Positions 1-64,000 of a stretch of DNA of 64,000 nt are shown one piece after another. The notes beneath the pieces are model-generated. The model worked only from the letters and a program-made list of their open reading frames with translations. It was not told the origin of the DNA and ran no database searches. The DNA is from a virus. The position numbers were made by a program, and so were the translations under genes. How positions within the stretch are numbered: the stretch's first letter is position 1; each line of letters opens with the position of its first letter. The stretch is from the UHGV virus genome UHGV-0185973; one strand, given 5' to 3'.

Positions 1-399
1 ATGTTTAAAATCTCAAAAGCATTAATGGAAGTGCTGAAAGAATGCACGTTAGATGATGGAAAGTGTGAGAAAGAGCATCGTCGTGGTTCAAGCTTTTACA
101 TCACTAGTGAACTCACAATCACTCAAGAGCTAATTGACTCAATCAAAGAGGATGAAAACTTAGTAGTACCTGATTGGTTACTTGATAAAATCATTATCAT
201 AACAGGTACTTGGGACGATGATTGGGGAACTGAGATTGGTGATATCTCATTCTACAGCTACATCCAGAAGATTAATCCTAAGTATGTGGCCTTGATGACT
301 GCTGCACAAGATAGTAAAATCTTGCAAGACTTCATTTACAAACACTGCCCAGAATATGTTATGTCTTATGAAAAGATTGAAGTGGAGGTGGTAGAATGA
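1..399 (+). CDS. hypothetical protein; may be 5'-truncated at window edge
   Basis: ORF from position 1; stop overlaps nrdG start (ATGA at 396-399), implying co-transcription. No recognisable motif. Confidence 0.45.
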   Translation: MFKISKALMEVLKECTLDDGKCEKEHRRGSSFYITSELTITQELIDSIKEDENLVVPDWLLDKIIIITGTWDDDWGTEIGDISFYSYIQKINPKYVALMTAAQDSKILQDFIYKHCPEYVMSYEKIEVEVVE

Positions 400-881
400 A
401 TTTTATGGAAATTCGAGGATTTGATACAGCTAATGGCGAAGGTGCTCGTGTGAGTATCTTTGTAGCTGGTTGCAAGCATCACTGTGAAGGTTGCTTCAAT
501 AAAGAATCTTGGAAATTCAATGCAGGTAAAGAGTTTACTAATTTTGATATGGCTGATATCTTAGCTATGTTGAAAGATAATGGTATAGAAGGTTTGTCAG
601 TGTTAGGTGGAGAGCCTTTAGAAGAACGAAACATTGACACTGTAGCGTATATCTGCAAAACTGTTAAAGAGAATTACCCAGAGAAATCTATCTGGCTTTG
701 GACAGGTTTCCAGCTTCATCAAAAAATCCACCATGAAGTGATGAAATATGTTGACGTGGTGATTGATGGTAAGTATGATGCTTCTAAACAAACGAACAAA
801 CCATATCGTGGTTCAGACAACCAAAACTTGTGGAGAAAAGAATATGGCTGGCAAGGTGACTGTCAATGGAGAGCAGAATAA
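396..881 (+). CDS. nrdG: anaerobic ribonucleotide reductase activating protein (radical SAM)
   Basis: N-terminal CKHHCEGC (C-x3-C-x2-C) radical-SAM cluster motif in FVAGCKHHCEGCFN; about 160 aa, as for phage NrdG. Confidence 0.8.
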   Translation: MNFMEIRGFDTANGEGARVSIFVAGCKHHCEGCFNKESWKFNAGKEFTNFDMADILAMLKDNGIEGLSVLGGEPLEERNIDTVAYICKTVKENYPEKSIWLWTGFQLHQKIHHEVMKYVDVVIDGKYDASKQTNKPYRGSDNQNLWRKEYGWQGDCQWRAE

Positions 882-1122
882 CTACTCCGGTAAGTGGACT
901 TATAACATCAACTCACTTGATGAGTGGATGGTAAAGACACATGAGAAGTTTGGAGAGCGTGGGTTAGTAGCTCTAGCAGAGCTTGTTAAAAGTGTTACTT
1001 TCCACGTTGATTCAGAAAGTACATTTAATGATGGACAGATGCTTTTCACTGATGTAACATACGAAAATGTTCAAGTTGTTATCGAAAAAGAAGAACTAGA
1101 CCAGTTCTGTATTAAACTTTAA
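844..1122 (+). CDS. hypothetical protein
   Basis: ATG at 844 preceded by GGAG at 832-835 with 8-nt spacer; track ORF 763-1122 begins with TTG and overlaps nrdG. Confidence 0.45.
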   Translation: MAGKVTVNGEQNNYSGKWTYNINSLDEWMVKTHEKFGERGLVALAELVKSVTFHVDSESTFNDGQMLFTDVTYENVQVVIEKEELDQFCIKL

Positions 1123-1137
1123 ATGAGAGAGATTAAA

Positions 1138-1395
1138 ATGGGAATTTTTAGTAACATGAAAGCTGGTTTCTTAGCGGCACTGGCAAAAGCAGCAGCAATT
1201 GTTTCTATGACAGGTAAGCAAGTTGGTGTAGATGCTTCAGCAGTTGCACAGGTTCTTGCAAGCCAGATTGAAAACCAACCTTACATCCACGTTGGACGTG
1301 GTAAAGGCGGTAAGAAACAAGCTCACCGTCAGTCTGGTGCAGCAGCAATTAAACGTGCAGCTAAAAAAGCTCGCAACCGTAAACGTAGCAAGTAA
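1138..1395 (+). CDS. hypothetical small protein with Lys/Arg-rich C-terminus
   Basis: ATG at 1138 preceded by GAGAG RBS; C-terminal tail AAKKARNRKRSK. Confidence 0.5.
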   Translation: MGIFSNMKAGFLAALAKAAAIVSMTGKQVGVDASAVAQVLASQIENQPYIHVGRGKGGKKQAHRQSGAAAIKRAAKKARNRKRSK

Positions 1396-1407
1396 GGGAT
1401 AGCCAAC

Positions 1408-1719
1408 ATGGAAAAGGTTTATAACACCCGTAAGATTCAGATTGCAATTTTGTGCCAGTTTATGGCTGATAGATATGATGCACATTATTGTGGTACAGGT
1501 TTTTTAGCTTTTGGTGGTGAGTATATCCCATTTAAGAAAGCTGTAAAGATGTACAACGAATCTTCTGATGAACGTAAAGAGTTAGAGCAGCTTAAGCTAA
1601 CTTATGACAAGAAATCTAAGAAGATTATCTGCCTTAACAACTATATCAAACCTACTCATCACGTTCTGGATAATATTGGTGAAGAAGGTTTCTTCAAAGT
1701 GTTGAAAATCTCGCAGTAA
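1408..1719 (+). CDS. hypothetical protein
   Basis: ORF with upstream AAGGGA RBS-like sequence; followed by terminator hairpin. Confidence 0.5.
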   Translation: MEKVYNTRKIQIAILCQFMADRYDAHYCGTGFLAFGGEYIPFKKAVKMYNESSDERKELEQLKLTYDKKSKKIICLNNYIKPTHHVLDNIGEEGFFKVLKISQ

Positions 1720-1731
1720 TAGTTTATGATT

Positions 1732-1762
1732 AGGGAACTGTAAAAGGTTCCCTTTTTATTTT
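1732..1762 (+). terminator. rho-independent terminator
   Basis: AGGGAAC-tgtaaaa-GGTTCCCT hairpin followed by TTTTTATTTT. Confidence 0.65.
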
Positions 1763-1771
1763 GGAGAAAAC

Positions 1772-2287
1772 ATGTATCTTGCAAACCTTAAGCGTTCTGC
1801 TGCAATGTCTGTTCTACGTCTTGACTTTGATGAGCGTCAAGAATTTATAGACTCCCACAAATATGACCCTTCAAACTCTAATCACATGGTTCTTTGGAAT
1901 CGTGGAAGCTTCCGTGACAAATCACTCTTCAGATACTACCCTCACTACACCATAGACAACCTATACGAGTACTGCGTTGTCAAGAACACTATTGCAGTAC
2001 TTAACAAACTATGCAGATACTCTGGCAAGCAAGCTTTTACATTAGGCCACCACAAACCCGTCACAAAGGGTGGTGAACATCATTGCTCTAACTGGTTTAT
2101 CCAGACTCAGCTTGATAACCAAAAGCAGGGAGAAACTATTCTGGACACCCCTAAGATGAACTATGAAGAACAAAAGGCTTATCTTAAAAATAATATGCCA
2201 CCAATGCTTGACAAGGAATATGCAGTTCTGGCAATATCTCTCTTGTTGAAGTTTGAGACAGTTTATAGGGCAACTTATCATGGCTAA
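1772..2287 (+). CDS. putative HNH endonuclease-like protein
   Basis: GGAGA RBS; motif GHHKPVTKGGEHHCSNW resembles the HNH core (H-H...P...GG...N); second half of motif not obvious. Confidence 0.4.
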   Translation: MYLANLKRSAAMSVLRLDFDERQEFIDSHKYDPSNSNHMVLWNRGSFRDKSLFRYYPHYTIDNLYEYCVVKNTIAVLNKLCRYSGKQAFTLGHHKPVTKGGEHHCSNWFIQTQLDNQKQGETILDTPKMNYEEQKAYLKNNMPPMLDKEYAVLAISLLLKFETVYRATYHG

Positions 2288-2558
2288 AGAGAAATGGGAA
2301 ATCTTACCATTAGTTAGTGACGGTGGAAATGGTTGTGAAATGTATATGATACGTGGTCACGTCCCAGAATCACTGGCTCTTGAAATGGTAGACCATTATA
2401 CAGATGGTTCTTACAAAGACTTCGGAGAACCAAATGTTAAACAGCAATGGGTTAAACCTGTACCAGATAGTACAGGAAACTGTAGTGTTCTTTACCACAC
2501 TGTAGACCCTGCAAAATGTAAATCTGCAATGGCAGTAACCAACGTAACTTTTGATTGA
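2280..2558 (+). CDS. hypothetical protein
   Basis: First ATG of track ORF 2253-2558 (which begins with TTG); overlaps upstream gene by 8 nt. Confidence 0.4.
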   Translation: MAKEKWEILPLVSDGGNGCEMYMIRGHVPESLALEMVDHYTDGSYKDFGEPNVKQQWVKPVPDSTGNCSVLYHTVDPAKCKSAMAVTNVTFD

Positions 2559-2568
2559 GAGAAATATT

Positions 2569-3450
2569 ATGAAAACCACTATTCGAGTTCTGCTAAGTTC
2601 TAATGCTAAAGGTAGCATTCAAGAAATCTTTAATATTATCCAATTTCCGTCTGGTGAGATTGGTGGCAACTTCTCTGAAGACTTTGTAGAATTTGCTGAA
2701 AGCTTTGCTGGTAAGATTGAAAATGTCATATTTACTGTGCAGGGTTATGATAAAGATACTTTGTTTGCCTTAGCTTTAGCTAAAGAGGCAGTTGACAAGC
2801 TCATCCCTCAAGGTTCAGCTATGAAGACTGTTCTGTTCGGGTTCTTACCAAATGCCCGTTATGACCGTCACATGTTTAAAGGTGATGCAGCAGCACTCAA
2901 AGTGTTTGCCAATCTGGTGAATGCAATGGAATTTGATGCAGTATGCTCTCTGGATGTTCATAGCAATGTCGCAGAAAACCTGTTTAAGTGCTTCCATTGC
3001 ATACCTCAGAAAGAGTTTGCGGCACACTTTGCAAGTGACCCACGTATTGATTACTTGGTAGCACCAGATGCAGGTGCAGCTAAGAAGACTGAAGAGGCTG
3101 CTAAAGAGGTTGAAAAGCCTTATATTACAATGGCTAAGGTTCGTAATCTGAAAACTGGTGAAATTACCGGTATGCGAATCCTTGACGATGTAGACTTAAC
3201 TGGTAAGACTGTCATGATTCTGGATGATATCTGTGATGGTGGTCGAACCTTCGTAGAGGCTGCAAAGTATCTTCGTGAAGCTGGAGCAGAACGTGTAGAA
3301 CTCTGTGTCACTCATGGGATTTTCTCTAAAGGTGTTGAAAATCTTCTTGACAATGGTATCGACCATATCTACACTACAAACTCATTAGGTGATGCTAAAG
3401 ACCGTGGTCTGAATAAGCACTCACAAGTAACTGTAGCAAACATTGAATAA
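2569..3450 (+). CDS. ribose-phosphate pyrophosphokinase-like protein (PRPP synthetase family; possibly ADPR-PP synthetase-like)
   Basis: GAGAGA RBS 6 nt before ATG 2569; C-terminal PRTase-type nucleotide-binding motif TVMILDDICDGGRT; about 293 aa. Confidence 0.7.
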   Translation: MKTTIRVLLSSNAKGSIQEIFNIIQFPSGEIGGNFSEDFVEFAESFAGKIENVIFTVQGYDKDTLFALALAKEAVDKLIPQGSAMKTVLFGFLPNARYDRHMFKGDAAALKVFANLVNAMEFDAVCSLDVHSNVAENLFKCFHCIPQKEFAAHFASDPRIDYLVAPDAGAAKKTEEAAKEVEKPYITMAKVRNLKTGEITGMRILDDVDLTGKTVMILDDICDGGRTFVEAAKYLREAGAERVELCVTHGIFSKGVENLLDNGIDHIYTTNSLGDAKDRGLNKHSQVTVANIE

Positions 3451-3460
3451 AAACTTTAAA

Positions 3461-3482
3461 GGGGCTGCATAGCCCCATTTTG
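3461..3482 (+). terminator. rho-independent terminator
   Basis: GGGGCT-gcat-AGCCCC hairpin followed by ATTTT. Confidence 0.6.
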
Positions 3483-3496
3483 AGAGAGATAAGAAG

Positions 3497-5314
3497 ATGA
3501 CTAAATCAATCTACGCAGTTCCAGCAGGTCTTAATGCAGATGCCTACAAAGCAGGTCACATCTACCAGTATCCAAGTGCTACACAGTATTTGATGCTGAA
3601 CCTTACACCTCGTGGTGATAAGTGGTTTAACAGCCCCTTAGAAGTTGACGGTGTAGTTGCTTTTGGTATCCAACGTTTTGTAAAAGACTATCTGGTAGAC
3701 CATTGGAATGCAACGTTCTTTGAGCGTGACAAGAAAGAAGCTGTTGATGAAATCTTAGAAGTTATGAATGGTGTACTTGGTGCAGATGCTATTGGTCGTG
3801 AGCATTGGGAAGAACTCCACGATTTAGGGTACTTACCCGTTGCTGTATATTCTGTTGAAGAAGGTATTGTAGTACCAATGCGTGTGCCAATGATTGTCTT
3901 CAAAAATACTGTTGAAGGTTTCCATTGGGTAGCTGGTTATCTGGAAGATGCTTTCTCTGCTGAAATTTGGAAAGCTTGTACCATTGCAACTATTGCGCTG
4001 CACTACAAACGTATCTGTAAGAATTGGGCTGATGTAACCTGTGATAATGACTTCCACTTACCTTGGCAGTGTCATGATTTTGCAATGCGTGGTATGTCTG
4101 GCTTCACAGATGATGCTTTTAATGCTGTAGGTCACTTGACCAGCTTTAAAGGTACTGACAGCTTCCCTGCTGTGTATACTGCTAAACGTGCTTATGGTCA
4201 GTTTATGACAATCAGTGATATTGGCAACTCTGTACCAGCAACTGAACACTCTGTGATGTGTGCAAACATTTCATGGAATAGTACATCTAAAGAAGTTAGT
4301 GATTGGCATCTTATGCAATCTGATAACCTGCTAGATGCAATGCGTTGGCGTGGCGAGGTAGACACTTTCAAACGTCTGTTAGTTGATGTTTATCCAACTG
4401 GTATTGCAAGTGTTGTTTCAGATACTTATAACTTCTGGCGTACTGTTACACAGATTCTACCAGAATTACGCGAAGTCATCCTGAACCGTGATGGTAAGTT
4501 GGTTATCCGTCCAGACTCTGGAGACCCTGTTCACATTGTAACTGGCTACAAAGCTATTGAGTGGGAAACTGCTAAGTCAATGTTCTATAAGCATATGAAG
4601 AGTCTTGCACCTGATAATACTCATCTGCATGATGCAATCTTAAATTGTGAGATGGGTGATATGGGCTTTGGCTTTGCTGCTTGGTTAGTCTCAGAAGGCT
4701 ATGAGATGACAGTTGACAAAGAAGACTTTGACCATGCTGATACAGTTAACCTGATTGCCGCTCAAAAGACTGGACAGTTTACTGTTAAGCGTATGCTGAC
4801 AGCAGAGATTGACGGAGCTATCAAAACTCTGTACAACATCTTTGGAGGCCACGTAAACAGCAAAGGTTACAAAGTACTGGATGAGCATATTGGCTTAATC
4901 TACGGAGATTCTATCACTCTTGAACGTGCTGATGAGATTCTTAAGCGTCTTGCTGAGAAAGGTTTTGCAAGCTCTAACGTAGTGTTTGGCGTAGGTTCTT
5001 ACACTTATCAGTATCTGACTCGTGATACCTTTGCATTTGCTGTTAAGGCTACACTTGCTCAAATGGATGGTGAAGAAATTATGCTGGCAAAAGACCCTAA
5101 AACTGACAGTGGTCTGAAGAAGTCTGCATTTGGTGGTGTAGTTCCAATGTGGGACGGTGATAAACTGGAAGCTGTAGACGGCTTAGGTTTTGCAGAGTTT
5201 GAAGGTGTCATTGATAACCCTCAGTGCGCACTGAAGCTTGTCTTCTGTGACTCACAACCATATGGTTACGTTAACCTTCGTGATGTACGAAAAGTTATTG
5301 ACAACCAGATTTAA
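3497..5314 (+). CDS. nadV: nicotinamide phosphoribosyltransferase-like protein (NadV/Nampt family; possibly Namat-like)
   Basis: 605-aa ORF; called NadV/Nampt-family from overall recognition and adjacency to the Prs-like gene; no single signature motif quoted. Confidence 0.65.
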   Translation: MTKSIYAVPAGLNADAYKAGHIYQYPSATQYLMLNLTPRGDKWFNSPLEVDGVVAFGIQRFVKDYLVDHWNATFFERDKKEAVDEILEVMNGVLGADAIGREHWEELHDLGYLPVAVYSVEEGIVVPMRVPMIVFKNTVEGFHWVAGYLEDAFSAEIWKACTIATIALHYKRICKNWADVTCDNDFHLPWQCHDFAMRGMSGFTDDAFNAVGHLTSFKGTDSFPAVYTAKRAYGQFMTISDIGNSVPATEHSVMCANISWNSTSKEVSDWHLMQSDNLLDAMRWRGEVDTFKRLLVDVYPTGIASVVSDTYNFWRTVTQILPELREVILNRDGKLVIRPDSGDPVHIVTGYKAIEWETAKSMFYKHMKSLAPDNTHLHDAILNCEMGDMGFGFAAWLVSEGYEMTVDKEDFDHADTVNLIAAQKTGQFTVKRMLTAEIDGAIKTLYNIFGGHVNSKGYKVLDEHIGLIYGDSITLERADEILKRLAEKGFASSNVVFGVGSYTYQYLTRDTFAFAVKATLAQMDGEEIMLAKDPKTDSGLKKSAFGGVVPMWDGDKLEAVDGLGFAEFEGVIDNPQCALKLVFCDSQPYGYVNLRDVRKVIDNQI

Positions 5315-5327
5315 GTAAGTATTATAA

Positions 5328-5352
5328 GAGGCTCCTACGGGAGCCTTTTTAA
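5328..5352 (+). terminator. rho-independent terminator (GGCTCC/GGAGCC family)
   Basis: GGCTCC-tacg-GGAGCC hairpin followed by TTTTT. Confidence 0.7.
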
Positions 5353-5367
5353 TTTCTGGAGAATGTT

Positions 5368-5589
5368 ATGAGATTTAATACAGATTTATTTTACACAGAC
5401 AGCACTGGATTCTTTGGTTGGTCTCCAGCAGCAGCTTGGCAGTTATGGTTTTCAGAAGATTACAAAGAGGATAGGCAAGTCTTTGTAATGGACTACAAGT
5501 TCCCTGTAAAACCAACTAAACGTCAGGTTAGAAAGCTTCGTAGAGAGTTTCGTAAAGTTTGCAAAGGGGTTATTAGCTATGAAAATTAA
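5368..5589 (+). CDS. hypothetical protein
   Basis: ORF with GGAG RBS upstream. Confidence 0.45.
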   Translation: MRFNTDLFYTDSTGFFGWSPAAAWQLWFSEDYKEDRQVFVMDYKFPVKPTKRQVRKLRREFRKVCKGVISYEN

Positions 5590-5914
5590 GCAAATGAATA
5601 TCAACATTATCTTAGAAGAACGCTGGGAAAACATCAAACGTACTGAAGATGGTCACAAGTTCATTACTAAGATTATGCAGGAAGCACAGACTCAACTTGC
5701 TTCTGAGATTCATACAACGATTACTTTGAAGGTTTACATCAAAGGTCTGCCACAAAACCATCAAGAAGCACTTGACCTGTTCTGTGAGCACTTCTACAAT
5801 CCGAACAAAAGAATCCTTGAAGATAATTTTGCAGTCTCTTCAAGTATCGTTCATGACAGAAGTTTTATCCTGTTTAAAACTGTAGGGGAAAAGGTATGCA
5901 AGGTTATTGGTTAG
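5579..5914 (+). CDS. hypothetical protein
   Basis: ORF overlapping the upstream gene by 11 nt; no recognisable motif. Confidence 0.4.
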   Translation: MKIKQMNINIILEERWENIKRTEDGHKFITKIMQEAQTQLASEIHTTITLKVYIKGLPQNHQEALDLFCEHFYNPNKRILEDNFAVSSSIVHDRSFILFKTVGEKVCKVIG

Positions 5915-6075
5915 AGATTGTCTTATCACTTGGTTGTATAGTTGCAATTGCAGTGCTATTATGCAGGTACTTTGCAGAAACAGAACCATGTGAAGAGTGT
6001 GAAGGGACTGGTGTAGCAGGTATGGGGCATTGCTGCCCCTACTGCAACGGTTCTGGAAAGAAATTTAAAAAATAA
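5896..6075 (+). CDS. small membrane/zinc-ribbon-like protein (59 aa), not in ORF track
   Basis: ATG 5896 after GGGGAAAAGG; product MQGYWLEIVLSLGCIVAIAVLLCRYF... has a hydrophobic N-terminus and C-terminal CEECEGTG...CCPYCNGSG Cys cluster. Confidence 0.35.
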   Translation: MQGYWLEIVLSLGCIVAIAVLLCRYFAETEPCEECEGTGVAGMGHCCPYCNGSGKKFKK

Positions 6076-6076
6076 T

Positions 6077-6106
6077 TTGACATGGCTATACAGTTTTCTG
6101 TATAGT
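6077..6106 (+). promoter_or_regulatory. sigma70-like promoter (TTGACA-N18-TATAGT) with embedded inverted repeat
   Basis: TTGACA 6077-6082 and TATAGT 6101-6106; spacer contains CTATACAG-tttt-CTGTATAG (6086-6105); directly upstream of rIIA. Confidence 0.55.
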
Positions 6107-6139
6107 CTCTTAACCAAAACAACATAGAGGAATATAGTT

Positions 6140-8515
6140 ATGCGCATGGTAAATGACCACGCAGAAGTAATTAAGAGTTCAACCACGTTAGAGACTGCTC
6201 AAGCATCGATTACCATGACTCCTGAGATGTTTAGTCTTCTGAGTTCTGGTGTATACACACATAAGGAACGTGCTGTAATTCGTGAGCTTTCCTGTAATGC
6301 TGTAGATGCTCATGTAGAGGCTGGTAATTCAGATAAACCATTCAGGGTTCACTTACCAACTCGTTTTGAGCCTTACTTTGAAGTACGAGATTTTGGAACT
6401 GGTTTAACACACGATAAAGTTATGTCTCTGTATCTCAACTACGGAGAATCAACAAAGAATGATTCCAACGATTATATTGGTGCAATGGGTATCGGTTCAA
6501 AGTCACCATTTGCAATTGCTCAATCATTTACTGTGTCAAGCTATGTAGATGGTGTTGTAAACAAATACTCTGTATATCTGGAAAATGGTATTCCAAGGGT
6601 TACTAAACTGACAACTAACCCTACTGTTGAACCAAACGGTTTAGCTGTACGTGTGGCAGTTTCTGACCAACGTATCAGTAAGTTTGCAGATGAAGCAAGT
6701 AACGTGTTCTCTTACTTCAAAGTAAAACCAGAGTGTAACATTGAGTATCGTGATATCCTTGCAGAGATGACTTCAATCTCTCGTGAAGCAAATGTCTACG
6801 ATGCTATGAAGTACAAAGAGAACTGGCGTTCAAGCAATAACGTAGTTAACTTTAATGTGGTCATGGGTAATATTGCATACCCTGTTGATGTACCAACTTT
6901 GTTCGAAGGTAACTATGCAGATGCTGTTCCACAGTTCTTCAGGAATGCAGTAGACCTTGTTAACATCTATATGCCAATCGGTTCAGTAGCTATTGCTGCA
7001 TCTCGTGAAGCACTACAGATGAATGAGGCAACTAAGCAGAAGATTATTGATGCTGTTAACCGTATCACAGAGACTATTGTTGCAGATGTTATCAAGGCTG
7101 TTGCTGATAAGCCAACTTTGCTTGATGCTGCACAAGCTTACAGTGACATGTTTAAAGATTCTCGTGAAATCTTCATGCACGTTCAAAACAAGCTTGAGTG
7201 GAATGGTCAGAACTTAGCAGAACTTGACAGAAAACTTAACAGTATTCGTCGTGGTCAGTTAACTGAAGCAGATGGTTCACCGTCATTTATTAAGAATGAT
7301 GCAGGTGATTTCATGCTTGACAAAGATGGTAATAAGATTCCTAACATTGGGAACCTGTATGAACCAGTAGCTTATTATAAGTTTAGTAGTCTTGAGAACC
7401 GTATTCGTGCAACTTCAGCCACTTATACACAAGACTCTTCAATGTTCAATATCTTCAGTGGTATGAGCAAAGATAAGCTGTATAACTACATGTTTATGAT
7501 TAATGACCGTCGAAACAAAAACGGTACTGAGAAGACAACTGGTAAGAATCAGATTATCCGTGGAGCTTGCCGTGACCGTGAACTTGAAGAACCTATGTTC
7601 CGTCGCTACAATGGTATAGTTTTCATGTTTAGTTCTGAAGAACAATTGGATGACTTTATCAAGCTTCATATGCTGGATAAGAGCTTGCTTAATATTGTCA
7701 CAATGTCTTCTAAAGAGCACCACTATGTTAAGCGTACCGTTGTACGTGGTGTTGTTAAGCTGTATAAAGCATTCATGGACAGTACACCACGGATTGCCTA
7801 TACAGAAGTGAAAGAGAACTTTGATGATATTGAAGAACCACAATATTACATCAAGGCACAAAGTGACACTGTTGTGGGTGATATCTTCAGTTGTTCCCCA
7901 GAGACAGCAGCAAAACTGACTGCTCAACTTATTGGACAACCTGTGTATGTCTTCCGTAAGGCTAACTGGAAGAAAGTACCTGAAGATTGGATTGAAATCA
8001 GTGACCAAGTTTTCAAAGATTTTATTGACAGTAGCCATTGGGTTGATTACAATCGCTACCTCACTCACCAGTACATGAGTGGAAGTAAAGGCACTAGCAT
8101 TCTTGACTGTAATGTTATCTCAAGAAACTTCACCTTTAAGGATAAGAAGATTTCTAAAGGCTACGTGTACAGCAAAGACTTTGAGAAGGTAATGTTCCTT
8201 GAAGGGAATGAAGAAGCAATTGAGGATGTATTCGGTCGAATCGCCTACACTGCTGCACCTATTGCTTACATGTTTGAGACAAGTGTTTTAAATGACATTC
8301 GTCGTCACACAAAGAGCGGAAGCAAAATTAACAAGAGTCTGAAGAAAGCTAAGAACCATATGGAGAAGAAACTTGAAGTTTATTTCTCTAAAAGAAAGTC
8401 AAAAAACTTCTTGCTTTCACACCTTGATTGGAATAAAGTAAGCCCTGTTGAAGTGAGTAACTTCTTAGGTCACCAAGTCCGGTCAATCCCTTCAGATACA
8501 ACTGCTTGGGACTAA
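6140..8515 (+). CDS. rIIA: rIIA protein
   Basis: 791-aa ORF; N-terminal ATPase-like region (ELSCNAVDAH...GTGLTHDKV...GAMGIGSKSPF); immediately upstream of a clear rIIB homologue, the conserved rIIA-rIIB arrangement. Confidence 0.75.
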   Translation: MRMVNDHAEVIKSSTTLETAQASITMTPEMFSLLSSGVYTHKERAVIRELSCNAVDAHVEAGNSDKPFRVHLPTRFEPYFEVRDFGTGLTHDKVMSLYLNYGESTKNDSNDYIGAMGIGSKSPFAIAQSFTVSSYVDGVVNKYSVYLENGIPRVTKLTTNPTVEPNGLAVRVAVSDQRISKFADEASNVFSYFKVKPECNIEYRDILAEMTSISREANVYDAMKYKENWRSSNNVVNFNVVMGNIAYPVDVPTLFEGNYADAVPQFFRNAVDLVNIYMPIGSVAIAASREALQMNEATKQKIIDAVNRITETIVADVIKAVADKPTLLDAAQAYSDMFKDSREIFMHVQNKLEWNGQNLAELDRKLNSIRRGQLTEADGSPSFIKNDAGDFMLDKDGNKIPNIGNLYEPVAYYKFSSLENRIRATSATYTQDSSMFNIFSGMSKDKLYNYMFMINDRRNKNGTEKTTGKNQIIRGACRDRELEEPMFRRYNGIVFMFSSEEQLDDFIKLHMLDKSLLNIVTMSSKEHHYVKRTVVRGVVKLYKAFMDSTPRIAYTEVKENFDDIEEPQYYIKAQSDTVVGDIFSCSPETAAKLTAQLIGQPVYVFRKANWKKVPEDWIEISDQVFKDFIDSSHWVDYNRYLTHQYMSGSKGTSILDCNVISRNFTFKDKKISKGYVYSKDFEKVMFLEGNEEAIEDVFGRIAYTAAPIAYMFETSVLNDIRRHTKSGSKINKSLKKAKNHMEKKLEVYFSKRKSKNFLLSHLDWNKVSPVEVSNFLGHQVRSIPSDTTAWD

Positions 8516-8523
8516 ACAAAAGC

Positions 8524-8552
8524 TTGACTGGGGCTGAAAAGCCCCTTAGAAT
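8524..8552 (+). promoter_or_regulatory. promoter-like element with stem-loop in spacer (TTGACT-N17-TAGAAT)
   Basis: TTGACT 8524-8529; spacer is the hairpin GGGGCT-gaaaa-GCCCC; TAGAAT 8547-8552. Confidence 0.45.
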
Positions 8553-8593
8553 ACGAAACACAAACTTTTAAACAACAAAGAGAGATATTTAAA

Positions 8594-9712
8594 ATGACTA
8601 CTAAGACTAAAGCACAAATTGATGCAGAAATCTATGCACTGGTTCAGGAAGGTAAACTGACCAAGACTGCAATTGCAATGAAGTACAACACTTCAACTCG
8701 TTCTGTAGGTCGTGCTGTTGAGCGTCATGAAGCAGTTCTGGCTGGTAAGAAGGGAGATTCAAAACCTGTTAAAACTCTGAAGGGTCTTGCAAAGACTGCT
8801 AAGAAAGCTAAAAAAGCTTCTGTAGCAAAACCTACCAAAGTTGCTAAAGCAGTTGAAAAGGCTGTTAAAACAGAACCAGTAAACGCACTGCATGAGGCAA
8901 TGCAGAGTAATACTCAAATTGAGTACATGATTACTGGAGACTCTGTTATTATGACGTTTGGTGCAGAATCTGAGATTGTTGAATCAACTCATCCAAACTT
9001 CACAGAAATCAAATTGGCAGTTGTAGCAGGTGAGTACAAGAAAGCTTTTGAATTGATGAATATTCGTAAAGCTATCGAAAACTTTACTCAGGGTGCTATC
9101 ACAATCAAAGGTGACAATCTGTACTACGGTGCTGTCCAAATGCGTTCTACTCTGGTTGACCGTATTCTGGATATGATGAAGAATGGCGATGCAGGATTTA
9201 CCCGTCTGGTAGCGTTCTTCGAAAAACTGATGGAAAACCCATCAAAAGACTCTGTAGAACAACTGTGGGGCTTCGTATCACATCTGGACGTAGAGATTGA
9301 CGAAGAAGGTTATATCATCGGTTGGAAGAAAGTCACTAGCCGTAATGGTAAGTTGTTTGACTCTCGCACCTGCAAAGTACCTAATGATTTGGGTAACATT
9401 GTAGAGATGCCTCGTTGGATGGTTGATAACAACCGTAACGTAACTTGTTCACAAGGACTGCATGTTGGTGCTTGGGATTATGTAACAAGCTTCTCAGGTG
9501 ATACGATTCTGAAAGTACGTGTTCACCCACGAGATGTTGTTTCAGTACCAACTGACTACCAAGATATGAAAATGCGAGCTTCACGCTATGAAGTAGCAGC
9601 AATTGTAAATGGTCGTCGTGAAGTTGTGAAAGAGTGGGATGGTAAAGAAGCACTCCATGTTGTTGTCGGTACTGCTGGTGAATTGATTTCTAAGCGCAAC
9701 CGTGAAATCTAA
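8594..9712 (+). CDS. rIIB: rIIB protein
   Basis: C-terminal half (LVDRILDMMKNGD..., CSQGLHVGAWDY, VRVHPRDVVSVPTDYQDMKMRASRYEV) matches conserved rIIB motifs. Confidence 0.85.
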   Translation: MTTKTKAQIDAEIYALVQEGKLTKTAIAMKYNTSTRSVGRAVERHEAVLAGKKGDSKPVKTLKGLAKTAKKAKKASVAKPTKVAKAVEKAVKTEPVNALHEAMQSNTQIEYMITGDSVIMTFGAESEIVESTHPNFTEIKLAVVAGEYKKAFELMNIRKAIENFTQGAITIKGDNLYYGAVQMRSTLVDRILDMMKNGDAGFTRLVAFFEKLMENPSKDSVEQLWGFVSHLDVEIDEEGYIIGWKKVTSRNGKLFDSRTCKVPNDLGNIVEMPRWMVDNNRNVTCSQGLHVGAWDYVTSFSGDTILKVRVHPRDVVSVPTDYQDMKMRASRYEVAAIVNGRREVVKEWDGKEALHVVVGTAGELISKRNREI

Positions 9713-9727
9713 TCAGTAAATTCTTAA

Positions 9728-9756
9728 AAGGGCTGCTTCGGCAGCCTTTTTTATTT
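9728..9756 (+). terminator. rho-independent terminator
   Basis: GGGCTGC-ttcg-GCAGCC(T) hairpin followed by TTTTTTATTT. Confidence 0.7.
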
Positions 9757-9782
9757 GTGATTTGTGCAGAATAGTGTATAAT
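9755..9782 (+). promoter_or_regulatory. sigma70-like promoter (TTGTGA-N16-TATAAT)
   Basis: Perfect -10 TATAAT at 9777-9782; -35-like TTGTGA 9755-9760. Confidence 0.45.
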
Positions 9783-9813
9783 TACCCCTATGTTTAATAA
9801 AATAGGAGAACCA

Positions 9814-10362
9814 ATGAAGAAATTCATTTTAGGTTTGTGCTTACTTTTTACAGCACAAGTAGCTGTGGCAACTGACTGCCCTGAGTTAACTATCAGCCAG
9901 AAAGTAAACATGCTTAAAGCTTACAACTATGGCGAAAACAAAATGGGAAAAGGTTGGGGTGTTACACTTGCAGCTATAGCCTTACAAGAGTCAGAGTTAG
10001 GTCTTAACCTAGAAAATAGAAAGACACATGATTATGGCATCTTCCAGAATCACTTGAAGACTGTTGTAAAGCGTAACAAAGTTAACCCTAATGTAGCTAG
10101 GAAGAAGCTTATCAGAGACTTTCAATATGCTGCACAGGAGACTCACAAAGAGCTTGAATTCTGGACTAAGGTACATGGTACACCAAAAGGAAAGAAGTCT
10201 CTTAAGAAGGTATTAGCCTCTTACAATGCAGGGTATAACTACAGTATTCCAAAAGCTAGACAGTACTCTAAAGATGTGTATAATAACATGCAAGTGCTTG
10301 CTCAATGTGAGTTTGCAACAAACATTCAAAAGGTAAAACATGAACGTATTAAGTCAATCTGA
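9814..10362 (+). CDS. secreted lytic transglycosylase-like protein (SLT domain)
   Basis: AGGAG RBS 5 nt before ATG 9814; signal peptide MKKFILGLCLLFTAQVAVA; AIALQESELG...YGIFQ matches the SLT catalytic-Glu motif. Confidence 0.6.
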   Translation: MKKFILGLCLLFTAQVAVATDCPELTISQKVNMLKAYNYGENKMGKGWGVTLAAIALQESELGLNLENRKTHDYGIFQNHLKTVVKRNKVNPNVARKKLIRDFQYAAQETHKELEFWTKVHGTPKGKKSLKKVLASYNAGYNYSIPKARQYSKDVYNNMQVLAQCEFATNIQKVKHERIKSI

Positions 10363-11035
10363 TAGCGTCCTGTGTCATGCTTATGATATTCAACCACTTG
10401 ACTTAGGTCTTAGTGCAGCAAGCTGGACAGACTGGATGAAGGAAGATTTTGCAGATACTGCAAGGATTGTTGAGTGTGAATTTGAAGAGTTCCATTCACC
10501 AAAAGCTTTTGTCTGTTGTATAGATGTGACCACTGGAAAGGTCGTATCTGTAAAGCGTGATAGTTTGATACTTGTCGCAAAAGAATTTGACATTAAACGT
10601 AAGATGGTACTCACTGATATTGACGGTGTGCTAACACGATTTGATAAGTCACTGAATGCAACTTACTTGCAAGATGGTACTAAATCACAGTACACCAATC
10701 TGGTTGATTCTGTTCATGCAGAAGCTACTTATGTGTTTAACATCCTGAGAGCTATCTCAAAGAATGCTGATATTGGTGTATTAACTGCTCGTGGTGATTC
10801 ACAAAGAATCCCTACTGAGTTGTTTTTAAACGAACATCTTGACAGCATGTACTCACTATTTATGCGAGGATTTGGATGCAATAAGATGAGTGCAGAAAGT
10901 TTGAAAGTTCGTATGATTCAGTCTTGCATTCTCCCATACTATGACGTAGAATGCTTTATAGAAGATACAGTAAGGAATGTGCAGAAGGTTAACAGAATCC
11001 TTCCACATATTAAAACAATGATTGTTAAACACTAA
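10340..11035 (+). CDS. HAD-superfamily hydrolase-like protein
   Basis: HAD motif I MVLTDIDGVLT. Confidence 0.5.
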   Translation: MNVLSQSDSVLCHAYDIQPLDLGLSAASWTDWMKEDFADTARIVECEFEEFHSPKAFVCCIDVTTGKVVSVKRDSLILVAKEFDIKRKMVLTDIDGVLTRFDKSLNATYLQDGTKSQYTNLVDSVHAEATYVFNILRAISKNADIGVLTARGDSQRIPTELFLNEHLDSMYSLFMRGFGCNKMSAESLKVRMIQSCILPYYDVECFIEDTVRNVQKVNRILPHIKTMIVKH

Positions 11036-11047
11036 GAGAGAGAAATC

Positions 11048-11512
11048 ATGCAAAACATTATCACTGTAGCAATTGATGCAACTGGTAACAAATCACAGGT
11101 TGTACGTAACATCATCAAGGAAAACTTTGATGGTAAAATATTTCGTGCAGTAAACGTCAAAGCTGACGGAGAAATCCGTGAATATCGTGCAATGCTTAAC
11201 GTTACTAAGCATGTCAAAGGTGTTGGTTCAACCACGGCACATAAAGAAAACCTGATGACTATCTATGATATGGGTATGGCTTCAGAGTTGGGTGCTGAAG
11301 GTATTGTAAAGTCTGGTGCTCCGTACCGTTCTTTCAATCTGGAAACTGCTCTTATGCTTTCCTTTACAAGTGGTGCTAAGACTACCACGTATCTCTTTAC
11401 CGATGCTGCAACGGTATCGGCTATCAAGGATAGTACTATCAAGGCTGGCGTTTCTGCTGCTGCAAAAGCGTCAACGATGGCTGCAAATGTCCTTGCTAAA
11501 GTCCTCGGTTAA
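11048..11512 (+). CDS. hypothetical protein
   Basis: ORF with GAGAGAGA RBS; Ala/Ser/Thr-rich C-terminus. Confidence 0.5.
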   Translation: MQNIITVAIDATGNKSQVVRNIIKENFDGKIFRAVNVKADGEIREYRAMLNVTKHVKGVGSTTAHKENLMTIYDMGMASELGAEGIVKSGAPYRSFNLETALMLSFTSGAKTTTYLFTDAATVSAIKDSTIKAGVSAAAKASTMAANVLAKVLG

Positions 11513-11523
11513 GGTTACTATAT

Positions 11524-11548
11524 AGGCTCCTTCGGGAGCCTTTTTAAA
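11524..11548 (+). terminator. rho-independent terminator (GGCTCC/GGAGCC family)
   Basis: AGGCTCC-ttcg-GGAGCCT followed by TTTTT. Confidence 0.7.
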
Positions 11549-11563
11549 TTTCAAGGAGTACTA

Positions 11564-12448
11564 ATGAAGCCAATGTTCAAATATCTTGGTGGTAAAACAA
11601 GAATACTAAGAGAGTATGAGCGTTTAAATGTTTTTCCAAGCCACTGTAAAAACTTCTATGATTTGTTTTCAGGTGGAGGTTCAGTCGCTATTTGGGCTTA
11701 TAACAGATACCCAGAAGCAAAAATATTTATTAATGAGATAAACAAACACATTATAGGTCTTTACACAACTTTCAGAAATGACTATGAAAACTTCATGGAA
11801 GAATTTGAGTGCTTGTCAAAGAGGTACTTAGCATTACCTATGCAGGAAGAATATGCTGTGAAAGGTCAGCGACATAAACGTTTACGCTATAAAATGTATT
11901 ACAGTGTAAGGGAGGAACTCCTTTCACTTGGTGAAACAGGTATATATGACTATAGGTACTATGCAAGACAATTTTTCCTTCAAAAACTAAGTTTTGGTGG
12001 TGTATGGCAGACCACTAAAGAAATGAAAGGTCACTACGCAACACCTTGTGGGTATTTGCTGGAAGAAGAGATTTTCTTTACAAAAACTAAAGAGTCACTA
12101 TCCGAGTTCTACAGTTTTATCACCGATAAAAGGGTGATACTAAGTAGTGAGCCTTATGATATGGTTGACATAAAACATGGAGAAGGTACAGTTATTTACT
12201 GTGACCCCCCATATATCAACACCAACCAGAAATATGGTGCAAAGTTTGACATTGAAATGTCTGTAAAACTATGTGAAAATATGATTTCTTGGGGAGAGTT
12301 AGGTTCTAAAGTTTTGATGTCAAACTCTCAGTGGGATGGATGGACAAACTTAATCCCTGAAAATTTTAACTTGACAGAGGTTAGCCATTCATACACAATA
12401 CATGCACAGAGAAGCAAGGGTGTTAGCGAAGTAATTATTCATAACTAA
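11564..12448 (+). CDS. dam: DNA N6-adenine methyltransferase (Dam-like)
   Basis: AAGGAG RBS; SAM-binding motif DLFSGGGSV and catalytic IYCDPPY in the order typical of Dam-type enzymes. Confidence 0.75.
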   Translation: MKPMFKYLGGKTRILREYERLNVFPSHCKNFYDLFSGGGSVAIWAYNRYPEAKIFINEINKHIIGLYTTFRNDYENFMEEFECLSKRYLALPMQEEYAVKGQRHKRLRYKMYYSVREELLSLGETGIYDYRYYARQFFLQKLSFGGVWQTTKEMKGHYATPCGYLLEEEIFFTKTKESLSEFYSFITDKRVILSSEPYDMVDIKHGEGTVIYCDPPYINTNQKYGAKFDIEMSVKLCENMISWGELGSKVLMSNSQWDGWTNLIPENFNLTEVSHSYTIHAQRSKGVSEVIIHN

Positions 12449-12459
12449 GGTATCAAACC

Positions 12460-13272
12460 ATGACAAACAGTGTAAATGTAGCTCTAAACGGTAAGATTGT
12501 TAAAATGCAGACTAAGATTATCAGCGTAGAAGACTTTATTAATGAGAAACGCTACAAGGAAAATCCACGTCAACGAAATACATTAAAACGACTTAAGAGC
12601 AAACACCTTAATGGTGATGTATCACCAGACCAAACAGTTGTCCATATTGCTAAATTCGGTAGTTCACTGTTTATTATTGACGGCCACTCACGCAGAGAGG
12701 CATGGAAAGTTGGGAACCTTACACGACCAGAAGGATTGATTGCAGTTATATACCATGTAAACTCTATACTAGATGTTACAGATTTGTACACTCACTTTGA
12801 CTCTGAGTTAGCAAGAGAGAAACCTTCAGAAGTCTATTACGGAAACATGAAGATGATTTCCTTCAATCCAAAGTCAGAGTTGATGAAAGCATCTTGGGCT
12901 ACTGCTATTAAGTATGTTGCTGCATACTATGGGGTGCAACAGGTTTCTAACACTGAAACAGTCAATCACCTTGATGACTTTAAAAATGAGATGGAGCAAA
13001 TTGACTCTCTTGAAGTACAGCTCAAAGGTGTAGTAAACGCAAAACGTAAGTATTCCTCTGGTATTCGTGCAGCAATGCTAATTACATTACGGCTATATGG
13101 TGATGCTGCATTCTCCTTCTGGGAGGACTATAATGACTACTGCGAAGGTATGTCTAACAAATATGTTACAGAGGCATACCAACTAGCATTGCAAGCTGGT
13201 CGTGGAGCACAGGCTGACAAGCTATTGATGAATCAAGTAATTTCACTTGTCAACTACTTCAGCCAAGAGTAG
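12460..13272 (+). CDS. ParB/Srx-fold (DGQHR-like) domain protein
   Basis: Motif LFIIDGHSRREAW resembles the [IV]DGxxR signature of ParB-like nuclease / DGQHR domains. Confidence 0.4.
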   Translation: MTNSVNVALNGKIVKMQTKIISVEDFINEKRYKENPRQRNTLKRLKSKHLNGDVSPDQTVVHIAKFGSSLFIIDGHSRREAWKVGNLTRPEGLIAVIYHVNSILDVTDLYTHFDSELAREKPSEVYYGNMKMISFNPKSELMKASWATAIKYVAAYYGVQQVSNTETVNHLDDFKNEMEQIDSLEVQLKGVVNAKRKYSSGIRAAMLITLRLYGDAAFSFWEDYNDYCEGMSNKYVTEAYQLALQAGRGAQADKLLMNQVISLVNYFSQE

Positions 13273-13277
13273 TACAC

Positions 13278-13300
13278 AGGCTCCAGAAGGAGCCTTTTTC
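13278..13300 (+). terminator. rho-independent terminator (GGCTCC/GGAGCC family)
   Basis: AGGCTCC-agaa-GGAGCCT followed by TTTTT. Confidence 0.7.
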
Positions 13301-13320
13301 GTTTATGTAAGGGGTACATT

Positions 13321-13422
13321 ATGATTAAAGTTATCAAGATAATACCATCATTGGTAATGCTCATAGTAGGGGTAGGTATTATACTTATGCTTTGCCCTGC
13401 TTTTTGGCCTTTTATCTTATAA
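13321..13422 (+). CDS. small hydrophobic peptide (33 aa), not in ORF track
   Basis: AAGGGG RBS; product MIKVIKIIPSLVMLIVGVGIILMLCPAFWPFIL is a single predicted TM helix. Confidence 0.3.
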   Translation: MIKVIKIIPSLVMLIVGVGIILMLCPAFWPFIL

Positions 13423-13441
13423 TAGTCTAGGAGATTGACAA

Positions 13442-13789
13442 ATGACATTCAAAGAATTTTGTCAAGCAGCTTTTGTAATCATGTTTTTGTTAGGTGTAGG
13501 TGCTTGGGGTGGCTATACTTACAAGACTAGCCAAGTTAACGAGAAAGAGTTGACTAATCAGAAGCTTGTTAGTGTTGCTAAGGATGCTTACCAAGAAGGT
13601 TTAGCAAATCTTAGCGCTAATTACAAAAATGATTTGAAAGATGTGCTTGCTAAAAACAAACACACAAAAGAGGTATTGACCTATGAAAAAACTAAGACAG
13701 AGTTTTATAATATTTGTGCTACTGAGCCTTATGTCAGGGTGTTCAACCTACAAAGTGAACAATACCTTCAAAAACTCCCAAGTAAGTGA
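13442..13789 (+). CDS. i-spanin-like protein (N-terminal TM helix, helical periplasmic domain)
   Basis: AGGAG RBS; N-terminal hydrophobic segment AAFVIMFLLGVGAWGG then charged helical sequence; o-spanin-like ORF starts inside its 3' end. Confidence 0.45.
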   Translation: MTFKEFCQAAFVIMFLLGVGAWGGYTYKTSQVNEKELTNQKLVSVAKDAYQEGLANLSANYKNDLKDVLAKNKHTKEVLTYEKTKTEFYNICATEPYVRVFNLQSEQYLQKLPSK

Positions 13790-13952
13790 GAGTGACAAGT
13801 ACACTCAGGAAGAGACTAGGTACACTGTCAAGGGTACTAAAGGTGAAGACCTTGCTAGTGCTATGGAGTTTTACCGTGATGGATTCTATGAATGTACTAT
13901 CAAGGCAAACAATTTGATTGATATGATTTTGTTAGGGAATAAGCAGCAATGA
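13683..13952 (+). CDS. o-spanin-like outer-membrane lipoprotein
   Basis: Signal peptide with lipobox-like LSLMSGC; start embedded in the upstream ORF in another frame. Confidence 0.45.
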   Translation: MKKLRQSFIIFVLLSLMSGCSTYKVNNTFKNSQVSESDKYTQEETRYTVKGTKGEDLASAMEFYRDGFYECTIKANNLIDMILLGNKQQ

Positions 13953-14218
13953 CAGAAAAGAGTGAAACGTTTTATGTAGAAGGTTACTTACTTCTTCCAA
14001 GACCAAGTAACACTTATATGAGAATTGATTTTTTACCAACTATCATGGATGATGTAATGTGTCACCTGTTTATTCAGGGTATCACAGCACAGCTTAAACA
14101 TGTTGGAAGAGAGTGTAAGATTCGTGTTGACAACCATCCAGAAATCAACGAGAATCACTACATCTTCTTCGGTGAAGATTCTAAAGAAATCTACGCAACG
14201 TTAAAGACTAGGAAATAA
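13949..14218 (+). CDS. hypothetical protein
   Basis: ATGA start/stop overlap with upstream gene. Confidence 0.45.
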   Translation: MTEKSETFYVEGYLLLPRPSNTYMRIDFLPTIMDDVMCHLFIQGITAQLKHVGRECKIRVDNHPEINENHYIFFGEDSKEIYATLKTRK

Positions 14219-14220
14219 CA

Positions 14221-14379
14221 TGGATAAGCAAAAGCTGCTTGAACTAATTAAAGAGTATGGTGATACTCGCTACAATGTAGCTGGAGAAAGCTGTCAAGGT
14301 TCAATCGATGGTTTAACTTTCTGGGAAGAATCTTCAGAAGCAATCTTACAACAAATTAGAGAGGTTGTAACAAATGGGT
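14221..14379 (+). CDS. small hypothetical protein (52 aa), not in ORF track
   Basis: AGGAAA RBS before ATG 14221; stop overlaps next start. Confidence 0.3.
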
Positions 14380-14778
14380 GATTGTGCAGATGATGCAGAC
14401 CGTTGGGCTGAGTTGCAAGGGTTAAGACAGGAATTTAGAGAACTACTCAGGGGTTCTTCACAAGCCTATAAAGAGTACAATCAAGAAGACTTCCCTAGCA
14501 AGCCTTTGTACCTGATTCACCAAAATAATCTCATGAATGTTGGGTACAGCATGGAACAAAGGATGAAGATTTGTGTAATAAGATACTTCATTAATGAATC
14601 TGCAAAAGTTGGTGATGAAATCATTTGTCCATGCTGCAATTTGAAGTTTAAGAAGAAAACATATCAGCAAAAGTTTTGTGGAGTTAAAAAGAAAGGTCAT
14701 TCAAACTGTAAAGATTTCTTTTTCAACTTTACAAACCCAAAACGTTATGAAAGGGTGAAGTTTTTTGTGAGAGGATGA
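14374..14778 (+). CDS. hypothetical Cys-rich protein
   Basis: ORF with CPCC...C...C cluster (possible zinc ribbon). Confidence 0.45.
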   Translation: MGDCADDADRWAELQGLRQEFRELLRGSSQAYKEYNQEDFPSKPLYLIHQNNLMNVGYSMEQRMKICVIRYFINESAKVGDEIICPCCNLKFKKKTYQQKFCGVKKKGHSNCKDFFFNFTNPKRYERVKFFVRG

Positions 14779-14784
14779 TTGATT

Positions 14785-15108
14785 ATGGTAATTGATGGTA
14801 AAACATTTGTAGCTGTCTTCTCAGATAATGAGAAAGATATTGGTGTAGCCCAAGTTACATATGGTAATGGAGAGTTTTTGTATGGTGTGGTTGCTTTAGT
14901 AGGCACAAGAGGTGATACAAAGACCTTCCAAGATTGTGTACATAAGCTTGAAGAATCTGTGAGTAATCATTGGTGTCTTGTGTTTATGAACGCTGATGAT
15001 GTTAAAGAACGATATGCTAAAATTGGCATTGACATTGTTGGTATTGAACATGTAGAGTTGTACCAACTAACTGAAAAGGTGATGTATGAAAGCAATACTA
15101 GTTCGTAG
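14785..15108 (+). CDS. hypothetical protein
   Basis: First ATG of track ORF 14779 (which begins TTG); GAGGA RBS upstream. Confidence 0.45.
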   Translation: MVIDGKTFVAVFSDNEKDIGVAQVTYGNGEFLYGVVALVGTRGDTKTFQDCVHKLEESVSNHWCLVFMNADDVKERYAKIGIDIVGIEHVELYQLTEKVMYESNTSS

Positions 15109-15325
15109 TAAAGAAACTCGTGAAGTTTTAGGTGGTGCAATCATTATCCATAAGGATAGGGTTATTCCATTTATGAATCCACTATTACATCGTGATTTTA
15201 AGAGTGGTAACTTTAAACATTACTTAGATTCAAATTATATATCACAACACACTCTAGAGGTTTATAAAAGGGCTTGGGCTTCTGATGGTAGAATTTTCTT
15301 CCAAGAGGTAGTTTCAAATGGCTGA
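15086..15325 (+). CDS. hypothetical protein
   Basis: ORF with AAAAGGTG RBS. Confidence 0.4.
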   Translation: MKAILVRSKETREVLGGAIIIHKDRVIPFMNPLLHRDFKSGNFKHYLDSNYISQHTLEVYKRAWASDGRIFFQEVVSNG

Positions 15326-15518
15326 TTTCTGCAAGAAGTGTGCAATAGAACACTTTGGTGTTGATACAGGAGACTTGAAAGGTCTCTTCACCAAAGAAGA
15401 ATTTGAAGCTGGTTCAGCTATGCCAGTTATCTGTGAAGGTTGTGGTGCATTATACGTAGACCATGAAGGTAACCGTGTAAAACCATCCGAAGACATGCAA
15501 CGTTGGGAGCATTATTAA
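15318..15518 (+). CDS. small zinc-ribbon-like protein
   Basis: CxxC (CKKC) and CxxC (CEGC) pairs in 66 aa. Confidence 0.4.
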   Translation: MADFCKKCAIEHFGVDTGDLKGLFTKEEFEAGSAMPVICEGCGALYVDHEGNRVKPSEDMQRWEHY

Positions 15519-15519
15519 T

Positions 15520-16311
15520 ATGGGTATTGTAAAAATTATCAAAGGGGATATCTTTGAAGCTTTTGACAATCAGAAGTTTGATATTATTGGTCACGGTTGC
15601 AACTGCATGAATCTTATGGGTGCAGGGATTGCAGCAACAATTGCAAAACGTTACCCAAAAGCTTATGAGACTGACCAAGAAGTCTACAACCTGTTTGGTA
15701 AAGACCACAAACCAGTAGCTTTAATGCTTGGAAATCTTAGTGTAGCGCGTTTTAAGCAGGGTCGTATTGCTAACCTATACACTCAGTTAGTTACTGGTAA
15801 AGATGCCCGTTACAATGCTTTAGAGGCTGCTTTAGAGCGACTAAACAACTACTGCAAAGTCAATCAGCTTAAGAAGGTTGGCTTACCAATGATAGGTGCA
15901 GGGATTGGTGGTCTTGATGGTATGGCTGTGCTATCTATCATTAACCAGACCATGAAGGATGTTGATGTTTACATGTACATCTATGAAGATAAGATGTTCA
16001 AGGAACTGACTAATCCTAAGTCTGGTTGGGAGAATCACAGTGAACCACAATTCTTCGATGGTGTTGCAAAGGTTGAAGAAGATGTAGTTACCCTGTGGGT
16101 GAAGCGTAAAGGGAAGGTACATAAAAGTAACCCTCCGGTTGAGAAGTATTCTCTAAGTAACGCTCTAGTTACCCACCCGTTGGCAGGGCATTGTATGAGA
16201 GGTGTAACATTTGGTGATGATGCTAATGTGTATATCCTTGCAAGCAACGACAAAGATGCTGAGGAAGCACTTTCCTGTGAAGTGATTAAGTTTGTAGAAG
16301 CACGTAACTAG
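15520..16311 (+). CDS. macrodomain protein (TARG1/DarG-like) with C-terminal extension
   Basis: N-terminus IKGDIFEA...FDIIGHGCNCMNLMGAGIAATIAKRYP matches the TARG1/OARD1 pattern (H-C-x-x-D-C-x-MGAGIA); about 100 aa of unassigned C-terminal sequence. Confidence 0.6.
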   Translation: MGIVKIIKGDIFEAFDNQKFDIIGHGCNCMNLMGAGIAATIAKRYPKAYETDQEVYNLFGKDHKPVALMLGNLSVARFKQGRIANLYTQLVTGKDARYNALEAALERLNNYCKVNQLKKVGLPMIGAGIGGLDGMAVLSIINQTMKDVDVYMYIYEDKMFKELTNPKSGWENHSEPQFFDGVAKVEEDVVTLWVKRKGKVHKSNPPVEKYSLSNALVTHPLAGHCMRGVTFGDDANVYILASNDKDAEEALSCEVIKFVEARN

Positions 16312-16383
16312 ATAGCTCTGTAGTAATACTCACAATAGCTTTAAGCCTTTCTTACTCAAGCATTCAGCAAGGTAAGGAGGGCT

Positions 16384-16565
16384 TTTTCATTTCAAAAACG
16401 TGCAGGTGTAGTGCTATAGAGAAATCTGTACAGCAATTTCTGAACTCCAAAGAGAAAAATCATTTTAGAATTGTGCAGGTCAACTCCAAAGAGCTTTTTC
16501 ATTTTCAATCTGTGCAGATGCAGTTGGACTCCAAAGGGAAAATTCATTTTCAATTTGTGCAGGTA
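16384..16565. repeat. imperfect tandem repeats, about 40-45 bp unit, 3-4 copies
   Basis: Repeated ACTCCAAAGRG ... TTTTCATTTTCAAT.TGTGCAGRT units at about 16400, 16472, 16511, 16556; they produce the spurious minus-strand ORF 16392-16703. Confidence 0.6.
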
Positions 16566-16737
16566 GGTAGCTATAGGAAGCCAGCCCCACCATCCCCTCT
16601 TACTCCCCTTCCTCCCAAAAGTCAAGAGAAAAATTTGTAGAGAACTGAAAAATAATTCTTGACTAGTTTTCTGTTTTCTGTTAGTTGCGTACACGCGTTT
16701 CATTCACAACTTTCCAAAAATATTTTTAAAAATTTTC

Positions 16738-16766
16738 TTGACTCTATGAATCCAGTTTTGTAGTAT
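16738..16766 (+). promoter_or_regulatory. sigma70-like promoter (TTGACT-N17-TAGTAT)
   Basis: TTGACT 16738-16743, TAGTAT 16761-16766; upstream of the first cassette ORF. Confidence 0.5.
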
Positions 16767-16819
16767 TTGCATCAACGGGGCAAGCAAGCCCCAACAATCC
16801 TAAACTGGAGAATCTAAAA

Positions 16820-17203
16820 ATGAAAAAATACTACATGCCTAAATTCATCAAGAAAGAAAACTTTCGTAATGCTCTGGAAAAATCTATGGGCGAACAATTC
16901 AAAGGAAAAATAATTGTTGTTCACGCTTACAATTTTAAGTATGATGTGAATGGAAACAAGATAAACCATTATACCGCTACAATGTTAGATGGTACACTAT
17001 CAGGAGAAAAAGCCGTCATAAATGCACTTGCTGGACGTGGAAAAACTCTCATCCGTTGCGATAAACGCCGCTATCAGGGTAGTGCTTATGGTTATGAAGA
17101 TGCAATCTATCATCTTGATAACATGGGTTACAATGTCGAAAAAGCTGGCGTATCTCAAATGATTGGCAGTGATGGCTATGTAACAATCTTTGAAATTAAC
17201 TAA
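16820..17203 (+). CDS. hypothetical protein (cassette ORF)
   Basis: Preceded by conserved CCTAAACTGGAGAATCTAAAAATG context. Confidence 0.55.
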   Translation: MKKYYMPKFIKKENFRNALEKSMGEQFKGKIIVVHAYNFKYDVNGNKINHYTATMLDGTLSGEKAVINALAGRGKTLIRCDKRRYQGSAYGYEDAIYHLDNMGYNVEKAGVSQMIGSDGYVTIFEIN

Positions 17204-17289
17204 TAAAGTACTTTACATGGGGTTTATAGTTCGATAGGATAAGCCCCAGATAAAGAACTTTATCACTAACCTAAACTGGAGTTTTAAAA

Positions 17290-17547
17290 ATGGCTACCAT
17301 TAAAAACATCGTAATTACTGCAAAATCCCGTGATGACGCTCGCGCAACTGCTAAAAAATTAAATGGTAAAGTAGTTGACAACGGAAAAAGTTCTGCTGTA
17401 AGATGGGGCGTAAAGACAGACAAGGAATTAACCTTGAAACATAGCTCTAAAAACCTGTTTAAAGGTGTACAGACTATCGGTAAAACAAATGTATTTACAA
17501 AACAAGGTTATAAAATGCACTTGGCATTAACTGACAATTTAATCTAA
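17290..17547 (+). CDS. hypothetical protein (cassette ORF)
   Basis: Preceded by full cassette 17205-17289. Confidence 0.55.
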   Translation: MATIKNIVITAKSRDDARATAKKLNGKVVDNGKSSAVRWGVKTDKELTLKHSSKNLFKGVQTIGKTNVFTKQGYKMHLALTDNLI

Positions 17548-17638
17548 AAAGTACTTTACATGGGGTTTATAAATTGCTAGTATAAGCCCCAGATAAAGAG
17601 CTTTACCACTAAACAATCCTAAACTGGAGAATCTAAAA

Positions 17639-18151
17639 ATGAAATTTGTTGAAAGTACCTTTGAAGTTCAAAAAGAAAAATTCACCATTATCTATGAGGC
17701 AATGAATATTTGTGAGCCTTCCCATTGTGTGGATAACTGGCAATTTACTGATGAGCATAAAGGCGGGGTTACAATCAAAGTTAAGAATGCAGAACGTAAC
17801 AGCTACAAATATGCAATTCCCACACATTACCCGCTTTCACAACTTACCAGTGACTACGCAAAACAGGGAAGGGATAACCCGTCATTGGAAGCTTACAAGA
17901 GCTTACAGGATGAGCTAGAAAGGGATTTACAGGCTAATAACTACATCTTGTATGCCTCAGTAGTTGACGCTGAAGGCAACACGGTTTTAAATAGTTTTTC
18001 CCTTGCGTATGGTTTCGATTGGTGCTATCTTGACGGGGAAGATTTAGATTCACGCTTAAAAGAGGAAGTCAGTAATTCAGGTGCTGAAGAGGAAGTTTTA
18101 GAGCGTTTGGAAGATTTAAAAGACAGTGTGATGAATATCTTTAACATTTAA
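17639..18151 (+). CDS. hypothetical protein (cassette ORF)
   Basis: Preceded by full cassette 17548-17638. Confidence 0.55.
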   Translation: MKFVESTFEVQKEKFTIIYEAMNICEPSHCVDNWQFTDEHKGGVTIKVKNAERNSYKYAIPTHYPLSQLTSDYAKQGRDNPSLEAYKSLQDELERDLQANNYILYASVVDAEGNTVLNSFSLAYGFDWCYLDGEDLDSRLKEEVSNSGAEEEVLERLEDLKDSVMNIFNI

Positions 18152-18235
18152 AAGTACTTTACATGGGGTTATCAGGCTGATAAGATAGCCCCAGATAAAG
18201 AGCTTTACCCAATAACCTAAACTGGAGATTCTAAA

Positions 18236-18532
18236 ATGTTTATCGCTGCAAATGTACGTTCCAAATTGAGCAAGCTTTTACAAGATATCAAATTTGTAGA
18301 ATCTATGCGCCGCACTCATGAAGTAACGGAGTGGTATCATGGGAAAATAAATGGTAAAGAAGTTGTTATTTGTATTTGGAATTTTTGTAAAGAATACAAA
18401 AAGCCGTTGCTTCAGGTGGATATCTATGATAATGCAAATAAAAATTCTGTTAAGTCTACAAGGGATATGATAGATTCTTTTGAGATTAGCCACACTGGCA
18501 GACTATTTCACAAAGGAAAATCATCATGCTAA
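18236..18532 (+). CDS. hypothetical protein (cassette ORF)
   Basis: Preceded by cassette 18152-18235. Confidence 0.55.
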   Translation: MFIAANVRSKLSKLLQDIKFVESMRRTHEVTEWYHGKINGKEVVICIWNFCKEYKKPLLQVDIYDNANKNSVKSTRDMIDSFEISHTGRLFHKGKSSC

Positions 18533-18849
18533 TTTCTGGAGTTGCCTTACTCATTGCTATTTTAGCACTGTATAAATCATGTAAAGCACATCATGCGGCA
18601 AGTGATGCAATCACAAGACAAATCAATAATAAACTTGTGACGTCCTTTCTAGAGCGTTTAAACGTGGAACAACTGAAGCGCTTAGAGATGGGCTTCAGAT
18701 TCAAGGCTGATACGTATCAGGTTAGCGACATTCTAAGCGGTGATTTTCAATTGATTGATGATTATAACGCTTTATTAAATGCTTTAAATATCAGTGACTT
18801 GAAAGATTATCATGCTGTTATTGTTCACGAAATAAGCAAACGAAAATAA
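18526..18849 (+). CDS. hypothetical membrane protein
   Basis: N-terminal TM segment MLISGVALLIAILALY; start overlaps upstream ORF. Confidence 0.45.
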   Translation: MLISGVALLIAILALYKSCKAHHAASDAITRQINNKLVTSFLERLNVEQLKRLEMGFRFKADTYQVSDILSGDFQLIDDYNALLNALNISDLKDYHAVIVHEISKRK

Positions 18850-18942
18850 ATTACTAAAAAGGGCTTGCAACTGATAGCAAAAACAAGTAAATTACTAATC
18901 AGACGGGCAAACAAGCCCACTTCCTAAACTGGAGAATCTAAA

Positions 18943-19215
18943 ATGTATACTACCAACAATAGCCGAACTTTAAATGTAACTTTAAAGCACTATGTAGAGG
19001 GTGTATTAAACTTTGAAGACTTGCAAGCAGAACAGCACTTGTTAGGTTGGCAAGTAGCAGGATTACAAAAAACTGCCACCGGATATGGGAAGAAAATCCC
19101 TACATCGTGGAAAGTGCGCTATTTAGGCAAGTTACGTAGAATTTATCAAGATGTTTATAGCAATAGTGGTGTAAGTTACATTATTGTTAACGGTAAGAAG
19201 TTGTATTTAATCTAA
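18943..19215 (+). CDS. hypothetical protein (cassette ORF)
   Basis: Preceded by variant cassette with the conserved RBS context. Confidence 0.5.
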   Translation: MYTTNNSRTLNVTLKHYVEGVLNFEDLQAEQHLLGWQVAGLQKTATGYGKKIPTSWKVRYLGKLRRIYQDVYSNSGVSYIIVNGKKLYLI

Positions 19216-19301
19216 TAAATTGCTTTACATGGGGTTATCAGGCTGATAAGATAGCCCCAGATAAAGAGATTTACCCAATAACCTAAACTGGAGATTCTAA
19301 A

Positions 19302-19703
19302 ATGACTGCTAATCGTGATATCGCTATTCTGAAAGCACGATTGACTGTAAATCGTATTAATTCTATCACATCCACAGCACCCGATGAGACATTGCATAAC
19401 ATTATCGGTAAAATTCAAGGTGTAATTTTAGACGTAGAAAACATCAAAAATTCACTTGCAAACGTTGCAAATGGTGCTACACTTGACGGCGCACAATATG
19501 AAATGGCTGATATGTTAGCCAAATCAAAAGTAATGAATAAAGAACTTGATTTGAAAATGTTTCGATTTGCTGTTAAAGTGTGGCTAGCTATTGAGTTCGA
19601 TGCTAATTTTGCAATTGCTGATTTCTTTGCTACATGGTTACAACGTAACCTGTCAAAACAAGACTTTGAAGATATCTGCGACACAATTTACGCAGAACTT
19701 TAA
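19302..19703 (+). CDS. hypothetical protein (cassette ORF)
   Basis: Preceded by cassette 19216-19301. Confidence 0.55.
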   Translation: MTANRDIAILKARLTVNRINSITSTAPDETLHNIIGKIQGVILDVENIKNSLANVANGATLDGAQYEMADMLAKSKVMNKELDLKMFRFAVKVWLAIEFDANFAIADFFATWLQRNLSKQDFEDICDTIYAEL

Positions 19704-19806
19704 AAAACGTTTGACACTAATTTTTAGATAGATTAAAGTACTAATCAGACGGGTATGCAATAACCTCCCCAGTAAGTGAAGTCCTTAAACTAGGAGATTC
19801 TAAAAA

Positions 19807-20010
19807 ATGGCTATTATTAACGGCTTAACCATCGAAAAAACACACATCAAAGACATTAAAGTTGGGGATACAGTTCTTTTTCACGGCGTAGAAAAAACTG
19901 TCACCGCAAAAGATATCAAAGAAGATTCTTTCATGGGTGTGACTCTATTCGGCGACTCTTATCGCTTAGGATACCTTGCAGTTTTAAAAGTTATCAAAAA
20001 TAACCGATAA
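19807..20010 (+). CDS. hypothetical protein (cassette ORF)
   Basis: Preceded by variant cassette (CTTAAACTAGGAGATTCTAAAAAATG). Confidence 0.5.
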   Translation: MAIINGLTIEKTHIKDIKVGDTVLFHGVEKTVTAKDIKEDSFMGVTLFGDSYRLGYLAVLKVIKNNR

Positions 20011-20096
20011 AGTACTTTACAGGGGGCTTAAAAGTTGATACCTTAAGCCCCAGATAAAGAGCTTTACCAAATCAATCCTAAACTGGAGATTCTAAA

Positions 20097-20654
20097 ATGA
20101 AATGCTTTCACGGTACTACTCAAGAAAACTTTTTAAACCTCATCAATGGCGGCGAAAAACCTACAGGTGCTTGGAATTGCTCTGATATGGATGGTTATTT
20201 TTACGTATACCCTGTCAGTAAGTTCTGCGACGTAGAAGAGATGGACGAAGAACAAATCACAAATGAAGGGTTGCGCAATGCTCTTGATAGTGCTACAATC
20301 ACAGCAGCTATCCAAATGAAAACTCAAAATATTGTTATCTTAGAACTTGAAATTCCAGAAGATGAGTTACAAGATGATTGGTCTTGTGAGAATATGAGTG
20401 ACATCGCAAGCTTTACAGAGCACTTTGATAAAGATTGGGTTAAAAAGGTTTATACAACTGAATTCAATGCAATGTATTCACCGTTTTTTGTTCCTAACTT
20501 ACAAAATCGTAATTTGGGATATATTGATGAAAAGCTTGAAGAGGTTGCAACATTCATCCAAAATGCCGATGATAGCTCAATCATCTATTGCAATATGCTG
20601 GACGCAATGCAAGAAAGCTTAACAGAAAGCGTTTTAAGCGACGTTTTAGCGTAA
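20097..20654 (+). CDS. putative ADP-ribosyltransferase (PARP-like H-Y-E class), cassette ORF
   Basis: N-terminus FHGTTQENFLNLINGG parallels the PARP signature WHGSRTTNFAGILSQG; downstream DGYFYVYPVSKF parallels GKGIYFADMVSKS; acidic ILELEIPEDE segment follows. Motif-level call only. Confidence 0.35.
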   Translation: MKCFHGTTQENFLNLINGGEKPTGAWNCSDMDGYFYVYPVSKFCDVEEMDEEQITNEGLRNALDSATITAAIQMKTQNIVILELEIPEDELQDDWSCENMSDIASFTEHFDKDWVKKVYTTEFNAMYSPFFVPNLQNRNLGYIDEKLEEVATFIQNADDSSIIYCNMLDAMQESLTESVLSDVLA

Positions 20655-20717
20655 ACCATACAATCACACTAACGACATTCAAAAGCCCCGCATAGGGGCT
20701 TACAAGGGGATTAAATC

Positions 20718-20954
20718 ATGTTAACAACAATCTATCTCATGCTTGCCGTTTGCTCTGGTGCAAATAATTGTCATTATGGCATTATGGAATCTTTCGAAGG
20801 CACTAAACAAAATGCAGTAGAGGCTTGCAATATTGCTAGACAGGACTACCCGAAATCGTCTATAATGGACTGTTATGTCTCACAAGGTGAAGACGAAAGC
20901 ACAGAATACTACGAAAACGTTAATGAAGATGAATTTTTAGAGATTTACAAATAA
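20718..20954 (+). CDS. hypothetical small secreted protein or lipoprotein
   Basis: N-terminus MLTTIYLMLAVCSG resembles a signal peptide with lipobox-like LAVC. Confidence 0.4.
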   Translation: MLTTIYLMLAVCSGANNCHYGIMESFEGTKQNAVEACNIARQDYPKSSIMDCYVSQGEDESTEYYENVNEDEFLEIYK

Positions 20955-21030
20955 AGTACTTTACATGGGGCTTAAAAGCTTGATACCATAAGCCCCAGAT
21001 AAAGAGCTTTCCTAAACTGGAGTTTTCACA

Positions 21031-21177
21031 ATGTCAAATATAGTTGAAATGGTTTTTAATAATCCGGTATTCTCAGAGATGATTTTCTCGTTTATCATGA
21101 TGTTACTTGTTAAAACCATGAAAAAAGCCGAAAAATTACACTCAAAGAAAAAAGCTATTGCAAACCGTTTTAAGTAA
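21031..21177 (+). CDS. small membrane protein (48 aa), not in ORF track
   Basis: Preceded by cassette 20955-21030; product has hydrophobic core MIFSFIMMLLV and basic C-terminus. Confidence 0.35.
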   Translation: MSNIVEMVFNNPVFSEMIFSFIMMLLVKTMKKAEKLHSKKKAIANRFK

Positions 21178-21224
21178 AGATATAGTATCAATCAAGCCCA
21201 CTTCCTAAACTGGAGAATCTAAAA

Positions 21225-21566
21225 ATGGCATACGTAACAATTATCACTGATAAAGAAAACTCTTCTTGGTCCACACAAGTAAGCGATAAAATGTCGCCTA
21301 TGCAATGCCTCAAATACTTTGAGCAATGGAACAGGGGGGAAGATGTAAGCCCTTTCCAAGTAATGCAGGTTGTACATGTTGACAATGACGGCAACAAAAC
21401 TACCCTTAACACTGAATACTATGCTACACGTTTTGAGACTCGCAAAGAAGCTATGCGGGAACTAAGAGAAAAGGGCTATAGTCACATTGCCGCTTTGATT
21501 TGGTCTGATTTGCTTAAAAAACAAGCATTAACCTACGTCAAGCCTGAAAAAATCTTTATAAACTAA
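21225..21566 (+). CDS. hypothetical protein (cassette ORF)
   Basis: Preceded by conserved RBS context. Confidence 0.5.
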   Translation: MAYVTIITDKENSSWSTQVSDKMSPMQCLKYFEQWNRGEDVSPFQVMQVVHVDNDGNKTTLNTEYYATRFETRKEAMRELREKGYSHIAALIWSDLLKKQALTYVKPEKIFIN

Positions 21567-21598
21567 TCAACAACTTACAAAATTCTTTGAAAAAACTG

Positions 21599-21627
21599 TT
21601 GACATTGCCCCTTGACAATAGTACATT
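21599..21627 (+). promoter_or_regulatory. sigma70-like promoter (TTGACA-N17-TACATT)
   Basis: TTGACA 21599-21604; second TTGACA 21612-21617; weaker -10. Confidence 0.35.
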
Positions 21628-21788
21628 TGTTCGAGGGGGTTTATCTAAAGGGATTCACTTAAAAGATTCTTTATAGATAAGCGAAAAAGTACTTGCAATC
21701 AGATTTCAAAACAAGTAAATTACTAAGCAACGGGGAGGGGATGACCTTCCCCACTAAGTAAAGTCCTTAAACTAGGAGATTCTAAAAA

Positions 21789-22037
21789 ATGTATACTAAA
21801 ACACAACTCAAAAGCATGGTAAACAGTGGTTTAATGAATGATGTTTATAAGGATTGCAGACGTTACGGGGAAATAAGAGAGATAATTGATTATGAGTATA
21901 CTCACACAATAAATTTCAAAACTAATGAAAAACGGACTGACTTTATAACTGTAGTGATTATTGAATACAAAAATTTATTGTGGACTTTTGAGCTGGTGAA
22001 AGGTGAGTGTATAGAAATCGAATACAAGGCCGCTTAA
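21789..22037 (+). CDS. hypothetical protein (cassette ORF)
   Basis: Preceded by variant cassette; last gene of the rightward block. Confidence 0.5.
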   Translation: MYTKTQLKSMVNSGLMNDVYKDCRRYGEIREIIDYEYTHTINFKTNEKRTDFITVVIIEYKNLLWTFELVKGECIEIEYKAA

Positions 22038-22091
22038 AAGTACTTTATAGGGGGATTAAAAGCTGACACCTTAAGCCCCCAAACACCTTTA

Positions 22092-22127
22092 CAGCCCCTT
22101 TTGTCTCTCTCATAGGGGCTTTTTTTA
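22092..22127 (+). terminator. rho-independent terminator
   Basis: AGCCCCT ... AGGGGCT stem followed by TTTTTTT. Confidence 0.65.
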
Positions 22128-22596
22128 CGTCTATGTAATAGCCCCTCTCAAATGCTTATATAAACCCTTCCCCTGTCCTTTCCAGAATCTTACAAGACCT
22201 TAAAAAGCAATAACTCTATAGCTTACTCTATAACCTCTTATCAAATCAACTTAAATATAAGCCCATAACCCGAAAGGGAAGGGCAATCCCTTAAACGCTC
22301 TATAACGCTCTATAACGGCTTATCAACTCAACTTAACCAATCATATTAACCCACTCTTAAAAGCCCTCTATAGAGCTTCATAGACCCTTAAAAGAATCTT
22401 ATAAGGGGTGTAAGCTTTATCATCTCGTTAGTATCTTGTGAATAGTTAAACAGGGGGCTTGTTATTAGCTTAAAAGTATGTTATAGGGGCTTAAAAGTAG
22501 CTATAAAGTTACGTAAAAGTATCGTAAATGCTAGCCCCCTTAACATTTCTTTAACAATTTCTTAACAATCCCTACATAGTTATGCTTATTAGAGAC

Positions 22597-23110
22597 TTGT
22601 TAGCACCTTGTTAAATCTCTGTTAAGACTATGTTACAACCTTGTTAGATTCTTTGGAGTCCCTATATAAGCCCCTGTAAAGGGCTATAAAGAGCTATACA
22701 GTCAGTTGGGCTATAGTTACTATGGAGAACCTTAGAAATGGCTGTATAGAGCTATACAGGGCTTTTAAGAGGGCTTTTAAGAGAATCACTGAGAAAGATA
22801 GGGAACTATAGACCAAGAGATAGTGACATGTTAACAGCTTGTTAAAAAGGTTAAACACTTGTTAGGAACTTGTTAATAATCTTAACAAAATAACTCTTAA
22901 CATTTAACTACTCAACTCTTGTTAGCAATCTGTTAAGACTCTGTAAAGACTATGCAACAACTGTTAAGCACTTGTTACAATCTTGTTAGCTCTGTTAAGG
23001 GTCTATTAAGAACTCTGAAGAGATGTTAAGAGGATGTAGTAACTGTTAAGAAATTGTTAATGATATTTTAAGATTTTGCAAAGGGTATGTTACAGGGATG
23101 TTAAGGGCTA
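22597..23110. repeat. array of short degenerate repeats (core YTGTTAR) with about 10-11 bp phasing
   Basis: At least 20 copies of CTTGTTAG / CTGTTAAG / ATGTTACA, e.g. five consecutive copies 22597-22650 at 10-11 bp spacing and a dense run 22828-23110; inverted copies (TTAACA) at 22538-22570 and 22880-22905. No ORF of 60 aa or more across 22128-23870. Confidence 0.7.
22742..22759. promoter_or_regulatory. inverted repeat CTGTATAG-ag-CTATACAG (operator-like)
   Basis: Perfect 8-bp arms; same arms form the palindrome in the rIIA promoter (6086-6105); CTATACAG also at 22694, 23514 and 38040. Confidence 0.4.
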
Positions 23111-24006
23111 CCAAGCAGATATACACCCTAGACAGATATTTTTCAGTTCCTTCAAAGAACCTAAATAAAACACTTGACAGTCTATTTTATAAAAATTTTA
23201 TAGAACTGAATAACTATCTATACACTATCTAGTATAAAACAGGTAATAACAGGCTTATAAGATACCTTGTTAGTACCGTGTTAGACCTTGTAGGATAAGC
23301 CTTAGAAGGGAATACCTGTTTAGTGCTATATAACAGTCTATATAGAGGCTTAGTAAACCCTAGTGAACCATCTATAGAGAGTCACATAGTTAACATAGAG
23401 ATTAAGATGGGTATAGGAGCTTCTAAGGGGTTGTTAAGATGTTAGGAAGGGGGTTGTATAGGTGGTTAAGAAGGCTTGTTAGAGAGCTTGTTAGAGGGCT
23501 ATTTAGAAGGGGCTATACAGTTCACTATATCGAATCACTAGAAAGAGACTAAGAGGCTATATAGATACTATATAATACTATATAGAGAGTATGCTTAGAT
23601 AGGTTGTTTAGAAGGGCTAGATATTTTATCACATATCATGGTGACCCAAGATGAACGTAGTGAATCCAAATTTTATAAAATTATAAATTTCGTAAATTTT
23701 ACTCAATAAAAAGCCCCTATGAGATAGATTCTATCGAATCCATATTAAGGGGCTGTAAAGTTCTTAGCAAAGGTTATCTATGATAGCCTGAATAGCTGGA
23801 ATAGTTGTGTGATAAAAATGAGTGTTTCCATTATGAGCTTCTCTCTCTTGTAACATGATAGAGTGACCCTTTACAGGGAAGCATTGAATGTGATAACGAT
23901 TCCCGTTAAATATTGCTCCACCACCTGAACAGAAACCTTCCAAGACTGACTTAGCAAGGAACTCATTTTCGCTACCTCTAAAGAGGGGCTGTTACACCCC
24001 TTTAAA

Positions 24007-24243
24007 TCACTCTTCAGTCTTCTTCTCATCAGACTTTTTAGTTTTCTTATCAACTTTCTTAGGCTTCTCTTCAACCTTAGCTTCTGGTTCATTTTGAGTT
24101 GCCTGAATAGCAATGTCCAGAAGTTTTGCCAAGTCTGATTTAATCACCGTAACAGGTTGCTCATTGTAGTAGCTCTTGTCAAGGTGCTCTTTCAGTTCAT
24201 TAAGAGAGCTAAAGCCGAATGGCTGGATAGGTGTCTTAATCAT
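24007..24243 (-). CDS. hypothetical protein with Lys-rich C-terminus
   Basis: AAGGAG RBS on minus strand; last gene of the leftward block. Confidence 0.5.
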   Translation of the reverse strand: MIKTPIQPFGFSSLNELKEHLDKSYYNEQPVTVIKSDLAKLLDIAIQATQNEPEAKVEEKPKKVDKKTKKSDEKKTEE

Positions 24244-24317
24244 TCATTACTCCTTATAAGCATCTTCCAAAATGTGTTTATTAATCATCTCTGCAATTGC
24301 ATAACGAATACAGATAA

Positions 24318-24824
24318 CTAGAATTTTAGGTTGCATTCTTTACTCACTTCTTCAAATTTCTGTTCATGTTCCAAGGCTTTCTTCCTGTGGAACCTCATTC
24401 TTAAGTAGGCTGCAATCATACCACCTACAGGAAGCACATACAAGAACCAAATTTCTTCGATTTTGTTTATTGACTGCTTAATAGTCATTTCTTGACCGTA
24501 AAAAGCTGTTATAGCCACTGCACAGACCATGATAAAGAACATTGCCAAGAATACAATCATTCCTGCATAGGCTCTTACGTGCTGTTCTGATAAAGTCTGC
24601 TTGTTCTTTGCATCAATCAGTCCGTTGTAGTCATTTGAAAAGTCCCTGTAGAAAGCTTTCAAGTATTCTCGGCTATAACCTTCAAAACAACCTGTGCCAA
24701 ACCAATCATCCCCTCCAAAGTGGGAAATTACACCCGTTTCACCGTTTGCTTTAACAATCTTGATAGAAACATGGTGCTTAGATTTTGTATGGGAAATCTG
24801 GTCTCTTTCTTCTAACATAATCAT
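24318..24824 (-). CDS. hypothetical membrane protein
   Basis: Two hydrophobic segments in C-terminal half (MIVFLAMFFIMVCAVAITAF; FLYVLPVGGMIAAYL). Confidence 0.5.
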   Translation of the reverse strand: MIMLEERDQISHTKSKHHVSIKIVKANGETGVISHFGGDDWFGTGCFEGYSREYLKAFYRDFSNDYNGLIDAKNKQTLSEQHVRAYAGMIVFLAMFFIMVCAVAITAFYGQEMTIKQSINKIEEIWFLYVLPVGGMIAAYLRMRFHRKKALEHEQKFEEVSKECNLKF

Positions 24825-25042
24825 TGTTTAATCCTCTCTAAACGTGCATTCCACTCAATGTCAATCATTTTCTTAAAAGTTTTTCCCCTTGGGGTTACAT
24901 TTGGAATGCCTTCATCTGCTGTGCAATAGAGAATATCCCCTCTTGCTGCTTTACCGTAGCACTGTTTGATTTTCTTGGCTCTCCTGTATGACTCTGCTGC
25001 TGCAATCATCCAGTACTCACCTAAAGTTGTAAACTTTTTCAT
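24821..25042 (-). CDS. hypothetical protein
   Basis: ORF with 4-nt overlap to neighbours. Confidence 0.45.
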   Translation of the reverse strand: MKKFTTLGEYWMIAAAESYRRAKKIKQCYGKAARGDILYCTADEGIPNVTPRGKTFKKMIDIEWNARLERIKQ

Positions 25043-25740
25043 TCGTTCACCATTGCGTTGTAAAACTGTCTTTGAATTTCTTCAGCAATTTGATGAGGTG
25101 TCAAACCAGCTTTCAGCATCATTCTCACGGTGTATTCAATATTTCCGTGGTTTACTACTCTGTCAGCGATAAAGGCAGCCTCTTTAAACTCTTCAGCTTT
25201 CTTCTTAGCGTCTTCACATGCCCCTGTCAAGAGGGAAGAAAACTTTTTATGTGGTGGTAACCAATGATGGTGTGGATTGTTGGAAGTAAATGCTTTGAAG
25301 AACTCTCCAACATGGTCAACAACTCTTGAATCTCCACCTTTTACATTCAGTTCTGTGGTGTAACGGTTTTCATGCTTTGGTAAATCTTCAATCTGAAGAA
25401 TCTTATGAGTAGGCTCAATAGTCACGTCTACAGAACGAATCTTTGGAGTTGTCTGAGATTCTTCGTGACGAATGAACAGAATGTCTTTAAACTGCCCTGT
25501 GAACTGACCACTTGAGTACTCATCAGTAGAGTAGATGATACCTGCGTGTAACACTCCGAGAGTACCTTGTGGGTTATGTCGATAATCTTTAAACATCAGT
25601 TTCTTAAGTGGTCTGAAAAAGATACGCCCAGATTCTGCTACGTGCGTAATCTCAGCCTGAGTAGAATCTTGACCATTGTAACGGTTTCCTAAAGAAACCT
25701 GAATAGTAATCTTGTCACCAGCTTTTGGTTTAGTGTTCAT
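25039..25740 (-). CDS. hypothetical protein
   Basis: Start set at ATG 25740 (GAGGAAAG RBS) rather than track start 25755. Confidence 0.5.
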   Translation of the reverse strand: MNTKPKAGDKITIQVSLGNRYNGQDSTQAEITHVAESGRIFFRPLKKLMFKDYRHNPQGTLGVLHAGIIYSTDEYSSGQFTGQFKDILFIRHEESQTTPKIRSVDVTIEPTHKILQIEDLPKHENRYTTELNVKGGDSRVVDHVGEFFKAFTSNNPHHHWLPPHKKFSSLLTGACEDAKKKAEEFKEAAFIADRVVNHGNIEYTVRMMLKAGLTPHQIAEEIQRQFYNAMVNE

Positions 25741-25756
25741 TTTCTTTCCTCGCATA

Positions 25757-25787
25757 TGAAAAAGGGAACTACCTTTCGATAGTTCCC
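25757..25787 (-). terminator. rho-independent terminator (minus strand)
   Basis: GGGAACTA-ccuuucga-TAGTTCCC palindrome with T-run on the minus strand. Confidence 0.5.
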
Positions 25788-25813
25788 ATGTTATACGTTT
25801 TTATGTATCACTG

Positions 25814-26416
25814 TCAAGTGTGTTTTTTAGGCAGTAATGCACTTCTTTTATCCCTGACATTATCAAGAATACCAATAAAGGTATCTTTAGCACCTTTCCA
25901 AGGGCTGAAGTCTGGGATGTACTCTCGAATTCCTTCGATAACAACCTTCAAAGCATTGTTCTTCATCCACCAATCAGGACTTGAAGCAGACATGACATAG
26001 AACTGTTTATCGTCTGTCAAAATAGGTTCTTCAGTCATCGGTGAGATGTAAGTTGTAACAACTGCACCACTATTCATGTAGTAAGTACGTTTTGTAACCT
26101 TACTCAATGTTTTGTGCAGGTCTGCAAACAGTGTCACAACATCTTTGTGGTCAATGTCTTTTTCAAGGTCGATACGATACTTCAATAGAGCCTCATCAAC
26201 CTCTTTATCAGTAAACTTGAAGTACTGCACCTCATCAATAAGGCAAACAGACACGTTGTTTACGTTAAAGGTTTGTTTAACAACCTTTGCAGGTGACGTT
26301 ATAGTTGGCTGAAAAGCTGCAATCAGACCTTCAATGTTTCCGTAGAAACTTACAAGCTGAACTTGAGGCTGTTGAATGTACTCATCAGGGGCATTTTTAT
26401 TTTCTATTTCTGACAT
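25814..26416 (-). CDS. hypothetical protein
   Basis: 200-aa ORF; LIDEVQYF weakly resembles a kinase Walker-B-like motif but no P-loop is present. Confidence 0.5.
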   Translation of the reverse strand: MSEIENKNAPDEYIQQPQVQLVSFYGNIEGLIAAFQPTITSPAKVVKQTFNVNNVSVCLIDEVQYFKFTDKEVDEALLKYRIDLEKDIDHKDVVTLFADLHKTLSKVTKRTYYMNSGAVVTTYISPMTEEPILTDDKQFYVMSASSPDWWMKNNALKVVIEGIREYIPDFSPWKGAKDTFIGILDNVRDKRSALLPKKHT

Positions 26417-26417
26417 G

Positions 26418-34487: not shown

Positions 34488-34835
34488 ATGAAGACTTGTA
34501 TTAGGTGCAAACTTAGCAAGGATGAAAATGATTTCTACATGAAAGATGGTAGGAGAACTCATTCATACTGTAAAAAGTGTGTTAATGAGCAAACCATAGA
34601 AAGACAAAGAGCACTTAAACTTTCAGCTGTTGAGTACAAAGGTGGGGTTTGTCATGATTGTGGTAAAAGGTATCATCCAGCAGTGTATGACTTCCATCAT
34701 TTGAATCCTTCAGAGAAAGATTTTAACATTGGTCATAGAAAAAGTCTTAAGTTCTCTCAGGAGCTAAAGAACGAACTTGACAAATGTGTTTTGCTATGTT
34801 CAAATTGCCATAGGGTAAGACATGCAAAGTATTAG
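34488..34835 (+). CDS. HNH homing endonuclease
   Basis: CxxC zinc pairs (CIRC, CKKC, CHDC) and HNH core DFHHLNPSEKDFNIGHRK...LLCSNCHRVRH. Track ORF starts at 34443 inside the tRNA-like gene; ATG 34488 chosen. Confidence 0.75.
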   Translation: MKTCIRCKLSKDENDFYMKDGRRTHSYCKKCVNEQTIERQRALKLSAVEYKGGVCHDCGKRYHPAVYDFHHLNPSEKDFNIGHRKSLKFSQELKNELDKCVLLCSNCHRVRHAKY

Positions 34836-34972
34836 TTAGCAGATTGCTTAGACGACCTTAACGGGTCTCCTGTAAGGAGGTGGTCTGTATCTCATGTTTC
34901 CAGAGCATGTAAAAATATTCTGAGAAGGGGCTTTACAGTGTTGTGATAATACGGTAAGCTTCGAATTATAAT

Positions 34973-35055
34973 ATGGGACGATGTTAAGACTCTAAGGCAT
35001 GAGCAACGGCTTCCAACACCGTTTCAAAGGGGTTCAACTCCTCCGTCCCATGCCA
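34973..35055 (+). tRNA. atypical tRNA-like gene (anticodon CCA, Trp-like; oversized D region)
   Basis: Perfect acceptor ATGGGAC/GTCCCAT, loop TTCCAAC, T-loop TTCAACT, CCA; 26 nt between acceptor and anticodon stem (normal about 19). Confidence 0.45.
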
Positions 35056-35068
35056 AAGTCTTATTAGG

Positions 35069-35158
35069 GGTAGGTAGCGGCTAATGGTAGCCAAACTGTC
35101 TTGAAAACAGTTGCCACTGTAGAGATACGGTGAGGGTTCGACTCCTTTACTTACCGCC
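35069..35158 (+). tRNA. tRNA-Ser (anticodon TGA), class II
   Basis: Anticodon arm ACTGT-CTTGAAA-ACAGT, long variable arm, acceptor GGTAGGT/ACTTACC. Confidence 0.7.
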
Positions 35159-35406
35159 TAATAAGATTTAAAGCCGCGCTTCGTTCGGATGTTGCGTTAG
35201 GTTTCACTTCGTGTATTGTCGTACACGATGTTGAGAAAGCACCTAGTAGGTGTCACGGAGAAGAGATAGCATCAAGCTCTCCAAAGGTTCTAGTCACCGG
35301 ATTAAACAAGACTATGCAAAGACTGATTAGGTCTTTTTAGATAACTTCTGAGGCAAACTATACCATTGTTGCTTTGGGTCTTGGAAGTTCTCTACAAAGA
35401 TTTAAT

Positions 35407-35483
35407 GCACCTATAGCCCAATTGGAAGAGGCAGCAGACTTAGAATCTGTTCAGTGTGAGTTCGACTCTCTCTAGGTGTACCA
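35407..35483 (+). tRNA. class I tRNA with anticodon TAG (Leu codon CUA; isotype uncertain)
   Basis: Anticodon arm GCAGA-CTTAGAA-TCTGT, 5-nt variable loop, D-loop AATTGGAAGA, discriminator A, CCA. Confidence 0.6.
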
Positions 35484-35490
35484 AATTAAT

Positions 35491-35566
35491 GCAGGTGTAG
35501 CAAAATGGTTATGCGGCTGACTCTTAATCAGTAAGACGATGGGTTCAATTCCCTCCACCTGTACCA
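35491..35566 (+). tRNA. tRNA-Lys (anticodon CTT)
   Basis: Anticodon arm GCTGA-CTCTTAA-TCAGT; T-arm nearly identical to the TTT Lys tRNA; CCA. Confidence 0.65.
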
Positions 35567-35572
35567 AACATT

Positions 35573-35648
35573 GGGGATGTAGTTTACATGGTTAAAACAT
35601 AAGTTTTGCAAACTTAAGTACAGGGTTCAATTCCATGCTTCTCCACCA
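35573..35648 (+). tRNA. tRNA-Ala (anticodon TGC)
   Basis: Anticodon arm TAAGT-TTTGCAA-ACTTA, T-loop TTCAATT, CCA. Confidence 0.75.
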
Positions 35649-35654
35649 ATTAGT

Positions 35655-35729
35655 GCATCCATAGTTTAAACGGGAAAATTACAGTCTTCCAAACTGAGGT
35701 TGAGGGTTCGATTCCCTCTGGATGCTCCA
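35655..35729 (+). tRNA. tRNA-Gly (anticodon TCC)
   Basis: Loop CTTCCAA, T-arm GAGGGTTCGATTCCCTC, acceptor GCATCCA/TGGATGC, CCA. Confidence 0.75.
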
Positions 35730-35735
35730 ATTCAT

Positions 35736-35811
35736 GCTCCTATCGTATAACTGGCTATTACGGTTGTCTTGTAAGCAACTTATCAGGGTTCGAATCCTTG
35801 TGGGAGCACCA
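35736..35811 (+). tRNA. tRNA-Thr (anticodon TGT)
   Basis: Anticodon arm GTTGT-CTTGTAA-GCAAC, T-arm CAGGGTTCGAATCCTTG, CCA. Confidence 0.75.
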
Positions 35812-35905
35812 ATTTGAGGTCAAGTGAAAGACCGCTTGAGTCAACTGAAGACCGTAACAAATTCCACGGAGTTGAGTTAGCGGCACAACTTCAGACCTCT
35901 TTAAA
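35812..35905 (+). ncRNA. candidate structured small RNA between tRNAs
   Basis: About 90 nt with long-range complementarity (GAGGTC 35816-35821 with GACCTC 35893-35898; CTGAAG with CTTCAG) and no ORF or tRNA fold. Confidence 0.3.
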
Positions 35906-35980
35906 GCTCGCTTAGTTTATATGGTAAAGCCCCATCCTTACAAGTTGGTGAAGAAGGTTCAAGTCCTTCAGCGAGTACCA
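35906..35980 (+). tRNA. tRNA-Val (anticodon TAC)
   Basis: Loop CTTACAA, T-arm GAAGGTTCAAGTCCTTC, acceptor GCTCGCT/AGCGAGT, CCA. Confidence 0.75.
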
Positions 35981-35981
35981 A

Positions 35982-36059
35982 GTTCCAGTATCCCAATTGG
36001 CAGAGGATGCAAGCTCAAACCTTGTATTAGTGACGGTTCGAATCCGTCTTGGAACACCA
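35982..36059 (+). tRNA. class I tRNA with anticodon CAA (Leu codon UUG; isotype uncertain)
   Basis: Anticodon arm GCAAG-CTCAAAC-CTTGT, 6-nt variable region, T-arm GACGGTTCGAATCCGTC, discriminator A, CCA. Confidence 0.6.
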
Positions 36060-36076
36060 AATTTTAGGAGATTCCT

Positions 36077-36289
36077 ATGAAGCCTTATGGTAGACACGGT
36101 AAAGTTGAAATTGCAAGTTGTGGTTGCTGTGCTTCTCACGATGGTGAAGAAGATTACTACAAGTGGCGTACAGACCATCGTAGACGCTTTCTCAGAAGAG
36201 ATAAGAAGAAAGCTAGACAGGAATCTCGAAAAGATATTGCAGAATTAGTTCAAATGGATAGAGCAGCAACCTACGAAGTTGTTAGTTAG
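36077..36289 (+). CDS. small hypothetical protein; 3' end overlaps tRNA-Arg
   Basis: AGGAG RBS 6 nt before ATG; Cys-rich N-terminus (CGCC), basic middle; last about 50 nt overlap tRNA-Arg(ACG). Confidence 0.3.
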   Translation: MKPYGRHGKVEIASCGCCASHDGEEDYYKWRTDHRRRFLRRDKKKARQESRKDIAELVQMDRAATYEVVS

Positions 36290-36312
36290 GGGTTCGAATC
36301 CCTTATTCTGCA
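36239..36312 (+). tRNA. tRNA-Arg (anticodon ACG)
   Basis: D-arm GTTCAAATGGATAGAGC, anticodon arm GCAAC-CTACGAA-GTTGT, T-arm AGGGGTTCGAATCCCTT, acceptor GCAGAAT/ATTCTGC; CCA not encoded. Confidence 0.7.
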
Positions 36313-36333
36313 CAAATTTTAGAAGGTAATTAT

Positions 36334-36561
36334 ATGCGTAAACTCATTATTGAAAGGCATAAAGATGCTGACAAGATTGAAACAACACAAGTTGGGGACA
36401 CTGACTTCATTCTTGTAGGTTGGAAATGTGACCCAATAGCAGCTATGAAGGTTGTTCATGGTTTTGCAGGAATTGAATTTAATCAAATCATATTTGAAAC
36501 GCTATTACCAGAAAATCAGGATACGTGTAATAACGCATATATCCTGACAAGAGTTCGTTAG
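36334..36561 (+). CDS. small hypothetical protein within tRNA cluster
   Basis: 75-aa ORF between tRNA genes. Confidence 0.4.
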   Translation: MRKLIIERHKDADKIETTQVGDTDFILVGWKCDPIAAMKVVHGFAGIEFNQIIFETLLPENQDTCNNAYILTRVR

Positions 36562-36635
36562 GGGATTAGTTTACAAGGTTAAAACCTCGGTCTTTGAAAT
36601 CGAAGAAGTTGGTTCAATTCCAACATCCCCCGCCA
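36560..36635 (+). tRNA. tRNA-Gln (anticodon TTG)
   Basis: Anticodon arm TCGGT-CTTTGAA-ATCGA, T-loop TTCAATT, CCA. Confidence 0.7.
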
Positions 36636-36637
36636 AT

Positions 36638-36716
36638 GCTCCATTACTCCAATTGGCAGAGAGGCCAGACTTAAAATCTGTGTTATGTATCGGTTCGAAT
36701 CCGATATGGAGTACCA
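36638..36716 (+). tRNA. class I tRNA with anticodon TAA (Leu codon UUA; isotype uncertain)
   Basis: Anticodon arm CCAGA-CTTAAAA-TCTGT (near-identical to the TAG tRNA), 7-nt variable region, T-arm ATCGGTTCGAATCCGAT, discriminator A, CCA. Confidence 0.6.
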
Positions 36717-36722
36717 AATATT

Positions 36723-36798
36723 AGCAGTGTAGCATAACTGGCAATGCTCCAGCCTCTGAAGCTGAAAGATTAAGGTTCAAATCCTTACACTGCTGCCA
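36723..36798 (+). tRNA. tRNA-Gln (anticodon CTG)
   Basis: Loop CTCTGAA, T-arm TAAGGTTCAAATCCTTA, acceptor AGCAGTG/CACTGCT, CCA. Confidence 0.7.
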
Positions 36799-36829
36799 CT
36801 TCTAAGGGTTCTTACGAGAGTCCTTAAAT

Positions 36830-36906
36830 GTGGCCTTATCATAAATGGATAATGACCCATGCTGTGAACATGGTCTATACGGGTTCGATTCCCGTAGGTC
36901 ACCCCA
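36830..36906 (+). tRNA. tRNA-His (anticodon GTG)
   Basis: Anticodon arm CCATG-CTGTGAA-CATGG, T-arm ACGGGTTCGATTCCCGT, CCA. Confidence 0.75.
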
Positions 36907-36913
36907 ATTTTAA

Positions 36914-36990
36914 TAGCTCAATTAGCTTATATGGTTAAAGCGCGTGTCTGAAAAACATGAGAACAGGGTTCAAATCCCGATGGGCTACCA
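36914..36990 (+). tRNA. tRNA-Phe (anticodon GAA)
   Basis: Anticodon arm CGTGT-CTGAAAA-ACATG, T-loop TTCAAAT, CCA; exact 5' boundary uncertain by 1-2 nt. Confidence 0.65.
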
Positions 36991-37006
36991 ACTTTATAGG
37001 TGCATA

Positions 37007-37741
37007 ATGAAAGAGATGACAGGACAAGGTAAAGAGATTTTCAATCTCCTTAAATCCGGTAACGGGTTCTCTAACCCTCTTATTACTGGTGCAGCAGTTC
37101 TTGGTGGTACAGTTGCTGCTTCTCAGTCATTAATCACTTCAATTAGTTCTGTATCAGACCCAGCTACCCAGCAAATCCTTATTGCTGCTGGCTTGACAAC
37201 TGCCTTACTAAGCAGCTTTACAACAAGCCTTGGTAGCACCACTTCAACGACAACTACTTTAACTGACTATGGACAGAAGTCTGTAGATGAGTTTTCACAG
37301 CGTATGCAGGTAGCCAAAGGATACTCTAATGTTATGGGAGCAGCGGGTGAACAAGTTGGATGTACACCGTTTAGTGGAATCATGGGAGTTGCTACTGAAT
37401 ACGGTAACAAGGCTATGGATTTGATTAACACCTCCATAGATGCCGTAAACAGCGTTCTAAGCGACTTACAGGATGCAATTGATAAAGGACTAGCAACCAT
37501 CTCTGACCTCGCTACACAAGCTGTTACAGCGATTAATGAAGGTATGGCAAAGATTACTGCCTACGCTAATGAAGTGGCTCAGATGATTGCAGACGAAGCA
37601 GCAATGATTGCAGAGTATCTAAAAACCAATATTAATGGTTTCCTTGCAAATGTTTTACCAGATTGGTTTAACGATGATTGTAAGACGGGTGTAATTGATA
37701 CAATTGCAACTCCAGAGATGAAAGAAGCTCTAAACAAATAA
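37007..37741 (+). CDS. hypothetical Ser/Thr-rich protein
   Basis: Start moved to ATG 37007 (AGGTG RBS) because track ORF 36944 begins inside tRNA-Phe. Confidence 0.45.
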   Translation: MKEMTGQGKEIFNLLKSGNGFSNPLITGAAVLGGTVAASQSLITSISSVSDPATQQILIAAGLTTALLSSFTTSLGSTTSTTTTLTDYGQKSVDEFSQRMQVAKGYSNVMGAAGEQVGCTPFSGIMGVATEYGNKAMDLINTSIDAVNSVLSDLQDAIDKGLATISDLATQAVTAINEGMAKITAYANEVAQMIADEAAMIAEYLKTNINGFLANVLPDWFNDDCKTGVIDTIATPEMKEALNK

Positions 37742-37744
37742 TTT

Positions 37745-37837
37745 GGAAGATTAACCCTAAAAGGTAAGGGAGCAGTTTGCTAAACTGCCAGTAGCTGAGA
37801 AATTGGTGTACCAGTTCAAGTCTGGTATCTTCCTCCA
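37745..37837 (+). tRNA. tRNA-Ser (anticodon GCT), class II
   Basis: Acceptor GGAAGAT/ATCTTCC, anticodon arm GCAGT-TTGCTAA-ACTGC, long variable arm, CCA. Confidence 0.75.
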
Positions 37838-37843
37838 AATTTT

Positions 37844-37919
37844 GCATTGGTGTCAGAAATGGATATGTACCTGTCTGCAAAACAGGTTTATGAGGGTTCG
37901 AGTCCCTTCCAATGCTCCA
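37844..37919 (+). tRNA. tRNA-Cys (anticodon GCA)
   Basis: Anticodon arm CCTGT-CTGCAAA-ACAGG, T-arm GAGGGTTCGAGTCCCTT, acceptor GCATTGG/CCAATGC, CCA. Confidence 0.75.
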
Positions 37920-37953
37920 ATTTACTTTAATATCTCTCTCTCAAAGTATATAT

Positions 37954-38014
37954 GCCCTGCTATGAGTATTCTCCCTTTCGCTACCGGAGAGTATTTTTAG
38001 ACAGGGCTTTTTTA
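37954..38014 (+). terminator. compound rho-independent terminator ending the tRNA cluster
   Basis: Nested stems (GCCCTG...CAGGGC and TCTCC...GGAGA) each followed by T-runs. Confidence 0.6.
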
Positions 38015-38079
38015 TAGAGTTATACTTTATAGGAAAGACCTATACAGTATGTCTCTGACATACATTGTGGTTTCTCCTT

Positions 38080-38104
38080 GACGGTCTCTGCGCCGTCTTT
38101 TTTC
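38080..38104 (+). terminator. rho-independent terminator
   Basis: GACGG-tctctgcg-CCGTC followed by TTTTTT. Confidence 0.6.
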
Positions 38105-38141
38105 AGGGGAACCATTAACTTATTATCTTTGGAGAAATACA

Positions 38142-38342
38142 ATGAACGAGACTAACATTTATAAAGATTTTTACGAAGCACAGCAGCAAGTTAATCTGCT
38201 GAAAAATACTATCATGTCTATTGCTGAACGTCTAATTACGGCTACCGGTATTAAACCAGAAGAAGCAACAATGGACAGTCTTCTTGATGCTGTAGATGCC
38301 AAGTTTGGTGTATGTAAAGAAGAAGAAGCTAAACCTGAATAA
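38142..38342 (+). CDS. small hypothetical protein upstream of terminase (possible small terminase-associated protein)
   Basis: 66-aa acidic ORF with GGAG RBS, directly before the large terminase gene. Confidence 0.4.
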   Translation: MNETNIYKDFYEAQQQVNLLKNTIMSIAERLITATGIKPEEATMDSLLDAVDAKFGVCKEEEAKPE

Positions 38343-38363
38343 TTCTATTTGCAGAGGTGCTTA

Positions 38364-39965
38364 ATGGATTTAAATGCTATTAAGCAGAAGCGAGTGGAAG
38401 ATGTAAGGAAAGTCCTAGCTGGAGAGTTGGGGCTTTCTGAAGAAGTAAAAGAAATTATCAAATCATTTGGTAAAGACCCGTCTAAATTCCTTCCTACTCA
38501 GATTCTGACTTTATTAAGATATTCACCAGACCAAGTAAGACTCATCTTTAAATTGATGACTGACAAGAACTACGTAGCTCCACAGCCTGGGTCTCAGGAA
38601 GTATTCTTGAACACTAATGCTGACTTGGTGCTATATGGTGGTGCTGCTGGTGCTGGTAAAACGGCTGCCCTTTTAATGGACTCATTACGATTCATTGAAG
38701 ACCCTAACTATAATGCTGTATATTTCCGTCGAAATACTACGCAGCTACAAGGGGGTTTATGGCCTGCTGCTAAAAAGCTATTTGGTAAGTTTGGTGGTAC
38801 TCCACACGAACAGAAAATGACTATTACATTCCCTTCAGGAGCTACTATTAAGTTTACTTACTTGGAACTTGAAAAACACTCAGAAGGTCACCAAGGGATT
38901 GAATACTCTGCTATCTACTTTGACGAAGGTACACACTTCTCAGCTTCACAGATTTCATATCTGCAAACACGTTTACGTTCTGGTGCTGAAGGTGACTCAT
39001 ACATGAAGATTTCTATGAACCCTGATAGAGACCACTTCATCTATGATTGGGTAGAACCTTTCCTTGATGAAGACGGTTATCCAGACCCTGACAAGTGCGG
39101 TAGAATTCGTTGGTATGTTATGAATGATGGTGTGATGGTTTCTGATTGGGACAGAGATAAGATTCTCGAAATGTTTCCTCTTGAGATTCCTCAAACATAT
39201 ACCTTCATTTCTGGTACAATTGATGATAACCCAATCCTTGACTTCTTGGAGCCTAAGTATCGTGGTAAGCTTGAAAACAACACTCCAGTTAACGTAGCAA
39301 GACTTCGTTTTGGTAACTGGAAAGCTCGTGCTGAAGGTTCTAACTATTGGCAAAGGCAATGGTGTGAGATTGTTGACAGTGTTCCACCAGATATCTTTGA
39401 TGTTCGAGCATGGGACTTAGCGGCTACTTTACCATCTGAAGTCAACCCTAACCCTGACTGGACAGCGGGTGTCAGAATGGCTAAATCTAAAAAAGATGGT
39501 TGCTATTATGTCATGAACGTAGTAAGATTTAGGGATAGACCTTCTGGAGTCGAGACACAAATTAACTTGACTGCTGAAAGCGACGGTAAGCGCACAGGTA
39601 TTTTTATCCCTCAAGACCCCGGCGCTGCTGGTAAATCCTACGCAACATCCCTTATCAGAAAGCTTGCTGAGAAAGGCTACAGAGCAAGAGCAAAACCAAC
39701 AAACAAAGATAAAGTCACCCGTTTTGCGGGTTTCTCTGCTGCTTCTGAAGCAGGATTGGTTAAGATTGTCAGAGGTAGCTGGAACGAAGCTTACTTCCAA
39801 GAACTAGAAGGTTTTTGTGGAGATGGTAAGACCAAGGATGACCAAGTGGATGCTACAAGTGATGCTTTCAACAGTCTCAATGAGGTAAAACTGTTTAAGC
39901 CACCTTCAATGGGAACTCACACAGATTTAGTGAGAAATAACCCTTATGAGGGACTTAGACGCTAA
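38364..39965 (+). CDS. terminase large subunit
   Basis: Walker A VLYGGAAGAGKT and Walker B-like AIYFDEG; C-terminal nuclease-size domain; start at ATG 38364 (track ORF begins TTG at 38349). Confidence 0.8.
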   Translation: MDLNAIKQKRVEDVRKVLAGELGLSEEVKEIIKSFGKDPSKFLPTQILTLLRYSPDQVRLIFKLMTDKNYVAPQPGSQEVFLNTNADLVLYGGAAGAGKTAALLMDSLRFIEDPNYNAVYFRRNTTQLQGGLWPAAKKLFGKFGGTPHEQKMTITFPSGATIKFTYLELEKHSEGHQGIEYSAIYFDEGTHFSASQISYLQTRLRSGAEGDSYMKISMNPDRDHFIYDWVEPFLDEDGYPDPDKCGRIRWYVMNDGVMVSDWDRDKILEMFPLEIPQTYTFISGTIDDNPILDFLEPKYRGKLENNTPVNVARLRFGNWKARAEGSNYWQRQWCEIVDSVPPDIFDVRAWDLAATLPSEVNPNPDWTAGVRMAKSKKDGCYYVMNVVRFRDRPSGVETQINLTAESDGKRTGIFIPQDPGAAGKSYATSLIRKLAEKGYRARAKPTNKDKVTRFAGFSAASEAGLVKIVRGSWNEAYFQELEGFCGDGKTKDDQVDATSDAFNSLNEVKLFKPPSMGTHTDLVRNNPYEGLRR

Positions 39966-39981
39966 TGAAGCGGTGAGATGA

Positions 39982-41448
39982 ATGACAGATATTACAGAAA
40001 CACAAGAAAGCCTACCACCATTTAGAATGGGTGAGGTTGGGAGTCTTGGTATCAAAGTTCGTAATGGAAGAATCTATGAAGAACCTAGACAAGCCTTAAG
40101 ATTCCCAGAAAGTATCAAGACTTTCCAACTTATGATGCGTGACCCTGCTGTAGCAGCATCTGTAAACATTATTAAGATGTTTGTTAGAAAAGTCAACTGG
40201 AGATTTGTTCCACCGAAAGGTAAAGAGCAAGACCAGAAGATGATTGAGCGAGCAGACTTCTTTAACTCTCTGATGGATGACATGGAGCATGATTGGGCTG
40301 ACTTTATTAACTCTGTAATGTCATTCTGTACTTACGGATTCTGCGTGAATGAGAAAGTTTACAAGAAGCGTCAGGGTAATAAAGGGAAATATCCTTCAAG
40401 ATATAATGACGGATTAATTGGTTGGGCTAAACTCCCAATTAGAAATCAGTCAACTCTTGATAAGTGGTATTTTGACGAAGACTACAGAAAAGTAATTGGT
40501 GTTAGACAGAACCTTAGAAATGTTTCACATATTGCTGGAGCAATTAATCTTGGAGAAAGACCTCTGACAAGGAAACTTCCAAGAAGTAAATTTATGCTGT
40601 TCAAATATGACGACGAATATGGAAACCCAGAGGGACGTTCACCATTACTTAATGCTTATGTACCTTGGAAATATAAAGTTCAGATTGAAGAGTACGAAGC
40701 TGTAGGTGTTTCCAGAGACTTAGTAGGTATGCCAAAGATTGGTTTACCACCTGATTATCTGGATGAGAATGCAGAACCTGAAAAGAAAGCTTTCGTAGAA
40801 TACTGCAAAGCTGTAGTAAATGATATGATTGCAAATGACCGAGCAGGTTTAATCTGGCCTAGATTTATCGACCCAGAAACTAAAGAGGATATTTTCGAGT
40901 TCTCCCTAGTTTCTAGACAGGGTGCTAAAGCATACGACACAGGGGCTATCATTGACCGTTATTCAAAACAGATTATGATGGCGTTTATGTCCGATGTACT
41001 TGCAATGGGACAATCAAAGTACGGTTCATTCTCTTTGGCAGATTCTAAGACAAGCTTACTGGCAATGTCTGTAGATATTCTTCTGAAACAAATTAAGAAC
41101 GTTATTAATCGTGACCTAGTAGCACAGACTTATGCTCTTAATATGTGGGATGATGAAGAACACGTCGAAATTGTCTATGACGATATTGAAACCCCAGACC
41201 TAGAAGCTATCGGTGCTTATATTCAGAAGACCGTTGCAGTTGGTGCTATGGAAGTTGACAAGCAATTGTCAGATAAGCTTAGAGAGAATATTGGCTTGCC
41301 ACCTGCTGATGAATCTAAACCTGTGTCTGAAGCTTTATCTCCAAATACTCAGAGTCGTTCTGGTGATGGTTATAAGACTGCTGGAGAGGGAACTGCTAAG
41401 ACTCCTTCAGCAAAAGACCCAAGTACAGCTAATAAGGCAAACAAATAA
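39982..41448 (+). CDS. portal protein (putative)
   Basis: 488-aa ORF immediately after the large terminase; acidic/basic C-terminal tail. Confidence 0.6.
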   Translation: MTDITETQESLPPFRMGEVGSLGIKVRNGRIYEEPRQALRFPESIKTFQLMMRDPAVAASVNIIKMFVRKVNWRFVPPKGKEQDQKMIERADFFNSLMDDMEHDWADFINSVMSFCTYGFCVNEKVYKKRQGNKGKYPSRYNDGLIGWAKLPIRNQSTLDKWYFDEDYRKVIGVRQNLRNVSHIAGAINLGERPLTRKLPRSKFMLFKYDDEYGNPEGRSPLLNAYVPWKYKVQIEEYEAVGVSRDLVGMPKIGLPPDYLDENAEPEKKAFVEYCKAVVNDMIANDRAGLIWPRFIDPETKEDIFEFSLVSRQGAKAYDTGAIIDRYSKQIMMAFMSDVLAMGQSKYGSFSLADSKTSLLAMSVDILLKQIKNVINRDLVAQTYALNMWDDEEHVEIVYDDIETPDLEAIGAYIQKTVAVGAMEVDKQLSDKLRENIGLPPADESKPVSEALSPNTQSRSGDGYKTAGEGTAKTPSAKDPSTANKANK

Positions 41449-41948
41449 TGGCAGAAGTTATCTCTATTTCCAATGCTACGAGAGTGCATTCTTATAGAGG
41501 TGTCTTAGTCATTACTGACAATTTAACTGTGGAGGCTGGCTCAAGGGTCAGCCTTACAGGGTTTGTTAGTGATGGTGGAACCTCGAATGTTTTCACAATT
41601 TGCAGGTTACTTGATGCTCTAATGAGCGGAAAATCGTTTATTTCACAAAATTGTTACGAAATTGTTAAAATTCCATTTGACAGTTCATGCCTTTTGGGTG
41701 TAAAGTTATATAACTGTGAGAATAAACGTATTAACGTTAACAGCGTTGAAGCTGCTTTCATTACCATTGACACAGCATTTCAATCCCCTATGACAGTAAA
41801 CAAAGAGACTAACAGACTTGAATACATTTTTTCACAAAATGATTACAAAGTACTTGTCAAAGGTAAAGTTTATGATATGATTGTAAATGTGGTGGATGAA
41901 TCTGGTAACCATTCAACAGCCCTTAAACAGAAAGTAAGGTTTAATTAA
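41448..41948 (+). CDS. hypothetical head-module protein
   Basis: Between portal and protease genes; ATGA-type overlap. Confidence 0.45.
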   Translation: MAEVISISNATRVHSYRGVLVITDNLTVEAGSRVSLTGFVSDGGTSNVFTICRLLDALMSGKSFISQNCYEIVKIPFDSSCLLGVKLYNCENKRINVNSVEAAFITIDTAFQSPMTVNKETNRLEYIFSQNDYKVLVKGKVYDMIVNVVDESGNHSTALKQKVRFN

Positions 41949-42280
41949 TGGGAACATTAACTATTGATGGTAAGAATAAAATCCTAGCCACACTAACCCC
42001 GACGACAATTGTTTTACACAATGTAGACCCAACGGCAGACCCTACAGCAAACAAGGTTACTCAGCCAGTGGCTATTCTATTTTCAGAACCTAACAACGGG
42101 CTAATTGCCTCAGAAGATGCAGTTAATATTACTGTACCAGCTTCTGCTACGGTTTCTCATTATAGCCTGTGGGATGACAATAACAAGTGCATGGCAACGG
42201 GTGCTTTAAGTAGTCCTCAATTCTTTGCTGAAGAAGGTATTTATGTTATCTCTTCAGTATCTGTGGATTTAAACAAATAG
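41948..42280 (+). CDS. hypothetical head-module protein
   Basis: 110-aa ORF in the head module. Confidence 0.45.
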   Translation: MGTLTIDGKNKILATLTPTTIVLHNVDPTADPTANKVTQPVAILFSEPNNGLIASEDAVNITVPASATVSHYSLWDDNNKCMATGALSSPQFFAEEGIYVISSVSVDLNK

Positions 42281-42291
42281 GGTGAAAAAGA

Positions 42292-43629
42292 ATGAGTTCG
42301 AATATCTTCAGACTTGCTGATAGATTATTCAACCAGCCTTTACTAGCCACAGAATCACTAGCTCACTCAGCAGCGACTTATGTTAATAACCGTCTGTTAG
42401 GTGAAGTTCAAGCAGCAGTAAACTTTGACAAACCTAAAGGTGAAGCAAGAAGTCTTTTAAAAGTAAAAGATGACATTGCTATTATCCCTATTATGGGTGG
42501 CCTTACACATCGTATGACCTTTATGGATGCTATGTGTACTGGTGGTCTAAGTTCTTATGAAGGTTTACGCAGAGGCTTCGACGAAGCTTTAGCAGATGAA
42601 TCTATCAATACTATCTTGCTGCATATTGATTCAGGTGGTGGTGAAGCGTCAGGTTGTTTTGAGTTGGCACGTCATATCATGGCCTCAAGAGGCAAAAAGA
42701 AAATTATTGCTTATGTAGATGAGTTCGCATGTTCCGCTGCATATGCTCTTGCATCTTCTGCTGACGAAGTTATTGCTTCTCCAGATGCTGATGTTGGTTC
42801 AATTGGTGTAATTATGGTTCACCAAGAATTAACTAAGGCATTTGAAAAGAATGGCGTAACAATTAACGTTATTAAAGCTGGAGAATTTAAAGGTATGGGT
42901 TCCCCATTCCAAACTCTCTCAGAAGAAAGTAAAGCAAGACTTCAGAAACGTATTGACGACACCTACTCAACCTTTACAGGTTTTGTTGCAGAATCTCGTA
43001 ATATCTCTGAAGAAGCTGTAAAGAATACTGAGGCGAATGTTTATTCTGCTCAGGAAGCTCTTGAACTTGGTTTAATTAATTCAATCATGTCTCAAGATGA
43101 TTTCTTAAATTACTTACAAGGTTCTGAAGAAGCTCCTGTAAGTTTAAACGTTAACAATTCAGGTGAAGAAATGACTGAACAAGAAAAGCAAGAACTAGAA
43201 GCTTTGCGTCTTCAGGTTGCTCAAATGAAAGCTAAAGAACAAGAAGCTGCTCTGTCAGATTTAACTGGCAAGATTTCTGCTTCTGCCGAAGCTTTTGGGT
43301 TTGATGCAAAAGAAGCTGCAACAGCTATTTTAGGTGCTGGTCTTGATAACCCTCTGAGTGTTCTGTTTATGAATGCTATGGAAGGTGCTAACCAGAAACT
43401 TAATGAAACTATCGCGTCCCATGCTTCTGCCATGTCTGAGAAGGACACAGAAATCACTAAGCTGAAAGAAACTGCTGGTGCTGTTCTGGAACACTCAAAC
43501 GCAATGGAAGAACTTGGCAATGACGGTGAAGCAGAACTTGAAGTTGAAAAACCAGCTTCCGAAGCAAATGCTGAACCTGACCAACGCAAACTGGCTCTCC
43601 AGAATGCTTTGAAATCTCTTATCAAATAA
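42292..43629 (+). CDS. prohead protease (S49/ClpP-like) with C-terminal scaffold-like region
   Basis: HIDSGGGEASGCFE and IAYVDEFACSAAYALASSADEVIASPDADVGSIGVIM resemble S49 serine peptidase motifs; C-terminal coiled-coil-like segment. Confidence 0.6.
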   Translation: MSSNIFRLADRLFNQPLLATESLAHSAATYVNNRLLGEVQAAVNFDKPKGEARSLLKVKDDIAIIPIMGGLTHRMTFMDAMCTGGLSSYEGLRRGFDEALADESINTILLHIDSGGGEASGCFELARHIMASRGKKKIIAYVDEFACSAAYALASSADEVIASPDADVGSIGVIMVHQELTKAFEKNGVTINVIKAGEFKGMGSPFQTLSEESKARLQKRIDDTYSTFTGFVAESRNISEEAVKNTEANVYSAQEALELGLINSIMSQDDFLNYLQGSEEAPVSLNVNNSGEEMTEQEKQELEALRLQVAQMKAKEQEAALSDLTGKISASAEAFGFDAKEAATAILGAGLDNPLSVLFMNAMEGANQKLNETIASHASAMSEKDTEITKLKETAGAVLEHSNAMEELGNDGEAELEVEKPASEANAEPDQRKLALQNALKSLIK

Positions 43630-43641
43630 GGAACACAAATA

Positions 43642-44019
43642 ATGGCATATCAAGGTTTTACACACTTGGGTAACAGAGAACCTCTGAATGATATCATCCT
43701 ATGGGAACAGATTACTCCAACTGGTCACTCTCGTAAAGAGTATGCTCCTGTAGCGAGCACAGAATACCGTGTAGGTGAAGTTCTGAAAGCTGACGGCTCT
43801 AAAGTAGCTGCTGGTCAAGAAGCTCAGGCTGATTCTATCTGTATCGTAAACTTCTACGCAGACCTACAACTGTCTTATCATGGTCAGTTGAAAGTTGTTG
43901 GTATCTACCGTGACGCCGAACTGAAGGACATGCTGACACTTGAAGATGGTGTTGACGCTGCTGCTGTTAAAGCTGCCCTGAAAGCGAAAGGCATTGATTT
44001 TGTACCAACTGGCCTGTAA
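43642..44019 (+). CDS. head decoration protein (putative)
   Basis: 125-aa ORF between protease/scaffold and capsid genes, the usual place and size of a decoration protein. Confidence 0.4.
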   Translation: MAYQGFTHLGNREPLNDIILWEQITPTGHSRKEYAPVASTEYRVGEVLKADGSKVAAGQEAQADSICIVNFYADLQLSYHGQLKVVGIYRDAELKDMLTLEDGVDAAAVKAALKAKGIDFVPTGL

Positions 44020-44050
44020 TTAATTATAAGACATTCTGGAGAATTTTATA

Positions 44051-45160
44051 ATGGCATTAACTAATTCTGAAAAAAGCAGATTTTTCCTTGCTGACCTGAC
44101 TGGCGAAGTTCAGTCTATCCCAAATACTTACGGTTATATTTCCGGTTTGGGTCTTTTCCGTTCTGCTCCACAGACTCAGACAACTTTCCTGATGGACTTG
44201 ACTGATTGGGACATTAGCTTGCTTGACGCTGTAGACCGTACCAGCCGTAAGGCTGAAACAAGCTCTCCAGAGAGAGTTAAGCAGATTAGCTTCCCAATGA
44301 TGTATTTCAAGGAAGTTGAAAGCATTACTCCTGATGAGATTCAGGGTGTACGTCAGCCAGGCACTGCAAACGAACTGACTACTGAAGCTATCGTTCGTGC
44401 TAAGAAGCTGATGAAGATTCGTACCAAGTTCGATATTACTCGTGAGTTCTTGTTCATGCAAGCTCTGAAGGGTAAAGTAATCGACGCTAACGGTGTTCTG
44501 TACGCTGACCTGTACAAGCAGTTCGATGTTACTAAGAAGACTATCTACTTCGACCTTGACAACCCTAACTCTGATATCGATGCGCACATTGAAGACCTGC
44601 GTATGCACATGGAAGACGAAGCTAAGACAGGTACTGTAATCAACGGTGAAGAAATTCATATCGTTGTTGACAGAACTTTCTTCAGTAAGCTTATCAAGCA
44701 TCCGAAGATTCGTGATGCGTATCTGGCTCAACAGACTCCTCTGGCATGGCAACAGATTACTGGCTCTCTGAGAACTGGTGGTGCTGATGGTGTTCAGGCT
44801 CATATGAACACGTTCTACTATGGTGGTGTTAAGTTTGTCCAGTACAACGGTAAGTTCAAAGATAAGCGTAACAAGACCCACACTCTGGTGAGCATTGATG
44901 GTGTTGCTCAGGATGGAACTGTAGGTGTAGGTCACGCATTCCCTAACGTAGCAATGTTGGGTGAAGCTAACAACATCTTTGAAGTGGCTTACGCTCCATG
45001 TCCTAAGATGGGTTATGCAAATACTCTTGGTCAGGAACTGTACGTATTTGAATACGAAAAAGACCGTGACGAAGGTATTGATTTCGAAGCTCACTCTTAC
45101 ATGCTGCCATACTGCACACGCCCTCAGTTACTGGTAGACGTTCGTTCTGACGCTGCTTAA
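44051..45160 (+). CDS. major capsid protein (putative)
   Basis: 369-aa ORF following protease and decoration genes. Confidence 0.55.
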   Translation: MALTNSEKSRFFLADLTGEVQSIPNTYGYISGLGLFRSAPQTQTTFLMDLTDWDISLLDAVDRTSRKAETSSPERVKQISFPMMYFKEVESITPDEIQGVRQPGTANELTTEAIVRAKKLMKIRTKFDITREFLFMQALKGKVIDANGVLYADLYKQFDVTKKTIYFDLDNPNSDIDAHIEDLRMHMEDEAKTGTVINGEEIHIVVDRTFFSKLIKHPKIRDAYLAQQTPLAWQQITGSLRTGGADGVQAHMNTFYYGGVKFVQYNGKFKDKRNKTHTLVSIDGVAQDGTVGVGHAFPNVAMLGEANNIFEVAYAPCPKMGYANTLGQELYVFEYEKDRDEGIDFEAHSYMLPYCTRPQLLVDVRSDAA

Positions 45161-45180
45161 GACTTGAAAGGAGGGTTATA

Positions 45181-45630
45181 ATGTGTTATACAGGCGACCC
45201 CGCCAATAACCCTCTTGATAGAGTTAGAATTCTCTGCACCGACACTAATAATGATGAAATTCTTATTGAGCAATCGGTGCTAGAGTGGTTCTACCAAGAA
45301 TCTGGAAAGGATGAAAAGAAAGCAGCCATCAAAGCTCTTAAATATTTACTCTTTCAAGTAGCCAAGATGGGAGATGAGAAAGTTGGTGGTGTTTATTTAC
45401 GTAACTCTTCCAGATTCAAATCTCTGAAAGCTGTTTATGACGACCTTATTAAAAGCTCTGTTTCAGGACTACCCTATGTAGGTGGTATTAATCAGTGTGA
45501 TATTAATATGCGTAGTCAAAATCCTTGCTCTGTCAAGAAATATACTGAATATGGCGATGCTGCAAGATACGAGGGTAGAGATTACTGCAATCGTGTTAAT
45601 GGCGTATTTGTAATTGAGCGAGATGAATAA
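45181..45630 (+). CDS. head-tail connector/neck protein (putative)
   Basis: Position between capsid and sheath genes. Confidence 0.4.
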   Translation: MCYTGDPANNPLDRVRILCTDTNNDEILIEQSVLEWFYQESGKDEKKAAIKALKYLLFQVAKMGDEKVGGVYLRNSSRFKSLKAVYDDLIKSSVSGLPYVGGINQCDINMRSQNPCSVKKYTEYGDAARYEGRDYCNRVNGVFVIERDE

Positions 45631-46112
45631 TGGTAAAAAGGGTTATTCACCCCGCTAGAGCTAAATTAGTCGGGGCTATGAAGAACTTGCAAACGGCTAA
45701 TGCTCAAGTTGGGTATTTTCAAGAACAAGGTCAACATAGCTCTGGTTTTTCTTATCCTGCTTTAATGTACTTACACGAAGTTATAGGGGTTCCCTCAGCT
45801 TCTGGTAAGGTTTATCGTAGGCTGTTTGAAATCACTATGATGCTACACAAACAGACCTTGTTAGAGCAGACTAAGAAGAATCTCTATAAGCAACTAAACA
45901 GTCTTACTGTAGACCCTTCAAATACCTTGGAAGCATTCGCAAAGAGTGCTCAAGGGGCAATTAAAAGAGGTTTTGGTAATACTGCTATCCTTCCTCCTAA
46001 CGCACCTTCCACAGTAGCTAAAAAAGGTTTTAACGCTCCACTTGTGGAAACAGGTGACTTAAGAGAAAACCTTGCTTATAAAATTTCTACTAAAAAGGGC
46101 ATTAAGAAATGA
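45630..46112 (+). CDS. head-tail connector/neck protein (putative)
   Basis: Position; ATGA overlap with neighbours. Confidence 0.4.
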   Translation: MVKRVIHPARAKLVGAMKNLQTANAQVGYFQEQGQHSSGFSYPALMYLHEVIGVPSASGKVYRRLFEITMMLHKQTLLEQTKKNLYKQLNSLTVDPSNTLEAFAKSAQGAIKRGFGNTAILPPNAPSTVAKKGFNAPLVETGDLRENLAYKISTKKGIKK

Positions 46113-46510
46113 GACTCTTAAACAGACACAGCTTTGTAGTTAAACGCAAAGTATCTGAAGACGGCTATTACAATAACGATGGTGATTGGATTGCTTCTCA
46201 AGATATTGTTGAGGTAAACTGCAAAGGTAATATTCAACCTTATATTAAGGGTTCTGTAAAGAATGGTACACAGATTGTTTTACCTGAAGGTATCAGACTG
46301 ACAGATACAAGAATCCTTTTCACTGTAGCTGAGTTAAGAACGTCAGATGACGTTGATTGGACTGAGGCTGATATTGTTATGATTAAAGGACACGAATACG
46401 AAGTCTTTATGACAATGGATTGGTCAGAACAGTTAGCTCACACATCCCATTATGAATATATCATCATTAGAAGGGATAAGATGAATGCAGTTAGAAACAG
46501 CAGAACTTGA
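46109..46510 (+). CDS. head-tail connector/neck protein (putative)
   Basis: Position; overlapping starts. Confidence 0.4.
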   Translation: MRLLNRHSFVVKRKVSEDGYYNNDGDWIASQDIVEVNCKGNIQPYIKGSVKNGTQIVLPEGIRLTDTRILFTVAELRTSDDVDWTEADIVMIKGHEYEVFMTMDWSEQLAHTSHYEYIIIRRDKMNAVRNSRT

Positions 46511-47084
46511 GAAAGGGATTGTCAGAACTTTGGTTGATGTTATTGGTCACCGTCTAGCACGAGATAAGAATAACAGACCAAACGTTATCAGGGCATACCC
46601 ATCTGACAACTCAAATGATAAAGGTCTAAAACCTGACCAGCCATTTATTACAGTTTACTGTCAAGATGCTACAACGCCTTATGGGTGGGTACTTGATAAA
46701 TTCGTGGAAGATGATGTAGTTTGTTATAGAATTGCTTTTCAGATTCCAGTGTTAATTACTGTGAATGGTAAAGGTGCTCATAGTATTATGCTAGAGCTAA
46801 AACAGAGATTAGAGATGAGTTCCACAAGGGATTTATTAGCTGAGGAAACAGGAGCATCTGTTCTTGATACCGGAGCTATCCCAAATGATTACACTTATCT
46901 TAATACAGACTTTGAAAATTCTGCACCTCTTGTTGTAACACTCGTAAAAAATTCAGTATTAAAAGATGAACGTGGAAGTATTATTGAACGTGTCATTGTT
47001 GATGGTGAGTTAGTTTATGAGGAAGGACAGGAGCCACCAGAATATACTATCCATCTAGATGTAGACTCCAAAGGGGTAAAATAA
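46485..47084 (+). CDS. tail completion/neck protein (putative)
   Basis: Position immediately upstream of sheath gene. Confidence 0.4.
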   Translation: MQLETAELEKGIVRTLVDVIGHRLARDKNNRPNVIRAYPSDNSNDKGLKPDQPFITVYCQDATTPYGWVLDKFVEDDVVCYRIAFQIPVLITVNGKGAHSIMLELKQRLEMSSTRDLLAEETGASVLDTGAIPNDYTYLNTDFENSAPLVVTLVKNSVLKDERGSIIERVIVDGELVYEEGQEPPEYTIHLDVDSKGVK

Positions 47085-48437
47085 ATGTGGAATCCAATTG
47101 TTAATGTAGATATTACATTGAACACAGCAGGGACTACGAGAGAAGGTTTTGGACTGCCATTATTCTTAGCTTCAACAGATAACTTTGAAGAAAGAATTCG
47201 TGGTTATACTTCACTAACTGAAGTTGCCGAAGACTTTGATGAAAGTTCTGCTGCATACAAAGCTGCAAAACAGCTATGGAGTCAGACTCCAAAAGTAACT
47301 CAACTTTATATTGGTAGACGTTCTATGCAGTATACCGTTGCTGTTCCTGATGCCGTTGCTGAGAGCACAGAATACTCTCTTACAGTTGCTGTAGGTGGTG
47401 GTGTATCTCAGCCATTCCAGTACACAGCTAAGGCCGATGATACAGCCCTGATTGTTCTGAATGAATTTAAAACTCAGATTGAAGCAAGCCCTGCTGTTAA
47501 AGATGATGTTCAGGTTAATGTAACAGGTGCTGGTGACTCAGCTACAATGATTATCTCCAAAGCAGGTGATAATGATTTCGTAAAAGTTACCACAACTGGT
47601 AAGACTCTTTCAATCTCTTCTACGACTGCTGACAGTGCATCAACTGCTCTCTCTGCAATTGAAACGTACTCAACAGATTGGTACTTCATTGCAACAGAAG
47701 ACAGAACTTCACAGTTTGTCTTGGCAATGGCATCTGAAATTCAGGCTCGTAAGAAGATTTTCTTCACAGCTAACTCTGATGTGAAAGCTCTACAGGGAAC
47801 CGACCTAGCTTCTGCTACAGACGTACCAGCACAGCTTGCTAAATCCAAGTACACTCGTACAGTTTGCTTGTGGCATCACACTGCAAGATACGACTACCCA
47901 GAAATGGCTTACATTGCTTACGGTGCTCCATATGACGCAGGTTCCATTGCTTGGGGTAACGCTCAGTTGACGGGTGTTGAAACATCTTATCAGCCAGCTA
48001 ACAAGAGACCTCTGACAAGCATTCAGAAATCTGCACTAGATGCACGTAGCTGTAACTTCATTGACCTTGATGGTGGTGTTCCGGTTGTGCGTAGAGGTAT
48101 CACTTCAGGTGGGGAATGGATTGATATCGTTCGTGGTGTCGATTGGCTGACTTCTGACTTGAAAACTTCTCTGAGAGACTTGCTAATTAATCAGAAGGGT
48201 GGTAAGATTACTTATGATGATACTGGTATTACTCGTATTCGTCAAGTCATTGAAACATCTCTTCAGAGAGCGGTTAACAGAAACTTTTTATCATCTTACA
48301 CCGTTAATGTACCTAAAGCTTCTCAGGTTTCTTTAGCAGACAAGAAAGCACGTATCCTGAAAGATATTACCTTCCACGGTATTATCGCAGGTGCTATCTT
48401 GGATGTTGACCTGAAAGGTACAGTGGCTTACGAATAA
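47085..48437 (+). CDS. tail sheath protein (putative)
   Basis: 450-aa ORF followed by a tube-sized gene, chaperone-sized genes and a tape measure gene. Confidence 0.5.
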   Translation: MWNPIVNVDITLNTAGTTREGFGLPLFLASTDNFEERIRGYTSLTEVAEDFDESSAAYKAAKQLWSQTPKVTQLYIGRRSMQYTVAVPDAVAESTEYSLTVAVGGGVSQPFQYTAKADDTALIVLNEFKTQIEASPAVKDDVQVNVTGAGDSATMIISKAGDNDFVKVTTTGKTLSISSTTADSASTALSAIETYSTDWYFIATEDRTSQFVLAMASEIQARKKIFFTANSDVKALQGTDLASATDVPAQLAKSKYTRTVCLWHHTARYDYPEMAYIAYGAPYDAGSIAWGNAQLTGVETSYQPANKRPLTSIQKSALDARSCNFIDLDGGVPVVRRGITSGGEWIDIVRGVDWLTSDLKTSLRDLLINQKGGKITYDDTGITRIRQVIETSLQRAVNRNFLSSYTVNVPKASQVSLADKKARILKDITFHGIIAGAILDVDLKGTVAYE

Positions 48438-48452
48438 TAGGAGTACTTTGGA

Positions 48453-48899
48453 ATGGCTATGTATCAGCAATATTCCCCTAAAGACGTAGTTTGTAGCTGG
48501 AATGGTATTGCCATCGAAGGCTTTGCTCCAGACTCTTTCCTACGCCTACAGAGAACATCACCACTTGTTACACCAGTTGTTGGTGCAGGTGGTCAGGTAG
48601 CTCTGACAAGAAACGCAGATAAGACAGGCACTATTGAGATTGAGCTAATGCAGACCTCTCTATCTAACCAGATTCTTTCTGCGATTCAAGCTAAACAGGA
48701 CGATATGGAACTTGAAGAAGATATCTCTTCTAACTTCGTAATCTATGACCCTTCGGGGTCTGTAATGGCAACTGGTATTAATGCTTGGTTGCAAGAACTT
48801 CCACAGGTTGAGTTAGGTCGTGACCAGAACTCTAAGACGTGGATTTTCGGATGCGAACGTTTAGACTATACTTCTACAGTACCAGCGTCAAGCGTTTAA
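48453..48899 (+). CDS. tail tube protein (putative)
   Basis: 148-aa ORF after the sheath gene. Confidence 0.45.
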   Translation: MAMYQQYSPKDVVCSWNGIAIEGFAPDSFLRLQRTSPLVTPVVGAGGQVALTRNADKTGTIEIELMQTSLSNQILSAIQAKQDDMELEEDISSNFVIYDPSGSVMATGINAWLQELPQVELGRDQNSKTWIFGCERLDYTSTVPASSV

Positions 48900-48977
48900 T
48901 AAATCCTAATAAGGGGGAGACTGTAAAAGGTCTTCCCCTTTTGTGTTTTTGTACACCAATAATTTTAAGGAATCACA

Positions 48978-49385
48978 ATGAAGACTCAAACCAAACACAT
49001 TAATGGAAAGAAAGTAACTATTATTCTTTTAGGTGCAAGAGAAGGTATTAAAATGTCTATGAAGCTCGGTAAAGTAGTTGTACCGACATTTGCACAGATG
49101 CTTTCTAGTTTAACTGGAAATAAAGAAGCTGAAGAAGCTCCGAAGGTTCCATTTAAAGAACTTGTAGAAGCTTGCTTTGACAGAATTGATGAGTTGGATA
49201 TTGACTCAATGGCAGAATTACTATTTCAGGGGGCAACAGTTGATGACTTCCCACTGAAAGTTGACTCTTACTTCCAAGGAAACTACGGAGAATTTATTGA
49301 CTTCTTAGCATTTGCTCTGGAGGCTAATTTCGGAAGTTTTTTCGAGGCAAGCATTTTCAAAAGCCTAACTTCTCAGGAAGCTTAA
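48978..49385 (+). CDS. tail assembly chaperone (putative)
   Basis: Acidic 135-aa ORF directly upstream of tape measure. Confidence 0.4.
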   Translation: MKTQTKHINGKKVTIILLGAREGIKMSMKLGKVVVPTFAQMLSSLTGNKEAEEAPKVPFKELVEACFDRIDELDIDSMAELLFQGATVDDFPLKVDSYFQGNYGEFIDFLAFALEANFGSFFEASIFKSLTSQEA

Positions 49386-49393
49386 GATATGCT

Positions 49394-49621
49394 ATGCAGA
49401 CCCCACTGACTGATGGGGCTGTAGAAGCAACTTATGAAGAAGCAGATGAGATGAAATTTGTGCTTGCTATTTACGGTATGGAAGGGTGCAAAGAAACACT
49501 TGACCAACTTTTCTCTATGTCCTTCACTGACCTACTATCATTACGTCAGTATCTGGAAATCCAGAGGTCATACAAAGAGGAAATTGCTTACAACGAACTT
49601 AGAAAGGCAGGTAAAATTTAA
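49394..49621 (+). CDS. tail assembly protein (putative)
   Basis: 75-aa ORF before tape measure; overlapping alternate-frame ORF 49458-49640 could indicate a frameshift product. Confidence 0.35.
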   Translation: MQTPLTDGAVEATYEEADEMKFVLAIYGMEGCKETLDQLFSMSFTDLLSLRQYLEIQRSYKEEIAYNELRKAGKI

Positions 49622-51828
49622 TGGCACAATATACAGTTGATAGTTTTATTGTTGAGTTGGGCTTTAGTGAAAAGGTTGTGAAGGGTTTACAAAGAGTTGA
49701 AAAGATGGCTATGCAATCTGCACAACGAATTGAAAGAAACCTGAATAAAGCCTTTGCTGTGAAGCCAAATAAAAACTCTCAAGAAGCTTTAAACAGACTT
49801 GTTAAAAACGCTCAGACTGCTTCGGGCAGAATCAATAAAGCCCTGAACAACTCCCTTAACTTAGACTCCCAAGGTGCAAAGTCTCTGAAGAAATTAGAGA
49901 CACAAGGTAAGAAGACTGCCAAAGAAATTAATAAGGCTCTAAGACAGGCTATGAATGTTGATGGTAAAGTCAAGATTCGTGGTGTTGGTAGAGGCCGTGG
50001 TAATTCTAATCCTCCAATTGGTGGAGGTTCACCAAGAGTTAGACCTGATATTGCTCAGAGACAAATGGAAAGAATGTTTAATAACAATTTCTACTCTGGC
50101 CTTACTCGTCGTCTTGAAACTATTGGTGGACAGGGTAACCAAATGGCTGCTTCTTTCAGAGGCAACTTGCAAGGAATCTATAACAAGTATAAAGGGAGTG
50201 GTAAGGTTGGTGAATATGAGATGGAAGTTAAAAAACTCATTGACACAACCAAAAGATGGGTAATTGCAGAAAATGCTAGACTTAAGGCAGTCAAAGAATC
50301 AGCATGGCTACAGGATAGAGCAAACTCTTCACTAAGACAACTAGTAGGTGGTTTTGTTTCTGCATACGCTATGTTAGAATTGGCTCAGAAGACTATTGAT
50401 GCAGGTGTTAAAAGACAATCTGCACAGTTAGCTTCTACGGCAATCTTTGGAGCAGATACACAGCAAGCTAGAATGTTCGCTGCATCGTTCGCTCACCAGA
50501 TTGGACAGAACTACACAGACACTATGAAGCAGTATTCAAACTTTGCTGCTGGTGCTCAACCAACACTTGGTTTCCAAGGTACTCAAGAGTTCTATAAGAA
50601 TGCTGCTATGTTTGCCCGTATTAGAGGGGCATCTGACGAAGACCTGAAAGGTATCATGGTTGCTTTCCAACAGATGGCTTCTAAGGGTAAGATTCAGGCT
50701 GAAGAACTTCGTGGACAGTTAGGTGACCGTTTAGCTGGTGCTGTACAACTGTTTGCTGACGCGATTGGTAAGACCCCACAGGAACTGGATAAACTGATGA
50801 AGGATGGTAAACTTCTTGCTAAAGACGTTCTTCCTCAAGTTTCTGAGAAGATGAGAGAGTTAGTAGAAGCAGCAGGTGGTATGAATGCCGTGTCTAAGCA
50901 GACAGCTACTTCTATGGGTCAAGCAAAAGCTATGTGGGACAATACCCTCGTAGCACTGTTTAACAACTCTAGTGAAGGTATTTCACAGTTGTCTAACTCA
51001 ATTTCAATGTTCTTACAAGGTTCCCTTGGTACTGCTGAAGCTTTAGGTACTGGTATTGGATACCTGTTAAAAGGTGCTGGAAACTTACTTGATTTCATTA
51101 CAGACATTATGTATAGAATCTCTGGGCTGTACTACCTATCTATGGGTTATTACAACGAATTAGATGCTAGTCAACAGAAACTTGTAAAAGAAGCTTCTGA
51201 GTTCCTTGCAACAGTTATTGCTATTGGTGCTGCTGTAGCAACGGTCGCTAAAGTGGCGAAGCTTATCACTGGATTCTTTGATACAGCAATTGTACGAAAG
51301 ATTCTTCAGAGATTTGGCATTGAGGTGGCTGAGAAAGTTGCACCAAGAGCAGCTCCATTTTTAATGCCACCTCAAGTAAAGGTGGCCTTGGCAACAATTG
51401 CACTATCTAGGTCTTCTGACCCTAATGCTGGAAAGAGATACAATGAGGTCACTCTTCCAAAACCTTTTGAAGATGCTGTATCAAGTGTTACCAACGCTAA
51501 ACGCCCAATGTTCTTTGACCAGAATGGACAGTTGCAGTTTGCACAATATACGACTGACACTGATGGTAACATCCAAAGAGTTGATAATGGTATGTCAAAT
51601 TGGGATATCATTATGAACAACTTGTCAGAGTCTTTAAACAACTTTGCAAACAAGTTCAATCAGACCCCTATGATGATGACACCTTCTGGATTACCTATGC
51701 AAACTAAGCAGACTCTTAATGTCACGTTTAACCTTGATGGTAACCAGATTGCTACTAAGATGGTCGATATTACTAACAAGAACCAAGAAGATATTTTGTT
51801 AAACTCAGCTTACCCAGAGGATAATTAA
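49621..51828 (+). CDS. tail tape measure protein
   Basis: 735-aa ORF rich in predicted helices and Ala/Gln/Lys, with hydrophobic central segments, in the expected position. Confidence 0.6.
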
Positions 51829-52639
51829 TGTTATGGGATAACAACATGCAAATCAAGTACTCTGGAAAGGATGGTATTTATTTCCATCTTAGAGATAATG
51901 TAGACGCATTCTTGACATTATCTGCAACAGAGCAAATGGAGTATGATTCACCTATGTTGGTGACTACTCAAGCAATGCAAAGTGGTCAGACTATTACTGA
52001 CAACGTGCAACGTTCCCCTAAGACAATTTCTATTTCTGGTGTTGTGGTAGTTGGCTACGAAGGTAGCCTTCTACGTACTCGTCAAGGCCAATTAGTAGAA
52101 AACTTTATTTCAACTGTAGAGACTTGGAGAGACCAGAAGCAAATTATTTCAATCGTCTGTAAAGATGGTATTAAGATTGACGACGCTGTAATTACCCAAT
52201 TTAAAGCTTCTAAAGAACACACAATTTCTAATGGTCTTCGTATTCAGATGACCTTCCAAGAAATTAACTTTAAAGCCGTTGTAGGGACTACAGATGTTAG
52301 TGCAGCAACTGGTAAAACATCCACAACTAAAGATGACGGTGTAACTTCTAAAAAGAACACTGGTAATACTACAACATCTCTTGGAAGTGGTAAATTGAAT
52401 TGTCAATTGCTTTATGATATCCAAGCAAGTGGTGTGAGGATTCTTTCTAGTGCAGAGCAAAAAGCACTAGGTAACTGTGGTTTATCTGCAAACACTAATA
52501 AAGGTGTAACCACATTTAGTGACAAAGCTAATGCTGGAGCAGCTAATGCAATCAGACAAACCTCAGCCAACCAATCAGCAGGTAAAGGGAATGCTTTACA
52601 GACTCATTCAGTAAATCCTAACAAGAAAGGAAATTATTA

Positions 52640-52640
<1 letters not shown>
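51828..52640 (+). CDS. tail/baseplate protein (putative)
   Basis: Position after tape measure; Thr/Ser/Gly-rich C-terminus. Confidence 0.4.
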
Positions 52641-53957
<1,317 letters not shown>

Positions 53958-53958
<1 letters not shown>

Positions 53959-54599
53959 TGAAATCCCCTGTAACAAGAATGTCAGGGTACGTTACTGAGT
54001 GTTTGGATGAATTTAAAAAGGAACTCTACACTGGTTTACCAGCTATTATTGTTTCCTATGATGCTAAAACACAATCTGCAACGGTAAGGCCATTATATTC
54101 TATTGATGGTCTTCCAATGCCAGAGATTACAGGTGTTCCAGTTCAGTTCCCTAGTGGTGGTGGAGCATCTTTAACGTTCCCTGTAAAGACAAATGACAGA
54201 TGCTGGTTAGCATTCTCTATGCTTCCACTTGATGACTATGTAGTTAATGACAAGAACGTACAGATGGAAACAAATCTAAGAAGAACACATGATATGACTG
54301 ACTGTGTAGCTTTTGTAGGTATCTGTACAAGAACTCAGAACTTTAATCCTGACCCAACAGCAGTCAGATTACACTACGGAGATTCAGTATTAAGAATCAC
54401 TGATGATGGTAATTTTTGGTTCACTGGTGATGTTCATATTTCTAAGAATCTTTACGTTGAAGAAGATGTAATTGCCAAAGGTGAAGTTCATGGTTCAGAT
54501 TTTGTCAGTGATACTACAGGTGTTAGTTTCAATGAGCATAACCACCATTATTACTGGACTGACGGTGGCGGTGAAGCTGATACAACAGAGGCACAATAA
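53958..54599 (+). CDS. baseplate spike-like protein (putative)
   Basis: 213-aa ORF in the baseplate block; C-terminal His-rich tip HNHHYYW. Confidence 0.35.
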
Positions 54600-55015
54600 T
54601 GAAGACAGATTTTGCAATTAACCTTGGTGGAGACTACGTAGCTAAAATGGGTTCAGACTCTGTTTACGTAGCCCACGGAGACTTAAAAATTATTGGTAAC
54701 CAAATTAGAATTATCCCTGAAGATGATAAAGCTACACAGGTTGCACAAAGATTACATATTAGATGTTTACTAAGGGCTGGAGAAGTATTCTTTAATACGT
54801 CTGCTGGATTCCCTTATTTGCAACTTGCTAAGTTCAAACAGAGAACATCAATTTTTGACAACTATATGAAAGGCTATCTTGTTGAAACGAGAGATGTGAC
54901 AAACATCTACAATTATTCTTCAACAATCGATAGTGCCATGAGAAAAGTTTCAGTTAGCTTTAGTGCAACTACAACTGCTGATACTGTAGAAATTAATGAA
55001 GAGGTAAACATTTAA
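54599..55015 (+). CDS. baseplate wedge protein (gp25/W-like, putative)
   Basis: 138-aa ORF, size and position typical. Confidence 0.35.
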
Positions 55016-56484
55016 TGGCTGGATTAACTACAACTGGTTTGCAGACAAAAAGATATCAAGAAATCTTAGATGATATTAAAGAAAGACTATACAGAGATAT
55101 TTCACCTAACCTTGACGTATCTGAAGATAGCCAGCTTGGACTCTTCTTAGCTTCTGTTTGTAGAGCCTTGGCAGATGCACATGAAATCTTGTCAGAAATC
55201 TATGACGGTGGCACTATTGACAAAGCTGAGGGATTTAGCCTTGATGATGTAACAGCACTGAATGCTGTATACAGATATGTTGCACAAGCTACGAGAGGTC
55301 AGGCTGAGTTTACTGGTGCATCCGGTTCTCCAGTTCCATCTACAACAAGGCTGAGAAGTACAGCAGGTAATATTTTCTACCCTGTATCAACATTTACGCT
55401 AACTCCGTCTTACTGCGTTGAAGCAAATTTGGAAGTTAACTCTTTACGTACTGACTCAAACTATGTTATTATTATTGATAACGTTGAATACTCATATCAA
55501 CCAACAAGCTCAGATACTGTTACAACACTTTTACAGCACTTAGCAGACTCTATCAATGGTGGTCTCGTTGCTAAAGCGGAAGTTGTTAATGATGGTTCTG
55601 TGTTGAAAATCTATAAAGACACTGGAGATATTGTTGCCAGAACAAACCCTATGGTTGTAACTGCAACAACCTTCTTGACATTCACAAAGATTACTACAAT
55701 TAATGATGTAGTGGCTGAACAGACAGGTGCTTTACCAACTCTGGCAGGAACACTTATTGAGATTGAAACAACTGTAGATGGTCTTGACGGTGTATTTAAC
55801 AGGTATGACCTAGTAACTGGACGTGATGAAGAGTCTGATACAGAACTACGTCAGCGTTACCTAGAATCTTTAGCAGTTACTGGTGTGGGTACTTTAGATG
55901 CTATCGTTGCTGCTGTCAAGAGAGTTCAAGGTGTATCTGATGCTTCTGGTGTAGAAAATGACACAGAGACTACTTCTTCTGATGAGTTACCTCCAAAGTC
56001 TTTCAAGATTGTCGTTGTAGGTGGTCAGAACGACAACGTAGCACAGGCTATCTGGGATGCTAAACCTGCTGGTATTAGAGCATACGGCTCTATCTTTGGA
56101 ACAGCTTATGACTTAGGTGACTTACCACATAATGTCTACTTTAGCAGACCAATGCCTAAGTATGTTTTTGTCAAGGTAAAATACTCAATGTACGATGAAG
56201 AATCTTTGAACATCCCTGAACAGGATATCCATGACAGAATTGTGCAGGGTATTAACGCTTATGGTAGAACCTTGAAAGTTGGTAATGACGTTATCCCTAA
56301 CAGAATCTATGGATATGTTTATGACGTTATCCAAGGTATTGAGATTAATGAAATCAAAGTAGCCTTGGCAAATAACCAATCAGTTCCTCCAGCAGATGAC
56401 CAGTACACAACTGCAAGAATCACAGTTGATGGTGACCAGTATACCGTATGGGAAAGCAGTCAGTATACCATTACTAAGGAATAA
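55015..56484 (+). CDS. baseplate J-like protein (putative)
   Basis: 489-aa ORF following the wedge-like gene. Confidence 0.35.
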   Translation: MAGLTTTGLQTKRYQEILDDIKERLYRDISPNLDVSEDSQLGLFLASVCRALADAHEILSEIYDGGTIDKAEGFSLDDVTALNAVYRYVAQATRGQAEFTGASGSPVPSTTRLRSTAGNIFYPVSTFTLTPSYCVEANLEVNSLRTDSNYVIIIDNVEYSYQPTSSDTVTTLLQHLADSINGGLVAKAEVVNDGSVLKIYKDTGDIVARTNPMVVTATTFLTFTKITTINDVVAEQTGALPTLAGTLIEIETTVDGLDGVFNRYDLVTGRDEESDTELRQRYLESLAVTGVGTLDAIVAAVKRVQGVSDASGVENDTETTSSDELPPKSFKIVVVGGQNDNVAQAIWDAKPAGIRAYGSIFGTAYDLGDLPHNVYFSRPMPKYVFVKVKYSMYDEESLNIPEQDIHDRIVQGINAYGRTLKVGNDVIPNRIYGYVYDVIQGIEINEIKVALANNQSVPPADDQYTTARITVDGDQYTVWESSQYTITKE

Positions 56485-56487
56485 TTA

Positions 56488-57345
56488 ATGTTACAAAAAA
56501 TTGACAACATCTATGAAAAGACGTTGGACGAGAGAACTGTAACACAATTCAAAGACAAGTTTATTTACACAAGTCTATTGAAATCTATCACAGATGAGTT
56601 ACAATTGATTGAGGATATTAGTTTTCAGTTATACACTGAACGTAATATTCGTACAGGTGTAGGCCAGCAATTAGATAACATTGGGGCTTTGATTAAAGTC
56701 CCTAGACCTATTGGTGCTACAGATGAAGCTTACAGAGCTATCCTATATATCCAAATCTTTCTAAGACGTTCTGACACAACTCCAACGTTTCTTCAAAGAG
56801 CTATTATGACTCTTTACAATGCTACGTTCAGTCAAATCTTTGAGCATATTACTCCTATGACTGGCGGTATTGTTATAAGAGTTAATACCAGAAACAACGT
56901 TGTAGATACAGCATACACACTTTCAAAGATTGCTGCAACAACTATTGGTTCAGCAGTTATCTTGAGAGATGTGACTTTGAATGGTACTGCATGGACACCT
57001 GTAGAGGTTGCTGACTCAGCTTTAGCAATCACTGATGACAAGAATAGCTGGTTCGTTACAGATAACAACAAAGGTCTTGTAACAAACAACACAGGTGGCT
57101 CTCTTGAGGCAAACTTACTAGGAAGTTTAGCAGATGCTGGTGTAAAGGATGGCTACATGAGGGTTGATAAAACTGGTGGGAGTACCAGTAAAGACTACTT
57201 CAAAGTCTCTAAGACAGCAAACGGTAATGACTATTTCATTGCTGGTAAAGAAACAGTCGCAGGTGGTGATTACGGTGTAATGGCTGAGGTTGCACAAATC
57301 ATCAAAGGCAGAAAAGATAAATCCCAACAAGAAGGAAGTTCATAA
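56488..57345 (+). CDS. baseplate/tail fibre-associated protein (putative)
   Basis: 285-aa ORF between baseplate J-like and fibre genes. Confidence 0.35.
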
Positions 57346-57647
57346 TGGCAGATTTAAATTGGGCTACAGGCTCAGTAGATGCTGATGGTAACCAGCTTAA
57401 AGTATTACCACCACCAGAAGTTCAAGCAACTGGCCTTTTAAGGGGTGAACCTATGGGCCGTCAGTGGTTTAACTATATCTTAAACTACCTTCTGGTAAAA
57501 GTAAACGGGACGGTAGGTGAAGTCAAATCTTTTGCCACTGAACAACCTGATTTAGTTGAAAGTGGTTGGACGCTTATTAAAACAGAAACAGGTACTGCAA
57601 CAACATCGACAACAAACCTATACACATATGAATATGTAGGGAGCTAA
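57345..57647 (+). CDS. hypothetical tail protein
   Basis: 100-aa ORF overlapping neighbours. Confidence 0.4.
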
Positions 57648-57649
57648 TA

Positions 57650-58858
57650 ATGGCAGTTGGTGAAATTCAAATTAGTGCATTACCTCAAGCCTCTCTACCA
57701 ATCGGGCTTAGTGATATTTTTCACTTGAAGCAGGGTATTGAGGATAAAAGGTGTACACTAGAGCAATTACTTGCTCCACACGCATCTTTAAAGAATAACC
57801 CACACGAAGTTACAAAAAATCAGGTTGGTTTGAGTAGTGTTATTAACGCACTCCAATTAGTTGCTGCTAATAACTTGTCAGATGTTGTTAATGTTCAGGA
57901 AGCAAGAGCAAACTTAGGAATCCTTTCAAGTGACCAAGTTAATGCTCTTATTCAGACTCACATTGATGACAAGAATAACCCTCACAATACTACGAAGGGT
58001 CAAGTTGGATTAGGTAACCTCCAGAACTGGACATACTCCAATTCATACTCTGAAGATGCTGACAAATATGCTACAGCAAGGGCTGTAAACGCACTGTACA
58101 GGGCTATTCAGAATAGTTACCCGATTGGTTCTATTCACCTGACTGTGAACCCTGCAAACCCCACTACGTACCTTCTTTGTGGGGGTACTTGGGAACTTGT
58201 CTCTAAAGGTAGAGCACTTGTAGGTTATGATACAGATTCCAGACCAGTTGATTCAACATTTGGTAGTCAGAATGTGACATTGAACAGTAACCACTTACCT
58301 GCTCACAGCCACTCAATTTACCTAACTGGTGGTACTCACAAGCATGGTAATAGTGTTTCTGTATCAAGCTTTGACTACGGAACAAGAACTACAAGTGGTT
58401 TTGACTATGGCACAAAGGCTACTAGTGGTTTTGACTATGGAAGCAAATCAACGACTCCATTTGATTATGGAAACAAATCTACGGATTATAGTGGCGACCA
58501 TACCCATACGATTCCAGATTTTCCTGCTTATGAATGGAAAAATGCCACCGACAATGGTCGTTACAGAATGGGGATTAACACTAGAGATGGGGTAACAGGC
58601 TCATCCGGGAATCACGCGCATACAGTCTATATTGGTGCTCATAGCCATTCTGTGTATATCGGTGCTCACAACCACACACTTGATATCGGTGCTCACAACC
58701 ATACTTTGGCAATTGGTGCTCACACACATACAGTAACTGTAGACATTGAAGATGCTGACCATACACACTCTGGTACAACTGGTAACACTGGTAGTGGACA
58801 AGCTTTTAGTGTGGAGCAACCTTCCTATGTAGTTTACATCTGGAAGAGAGTAGCTTAA
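57650..58858 (+). CDS. tail fibre protein with tandem FDYG repeats and His-x-His repeats
   Basis: Four copies of SGFDYGTKAT-like 12-aa repeats and four IGAHNHT-like repeats; HxH motifs as in metal-binding receptor-binding tips. Confidence 0.6.
   Translation: MAVGEIQISALPQASLPIGLSDIFHLKQGIEDKRCTLEQLLAPHASLKNNPHEVTKNQVGLSSVINALQLVAANNLSDVVNVQEARANLGILSSDQVNALIQTHIDDKNNPHNTTKGQVGLGNLQNWTYSNSYSEDADKYATARAVNALYRAIQNSYPIGSIHLTVNPANPTTYLLCGGTWELVSKGRALVGYDTDSRPVDSTFGSQNVTLNSNHLPAHSHSIYLTGGTHKHGNSVSVSSFDYGTRTTSGFDYGTKATSGFDYGSKSTTPFDYGNKSTDYSGDHTHTIPDFPAYEWKNATDNGRYRMGINTRDGVTGSSGNHAHTVYIGAHSHSVYIGAHNHTLDIGAHNHTLAIGAHTHTVTVDIEDADHTHSGTTGNTGSGQAFSVEQPSYVVYIWKRVA
58368..58486 (+). repeat. in-frame 36-bp tandem repeat (FDYG repeats)
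   Basis: TTTGACTATGG...N units repeated about 3.3 times within the tail fibre gene. Confidence 0.6.
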
Positions 58859-58904
58859 TTATTTTTAAGGGGGCTGTAAAGCCCTCTATTAAGAGGATTG
58901 ATAA

Positions 58905-61253
58905 ATGGCTGAATACAAACTAAGTGAACTAAACAGTATTGATACAGTTCGCTCAGACGACCTATTACATTTGAGAGTTATTAAAAGACCTGAAATGTTA
59001 GGTGACGAAGACCGTAAAATTACTTACGCAAATTTTCTAGCCTCATTTAGACTTGAAAGATTCCTGCAATTATCTGGTGGAACTATGACAGGTAATTTGG
59101 GAATTGTGAAGTTAACTTACGGTGGAAAAGATTTATTTGACCCTACAAATTCTTCTGAAATTTCTATTGGGGATACTGCAAAGACTTTTAAAGTTAATGC
59201 AAATGGTCTTGCTTTAAAAGTTGCCGATGCAACAAGAACTGCATTTGTTTATCACACTCTGAATAAACCAAGCCCAGCAGATTTGGGTATGAGAACAAAT
59301 GCTGAAAATGATGCAAGATATGCTATTAAGAATGCAGATAACACCTTTGCAGCTAGGCAGATTGTTAATATCAACGGTGCTGGTATTACCCTGAAAAGTA
59401 TCTTCCCAGATGCTGGAGCATATTTTGAAGCAAGAGACTCTAACAATGCTTTGAGATTTACTGTAGGTAACTTGGATGCAAGTTCAGATGTTACTTTAGT
59501 AAATAGCAAGGGTGCTAAGTTGACTCTTGGGACAAACGCTGTTAGTGTTGATAAGGATTTTGCAATTACTGGTCAAGTATTACCAAGTGATTTGTCTAAC
59601 TTCGATGCAAGATACTACACTCAGAATGCTGCTGACCAGAGATTTGCAAGACTGACTGCAAATAACACCTTCTCAGGTACTAACAATTTCACAAACTATC
59701 AGACAATCACTTCTGATGGGGCTTTGCTGAGATTGAAGCCAGCTACAGCAAATGGTGCAGTGTTTGTTCAAGCTTATGCAGGTTCTGGCTCAGAGTCTTG
59801 GTATCTTGGTCAACCTGACGGGACTAAGCAGGATGTTAACTTGTTTAACCAGATGACAGGTGCAACTATGAGACTCTCTACAGAGTTCTTCTTCAGTAAA
59901 GCACTAAACGTTACTGGACAGGTTAAGCCAAGTGACTACAACAACTTTGACTCAAGATACCTGCCAGCTTCTTTAGGTAGCACACTTGCTAGGACTAACT
60001 CTGCAAATACTTTTAATGGTATTCAGACTATCCTATCTGATGAAACTCCGCTTCTACTGAAGAATAATACACTTAATGCACCATTGTATATTTCAGGGAT
60101 TAATGCAAACAACATTAGAAGATGGTATCTTGGTAATGGAGACCGTTACAATCCAGAATCCCTATTTTTGTCTAATGACACAACAGGTGCAGCGATTGTA
60201 TTAAGTAACACCATTAATATGACTAAGACCATTAATGTTACTGGTCAGGTTCAACCAAGTGATTTGTCTAACTTTGATGCAAGATACTTCTTAAAAGGTT
60301 ATTTCATTGGTCAATCAGTTATGACAAGAACGGTCAATGCTCTTGACAAACCAAACACTTTTGACATTAACTACGCAGGGTTTGTGAGAGCAAATGGTAT
60401 GATTGATGGGTTAGGCTCTTTAGCTATTCATGTTCCACACTCTGCTGGTTGTGAGCATGGTAGAGGCATTAGTTTTGACTATGGAAGTGTGGGTTCGGGT
60501 CTTGGTCTAGGCACATATGCCTATGATGCAAGTGGTAATTACCGTGGTTCAGCAGAAATCTACACAACTGCCAGAAAACCAACAACTGCGGAGTTAGGTG
60601 TGTACAGTAAAGCAGAAACTGACCAGAGAATTGCAACAGCTATCACAAACTCAACAGACCTAAACAAGATTTACCCTGTAGGTATGGTTACACTGTTTGC
60701 TTCTAATGTCAACCCTAACGTAGCCTTTGCAGGAACTACTTGGGCTTACTTGGCAAATGGACAGTTTAGAACTATCCGTATTGCATCGTCAACTGGTGAA
60801 GATGTTGGTTCGGTTGGTGGTTCAGATACTAAGAGTATTGCCGTTGGGCATCTTCCAAACCACACGCACAGTTTCTCAGGTACTGTATCGACATTTGACC
60901 ACGGAACAATTGGTACTTCACTAAACGGTTGGCATGGTCACTCTGTGAGTGGCTCTACTGCTGCTGCTGGTGCTCACAACCACACATCATTTGCACTTGG
61001 TTGGCAGAAGGGATGGGGTTTCCCAGCCGGTAACCAGAACATGGGTGAGTATGCAAAACCAACGTCAACTAATGGTGAACACGCTCACTCATTCTCCGGC
61101 ACTGCTGCTGGCGATGGTAACCACACTCACACTGTTCCAGTTGGTGCTCACAACCATACTTTCAGTGGTAACACTGGTGGTACGGGTTCTGGTTCAGCAT
61201 TTGACGTTACTAACGCATTCATTAAATTGATGGCATGGGTTAGAACTGCGTAA
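58905..61253 (+). CDS. long tail fibre protein with His-x-His C-terminal tip
   Basis: 782-aa ORF with repeated SDxSNFDARY blocks; C-terminus GAHNHTSF...GEHAHSF...GNHTHTVPVGAHNHTF related to the preceding fibre. Confidence 0.6.
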   Translation: MAEYKLSELNSIDTVRSDDLLHLRVIKRPEMLGDEDRKITYANFLASFRLERFLQLSGGTMTGNLGIVKLTYGGKDLFDPTNSSEISIGDTAKTFKVNANGLALKVADATRTAFVYHTLNKPSPADLGMRTNAENDARYAIKNADNTFAARQIVNINGAGITLKSIFPDAGAYFEARDSNNALRFTVGNLDASSDVTLVNSKGAKLTLGTNAVSVDKDFAITGQVLPSDLSNFDARYYTQNAADQRFARLTANNTFSGTNNFTNYQTITSDGALLRLKPATANGAVFVQAYAGSGSESWYLGQPDGTKQDVNLFNQMTGATMRLSTEFFFSKALNVTGQVKPSDYNNFDSRYLPASLGSTLARTNSANTFNGIQTILSDETPLLLKNNTLNAPLYISGINANNIRRWYLGNGDRYNPESLFLSNDTTGAAIVLSNTINMTKTINVTGQVQPSDLSNFDARYFLKGYFIGQSVMTRTVNALDKPNTFDINYAGFVRANGMIDGLGSLAIHVPHSAGCEHGRGISFDYGSVGSGLGLGTYAYDASGNYRGSAEIYTTARKPTTAELGVYSKAETDQRIATAITNSTDLNKIYPVGMVTLFASNVNPNVAFAGTTWAYLANGQFRTIRIASSTGEDVGSVGGSDTKSIAVGHLPNHTHSFSGTVSTFDHGTIGTSLNGWHGHSVSGSTAAAGAHNHTSFALGWQKGWGFPAGNQNMGEYAKPTSTNGEHAHSFSGTAAGDGNHTHTVPVGAHNHTFSGNTGGTGSGSAFDVTNAFIKLMAWVRTA

Positions 61254-61261
61254 TCAACTTA

Positions 61262-61290
61262 TTGACTAATTGTTAAGATGGTGTTAATAT
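61262..61290 (+). promoter_or_regulatory. promoter-like element (TTGACT-N17-TAATAT) within 9-bp inverted repeat
   Basis: AAGATGGTG (61275-61283) and CACCATCTT (61308-61316) flank the -10. Confidence 0.4.
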
Positions 61291-61339
61291 TTCTTAGTAG
61301 GTATTCTCACCATCTTGGCTTAAGAAGTAAGGTGATTAA

Positions 61340-61534
61340 ATGCCAACTATCCTAGCAATCCTCTTAAAAAACCTTGGGGCATTCTTCTGGAAGCTTGCAC
61401 TTTCTCTTCTAAGTGAATACATGATTGAAAAAGCATTCTTCAGACTTGCAAGATACCTTGCGAGTAAGACTGATACGCCTATCGACGATGAATTTGTAGA
61501 TAACTTGGAAAAAGCTTTTAAAGGTGAGAAATAA
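61340..61534 (+). CDS. small membrane-associated protein (holin candidate, weak)
   Basis: N-terminal hydrophobic segment ILAILLKNLGAFFWKLALSLL, acidic C-terminus. Confidence 0.35.
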   Translation: MPTILAILLKNLGAFFWKLALSLLSEYMIEKAFFRLARYLASKTDTPIDDEFVDNLEKAFKGEK

Positions 61535-61908
61535 TGAAGTGGTTAGAAGATGCTTTCAAGAATAATATCGGTGCAATTGTTGTAGGTATTTTCAGTGTAA
61601 TTGGGATGTACACTACAATGCAGGTCTCTGACGGAAAGCAAGAAGTTTCTATCAACACAAAGTTACAACAGTTGGATAGTTACTCAAAAGGTAACTATTC
61701 ATCTATTCGTGATTTGCAGTCTGATATGAGACTTCTTCAGTTAGGTATGGAGAACCAGAAGGTACAGCTAGAGAACGTTAAGGGGGAAAACGCTAAGTTG
61801 ACCAAAACCCTTGATAAATTCTCAGATAGTGTGAACAACTTAGCACAGTCTGTATCAGCTTTACAAGCAATTACCGAACAAAATACACAAAGCACTAAGA
61901 AAAAATAA
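61534..61908 (+). CDS. membrane protein with N-terminal TM helix and coiled-coil domain
   Basis: TM segment IGAIVVGIFSVIGMY then heptad-like sequence; ATGA overlap with upstream gene. Confidence 0.4.
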   Translation: MKWLEDAFKNNIGAIVVGIFSVIGMYTTMQVSDGKQEVSINTKLQQLDSYSKGNYSSIRDLQSDMRLLQLGMENQKVQLENVKGENAKLTKTLDKFSDSVNNLAQSVSALQAITEQNTQSTKKK

Positions 61909-61913
61909 TGTTA

Positions 61914-61940
61914 AGGCTCCCGTAAAAAGGAGCCTTTTTC
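61914..61940. terminator. bidirectional rho-independent terminator (GGCTCC/GGAGCC family)
   Basis: GGCTCC-cgtaaaa-GGAGCC followed by TTTTT; between convergent genes. Confidence 0.7.
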
Positions 61941-61944
61941 TTAT

Positions 61945-62844
61945 CTACTTACCAACTGACAAGGGAGCTTCAATCTTCCCTGCATGACGGTAATCTTTCA
62001 AGCCACCTATGAAGTCACTTGCAGTTTTATGTTTAATGTCTTCAAGGCATTTCAAGTCTTGAACAATCTCAAATTTAGGTGCTGGAAACTCTTCATTACC
62101 TAGCAACTGGAAAACCTGAGACATATGGTTTTGATAAATTTGAGTATCCCCAAAAGTGCCTACCAAGTATCTTGGAGTGTACCCTGTCATCTTACACAGA
62201 ACATGCAAAATAAAACCATATGATGCAATATTAAATGGTAAACCTAAGAAGGTGTCACATGACCTTTGATACCATTTCAAATCCATCTCTCCAGTATTCG
62301 AAACATAAATCTGGAAAAGAACATGACAAGGTGCTAATGCCATAGAACCACTTGCAATATCTGCTGCATTCCAAGCATTAACCAGCATGTAACGGTCTGT
62401 AGGAGACTTTTTAACCTTATCAATAAGAATGTCTAACTGGTCAACTACAACGCCACCATGACCTTCTGAAGCCCTCCACTGGACACCATAGATTCGTCCA
62501 CCTGCATCTTCCAGCCAATCCTTCTCAGTCGCATAAGAAGTCTTCAACCAACGCTTGAAGTCATCTGTCCAGATAGTCCAACGTTCTCCGTCATTCTCTC
62601 CCCAAGTTCTGTATCGAAGAGTTCCAAGGGTGTTTTCACCATTTAAGAACCAAAGTGCTTCCCCAATTACCTGACGCATGAAGGTTTGCTTTGAAGTGAT
62701 TAATGGGAATCCAGAACGCATATCAAAGCGAAACTCTGGTGGAGCAAAGGTGGTAACAACTTTACCAGTTCGTGTATCACGCTGCTCACCGACTGTTAAA
62801 ACATGGTTCAAAATATTCTTGTAACTTACATCTGCTTGTGACAT
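61945..62844 (-). CDS. thyA: thymidylate synthase
   Basis: Catalytic-Cys motif ALAPCHVLFQIYV; 299 aa. Confidence 0.85.
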   Translation of the reverse strand: MSQADVSYKNILNHVLTVGEQRDTRTGKVVTTFAPPEFRFDMRSGFPLITSKQTFMRQVIGEALWFLNGENTLGTLRYRTWGENDGERWTIWTDDFKRWLKTSYATEKDWLEDAGGRIYGVQWRASEGHGGVVVDQLDILIDKVKKSPTDRYMLVNAWNAADIASGSMALAPCHVLFQIYVSNTGEMDLKWYQRSCDTFLGLPFNIASYGFILHVLCKMTGYTPRYLVGTFGDTQIYQNHMSQVFQLLGNEEFPAPKFEIVQDLKCLEDIKHKTASDFIGGLKDYRHAGKIEAPLSVGK

Positions 62845-62845
62845 A

Positions 62846-63391
62846 TCAGAAACGTCCTCTTACTTGTGGAACATAAATGTTGAATACAACGCTGTCATCC
62901 TTCGATGGTTTTGACTGTATTCTAGCAAAAGTTGACTCATCATACAAGTACTCAAAGAAACCCTTGTAAGGAAGCTTCACAGTTGCTTCTTCAGTCACTT
63001 CACGAATATATGTTTGACAAACTGCATCTGCATATGGTAAAGCTTGGATTAGAATGCTTGCCCCGCCAATTATACAAACATCTTGCTCGATACTATTATC
63101 AAGATGTTTTAAGAATGCCCCAAAAGCGTCTGAATGAACCTTAGCAAACATTACATCTTCTCTACCAAAATCTATACCTTCATACGGTAATGAGTTTGTC
63201 AGAACAATATTATCACGGTCTGGTAAAGGTTTGCTTCCAAGACTCTTGAAAGTGTCATTACCCATAACTACCAATTGACCTGTGGTAATCTTTTTGAACT
63301 CTTGCATGTCTTGCTTATTACGAGGCCAAGGCATACCAGAAGGACAACCAAACTCCCCGTTAAGACCATTTGCAAAAACTAATTTAATCAT
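62846..63391 (-). CDS. folA: dihydrofolate reductase
   Basis: N-terminus MIKLVFANGLNGEFGCPSGMPWP...LVVMGNDTFKSLG...PLPDRDNIVLT matches DHFR; adjacent to thyA. Confidence 0.8.
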   Translation of the reverse strand: MIKLVFANGLNGEFGCPSGMPWPRNKQDMQEFKKITTGQLVVMGNDTFKSLGSKPLPDRDNIVLTNSLPYEGIDFGREDVMFAKVHSDAFGAFLKHLDNSIEQDVCIIGGASILIQALPYADAVCQTYIREVTEEATVKLPYKGFFEYLYDESTFARIQSKPSKDDSVVFNIYVPQVRGRF

Positions 63392-63660
63392 TGTGTGAAC
63401 CCCTTTACAATAAACCAGTTAGCAATATTTTTAACAAATTTAACTGGGTGAAATACTAAATGTGGTTGTGGTTCATAACCACCATAAGCCCAGAAAGAGA
63501 TAATGTTATTACAATCCGTGCAACGTGTATACTCTTCGGCTACATTACCTGCGACAATCTCTGTAATCTCACCTTGGAAATTTGTACCTCCACAATGTGG
63601 GCATTTTAAAGGTTCGCCGTCTTGACTGTAACAGTGTTCAAACTTCTCAAACAGTTTCAT
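63388..63660 (-). CDS. small zinc-ribbon protein
   Basis: CPHCGG and CTDCNN pairs. Confidence 0.45.
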   Translation of the reverse strand: MKLFEKFEHCYSQDGEPLKCPHCGGTNFQGEITEIVAGNVAEEYTRCTDCNNIISFWAYGGYEPQPHLVFHPVKFVKNIANWFIVKGFTQ

Positions 63661-63929
63661 TTTTTGTTTACCTTAAAAGTTTGCTGGATATCAACTACGA
63701 AGTCTAAATCATCACACTCACTTGATAGGAAATCTTCAAAGTGTTTTGGTATAAAACTTAGGAAATCCATAGAACCCAAATCACCTACTAAGCGAATGTA
63801 ATAATCGTTCTCGCAAGTTGCATTAACTAAATGCCGTCCTATGTATGGCTTCACAATATCTCTTATATCATCTACGAAGATATTCAAAAGAGCTTTGAAG
63901 GATTTAGGGTACTGAGTTCCTCCATACAA
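63657..63929 (-). CDS. hypothetical protein
   Basis: 90-aa ORF with ATGA overlaps; a further minus-strand gene ends at about 63950 and runs off the window. Confidence 0.45.
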   Translation of the reverse strand: MYGGTQYPKSFKALLNIFVDDIRDIVKPYIGRHLVNATCENDYYIRLVGDLGSMDFLSFIPKHFEDFLSSECDDLDFVVDIQQTFKVNKK

Positions 63930-64000
63930 GTCAATGCTTGCTTCAGTCTTTACAGAGATTGATTTAGCATCTCTGAACTCAGTTGAGAAAAGATGAGCAG

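Follow-up and report, generated by a model that had tools for sequence, protein, structure and literature searches.

A phage protein family with a predicted ADP-ribosyltransferase fold in Felix O1-like viruses

The ADP-ribosyltransferases (ARTs) Alt, ModA and ModB of phage T4, which are made early in infection or injected, serve the takeover of the host cell. They are the closest functional precedent for the protein described here, and T4-type phages also carry a Macro gene (tk.4-type matches). The T4 enzymes belong, however, to the R-S-E branch of the ART superfamily, with an Arg in strand β1, an S-T-S motif and an E-x-E motif, whereas the family considered here, phrog_3303, has a His in β1 and no E-x-E. 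The anti-CRISPR ADP-ribosyltransferase AcrIF11 shows a weak structural likeness to this family and no sequence similarity, and it occurs in other hosts and another genomic setting. Tpt1 has an N-terminal RNA-binding lobe and an Arg-His-Arg-Arg catalytic tetrad, neither of which has a counterpart in the phrog_3303 protein, and PARPs have a Glu of the PARP1 E988 type together with helical regulatory and acceptor-loop elements that are absent from the much smaller phage protein. DarTG is encoded as an adjacent or fused pair, whereas the Macro gene considered here lies about 3.8–4 kb upstream of the ART-fold gene, with eight ORFs between them. Arr, a bacterial enzyme that binds rifamycin, requires H19, Y49 and D84 for catalysis (PMC6092378). 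The NARP1 operon rebuilds NAD+ from ADP-ribose and nicotinamide and thereby defeats NAD+-depleting defences, and it has been deleted in phage Bas63 (bioRxiv 10.1101/2024.02.11.579819). The Poa1p-like Macro proteins that phages carry together with NARP1 have an ADPR-1''-phosphate phosphatase activity, which counters the aRES defence.

The window analysed here is a 64,000-nucleotide stretch (UHGV virus genome UHGV-0185973) from a Felix O1-like myovirus (Ounavirinae). Its top nucleotide matches, at ~86% identity, are Salmonella phage PC79-13 and the Escherichia phages SUSP2 and mistaenkt, and it contains 23 tRNA genes. The gene of interest sits in a plus-strand arm of mostly small genes (~0.4–22 kb), which also carries NARP1, a Macro-domain protein and a Dam methylase (Table 1). 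Within this arm, from 16.8 to 22.1 kb, some nine ORFs each follow a copy of a repeated ~100-nt module made up of AAAGTACTTTACA, a GGGG...CCCC hairpin, AGATAAAGAGCTTTACC and CCTAAACTGGAGATTCTAAAATG; as one copy directly precedes the ART-fold gene, the term "cassette ORF" used in the initial annotation is a fair one. That copy has a promoter-like TTTACA and a GGGGCTTAA...TTAAGCCCC hairpin followed by CCTAAACTGGAGATTCTAAAATG. Several copies of the module resemble sigma-70 promoters in their scores and have an extended -10. In the copy before the ART-fold gene the -10, TACCTT, is too weak for a promoter to be called.

Table 1. Positions of the ART-fold gene, its candidate active-site codons and the surrounding features in the window.
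Feature	Coordinates	Strand	Basis
Prs-like gene (Adps, 2551-3450) and Nampt-like gene (Namat, 3497-5314), forming the NARP1 NAD+ reconstitution operon	2551..5314	+	Pfam composition
Macro-domain protein, TARG1/OARD1-Poa1p-DarG group	15520..16311	+	context
Intergenic cassette module upstream of the ART-fold ORF: TTTACA (-35-like), hairpin GGGGCTTAA...TTAAGCCCC, AGATAAAGAGCTTTACC, RBS-carrying CCTAAACTGGAGATTCTAAA	19997..20096	+	repeat families D1-D9
ORF of 185 aa, predicted stand-alone ART-fold protein, phrog_3303 member	20097..20654, including stop codon	+	ORF call, phrog_3303 match, homologues, predicted structure
Codons H5-G6-T7-T8, end of strand β1; ART motif I, predicted NAD+ ribose/nicotinamide contact	20109..20120	+	conservation; local HMM matches to HGT of Tpt1 and PARP
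Codons W26...S29...Y36, candidate ART motif II; W26 and S29 in β1-β2 loop, Y36 in strand 35-39	20172..20204	+	conservation, predicted secondary structure
Codons I81-E90 (ILELEIPEDE), strand β3 and turn, not conserved as acidic	20337..20366	+	E83 is Glu in 70/117
Codons D93-D94-W95-S96-C97-E98-N99-M100, the family's most conserved motif; D94 is the candidate catalytic acid	20373..20396	+	conservation
Extension at the C terminus (residues 125-185), largely helical and beyond the ART core, moderately conserved	20469..20651	+
GC-rich hairpin GCCCCGCATAGGGGC between the ART-fold ORF and the next ORF (20718)	20685..20702	+	sequence

The ORF begins with an ATG preceded at 8–9 nt by a GGAG ribosome-binding site, and the ORFs inside it on the other strand, at 44 and 64 aa, are short and lack support. 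It matches phrog_3303, a family of "unknown function", from end to end (E 1.7e-86). By tblastn the gene was found in 374 phage genome records, in 354 of them at a coverage of 80% or more, and when 1.84 billion representative proteins were searched exhaustively with an HMM, 328 clusters were returned at E<=1e-3, 139 of them at E<=1e-10. Because of the full-length match to phrog_3303 and the spread of the family over these records and clusters, the ORF is a real gene under selection and not a chance reading frame.

The family is core to the Ounavirinae. It is carried by Felixounaviruses of Escherichia, Salmonella, Shigella and Citrobacter, by Erwinia Kolesnikviruses (33–36% identity) and by one Ounavirinae phage of Pectobacterium, and further by Pseudomonas Pakpunaviruses (about 31% identity) and by Vibrio phages of 138–140 kb (39% identity), and in all these groups it is invariably annotated as "hypothetical". 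Nearly all clusters are 170–200 aa long, and all members are stand-alone proteins of about 160–240 aa. When 185,579 representative genomes of bacteria and archaea were scanned twice with exact motif variants, which could miss very divergent relatives, no relative was returned, and the family therefore appears to be restricted to phages, largely virulent ones. A profile search of an annotated set of 5.8 billion proteins yielded neither a named member nor a fusion, with the exception of one borderline match to DUF6912. No conserved partner gene was seen, the neighbours in distant contigs being unrelated small ORFans, and a search for related loci with a sub-alignment returned mostly Felix O1-like loci. 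Neither the phrog_3303 gene nor any ART of Felixounaviruses or Pakpunaviruses is described in the literature searched, which also gave no target, partner or experimental datum. Two genome-reduction studies found there deal with unrelated phages, one with seszw, a Skatevirus, and the other with S1, which at 55% GC and about 94 ORFs is not Pakpunavirus-like.

The 185-aa protein is predicted to fold like an ADP-ribosyltransferase, with the split β-sheet of the ART core. The initial annotation had staked its proposal on such a fold appearing in structure prediction, and the modelled fold is indeed of the ART type. Matches of the model in the PDB include ART enzymes and toxins, led by Tpt1 (9ld3; 7.9 in the match list), heat-labile enterotoxin (7.4), ArtA (7.2), the Rhs toxin TreX (7.2), pertussis toxin S1 (7.1) and the Rhs toxin TreTu (6.9), and continuing with PARP15 (5.5), DarT (5.4), Scabin (5.3), Arr (5.2), the CARDS toxin (5.1) and AcrIF11 (3.8); further down the same list came diphtheria toxin, exotoxin A and RES toxins. 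Foldseek against the PDB gave nothing significant, and against viral predicted structures it returned a phage DarT at E 1.8e-3 and, further down, an Arr-like protein.

Sequence searches are consistent with the ART superfamily at a level below significance. With the window protein as query, NCBIfam, PADLOC (no family at E<=10) and phmmer against the PDB returned nothing significant, and the sole return from Pfam was UPF0223 at E 0.01; in the same PADLOC search the protein matches no curated defence or anti-defence family. When 117 diverse homologues were scanned singly, 6 of the 11 sub-threshold matches were to ART families (four to PARP, one to Tpt1/KptA and one to the CARDS toxin). The PARP matches, in 4 of the 117 members, were at E>=6e-4 and all below the cutoff, and in P0191 residues 4–23 align with positions 51–70 of the PARP model. 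The top sequence match of the family profile in the PDB sets 'yHGTtkenlknilkgg' against 'FHGTAEKNFDLILKDG' of Runella Tpt1. A single weak Pfam match to 'Tad6', a loop-type Thoeris inhibitor, was also seen in one member. No sequence method places the window protein in an ART family at significance, and sequence kinship to Arr, PARP or Tpt1 is not demonstrable.

The residues of a candidate ART active site are strongly conserved. In an alignment of 117 homologues that are 22–51% identical to the query, W26, D94 and S96 are invariant, and H5 (116/117), G6 (115), Y36 (115), M100 (114), S29 (113), C97 (106), N99 (106) and T7 (104) are nearly so; invariance across sequences this divergent is typical of an active site. 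In the predicted structure strand β1 comprises residues 2–8, and H5-G6-T7 at its end provides the His followed by Gly-Ser/Thr of motif I, while the aromatic Tyr of motif II, in the next core strand, corresponds to Y36 within strand 35–39. A long helix (51–73), a strand (77–85) and a short strand (92–93) precede D94, which opens a loop. The third catalytic residue is usually a Glu on a strand, whereas this family has an Asp in a loop; D94, found in all 117 sequences, is the candidate for motif III, and its alignment with D84 of Arr is no better than chance. From these patterns we infer that H5, Y36 and D94 are a candidate catalytic triad of the H-Y-D type, like that of Arr, and in the model they may cluster round a single pocket.

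The peptide strings on which the ART proposal was originally built are all present in the protein (FHGTTQENFLNLINGG as residues 4–19, DGYFYVYPVSKF as residues 32–43 and ILELEIPEDE as residues 81–90), and its His motif and Tyr segment are borne out by the conservation of H5 and Y36. The suggestion that ILELEIPEDE supplies the catalytic Glu did not survive: E83 is Glu in 70 of the 117 homologues and Val or Cys elsewhere, E85, E88 and E90 are not conserved, and the segment was rejected because the sole invariant acid is D94, in the motif D-x-S-C-x-N-M. The label "PARP-like" likewise proved too specific, as the window protein has no PARP match in Pfam and fits no named ART family.

Arr shares with phrog_3303 the order of its elements: HGT ends β1, the next core strand has a Tyr, and an Asp comes after the strand that follows. 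To examine this likeness the Arr-2 sequence was checked against PDB 9iba (149/150 identical), and an Arr profile was then built and compared with the family by hhalign in three modes (local, global and greedy). In greedy mode the alignment was co-linear: H5 falls on the Arr His, W26 on the aromatic residue in SN[Y/F], Y36 on the Arr Tyr, D94 on the catalytic Asp and N99 on the Asn in DPN[V/L]. The probability of the hhalign match between the two families was, however, only 2%; the greedy score of 19.0 compares with a mean of 19.6 for block-shuffled Arr profiles, 34 of 60 of which reach the real score, and in global mode the alignment fails. A specific kinship with Arr (PF12120) is thus unproven, as the shuffled controls score equally high and none of the 117 members matches PF12120. 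The families also differ in that Arr has DPN[V/L] where the phage-only family has D-x-S-C-x-N-M, and the long helix 51–73 and the 60-residue C-terminal helical extension further set phrog_3303 apart.

Other assignments fared no better. In Tpt1/KptA (PF01885) the ART lobe alone matches, over 77 aligned residues, and the Pfam PTS_2-RNA match is far under threshold (13.6 bits vs 26). Membership of PARP (PF00644) is contradicted by the lack of a match to the window protein and of a conserved Glu, and membership of DarT/DarTG by the lack of any DarT match in Pfam or NCBIfam and of a DarG beside it or fused to it; the Macro protein of the window reaches 53.9 bits with the DarG model, whose cutoff is 250. 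The R-S-E enzymes, both T4 Alt/ModA/ModB and the cholera-toxin-like group, have Arg in place of the His here, and their STS and ExE motifs have no conserved equivalent; PHROG and Pfam gave no cross-matches to the T4 Alt or Mod families, the assignment being phrog_3303. DUF6912 (PF21853) was reached by the distant member P0195, barely over threshold (27.6 bits vs 27), in the helix-strand-DxSCxNM region; a second family member matches weakly and the window protein does not. DUF6912 is uncharacterised and is not mentioned in the literature searched. Taken with the predicted fold, these comparisons make a new ART-superfamily family, within the H-Y-[E/D/Q] branch, the most fitting description of the protein.

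We consider the most plausible function of the protein, at a probability of roughly 55%, to be that of an active NAD+-dependent mono-ADP-ribosyltransferase that acts early in infection and modifies a host component for takeover or counter-defence. It would be a small stand-alone enzyme of the H-Y-[E/D/Q] branch, from a phage-restricted family, expressed from what would be an early, host-takeover arm of the genome. NAD+ would be bound through H5-G6-T7 at the end of β1 together with W26, S29 and Y36, and D94 would act as the catalytic acid that activates C1'' of the ribose for transfer. A single ADP-ribose, rather than a polymer, would then pass to a host component conserved among Gammaproteobacteria, perhaps a protein or a nucleic acid, with the outcome that takeover of the cell is aided or a defence disarmed. 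The acceptor site would consist of the D-x-S-C-x-N-M loop together with the C-terminal helical extension, which may serve in target recognition.

A different substrate is conceivable, namely a small molecule, through an Arr-like modification, NAD+ hydrolysis, or the consumption or modification of an NAD+-derived immune signal as part of an NAD+-centred counter-defence. We regard this as unlikely, since the family has no significant sequence relation to Arr, in the contexts examined no signalling or sponge gene lies next to a member, degradation of immune signals by an ART-fold enzyme is without precedent, and in Vibrio phage F98 the gene is accompanied by neither NARP1 nor Macro. That the fold is catalytically dead and acts by binding, for example as a stoichiometric inhibitor of, or decoy for, an NAD+-using defence protein of the host or as a binder of NAD+ or ADPR, seems distinctly improbable. 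Small binders are frequent among phage counter-defence proteins, the usual catalytic Glu is absent, and the degenerate, non-catalytic ART folds PARP13, RCD1, SRO1 and IcmQ are among the PDB matches; yet known pseudo-ARTs show motif decay, just the reverse of what is seen across the very divergent members here, where the canonical NAD+-contacting H-G-T and Tyr are almost invariant and an Asp and a Ser wholly so. It is very improbable that the protein is not an ART at all, with a model that shows a generic α/β likeness and an HGT motif that arose by coincidence.

The neighbours named in the initial annotation, a Macro-domain protein and a Prs-like and Nampt-like pair, do exist, and it had been proposed that with the ART they provide a writer, an eraser and a supply of NAD+. 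Such a circuit, in which, for example, Macro shields phage molecules from the phage's own ART and NARP1 replaces the spent NAD+, would be compatible with a mono-ADP-ribosyltransferase directed at the host. All three loci are on one strand, in the window's first 21 kb. The Macro gene is 3–5 kb upstream of the ART-fold gene throughout the Ounavirinae, in Felixounaviruses as well as in the Erwinia and Pectobacterium phages, and the Pakpunaviruses that carry the ART family also have NARP1 and Macro. The Macro protein is moreover of the TARG1/DarG type, a group that includes true de-ADP-ribosylases, and it is possible that it acts as one. We nonetheless think the circuit fairly improbable as a functional unit. 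A role of its own has been demonstrated for NARP1, which counters the NAD+-depleting defences of the host, among others in Bas63, a Felixounavirus of the BASEL collection, and the phosphatase activity of NARP1-adjacent Poa1p-like proteins offers another possible role for Macro. The genes are not adjacent, about eight cassette ORFs intervening between Macro and the ART-fold gene, and the synteny is limited to one subfamily and may just reflect common descent. Homologues of Macro (2,796 phage records) and of Namat (2,029) are far commoner than the ART family (374), so neither depends on it. In the whole genome of Vibrio phage F98, which has the ART gene, no Macro, Adps or Namat gene was detected or annotated, which rules out an obligatory co-occurrence of ART, Macro and NARP1. 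The co-occurrence in Ounavirinae and Pakpunaviruses is suggestive, and confounded by common descent. Nor is the arrangement as novel as had been thought: NARP1 is known, and an ART and a macrodomain in one phage are not unprecedented, because T4-type phages carry both. The widest reading, in which phrog_3303 would be a phage-exclusive H-Y-D ART with a new type of target (for example host or phage nucleic acid, or a conserved defence or translation factor), with Macro providing reversal or self-protection and NARP1 refilling the NAD+ pool in Ounavirinae and Pakpunaviruses alike, is a long shot.

Felix O1-like phages and Pakpunaviruses are commonly used for typing and therapy, and most of their early genes are unannotated ORFans. 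The present analysis gives a near-universal "hypothetical" gene of these phages a predicted enzyme fold and a candidate active site, H5, Y36 and D94, that can be mutated, and with it a handle on how Gammaproteobacterial hosts are taken over or disarmed. If the mono-ADP-ribosyltransferase that we favor is active, virulent phages would have an H-Y-type ART family beside the R-S-E enzymes of T4 and AcrIF11, carried in genomes that have been shown to combat NAD+-depleting immunity; an inactive protein would be of interest as a pseudo-ART binder. Phage ARTs being an established theme, neither outcome would overturn present understanding, though either would be useful.

The Prs-like/Nampt-like gene pair in the plus-strand early arm (see table) has the composition of NARP1, the anti-defence NAD+ reconstitution operon made up of Adps (Prs-like) and Namat (Nampt-like). 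The Namat homologue is unusually long, at 605 residues against the 465 positions of the NCBIfam model, and as the match covers residues 12–598, an insertion of approximately 130 residues is implied. The macrodomain of the Macro protein, which PHROGs labels ‘phosphatase’, falls into the same group as TARG1/OARD1, DarG, and the yeast protein Poa1p. The Macro protein also has a C-terminal extension of about 100 residues, which gave no family match. The Macro gene lies 3–5 kb upstream of the ART gene, which encodes the predicted ADP-ribosyltransferase fold, and this position is fixed across the Ounavirinae, including the Erwinia and Pectobacterium phages.

A member of the ART family, 39% identical, is also present in the 138 kb genome of Vibrio phage F98 (OZ195766.1, 68802–69344), and no Adps, Namat, or Macro homologue was detectable in that whole genome. 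HNH endonuclease genes are abundant in F98, and its nrd genes are split by them.

Distant members of the family (phrog_3303) show similarity to the Pfam family DUF6912, which P0195 (locus L008, 4637–5164) matches at 27.6 bits (cutoff 27). The matches of P0195 and, more weakly, of P0170, a second distant member, cover the helix-strand-DxSCxNM region, which holds the most conserved motif of the family. As these distant members touch DUF6912, we suggest that DUF6912 itself may be an ART-fold family so far unrecognised.

Positions of the early-arm genes, repeats, and tRNA genes in the window
Feature	Position	Location
Prs-like (299 aa, TTG start) and adjoining Nampt-like (605 aa) genes	2551–5314	
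791-aa protein, N-terminal HATPase_c_3 (GHKL/MORC-type ATPase) domain	6140–8515	early arm near NARP1
D12-class N6-adenine (Dam-like) DNA methyltransferase	11564–12448	same early arm
Macro-domain protein	15520–16311	
35–45-nt repeat, 3–4 tandem-like copies	16370–16565	directly downstream of Macro gene
Intergenic module copies (examples)	17193–17292, 17536–17641, 18140–18239, 19205–19305, 19997–20100, 20945–21034, 22029–22099	
Dense arrays, 11-nt periodic repeat CTTGTTA[A/G]nnn	22585–23060	gene-poor stretch
tRNA cluster, 23 genes	32625–37919	

The remainder of the HATPase_c_3 protein is without annotation, and the antisense ORF within its gene (7439–8068, 209 aa) is probably spurious. The Dam-like methyltransferase probably has an anti-restriction role. 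The tRNA genes, a cluster typical of Felix O1-like phages, include two each for Met, Lys, Gln, and Ser and three for Leu.

The repeat that follows the Macro gene reads …CTCCAAAGAG…TTTTCATTTTCAAT.TGTGCAG. The 11-nt repeats are iteron-like and are flanked by the plus-strand cassette arm (ending at ~22.0 kb) and by minus-strand genes (starting at ~24.3 kb); these arrays could function as an origin of replication or as an array to which a regulator binds. Within the cassette arm itself, between 16790 and 22100, an intergenic module of ~100 nt is repeated ahead of about nine successive small ORFs, its parts being, in order, AAAGTACTTTACA, a GGGG(C/T)T...AGCCCC hairpin, AGATAAAGAGCTTTACC, and CCTAAACTGGAGATTCTAAAATG, with the hairpin overlapping the spacer and -10 of a sigma-70-like promoter. 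Promoter-early-stem-loop cassettes are known from T4-type phages, and the layout of the module recalls them; in Felix O1-like phages it may drive the shuffling of genes as modules.

Follow-up and report, generated by a model that had tools for sequence, protein, structure and literature searches.

A predicted genome end with helically phased TGTTA arrays in a Felix O1-like phage

A gene-free island between two copies of one terminator

We analyzed a stretch of viral DNA of 64,000 nucleotides (the window), in which a rightward and a leftward gene block read toward each other and leave between them a non-coding island. The rightward block is closed by an intrinsic terminator, with a stem of AGCCCCT/AGGGGCT followed by seven Ts (22093-22127, plus strand; folding z = -4.2), and the leftward block is closed by a second one (23707-23754, minus strand; folding z = -4.0). 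The convergent terminators noted in a preliminary description of this DNA are thus real. We found that the two represent the same element (CTTTACAGCCCCTT ... AGGGGCT, then a T run) in inverted orientation, alike in the stem as well as in the 5' context, and that Moogle and Michonne carry annotated terminators at the homologous places. From the left terminator to about position 23763, the longest open reading frame (ORF) comprises 54 amino acids (22694-22858, minus strand), which bears out the earlier report of a gene-free region, except that, with the end originally given for it (23870), the region overlaps a gene remnant (23767-23970) by about 100 bp. Such a gap had also been regarded as unusual for a gene-dense phage; instead, it is the rule in the subfamily, where the same island is found in ~265 database records.

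The island is made up of one copy of a 579-bp segment (22534-23112), which we interpret below as a direct terminal repeat (DTR), between two conserved non-coding flanks of ~400 bp (22128-22533) and ~590 bp (23113-23700), all bracketed by the convergent terminator copies. The DTR segment holds 26 TGTTA/TAACA cores, 20 on the plus and 6 on the minus strand. At its left edge lies an element on the minus strand (22537-22577), consisting of CCCTTAACA and then three TTAACA cores (22541, 22552, 22563), that forms the left arm of a terminal inverted repeat and is oriented opposite to the remaining arrays. This edge element is followed by a five-unit (C)TTGTTA(R) array with an exact 11-bp period (22596-22650, plus strand) and by a central segment free of TGTTA (22657-22825), in which CTATAAAG/CTATACAG repeats are found together with the inverted pair CTGTATAG-AG-CTATACAG (22742-22759), the palindrome recognized in the initial inspection, and two copies of GGGCTTTTAAGA (22758-22783). 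In the right-hand arrays (22826-23107, plus strand), 15 cores have the forward and 3 the reverse orientation; each run consists of two or three units at 11 bp, and the phase jumps from one run to the next. A TGTTAAGAAATTGTTAA unit (23044-23060) in these arrays mirrors 22552-22568, and at their end lies TGTTACAGGGATGTTAAGGG (23088-23107), which forms the right arm of the terminal inverted repeat. The two edges are inverted copies of one element from which the arrays point inward (left, TAGCCC(CC)TTAACA; right, TGTTAAGGGCTA), and this terminal inverted repeat outscores every shuffle in all 12 of 12 phages.

Both the density and the phasing of the motif are far above those expected by chance. We counted 38 TGTTA cores in the island on both strands, compared to 5.6 ± 2.2 (maximum 14) in 1000 dinucleotide shuffles, as well as 22 copies of the strict motif YTGTTAR (18 plus, 4 minus), compared to 1.7 ± 1.3 (maximum 7). 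The 28 copies of YTGTTAR reported earlier correspond to the number of plus-strand TGTTA cores and exceed the strict count. The cores are concentrated in the DTR segment (26, with 11 in the flanks). Exactly 11 bp separate successive plus-strand cores in 12 of 27 gaps, while most of the others measure 20, 22, 31 or 33 bp. Autocorrelation at lag 11 in 22534-23112 was 0.438 (z = 9.3), and the eight tiles of the 64-kb window that score best at lag 11 are all located in the island. Thus, the repeats pass the periodicity and shuffle comparison that had been proposed for them.

The flanks have repeat families of their own. CTCTATAAC occurs three times in the window, each time in the left flank (22226, 22298 and 22308), in accord with its earlier listing as a repeat; the same flank carries CTCTATAG(AG) at 22214 and 22366, a 29-nt direct repeat (22226-22254 and 22308-22336), five copies of CTTAAAA(G) and only two TGTTA cores, with a lag-11 autocorrelation of z = 3.9. 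In the right flank there are two AT-rich blocks (23162-23224 and 23658-23714), TGTTAG pairs at 23266-23288 and 23474-23500, and CTATATAG-type repeats at 23326-23347 and 23557-23589; three of the seven most AT-rich 40-bp runs of the window fall here.

Homology to the terminal repeats of relatives

The phage is an Ounavirinae (Felix O1-like) myophage. Its structural module shows 96% identity to that of pEC-M719-6WT.1, and its large terminase subunit (TerL; 38364-39962) shows 96% identity to the TerL of Bas63. TerL proteins of the Felix O1 type form one cluster of DTR-generating enzymes (PMC4837284), and the window thus encodes a terminase of this type. As judged from this structural module and from the island, which is at most 91% identical to any record, the phage is a species distinct from those represented by its relatives' records.

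We found that the segment 22534-23112 is homologous over its full length to 100% of the DTRs of HP1, H12, Pr103Blw and UAB_69, with ~79-91% identity for the best records. The two ends of the vB_CbrM_HP1 record are identical to each other over 570 bp and map exactly onto 22534-23112. Positions 1-580 of the H12 record, the annotated DTR of Pr103Blw (1-581) and the annotated DTR of UAB_69 (618 bp; the annotation is 2 nt longer on each side) all align to positions 1-579 of the segment, such that H12 and Pr103Blw share its start base, and Pr103Blw and HP1 share its end base. The boundary sequences (left, GCTA/GCCCCCTTAACA; right, GTTAAGGGCTACC/AAGCAG, with the slash at the boundary) are shared by the window, HP1 and Pr103Blw, and the boundary columns are invariant across 11 relatives. 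Moreover, ends have been determined in several of these phages: the DTR of UAB_Phi87 was measured as 608 bp by Bal31 digestion and run-off sequencing (PMC4837284), that of Pr103Blw as 581 bp by PhageTerm (PMC8303462), and the terminal repeat of H12 likewise by PhageTerm (PMC11737134). The UAB_Phi87 record is opened away from its physical end and was therefore left out of the boundary comparison. These ends, mapped by Bal31 digestion with run-off sequencing or by PhageTerm, are fixed and not circularly permuted, and we accordingly rejected a headful pac site as an explanation of the island.

By this homology, the island is the predicted concatemer junction of a Felix O1-like phage, containing both the start and the end of its linear chromosome, and 22534-23112 is a short exact DTR of 579 bp predicted to lie at both ends of the virion chromosome. 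The DTR appears as a single copy in the window because the assembly joins the two chromosome ends; in virion DNA, the left flank would be the unique sequence just inside the right-hand copy and the right flank that just inside the left-hand copy. A physical genome end was one of the possibilities raised in the preliminary description, and it is the one that prevailed: the part of the island that is dense in TGTTA matches, to the base, the DTR that has been annotated or measured in related phages.

Conservation of the arrays and their possible role

Conservation of the DTR is focused on the motif. TGTTA core columns are 95.5% conserved, compared to 78.7% for the other DTR columns, and a gap of this size was matched by none of 578 circular shifts. 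Eighteen of the 26 cores have been retained by 10 or all of the 11 relatives compared, the cores of the left edge by 9-11 of them, and individual cores hold their position across three genera; in the Erwinia phage Prophecy, the motif pattern persists although just 14% of the DTR still aligns. TGTTA cores beyond the DTR are poorly conserved, which counts against the packaging explanation favored below. The island as a whole is ~78-82% identical to those of relatives, across genera, compared to 25-45% identity or no alignment for the flanking genes; both flanks are 78% identical to those of relatives; for the left flank, this was assessed in 10 relatives, with ~30% identity for the upstream coding sequence. 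DTR length varies among relatives in steps of ~10.8 bp, with indels of 10, 11, 22 and 32 nt.

A putative role in packaging follows from the reading of the island as a genome end, and the most likely function of the arrays is that of a protein-binding scaffold that directs both packaging cuts. In this proposal, replication would yield head-to-tail concatemers in which neighboring genomes have a single repeat in common. The packaging enzyme would make one cut at 22533/22534 and a second at 23112/23113, and the repeat would be copied such that each chromosome carries the DTR at both ends. The TGTTA(A/G) cores, which in short runs follow one another at intervals of a helical turn, would be recognized by a phage protein with sequence specificity. 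The candidate is a recognition factor resembling a small terminase; it may bind cooperatively along one side of the double helix or wrap the DNA around itself, and it would mark both cut sites by one element in two mirrored orientations. Against this, the distance of the cut from the CCCTTAACA edge element is 3 nt in one case and 5 nt in the other, and strict mirror symmetry of cutting thus fails. Along with their repeat families, the conserved flanks may be part of the same packaging or end-processing signal. Taken as a whole, we hold this explanation, a concatemer junction with a packaging-directing protein scaffold, to be probable, with considerable room for doubt; by analogy, the arrays could also be dispensable.

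Our survey of candidate binders counts against the packaging reading, in that none was found among the ParB-like, AT-hook-like and small-terminase candidates. The ParB-like protein proposed earlier, encoded by the ORF at 12460-13272, has no Pfam or NCBIfam match and matches only designed TIM barrels among PDB sequences; this ORF lies 10 kb from the island and adjoins a Dam-type methyltransferase. The AT-hook-like candidate, which we take to be the lysine-rich 78-aa ORF at 24007-24243, belongs to a PHROG family of unassigned function and received no family support. Neither Bas63 nor H12 has an annotated small terminase, and a 63-aa ORF upstream of TerL matches a PHROG family without an assigned function and no family with a known one. 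When IMG/VR was scanned for sets of four TGTTA cores spaced by 11 bp, more than 120 loci were retrieved. Thirteen Ounavirinae contigs are among them; the others belong to unrelated contigs and are for the most part perfect tandem repeats of 11 bp, and none of these others shares a plausible DNA-binding protein with the window. The idea of a centromere-like site likewise found no specific support: the repeats are direct 8-nt cores and not 16-bp parS-like palindromes, and the phage has no protein of the ParB family.

We considered that the island, above all its right flank, might be a replication origin, such that the phased repeats would be iterons, as initially suggested, and the two AT-rich blocks unwinding elements. 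Direct-repeat arrays do adjoin three of the seven most AT-rich 40-bp runs of the window, the conservation of this non-coding DNA is strong, and T7 has secondary origins near its left end. However, no Rep gene was found and no initiator gene adjoins the island, the flanking ORFs belonging only to PHROG families of unassigned function, and we found neither a DnaA box within one mismatch nor an IHF-like site. Furthermore, the densest and best-kept arrays are inside the DTR and mirrored at its edges, an arrangement that an origin does not need; GC skew, assessed in a complete relative in virion orientation, tracks transcription and gives no signal at the ends; and the divergent point between the DNA polymerase and the primase/helicase genes is an equally good candidate. 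We therefore regard an origin at this site as unlikely.

Similarly doubtful is the view that protein binding to the arrays serves something other than packaging, such as protection from RecBCD, synapsis of the ends, silencing or insulation of the operons, or capture of a host regulator. Footprint-like conservation combined with helical phasing suggests that something binds, but not why, and the phage family does encode at least one XRE-type helix-turn-helix protein (the homologue of Bas63 gp35; Pfam HTH_3, 4.9e-10). Tandem 6-bp sites with a 5-bp spacer may also resemble those bound by response regulators of the winged-helix type, of which the PhoP box (TGTTTA-N5-TGTTTA) is an example. However, we found no link between any such protein and TGTTA, the core sequence is distinct from that of the PhoP box, and the arrays coincide exactly with the DTR and its edges, which points to end formation.

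We give a comparably low probability to a nucleoprotein "ruler" composed of the edges and the phased arrays. One oligomeric protein on the inward-pointing TGTTA arrays would bring the mirror-image edge elements together and set the cuts, and the inverted repeat would aid duplication of the repeat. If so, DTR length would change by whole helical turns, hence the quantization of ~10.8 bp. Single-stranded DTR can fold as a panhandle through the conserved terminal inverted repeat (z = -4.2), and this panhandle might be a primer or an intermediate in repeat duplication.

Two further explanations fare worse. We consider it very unlikely that the repeats are functionless by-products of slippage or unequal recombination in a spacer in which only the cut sites and the homology of the repeat matter: the sizes of the indels and the length steps fit gain and loss of units, but the cores are far better conserved than the spacers, keep their positions across genera and survive in the Erwinia phage, whereas slippage alone would homogenize whole units and would not keep 5-nt cores with free spacers. 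Least credible of all is that the island encodes non-coding RNAs or unrecognized small proteins: RNA folding of the left flank beats shuffles modestly (z = -2.8), and some database records annotate small hypothetical proteins here, but there is no Rfam match on either strand even at E ≤ 1, the number of sigma-70 promoter-like sites does not exceed that in shuffles (7 vs. 8.0 ± 2.5), inward-facing terminators bound the island at either end, folding of the right flank does not surpass that of shuffles (z = -0.5, -1.6), and the small ORFs are broken in relatives. The best-looking TTGACA (~23175) is not conserved. We rejected the four or five small ORFs as genes because they are interrupted by stops and frameshifts in 11 relatives, and they lack third-codon bias; this sequence check also speaks against the unrecognized small proteins that had been named as a possible refutation.

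Significance and comparison with known systems

The DTR itself is a known kind of feature, whereas the arrangement of motifs within it appears to be undescribed so far. Papers on Felix O1, UAB_Phi87 and Pr103Blw and a preprint on Danish wastewater coliphages mention DTRs or short terminal repeats, but not motif arrays; likewise, relatives' papers and records give the length of the repeat, but not its internal architecture (UAB_Phi87, PMC4837284; Pr103Blw, PMC8303462). Our literature searches on Felix O1-type origins, iterons and transcriptomes returned nothing on the island, and the text of PhageMaP contains no Bas63 data for it. The databases hold more than 250 Felix O1-like genomes, most of them opened at arbitrary points, and many of these records carry spurious "hypothetical proteins" called in the island. 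Since the boundaries (GCCCCCTTAACA ... GTTAAGGGCTACC) are conserved, the true ends of any member can be placed without reads and false gene calls can be removed. Felix O1-like phages are widely used in Salmonella typing, biocontrol and therapy, and the island marks a sequence to preserve when such phages are engineered. To our knowledge, even in T7 the cutting and duplication of short exact terminal repeats are understood in outline only. With 26 phased sites that are conserved, mirrored edges and length steps of whole turns, the repeat described here offers a concrete candidate cis-acting signal for this problem of end formation.

Several known systems resemble the island in part. Iteron origins likewise have direct short repeats in helical phase near AT-rich blocks, but iterons usually measure 17-22 bp with two-turn spacing and lie beside an initiator gene and DnaA or IHF boxes, whereas the window has 8-bp cores with one-turn spacing that coincide with the genome ends and adjoin no initiator gene. 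The R sites of lambda cosB, the pacL and pacR boxes of SPP1 and the pac hexamers of P1 are copies of a short motif spaced by about one turn near a cut, and are thought to wrap around or align an oligomeric small terminase. In those phages the binder is known, and the ends are cohesive or are produced by headful packaging; the type seen here has two fixed cuts ~580 bp apart, a putative binder and far more sites (26 in the repeat).

The 160-bp terminal repeat of T7, with its CCTAAAG arrays (SRL and SRR), is likewise a short exact DTR with arrays of a 6-8-nt motif at fixed spacing, and the T7 literature provides the mechanism of concatemer processing and repeat duplication. At the T7 junction, as here, there is one copy of the repeat, and the motif occurs many times within and beside it; we counted 11 CTAAAG in the first 340 bp of T7, mostly 13 bp apart. 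The two differ in motif (CTAAAG vs. TGTTA), period (13 vs. 11 bp) and length, the window repeat being 3.6 times longer; the phages belong to unrelated families without sequence similarity, and the window arrays run in both orientations and are mirrored at the repeat edges. Moreover, T7 early promoters read inward from the left end, whereas both operons that neighbor the island read into terminators. Given the differences in motif, period and neighboring genes and the lack of T7-type left-end promoters, we rejected common descent, and the likeness to T7 is one of functional analogy only.

The closest counterparts are the DTRs of other Felix O1-like phages, in which the ends themselves have been determined, those of the window phage being predicted by homology. 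These DTRs are homologous to the window repeat throughout, have the same boundary sequences, lie at the same position between convergent gene blocks and are flanked by matching islands.

A terminal repeat in concatemer-junction form

The preliminary description of this DNA had remarked that the region could mark the physical genome end, and comparison with relatives bears this out, as the region is homologous to their defined terminal repeats. In the record of Citrobacter phage vB_CbrM_HP1, a 570-bp repeat is annotated at each end; we confirmed that the two ends are identical, and the HP1 junction reconstructed from them aligns to window 22184-23964 at 89.6%, placing the repeat at 22534-23112. 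A search with 22534-23112 matched, over their full length, several repeats that had each been defined independently, including those of vB_EcoM_H12 (match 1-580; the record begins at the matching base), vB_EcoM-Pr103Blw (1-581; annotated "short direct terminal repeat") and UAB_69 (14628-15241; annotated "DTR" at 14626-15243); in the match listing, KMM2 and NJ12 each matched in two places, no more than 10 bp from the record end. The repeat starts with GCCCCCTTAACA in three records and ends with GTTAAGGGCTACC in two, while the UAB_69 annotation extends the repeat two bases further at each side. The Pr103Blw (PMC8303462) and H12 (PMC11737134) repeats were defined by PhageTerm, the 608-bp repeat of UAB_Phi87 by Bal31 digestion and run-off sequencing (PMC4837284), and short terminal repeats were already inferred in the Felix O1 paper (PMC3185647). 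A terminal repeat of ~570-620 bp at this locus in Felix O1-like phages is already in the literature and GenBank, and the window adds a member. By homology, window 22534-23112 is almost certainly the terminal repeat. Judged from the matches to the relatives' defined repeats, the window represents the concatemer-junction form, in which the right-end unique flank is followed by a single repeat copy and then by the unique flank of the left end. The two terminal gene blocks read outward in virion orientation and end at the two terminators.

About 265 phage records match the region; with one exception, they bear the names of phages of Escherichia, Salmonella, Shigella, Citrobacter or Erwinia or the name Felixounavirus, and every matching record for which taxonomy was fetched belongs to the Ounavirinae. 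Because of these matches, the 96% identity of its TerL to that of Felixounavirus Bas63, a structural module with 96% identity to Escherichia phage pEC-M719-6WT.1 and ~87% to Citrobacter Moogleviruses, and its 23 tRNA genes, we take the window, on sequence grounds, to be a Felix O1-like myophage, not itself among the collection's records. It also encodes, on the plus strand, a D12-class N6-adenine DNA methyltransferase (11564-12448; Pfam PF02086, E=1.4e-22), followed by a 270-aa protein of unassigned function that matches phrog_2615 (12460-13272, plus strand); the H12 annotation names no product as methyltransferase.

Architecture of the gene-free island

The repeat lies in an island between two convergent terminators that is indeed gene-free, the longest ORF between the terminator at 22093-22127 and ~23763 being 54 aa, although the right limit first proposed (23870) falls ~100 bp inside a gene remnant. 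Both terminators described earlier are real (folding z-scores -4.2 and -4.0) and are copies of one element. Because these copies, at 22082-22127 and 23707-23765, are near-identical and inverted (CTTTACAGCCCCTT ... AGGGGCT, then a T run), an inverted repeat of ~45 nt brackets the whole 1.6-kb island, in which GGGCT/AGCCC is enriched ~9-fold. The Felix O1 paper (PMC3185647) reports repeats of a similar kind, also containing GGGGCTTAAAAG, elsewhere between genes. The remnant (23767-23970, minus strand) encodes the C-terminal 68 aa of HP1_01/phrog_4330 (residues 135-199 of 200) and has no proper start codon; it is preceded by a small hairpin and a complete 78-aa phrog_4457 ORF (24007-24243, minus strand), an arrangement suggesting that the genome end has undergone mosaic replacement. 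Two to five "hypothetical proteins" are annotated inside the island in ON528732, ON528731, PP952733, OL656108 and others; these are probably false gene calls, because the same frames are broken in other relatives.

The core TGTTA/TAACA occurs 38 times, counting both strands. The strict motif YTGTTAR has 22 copies (18 plus, 4 minus) rather than the 28 of the preliminary description, a figure that corresponds to plus-strand TGTTA cores; 1000 shuffles keeping dinucleotides gave 1.7±1.3 YTGTTAR (maximum 7) and 5.6±2.2 cores (maximum 14). The phased spacing was likewise recovered, with exactly 11 bp in 12 of the 27 successive plus-strand core gaps and mostly 20, 22, 31 or 33 bp in the others. Autocorrelation peaks at lag 11 (0.438 within 22534-23112, z=9.3), and the top eight lag-11 tiles of the entire 64-kb window all lie in this region. 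Many unrelated viral contigs from IMG/VR (L027-L143) also carry arrays of TGTTA-containing 11-bp units, some of them imperfect TGTTAAG arrays like those of the window (e.g. L032, L135, L115, L125-L127); they have no protein in common with the window to account for the arrays.

Of the 38 cores, 26 fall within the repeat (20 forward, 6 reverse), two in the left flank (22128-22533), nine in the right flank (23113-23700) and one in the gene remnant (23851); extended, the consensus reads (c)(t)TGTTA(a/g)(g/a)a. From its left edge, the repeat comprises CCCTTAACA and three reverse cores, a five-unit forward array with an exact 11-bp period (22596-22650), a centre with a distinct repeat family (CTATAAAG/CTATACAG, plus GGGCTTTTAAGA twice; 22657-22825), and right-hand arrays in runs of two or three cores that terminate in TGTTAAGGG (22826-23107). 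The left flank has its own repeat family (CTCTATAAC, CTCTATAG, CTTAAAAG and a 29-nt direct repeat), and the right flank combines CTATATAG-type repeats with two AT-rich blocks, both ranking within the window's seven most AT-rich 40-bp runs. The three copies of CTCTATAAC and the CTGTATAG/CTATACAG inverted pair are located as first described. The repeat edges are mutual inverted repeats, spacer included (TTAACAATTTCTTAACA vs TGTTAAGAAATTGTTAA), and this edge repeat scored above every shuffle in 12 of 12 phages compared. Folded as single-stranded DNA, the repeat gives z=-4.2 relative to shuffles, with a minimum-energy structure that pairs both ends in a panhandle reminiscent of the hairpin intermediate through which the T7 repeat has been proposed to be duplicated.

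Conservation and length steps

In a 12-genome alignment, nearly all island positions (~22180-23720) are conserved, with identities to ten relatives of 78% in the left flank, 82% in the repeat and 78% in the right flank, compared to 25-45% in neighbouring coding segments, where genes are different or unalignable. Within the repeat, TGTTA cores are 95.5% conserved and all other columns 78.7%, a difference matched by none of 578 circular shifts; 18 of the 26 are each retained by 10 or more of the 11 relatives. In Erwinia phage Prophecy, whose record begins at the homologous edge, just 14% of the repeat is still alignable, but TGTTAAG arrays in the window's reverse-then-forward order are present within the first 400 bp. 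In the flank before the Prophecy repeat (L018 1300-2000, at the right end of the record), another phased motif, (T)CTTCTAA(A/G), spaced by 11 bp, replaces the window's CTCTATAAC family; by this comparison, the flank arrays have diverged in Prophecy and the TGTTA arrays of the repeat have not. The overall pattern fits protein-binding sites on DNA, not genes or RNAs.

Stretches matching the repeat in 49 database records measured 569-570 bp (7 records), 579-582 (11), 589-594 (18), 599-603 (4), 612-614 (8) and 633 (1). These classes (570, 580, 591, 602, 613 and 633) have a best period of 10.8 bp, with a resultant length of 0.86 compared to 0.42 at the 99.9th percentile of random lengths, a comparison that is not a probability since the records are interrelated. 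Alignment indels are 10, 11, 22, 22, 22, 19-21 and 32 nt. The steps reflect either whole units gained and lost or selection on the helical register between the edges. Islands of relatives also contain a 21-22-nt palindromic element, AATTGGTATTGTTACCAATCCC, absent from the window, at varying positions and in both orientations (L013 1570-1590; L010 1891-1911; L016 983-1003; L008 295-315; L107 854-874 and 958-978). It occupies three different sites inside the repeat and others in the left flank, and one contig carries it twice, much as a very small insertion module spanning two helical turns might.

In open-access text, we found no description of the repeat's internal architecture: neither phased TGTTA arrays with footprint-like conservation and mirror-image edges, nor a conserved island bracketed by terminators and a length that changes by helical turns.

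A possible packaging scaffold

We tentatively suggest that the TGTTA arrays could serve this phage family's packaging machinery as a recognition scaffold, although we would not put this at even odds. A sequence-specific protein would bind the arrays once per helical turn, on one DNA face, and mirrored copies of one edge element would mark the two packaging cuts. Several points weigh against a scaffold: no small terminase or other binder was found, the shared CCCTTAACA element is 3 nt from one cut but 5 nt from the other, and insertions are tolerated at most T7 end positions (10.1101/2024.10.10.617714). The binders named in the preliminary description are unsupported, both the AT-hook-like protein and the ParB-like protein, which is probably ORF 12460-13272 and has no ParB match.

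Alternatively, a protein bound to the arrays may serve a role other than packaging, for example in protecting the ends, in insulation or in titrating a host regulator; the 6+5 tandem layout may resemble that of sites bound by winged-helix response regulators. The flanks, which combine repeats with AT-rich blocks, could possibly contain a replication origin, but no initiator gene adjoins them, there are no DnaA or IHF boxes, and the mirror-image edges would be left unexplained. Pure slippage as the source of the repeats is contradicted by conservation specific to the cores, and RNA or peptide products of the island by an Rfam search of it without a match, promoter-like sites that are not enriched there, small ORFs whose frames are broken in relatives, and a right flank that folds no better than its shuffles.

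Taken as a whole, a terminal repeat combined with a packaging scaffold is the account we moderately favor. In T7-type phages with short exact repeats, replication produces concatemers with a single repeat between genomes, terminase cuts sequence-specifically at both repeat boundaries, and DNA synthesis then duplicates the repeat. T7 itself has CTAAAG arrays in and beside its 160-bp repeat; the T7 sequence that we checked contains 11 CTAAAG copies in 340 bp, most of them at 13-bp spacing.

Follow-up and report, generated by a model that had tools for sequence, protein, structure and literature searches.

A Felix O1-like phage (Ounavirinae) encodes three leucine tRNAs, with the anticodons UAG, CAA and UAA, none of which has the long variable arm. 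We consider them probably to be working type I leucine tRNAs that are charged by the host's leucyl-tRNA synthetase (LeuRS) and help to meet the codon demand of the phage. The DNA analyzed, termed here the window, is a stretch of 64,000 nucleotides from a genome of ~88 kb that lies partly outside it. The three genes, all of which are annotated as tRNA-Leu in related phages, belong to a cluster of 25 tRNA genes (Table 1). ARAGORN with default settings reports 23 tRNAs in the cluster, and tRNA-Glu(ttc) and tRNA-Tyr(gta) were added through a relaxed threshold or Rfam. All cluster genes lie on the same strand, many of them spaced by 1-9 nt, with tRNA-Leu(CAA) starting 1 nt past a tRNA-Val gene. The gene order matches the annotated cluster of phage Sf14, which has an annotated tRNA-Tyr in the same slot. 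A scan for promoters and terminators returned sites no more numerous than in shuffled sequence.

Table 1. Position and supporting predictions of the armless tRNA-Leu genes, the tRNA cluster that holds them, and other tRNA genes of the cluster.
Feature	Position in window	Strand	Basis
Type I (armless) tRNA-Leu, anticodon UAG	35407..35483	+	ARAGORN; Rfam RF00005 54.1 bits
Type I tRNA-Leu, anticodon CAA	35982..36059	+	ARAGORN; Rfam RF00005 44.0 bits
Type I tRNA-Leu, anticodon UAA	36638..36716	+	ARAGORN; Rfam RF00005 47.5 bits
tRNA gene cluster, 25 genes, holds the three tRNA-Leu	32625..37919	+	ARAGORN + Rfam
tRNA-Ser(UGA), 90 nt, long variable arm, internal comparator	35069..35158	+	ARAGORN
tRNA-Ser(GCU), 93 nt, long variable arm, internal comparator	37745..37837	+	ARAGORN
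tRNA-Tyr(GUA), 88 nt, short variable-arm helix, internal comparator	33114..33201	+	ARAGORN relaxed threshold; Rfam 22.8 bits, below threshold; Sf14 slot
tRNA-Glu(ttc)	32709-32783	+	ARAGORN relaxed threshold or Rfam

The initial annotation had placed three short tRNAs with these anticodons by manual folding, and ARAGORN reproduced its outer coordinates exactly, with Rfam in agreement. All three genes match the Rfam tRNA model RF00005 (gathering threshold 29 bits) over its full length (model positions 1-71) and above threshold, with scores of 44-54 bits that are at the low end within the cluster. The register of the anticodon loop is identical in the ARAGORN and Rfam alignments of all three, and this agreement between ARAGORN and Infernal excludes the register error that had been feared for the manual fold. 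Including the encoded CCA, the UAG, CAA and UAA tRNAs measure 77, 78 and 79 nt, respectively. Their variable regions, read from the ARAGORN drawings and from our own parse, are UCAGU (5 nt), AUUAGU (6 nt) and GUUAUGU (7 nt), so that the class II arm, which has more than 10 nt and a helix, is absent from each. The drawings and the parse also bear out the class I fold, the related D-loops and the discriminator A73 that had been described. Common to all three are A73, the encoded CCA, the D-loop AAUUGG(A/C)AG, and a D stem of 3 bp that contains a C13.A22 mismatch. Individually, tRNA-Leu(CAA) forms 20 of 20 stem pairs, tRNA-Leu(UAG) has G1.U72 and, in the T stem, a single U.U mismatch, and the anticodon stem of tRNA-Leu(UAA) is mismatched at its top (C27.U43), with A36A37A38 in the anticodon loop. 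Both Ser tRNAs and the Tyr tRNA of the cluster keep long variable arms, and therefore only leucine is armless in this phage. The earlier statement that the cluster holds no class II tRNA-Leu stands: neither ARAGORN over the 64 kb nor a permissive Rfam scan of positions 32000-38500 found any other leucine tRNA, long-armed ones included.

Apart from the anticodon, the three genes carry the features by which leucine tRNAs are recognized. The leucine identity set of E. coli comprises A73, U8-A14, the Levitt pair A15-U48, G18G19, A20a, and the potential contacts G18:U55, G19:C56 and U54:A58 (PMC9976931). This set is complete in all three genes, which combine a leucine anticodon and A73 with a Leu-type D arm (3-bp stem, A14 A15 .. 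G18 G19. A20a), a variable loop ending in U48, and U8, A14, G18G19 and a UUCGA T-loop, that is, the U8-A14 pair and an intact D/T elbow. The homologous genes of Sf14 are identical (CAA) or differ by 1 nt (TAA) or 3 nt (TAG), and the tRNAscan-SE isotype model ranks Leu top for all three of them, with scores of 67.4 (TAG), 49.1 and 60.2 (PMC12482277). The designation 'structurally atypical Leu tRNAs', one of two options offered by the initial annotation, thus fits both the features outside the anticodon and the isotype scores. The anticodon-loop flanks are unlike those of the host, with A37 in the UAG tRNA against G37 in the host and C38 in the CAA tRNA against A38; host modification may therefore differ at these tRNAs.

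The other option, charging with a different amino acid, which would mean partial recoding of UUA, UUG and CUA by the phage, is very improbable. A class I body is what synthetases other than those for Leu and Ser expect, and the score of the UAG tRNA of Sf14 (Leu 67.4) is barely above those for Ile2 (65.7) and Lys (63.4), with Arg also near (PMC12482277). However, the Ile, Lys, Arg and other synthetases rely on their own anticodons, which are absent here. The alanine identity pair G3:U70 is replaced by A-U, U-A and U-A at 3:70, and a serine tRNA would have a long arm and G73 in place of A73, G73 being an antideterminant for LeuRS (PMC9976931). The anticodons read sense leucine codons, which does not agree with suppressor or recoding tRNAs. 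Since the tRNAs of the host read the same codons as leucine, any other charge would make their decoding ambiguous.

Codon use in the window likewise argues for a standard reading of these codons. UUA, UUG and CUA together account for 53% of the Leu codons in 78 ORFs of the window, and if they did not specify leucine the proteome would contain only 3.6% Leu. In an alignment of the terminase with six distant homologues, its TTA, TTG and CTA codons face Leu in 36% and one of LIVMF in 69% of cases, which is about as well as its other Leu codons do (45% and 71%) and compares with a background of 7% and 27%. This correspondence with leucine in distant homologues leaves recoding unsupported and shows standard decoding of the three codons as leucine. 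The comparison of phage and host codon usage proposed in the initial annotation was made for Sf14, with a divided outcome: median RSCU is higher in the phage than in the host for TTA (1.56 vs. 0.71) and CTA (0.63 vs. 0.16), whereas use of UUG in the phage is not above that of the host.

The genes are also well preserved among related phages. Of 264 matching phage records, 216 have tRNA-Leu(UAA) at 99% identity or more, whereas identity over the 2.1 kb around the gene is mostly 80-95%. In 28 Felix O1-like loci all 76 Leu tRNAs are 77-79 nt long, and the UAG allele at these loci shows compensatory swaps of whole stems. The conservation of the UAA gene above its surroundings, the constant lengths and the compensatory swaps together indicate that purifying selection acts on these tRNAs. 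That the genes are decaying pseudogenes or artefacts of prediction is extremely improbable. Two of the three do carry one mismatch each, with the low Rfam scores noted above, but both predictors concur on all of them, and the near-perfect conservation over more than 250 genomes, the compensatory stem changes, the CCA present in the genes and the existence of a large, coherent family in other genomes speak against decay.

To place the three genes in that family, viral armless Leu tRNAs were collected by a D-loop pattern that permitted NAN anticodons, yielding at least 109 unique viral sequences. Among the matches listed, the positions that the pattern left unconstrained are nearly invariant (A73 in 109 of 109, U48 in 108 of 109), the anticodons are those of leucine only although NAN was permitted, and 97.9% of stem cells are paired, against ~45% with shifted partners. 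The C13.A22 mismatch, a kinship signature derived in this analysis, occurs among the matches listed in 3/3 window genes, 96/109 viral armless and 99/99 genomic armless tRNAs, and in 0/104 viral class II tRNAs. Mean core identity of the window genes is 0.60-0.73 to the armless sets versus 0.48-0.59 to class II. The same armless family was found in phages whose hosts span four phyla, in mobile tRNA arrays (among them those of cyanobacteria, Acidobacteriota and Polyangia), and natively in Actinobacteria; the related actinobacterial genes share C13.A22 and the xxAGU-type loop of the UAG tRNA of the window. Judged by these sequence characters, the three genes are members of a coherent 'type I tRNA-Leu' family. 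Recent deletion of the arm from a host-like gene is ruled out by C13.A22 and by the closer identity to armless Leu tRNAs, and a blastn search of 5,426 E. coli genomes gave no match. The solitary actinobacterial genes were considered as prophage cargo and rejected as such: their GC content is high, each genus has them in identical form, and the genes beside them (Ppx/GppA, oxidoreductase, ANTAR regulator) are in synteny between genera.

Viral contigs often carry armless tRNA-Leu, and Actinobacteria have it natively. The share of 15% obtained for armless against long-arm Leu in the collections comes from a rough sampling confined to the AATTGG D-loop motif. The premise of the initial annotation, that tRNA-Leu of bacteria and phages is normally class II, is correct for E. 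coli, T4 and T5 but not as a general rule. At armless-Leu loci among the matches listed, Ser is long in 90 of 90 cases and Tyr in 32 of 36. An arm loss specific to Leu fits the known preferences of the enzymes, as SerRS depends on the arm, which the LeuRS of E. coli can do without (PMC9976931).

In the explanation that we favor, the three tRNAs would be transcribed within the 25-gene cluster with the CCA end already encoded, and the host LeuRS would load leucine on all three by recognizing A73 and the shape of the corner formed by the D- and T-loops, ignoring the anticodon and the long arm. The UAA tRNA would then decode UUA and UUG, the CAA tRNA UUG, and the UAG tRNA CUA and CUG. UUG aside, the AT-rich phage draws on these codons much more than the host, which serves them with minor single-copy tRNAs, and meeting this demand would be the role of the trio. 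The missing arm itself is no recent loss; the genes belong to an old lineage native to Actinobacteria and in circulation among phages and mobile tRNA arrays. No phage-encoded synthetase was found among the nine ORFs of at least 450 aa in the window.

The step most in need of scrutiny is charging. The type I tRNA-Leu(CAA) of Streptomyces coelicolor is leucylated by its own bacterial LeuRS (Fan et al., 2019, NAR, PMC6614811), and requires at least five variable-loop nucleotides including nucleotide 48 (PMC6614811); the window loops have 5, 6 and 7 nt including nucleotide 48. E. coli LeuRS at 1 nM gave zero charging of this tRNA and is described as an enzyme for type II tRNA-Leu only; nor could a Streptomyces LeuRS from the E. 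coli branch charge it (PMC6614811). In view of this negative result, charging of the three phage tRNAs by the enterobacterial enzyme is inferred here, as the most likely case. The S. coelicolor gene is chromosomal, not viral. It has C48 where the window genes have U48, and for this reason the failure of E. coli LeuRS may not carry over. A review summary reports E. coli LeuRS to be tolerant of arm deletion in its own tRNA (PMC9976931).

The same biochemistry is the ground for an opposing reading, in which enterobacterial LeuRS cannot charge the three tRNAs and they act as uncharged tRNA-like RNAs, whether as decoys for defence proteins that bind tRNA, stringent-response regulators or signals for processing of the cluster transcript. 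Only once has E. coli LeuRS been tried directly on a natural type I tRNA-Leu in vitro, with a negative outcome (PMC6614811). Nevertheless, selection keeps what a charged and decoding tRNA needs (A73, U48 and the CCA end, together with three different leucine anticodons), the anticodons fit codons over-used by the phage, the reported tolerance of arm deletion points the other way, and the occurrence of the family in phages that infect four phyla would be difficult to account for if it had no general role in translation. On balance, we regard this reading as decidedly unlikely.

A different question is why the arm is missing. The armless shape could be an adaptation that denies a handle or cleavage site to tRNA-directed toxins and defence nucleases of the host while preserving leucine supply, which is compatible with charging by the host LeuRS and addresses the reason for the missing arm; we rate it as unlikely. 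Several observations are in its favor: variable arms are a target of enterobacterial defences, in that Septu and Retron-Eco7 PtuAB cleave E. coli tRNA-Tyr within the variable arm, the tRNA-Tyr of T5 and SP15, with a different arm, resists PtuAB cleavage, and MenT3 anchors on the long arm of tRNA-Ser, with arm length and orientation deciding the targeting of tRNA-Leu. Armless Leu is over-represented in mobile settings, namely phages and tRNA arrays (the latter named a putative antidefence system in one paper), and the anticodon loops differ from those of the host, as proposed for nuclease evasion (PMC10264068). Against this, the literature searched contains no nuclease or toxin aimed at the arm of tRNA-Leu, Tyr as the known arm-targeted tRNA retains its arm in this phage, and T4 and T5 cope with long-arm Leu. 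Moreover, armless tRNA-Leu genes are native housekeeping genes in Actinobacteria, and the shape therefore needs no defence rationale. Bacterial Schlafens were considered as arm-directed nucleases and set aside as irrelevant, the paper describing cleavage in the anticodon arm of class I tRNAs.

A broader version, which we hold to be quite unlikely, would make armless tRNA-Leu a distinct, horizontally spreading lineage of mobile elements, with arm loss selected for immunity to arm-directed toxins or nucleases and with efficient, arm-independent charging by enterobacterial LeuRS. It would contradict the published statement that the E. coli enzyme is limited to type II tRNA-Leu (PMC6614811). If true, phages would have in arm loss another structural means of tRNA counter-defence, next to mutation of the anticodon loop, and an as yet undiscovered defence activity recognizing the arm of tRNA-Leu would be predicted.

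Textbooks, like the initial annotation, regard bacterial tRNA-Leu as typified by its long variable arm, and a large, well-sampled group of coliphages and Salmonella phages lacks it in all three of its leucine tRNAs. There is a tension between the reported rejection of natural type I tRNA-Leu by E. coli LeuRS and the conservation of three such genes in more than 250 enterobacterial phage genomes. Either the enzyme accepts them, in which case its stated specificity would need revision and compact scaffolds for tRNA-Leu engineering may follow, or the tRNAs have a role outside translation. The case bears on why phages carry tRNAs, whether for codon supply or for escape from tRNA-targeting immunity, and it cautions that tRNA length and presence of an arm are unfit as isotype filters in phage annotation. 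Our literature search, which included works citing Fan et al. (2019), found no description of armless tRNA-Leu in phages.

Among the known systems, armless tRNA-Leu of this kind is already represented by S. coelicolor, and the window genes are probably ordinary in function. The S. coelicolor tRNA-Leu(CAA) resembles them in being armless (with a 5-nt loop), in its normal D/T elbow and U8-A14 pair, and in standing beside long-arm tRNAs. It is one of five Leu tRNAs there, whereas all Leu tRNAs of the window phage are armless, and the LeuRS that charges it has an adapted leucine-specific domain, unlike the E. coli-type enzyme of the hosts of the phage. A mobile mycobacterial tRNA cluster likewise combines a short-variable-loop tRNA-Leu(TAG) with an HNH endonuclease gene (Behra et al., 2019, PMC6582537). 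In that case the armless Leu(UAG) coexists with a normal long-arm chromosomal copy, and the paper gives it one sentence, for a bacterial genome, and connects it neither to phages nor to synthetase compatibility (PMC6582537). Animal mitochondrial tRNA-Leu(UUR) is also class I, with A73 and A14 as identity elements (PMC9976931), and the S. coelicolor type I tRNA is also a substrate of human mitochondrial LeuRS (PMC6614811). Mitochondrial tRNAs have weak, floppy cores, in contrast to the canonical G18G19 and UUCGA T-loop of the phage tRNAs.

The closest functional counterparts in the host world, leuW (UAG), leuX (CAA) and leuZ (UAA) of E. coli, have the same anticodons as the phage trio and share A73, the D-loop A14 A15 U16 Y17 G18 G19 N A20a G21 and the 3-bp D stem. 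Unlike the phage tRNAs, they are 85-87 nt long with variable arms of 13-15 nt; core identity between the two groups is 0.42-0.62, position 13:22 is G.A or A.A against C.A in the phage, and the anticodon-loop flanks differ. The tRNA-Leu(UAA) of T4 and tRNA-Leu(UAG) of T5, the latter recorded to have amber-suppressor activity once its anticodon was replaced, are encoded by coliphages in tRNA clusters with homing endonuclease genes, as in the window, but at 87 and 85 nt, respectively, both have the long arm that the three window genes lack.

We identified 23 tRNA genes with ARAGORN in the whole 64-kb window (39% GC), every one of them on the + strand and within 32625-37919. With the addition of tRNA-Glu(ttc) and tRNA-Tyr(gta), which default ARAGORN misses and which have annotated counterparts at the corresponding places in Sf14, a Shigella phage with a homologous tRNA cluster, the cluster comprises 25 tRNA genes, not 23. 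The only leucine tRNAs found in the window have the anticodons UAG, CAA and UAA. All three were matched over their full length by the Rfam tRNA covariance model (threshold 29 bits), and the Rfam alignments place the anticodon loop in the same register as ARAGORN, excluding the register error feared in the initial annotation. The variable regions, UCAGU (5 nt) in the UAG tRNA, AUUAGU (6 nt) in the CAA tRNA and GUUAUGU (7 nt) in the UAA tRNA, form no helix. The three genes share an encoded CCA, A73, U8, A14, A15, G18G19 and a UUCGA T-loop, and the D stem of each is 3 bp, closed by a C13.A22 mismatch. The class-I shape, leucine anticodons, related D-loops, A73 and absence of a class-II tRNA-Leu noted from the sequence were all upheld by ARAGORN (isotype Leu, anticodons tag, caa and taa), Rfam and our parse. 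Arm loss in this cluster is limited to leucine, the serine (90 and 93 nt) and tyrosine tRNAs being long.

Coordinates of the tRNA-Leu genes and of other features in the window
Feature	Position	Strand	Description
NAPRTase-family protein	3497-5314	+	605 aa; E = 1e-31
DUF2828 + DUF7788 protein	31044-32459	+	471 aa
Promoter-like site	32568-32597		
tRNA-Glu(ttc)	32709-32783	+	relaxed ARAGORN; Rfam 53.7 bits
tRNA-Tyr(gta)	33114-33201	+	88 nt, variable-arm helix; relaxed ARAGORN; Rfam only 22.8 bits
Weak tRNA-like match	33450-33513	+	Rfam 26.9 bits (below threshold)
Promoter-like site	34038-34066		
tRNA-like element	34391-34472	+	82 nt; Rfam tRNA 31.7 bits; no ARAGORN call
Promoter-like site	34943-34972		
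tRNA-Leu(tag)	35407-35483	+	77 nt; ARAGORN; Rfam tRNA model 54.1 bits
tRNA-Leu(caa)	35982-36059	+	78 nt; ARAGORN; Rfam tRNA model 44.0 bits
Small ORF	36078-36254	+	MKPYGRHGKVEIASCGCCASHDGEEDYYKWRTDHRRRF..., Cys-rich, then very basic
Small ORF	36335-36560	+	between tRNA-Arg and tRNA-Gln
tRNA-Leu(taa)	36638-36716	+	79 nt; ARAGORN; Rfam tRNA model 47.5 bits
Y RNA-like YrlA match	36852-36976		Rfam 21.5 bits, E = 0.56; overlaps tRNA-His/Phe

Database matches to the region comprise 260 phage records (80-96% identity), in which 'tRNA-Leu (x3)' is annotated here. These phages are Felix O1-like myoviruses (Ounavirinae: Felixounavirus, Mooglevirus and others) infecting Escherichia, Salmonella, Shigella and Citrobacter. 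ORFs for terminase, portal, tape measure, baseplate and tail fibre lie downstream, and none of the nine window ORFs of at least 450 aa encodes a synthetase. The DUF2828/DUF7788 protein lies directly upstream of the cluster, a position conserved in Sf14 (gp25), and the window also carries a phage NAD-salvage gene of the nicotinamide/nicotinate phosphoribosyltransferase family. The 82-nt tRNA-like element occupies the slot of a normal tRNA-Arg(TCT) in Sf14. Its anticodon stem-loop (GCGGU-CUUCUAA-ACCGC) resembles that of Arg(UCU), and CCA, a T arm and a good acceptor stem containing G3.U70 are present, but the element lacks a proper D arm, has about 23 nt ahead of the T stem, and folds no better than shuffled sequence (z = 0.04). 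Felix O1 and its relatives conserve it at 97-99%, beneath or next to an annotated HNH endonuclease. It probably represents a vestigial tRNA tied to homing-endonuclease activity. The weak match upstream of it, drawn by relaxed ARAGORN as a low-quality 'tRNA-His(atg)' that contains several mismatches, may be a further decayed tRNA, and the YrlA match probably reflects mere tRNA similarity. The first of two small ORFs between tRNA genes extends into tRNA-Arg(ACG) at the 5' end and reaches its stop codon inside that gene.

Alignment of the three genes with leuW, leuX and leuZ, the E. coli isoacceptors for UAG, CAA and UAA, revealed a common D arm of the leucine type (A14 A15 U16 Y G18 G19 N A20a G21) and A73, with 8-10 nt missing from the phage genes precisely at the position of the host arm. 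Leucine identity in E. coli comprises A73, the A15-U48 pair, G18G19, A20a and D/T tertiary pairs, and requires neither the anticodon nor the long arm (PMC9976931). The entire set is found in the three phage genes, including U48 as the final variable-loop base, and they carry none of the signals sought for other anticodon-independent synthetases (G3:U70, a long arm or G73). In the published tRNAscan-SE analysis of Sf14, the Leu model scored highest for all three (TAG 67.4, CAA 49.1, TAA 60.2), with Ile2 (65.7) a close runner-up for TAG; that 2025 study classed them among the tRNAs 'consistent' with their anticodon and is silent on the variable arm (PMC12482277). Between the window and Sf14 the CAA gene is identical, the TAA gene has one difference, in the anticodon loop, and the TAG gene has three, one of which turns G27.U43 into G-C. 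The UAG anticodon loop is CUUAGAA in the phage and UUUAGGU in the host, with A37 in place of G37; the CAA tRNA has C38 where the host has A38, breaking the A36A37A38 motif that the UAA tRNA keeps. In E. coli, G37 is m1G-modified, and the A36A37A38 motif is used by MiaA and TrmL. Host modification of the phage leucine tRNAs may therefore differ.

The codons read by these tRNAs are leucine codons. In 78 window ORFs the leucine codon shares are TTA 25%, TTG 16%, CTT 27%, CTC 5%, CTA 11% and CTG 15%, so that the three tRNAs directly serve 53% of leucine codons. TTA and CTA are over-used by the phage, as seen in the median RSCU of host versus Sf14 (TTA 0.71 vs 1.56, CTA 0.16 vs 0.63, both p<0.001), whereas TTG does not differ (PMC12482277). 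The window's terminase was aligned with six homologues that share 31-41% identity with it and come from unrelated phages infecting Pseudomonas, Acinetobacter, Vibrio, Escherichia and Rheinheimera. At TTA/TTG/CTA positions, 36% of aligned cells hold Leu and 69% hold L/I/V/M/F, compared with 45% and 71% at other leucine codons and a background of 7% and 27%. Proteome leucine content is 3.6% without these three codons and 7.7% with them. Recoding of TTA/TTG/CTA is not supported, since both the alignment and the leucine content speak against it. Likewise, charging with another amino acid, raised in the initial annotation, was not borne out, as the signals of other synthetases are absent and the codons align with leucine.

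Of 264 matching records, 216 carry the UAA tRNA at 99% identity or higher, although the surrounding 2.1 kb is mostly 80-95% identical, and all 76 leucine tRNAs of 28 Felix O1-like loci are 77-79 nt. In Felix O1-like IMG/VR contigs (L357-L383), the UAG gene takes the form of either of two highly divergent armless alleles at a single slot. The window carries GCACCUAUAGCCC... and most Felixounavirus carry GGGAGAUUGACGG..., a pattern that suggests replacement of alleles through recombination. Anticodon stems of the Felix O1-type allele (CCAUC/GUUGG, UCUCG/CGAGA, CCUCG/CGAGG) differ by multiple double compensatory changes. The three window genes are real tRNAs under selection; they belong to the type I leucine family and carry the E. 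coli identity set. In one Felix O1-like contig the UAA tRNA begins with 13 nt of the CAA tRNA, reflecting either recombination between paralogues or an error of assembly.

The armless form is widespread in viruses. The window UAG tRNA aligned without gaps, at about 80% identity, to equally short genes annotated as tRNA-Leu in many phages, and ARAGORN verified leucine tRNAs of 75-78 nt in Cronobacter phage CR8 (Vequintavirinae), Erwinia phage phiEa104 (Ounavirinae), Mycobacterium phage Cali, Streptomyces phage Jay2Jay, Bacillus phage P59, Enterococcus phage TJE2, Lactobacillus phage Bacchae and Synechococcus phage BUCT-ZZ01, unlike those of T4 (87 nt) and T5 (85 nt). We ran an armless pattern (leucine D-loop AATTGGNAGA, anticodon loop YTNANR, 14-18 nt, GTTCRANNC) on viral contigs. 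Among the matches listed, 120 of 124 were tRNA-Leu of 74-79 nt by ARAGORN, all six leucine anticodons were represented, and none was a Val, Ile, Met or Phe tRNA, though the pattern permitted them. At positions left free by the pattern, the 109 unique viral sequences listed have A73 (109/109) and U48 (108/109); their 13:22 position is mostly C.A (96/109). Their stem cells are 97.9% paired, compared with about 45% with shifted partners, with the caveat that the parser demanded at least 17 of 20 pairs; nearly every position shows 2-6 pair types. With the spacer widened to 14-36 nt, the viral stretches listed gave 102 long-arm (81-91 nt) and 18 armless Leu among 120, or about a seventh, a proportion that applies to this motif alone; host DNA may be present in some of the contigs. 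Long-arm viral Leu among the matches listed has G.A or A.A at 13:22, never C.A, and the window tRNAs have a higher mean core identity to armless Leu (0.60-0.73) than to long-arm viral or E. coli Leu (0.48-0.59). Together, these two features indicate a coherent armless lineage including the window's genes. In viral stretches with armless Leu among the matches listed, Ser (90/90) and Tyr (32/36) are long.

The armless pattern was also run on bacterial and archaeal genomes, where the matches listed fall in two contexts. The first is dense arrays of 17-34 tRNAs per 8 kb in cyanobacteria, Acidobacteriota, Polyangia and others; in the arrays listed Leu is short in 53 of 58 cases, and Ser (26/26) and Tyr (10/10) are long. 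A Rhodocyclaceae MAG also has an array with armless Leu plus long-arm Ser and Tyr. The second comprises at least 84 solitary genes, mostly UAA and CAA with some UAG, in high-GC Actinobacteria (Nocardia, Rhodococcus, Gordonia, Mycobacterium, Corynebacterium, Arthrobacter, Bifidobacterium, Rothia). Each genus has identical copies of these GC-rich genes, compensatory changes separate the genera, and the same housekeeping genes flank them from genus to genus (Ppx/GppA with DUF501, a pyridine-nucleotide oxidoreductase, an ANTAR response regulator). From this conservation and synteny, they appear to be native chromosomal genes. A blastn search with the window UAG tRNA gave no match in 5,426 complete E. 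coli genomes.

The leucine genes would be co-transcribed with the whole cluster; the promoter-like sites are not above chance in number. After processing, the tRNAs would be charged by host LeuRS via A73 and the elbow, and would then supplement the host's minor UUA/UUG/CUA decoders. Bacterial TyrRS makes use of the variable arm, and SerRS measures it. Arm loss confined to leucine fits this synthetase logic, since E. coli LeuRS reportedly needs no arm (PMC9976931). In a neutral view, an arm dispensable for LeuRS allows a compact lineage to persist and to spread with mobile tRNA clusters. An adaptive view, by analogy only, would make the arm a liability: Septu and Retron-Eco7 cut the arm of tRNA-Tyr, phage tRNA-Tyr with a different arm resists, and MenT3 anchors on the arm of tRNA-Ser. 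However, our literature search found no arm-directed activity on tRNA-Leu, and the window phage retains the arm of its tRNA-Tyr.

The main counter-evidence to host charging comes from Streptomyces. The type I tRNA-Leu(CAA) of S. coelicolor, with a 5-nt loop (ACAGC), is charged by the single resident LeuRS, which needs a loop of five or more nucleotides, nt 48 among them, and owes this ability to its leucine-specific domain; E. coli LeuRS has about 50% activity on Streptomyces long-arm tRNA-Leu and none at all on the type I tRNA (PMC6614811). The phage tRNAs have U48 and the Streptomyces tRNA C48, and, speculatively, the preference of E. coli LeuRS for A15-U48 may account for the negative Streptomyces result. 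Fan et al. (2019) termed the type I mechanism rare and did not mention phages (PMC6614811); the apparently native actinobacterial distribution reaches far beyond that single case. A one-sentence remark notes a short variable loop in tRNA-Leu(TAG) of a mobile mycobacterial tRNA cluster (Behra et al., 2019, PMC6582537), and the MenT3 paper implies that two of five M. tuberculosis tRNA-Leu are without the long loop. Our literature search found no paper on armless tRNA-Leu in phages, nor one citing Fan et al. in that context, and their occurrence there, notably with hosts having an E. coli-type LeuRS, appears unreported. The three genes, long annotated as tRNA-Leu, are probably ordinary in function. 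Structurally they belong to a known but little-noticed kind, the type I bacterial tRNA-Leu, and their presence in phages of hosts with an E. coli-type LeuRS poses a clear, testable biochemical question.
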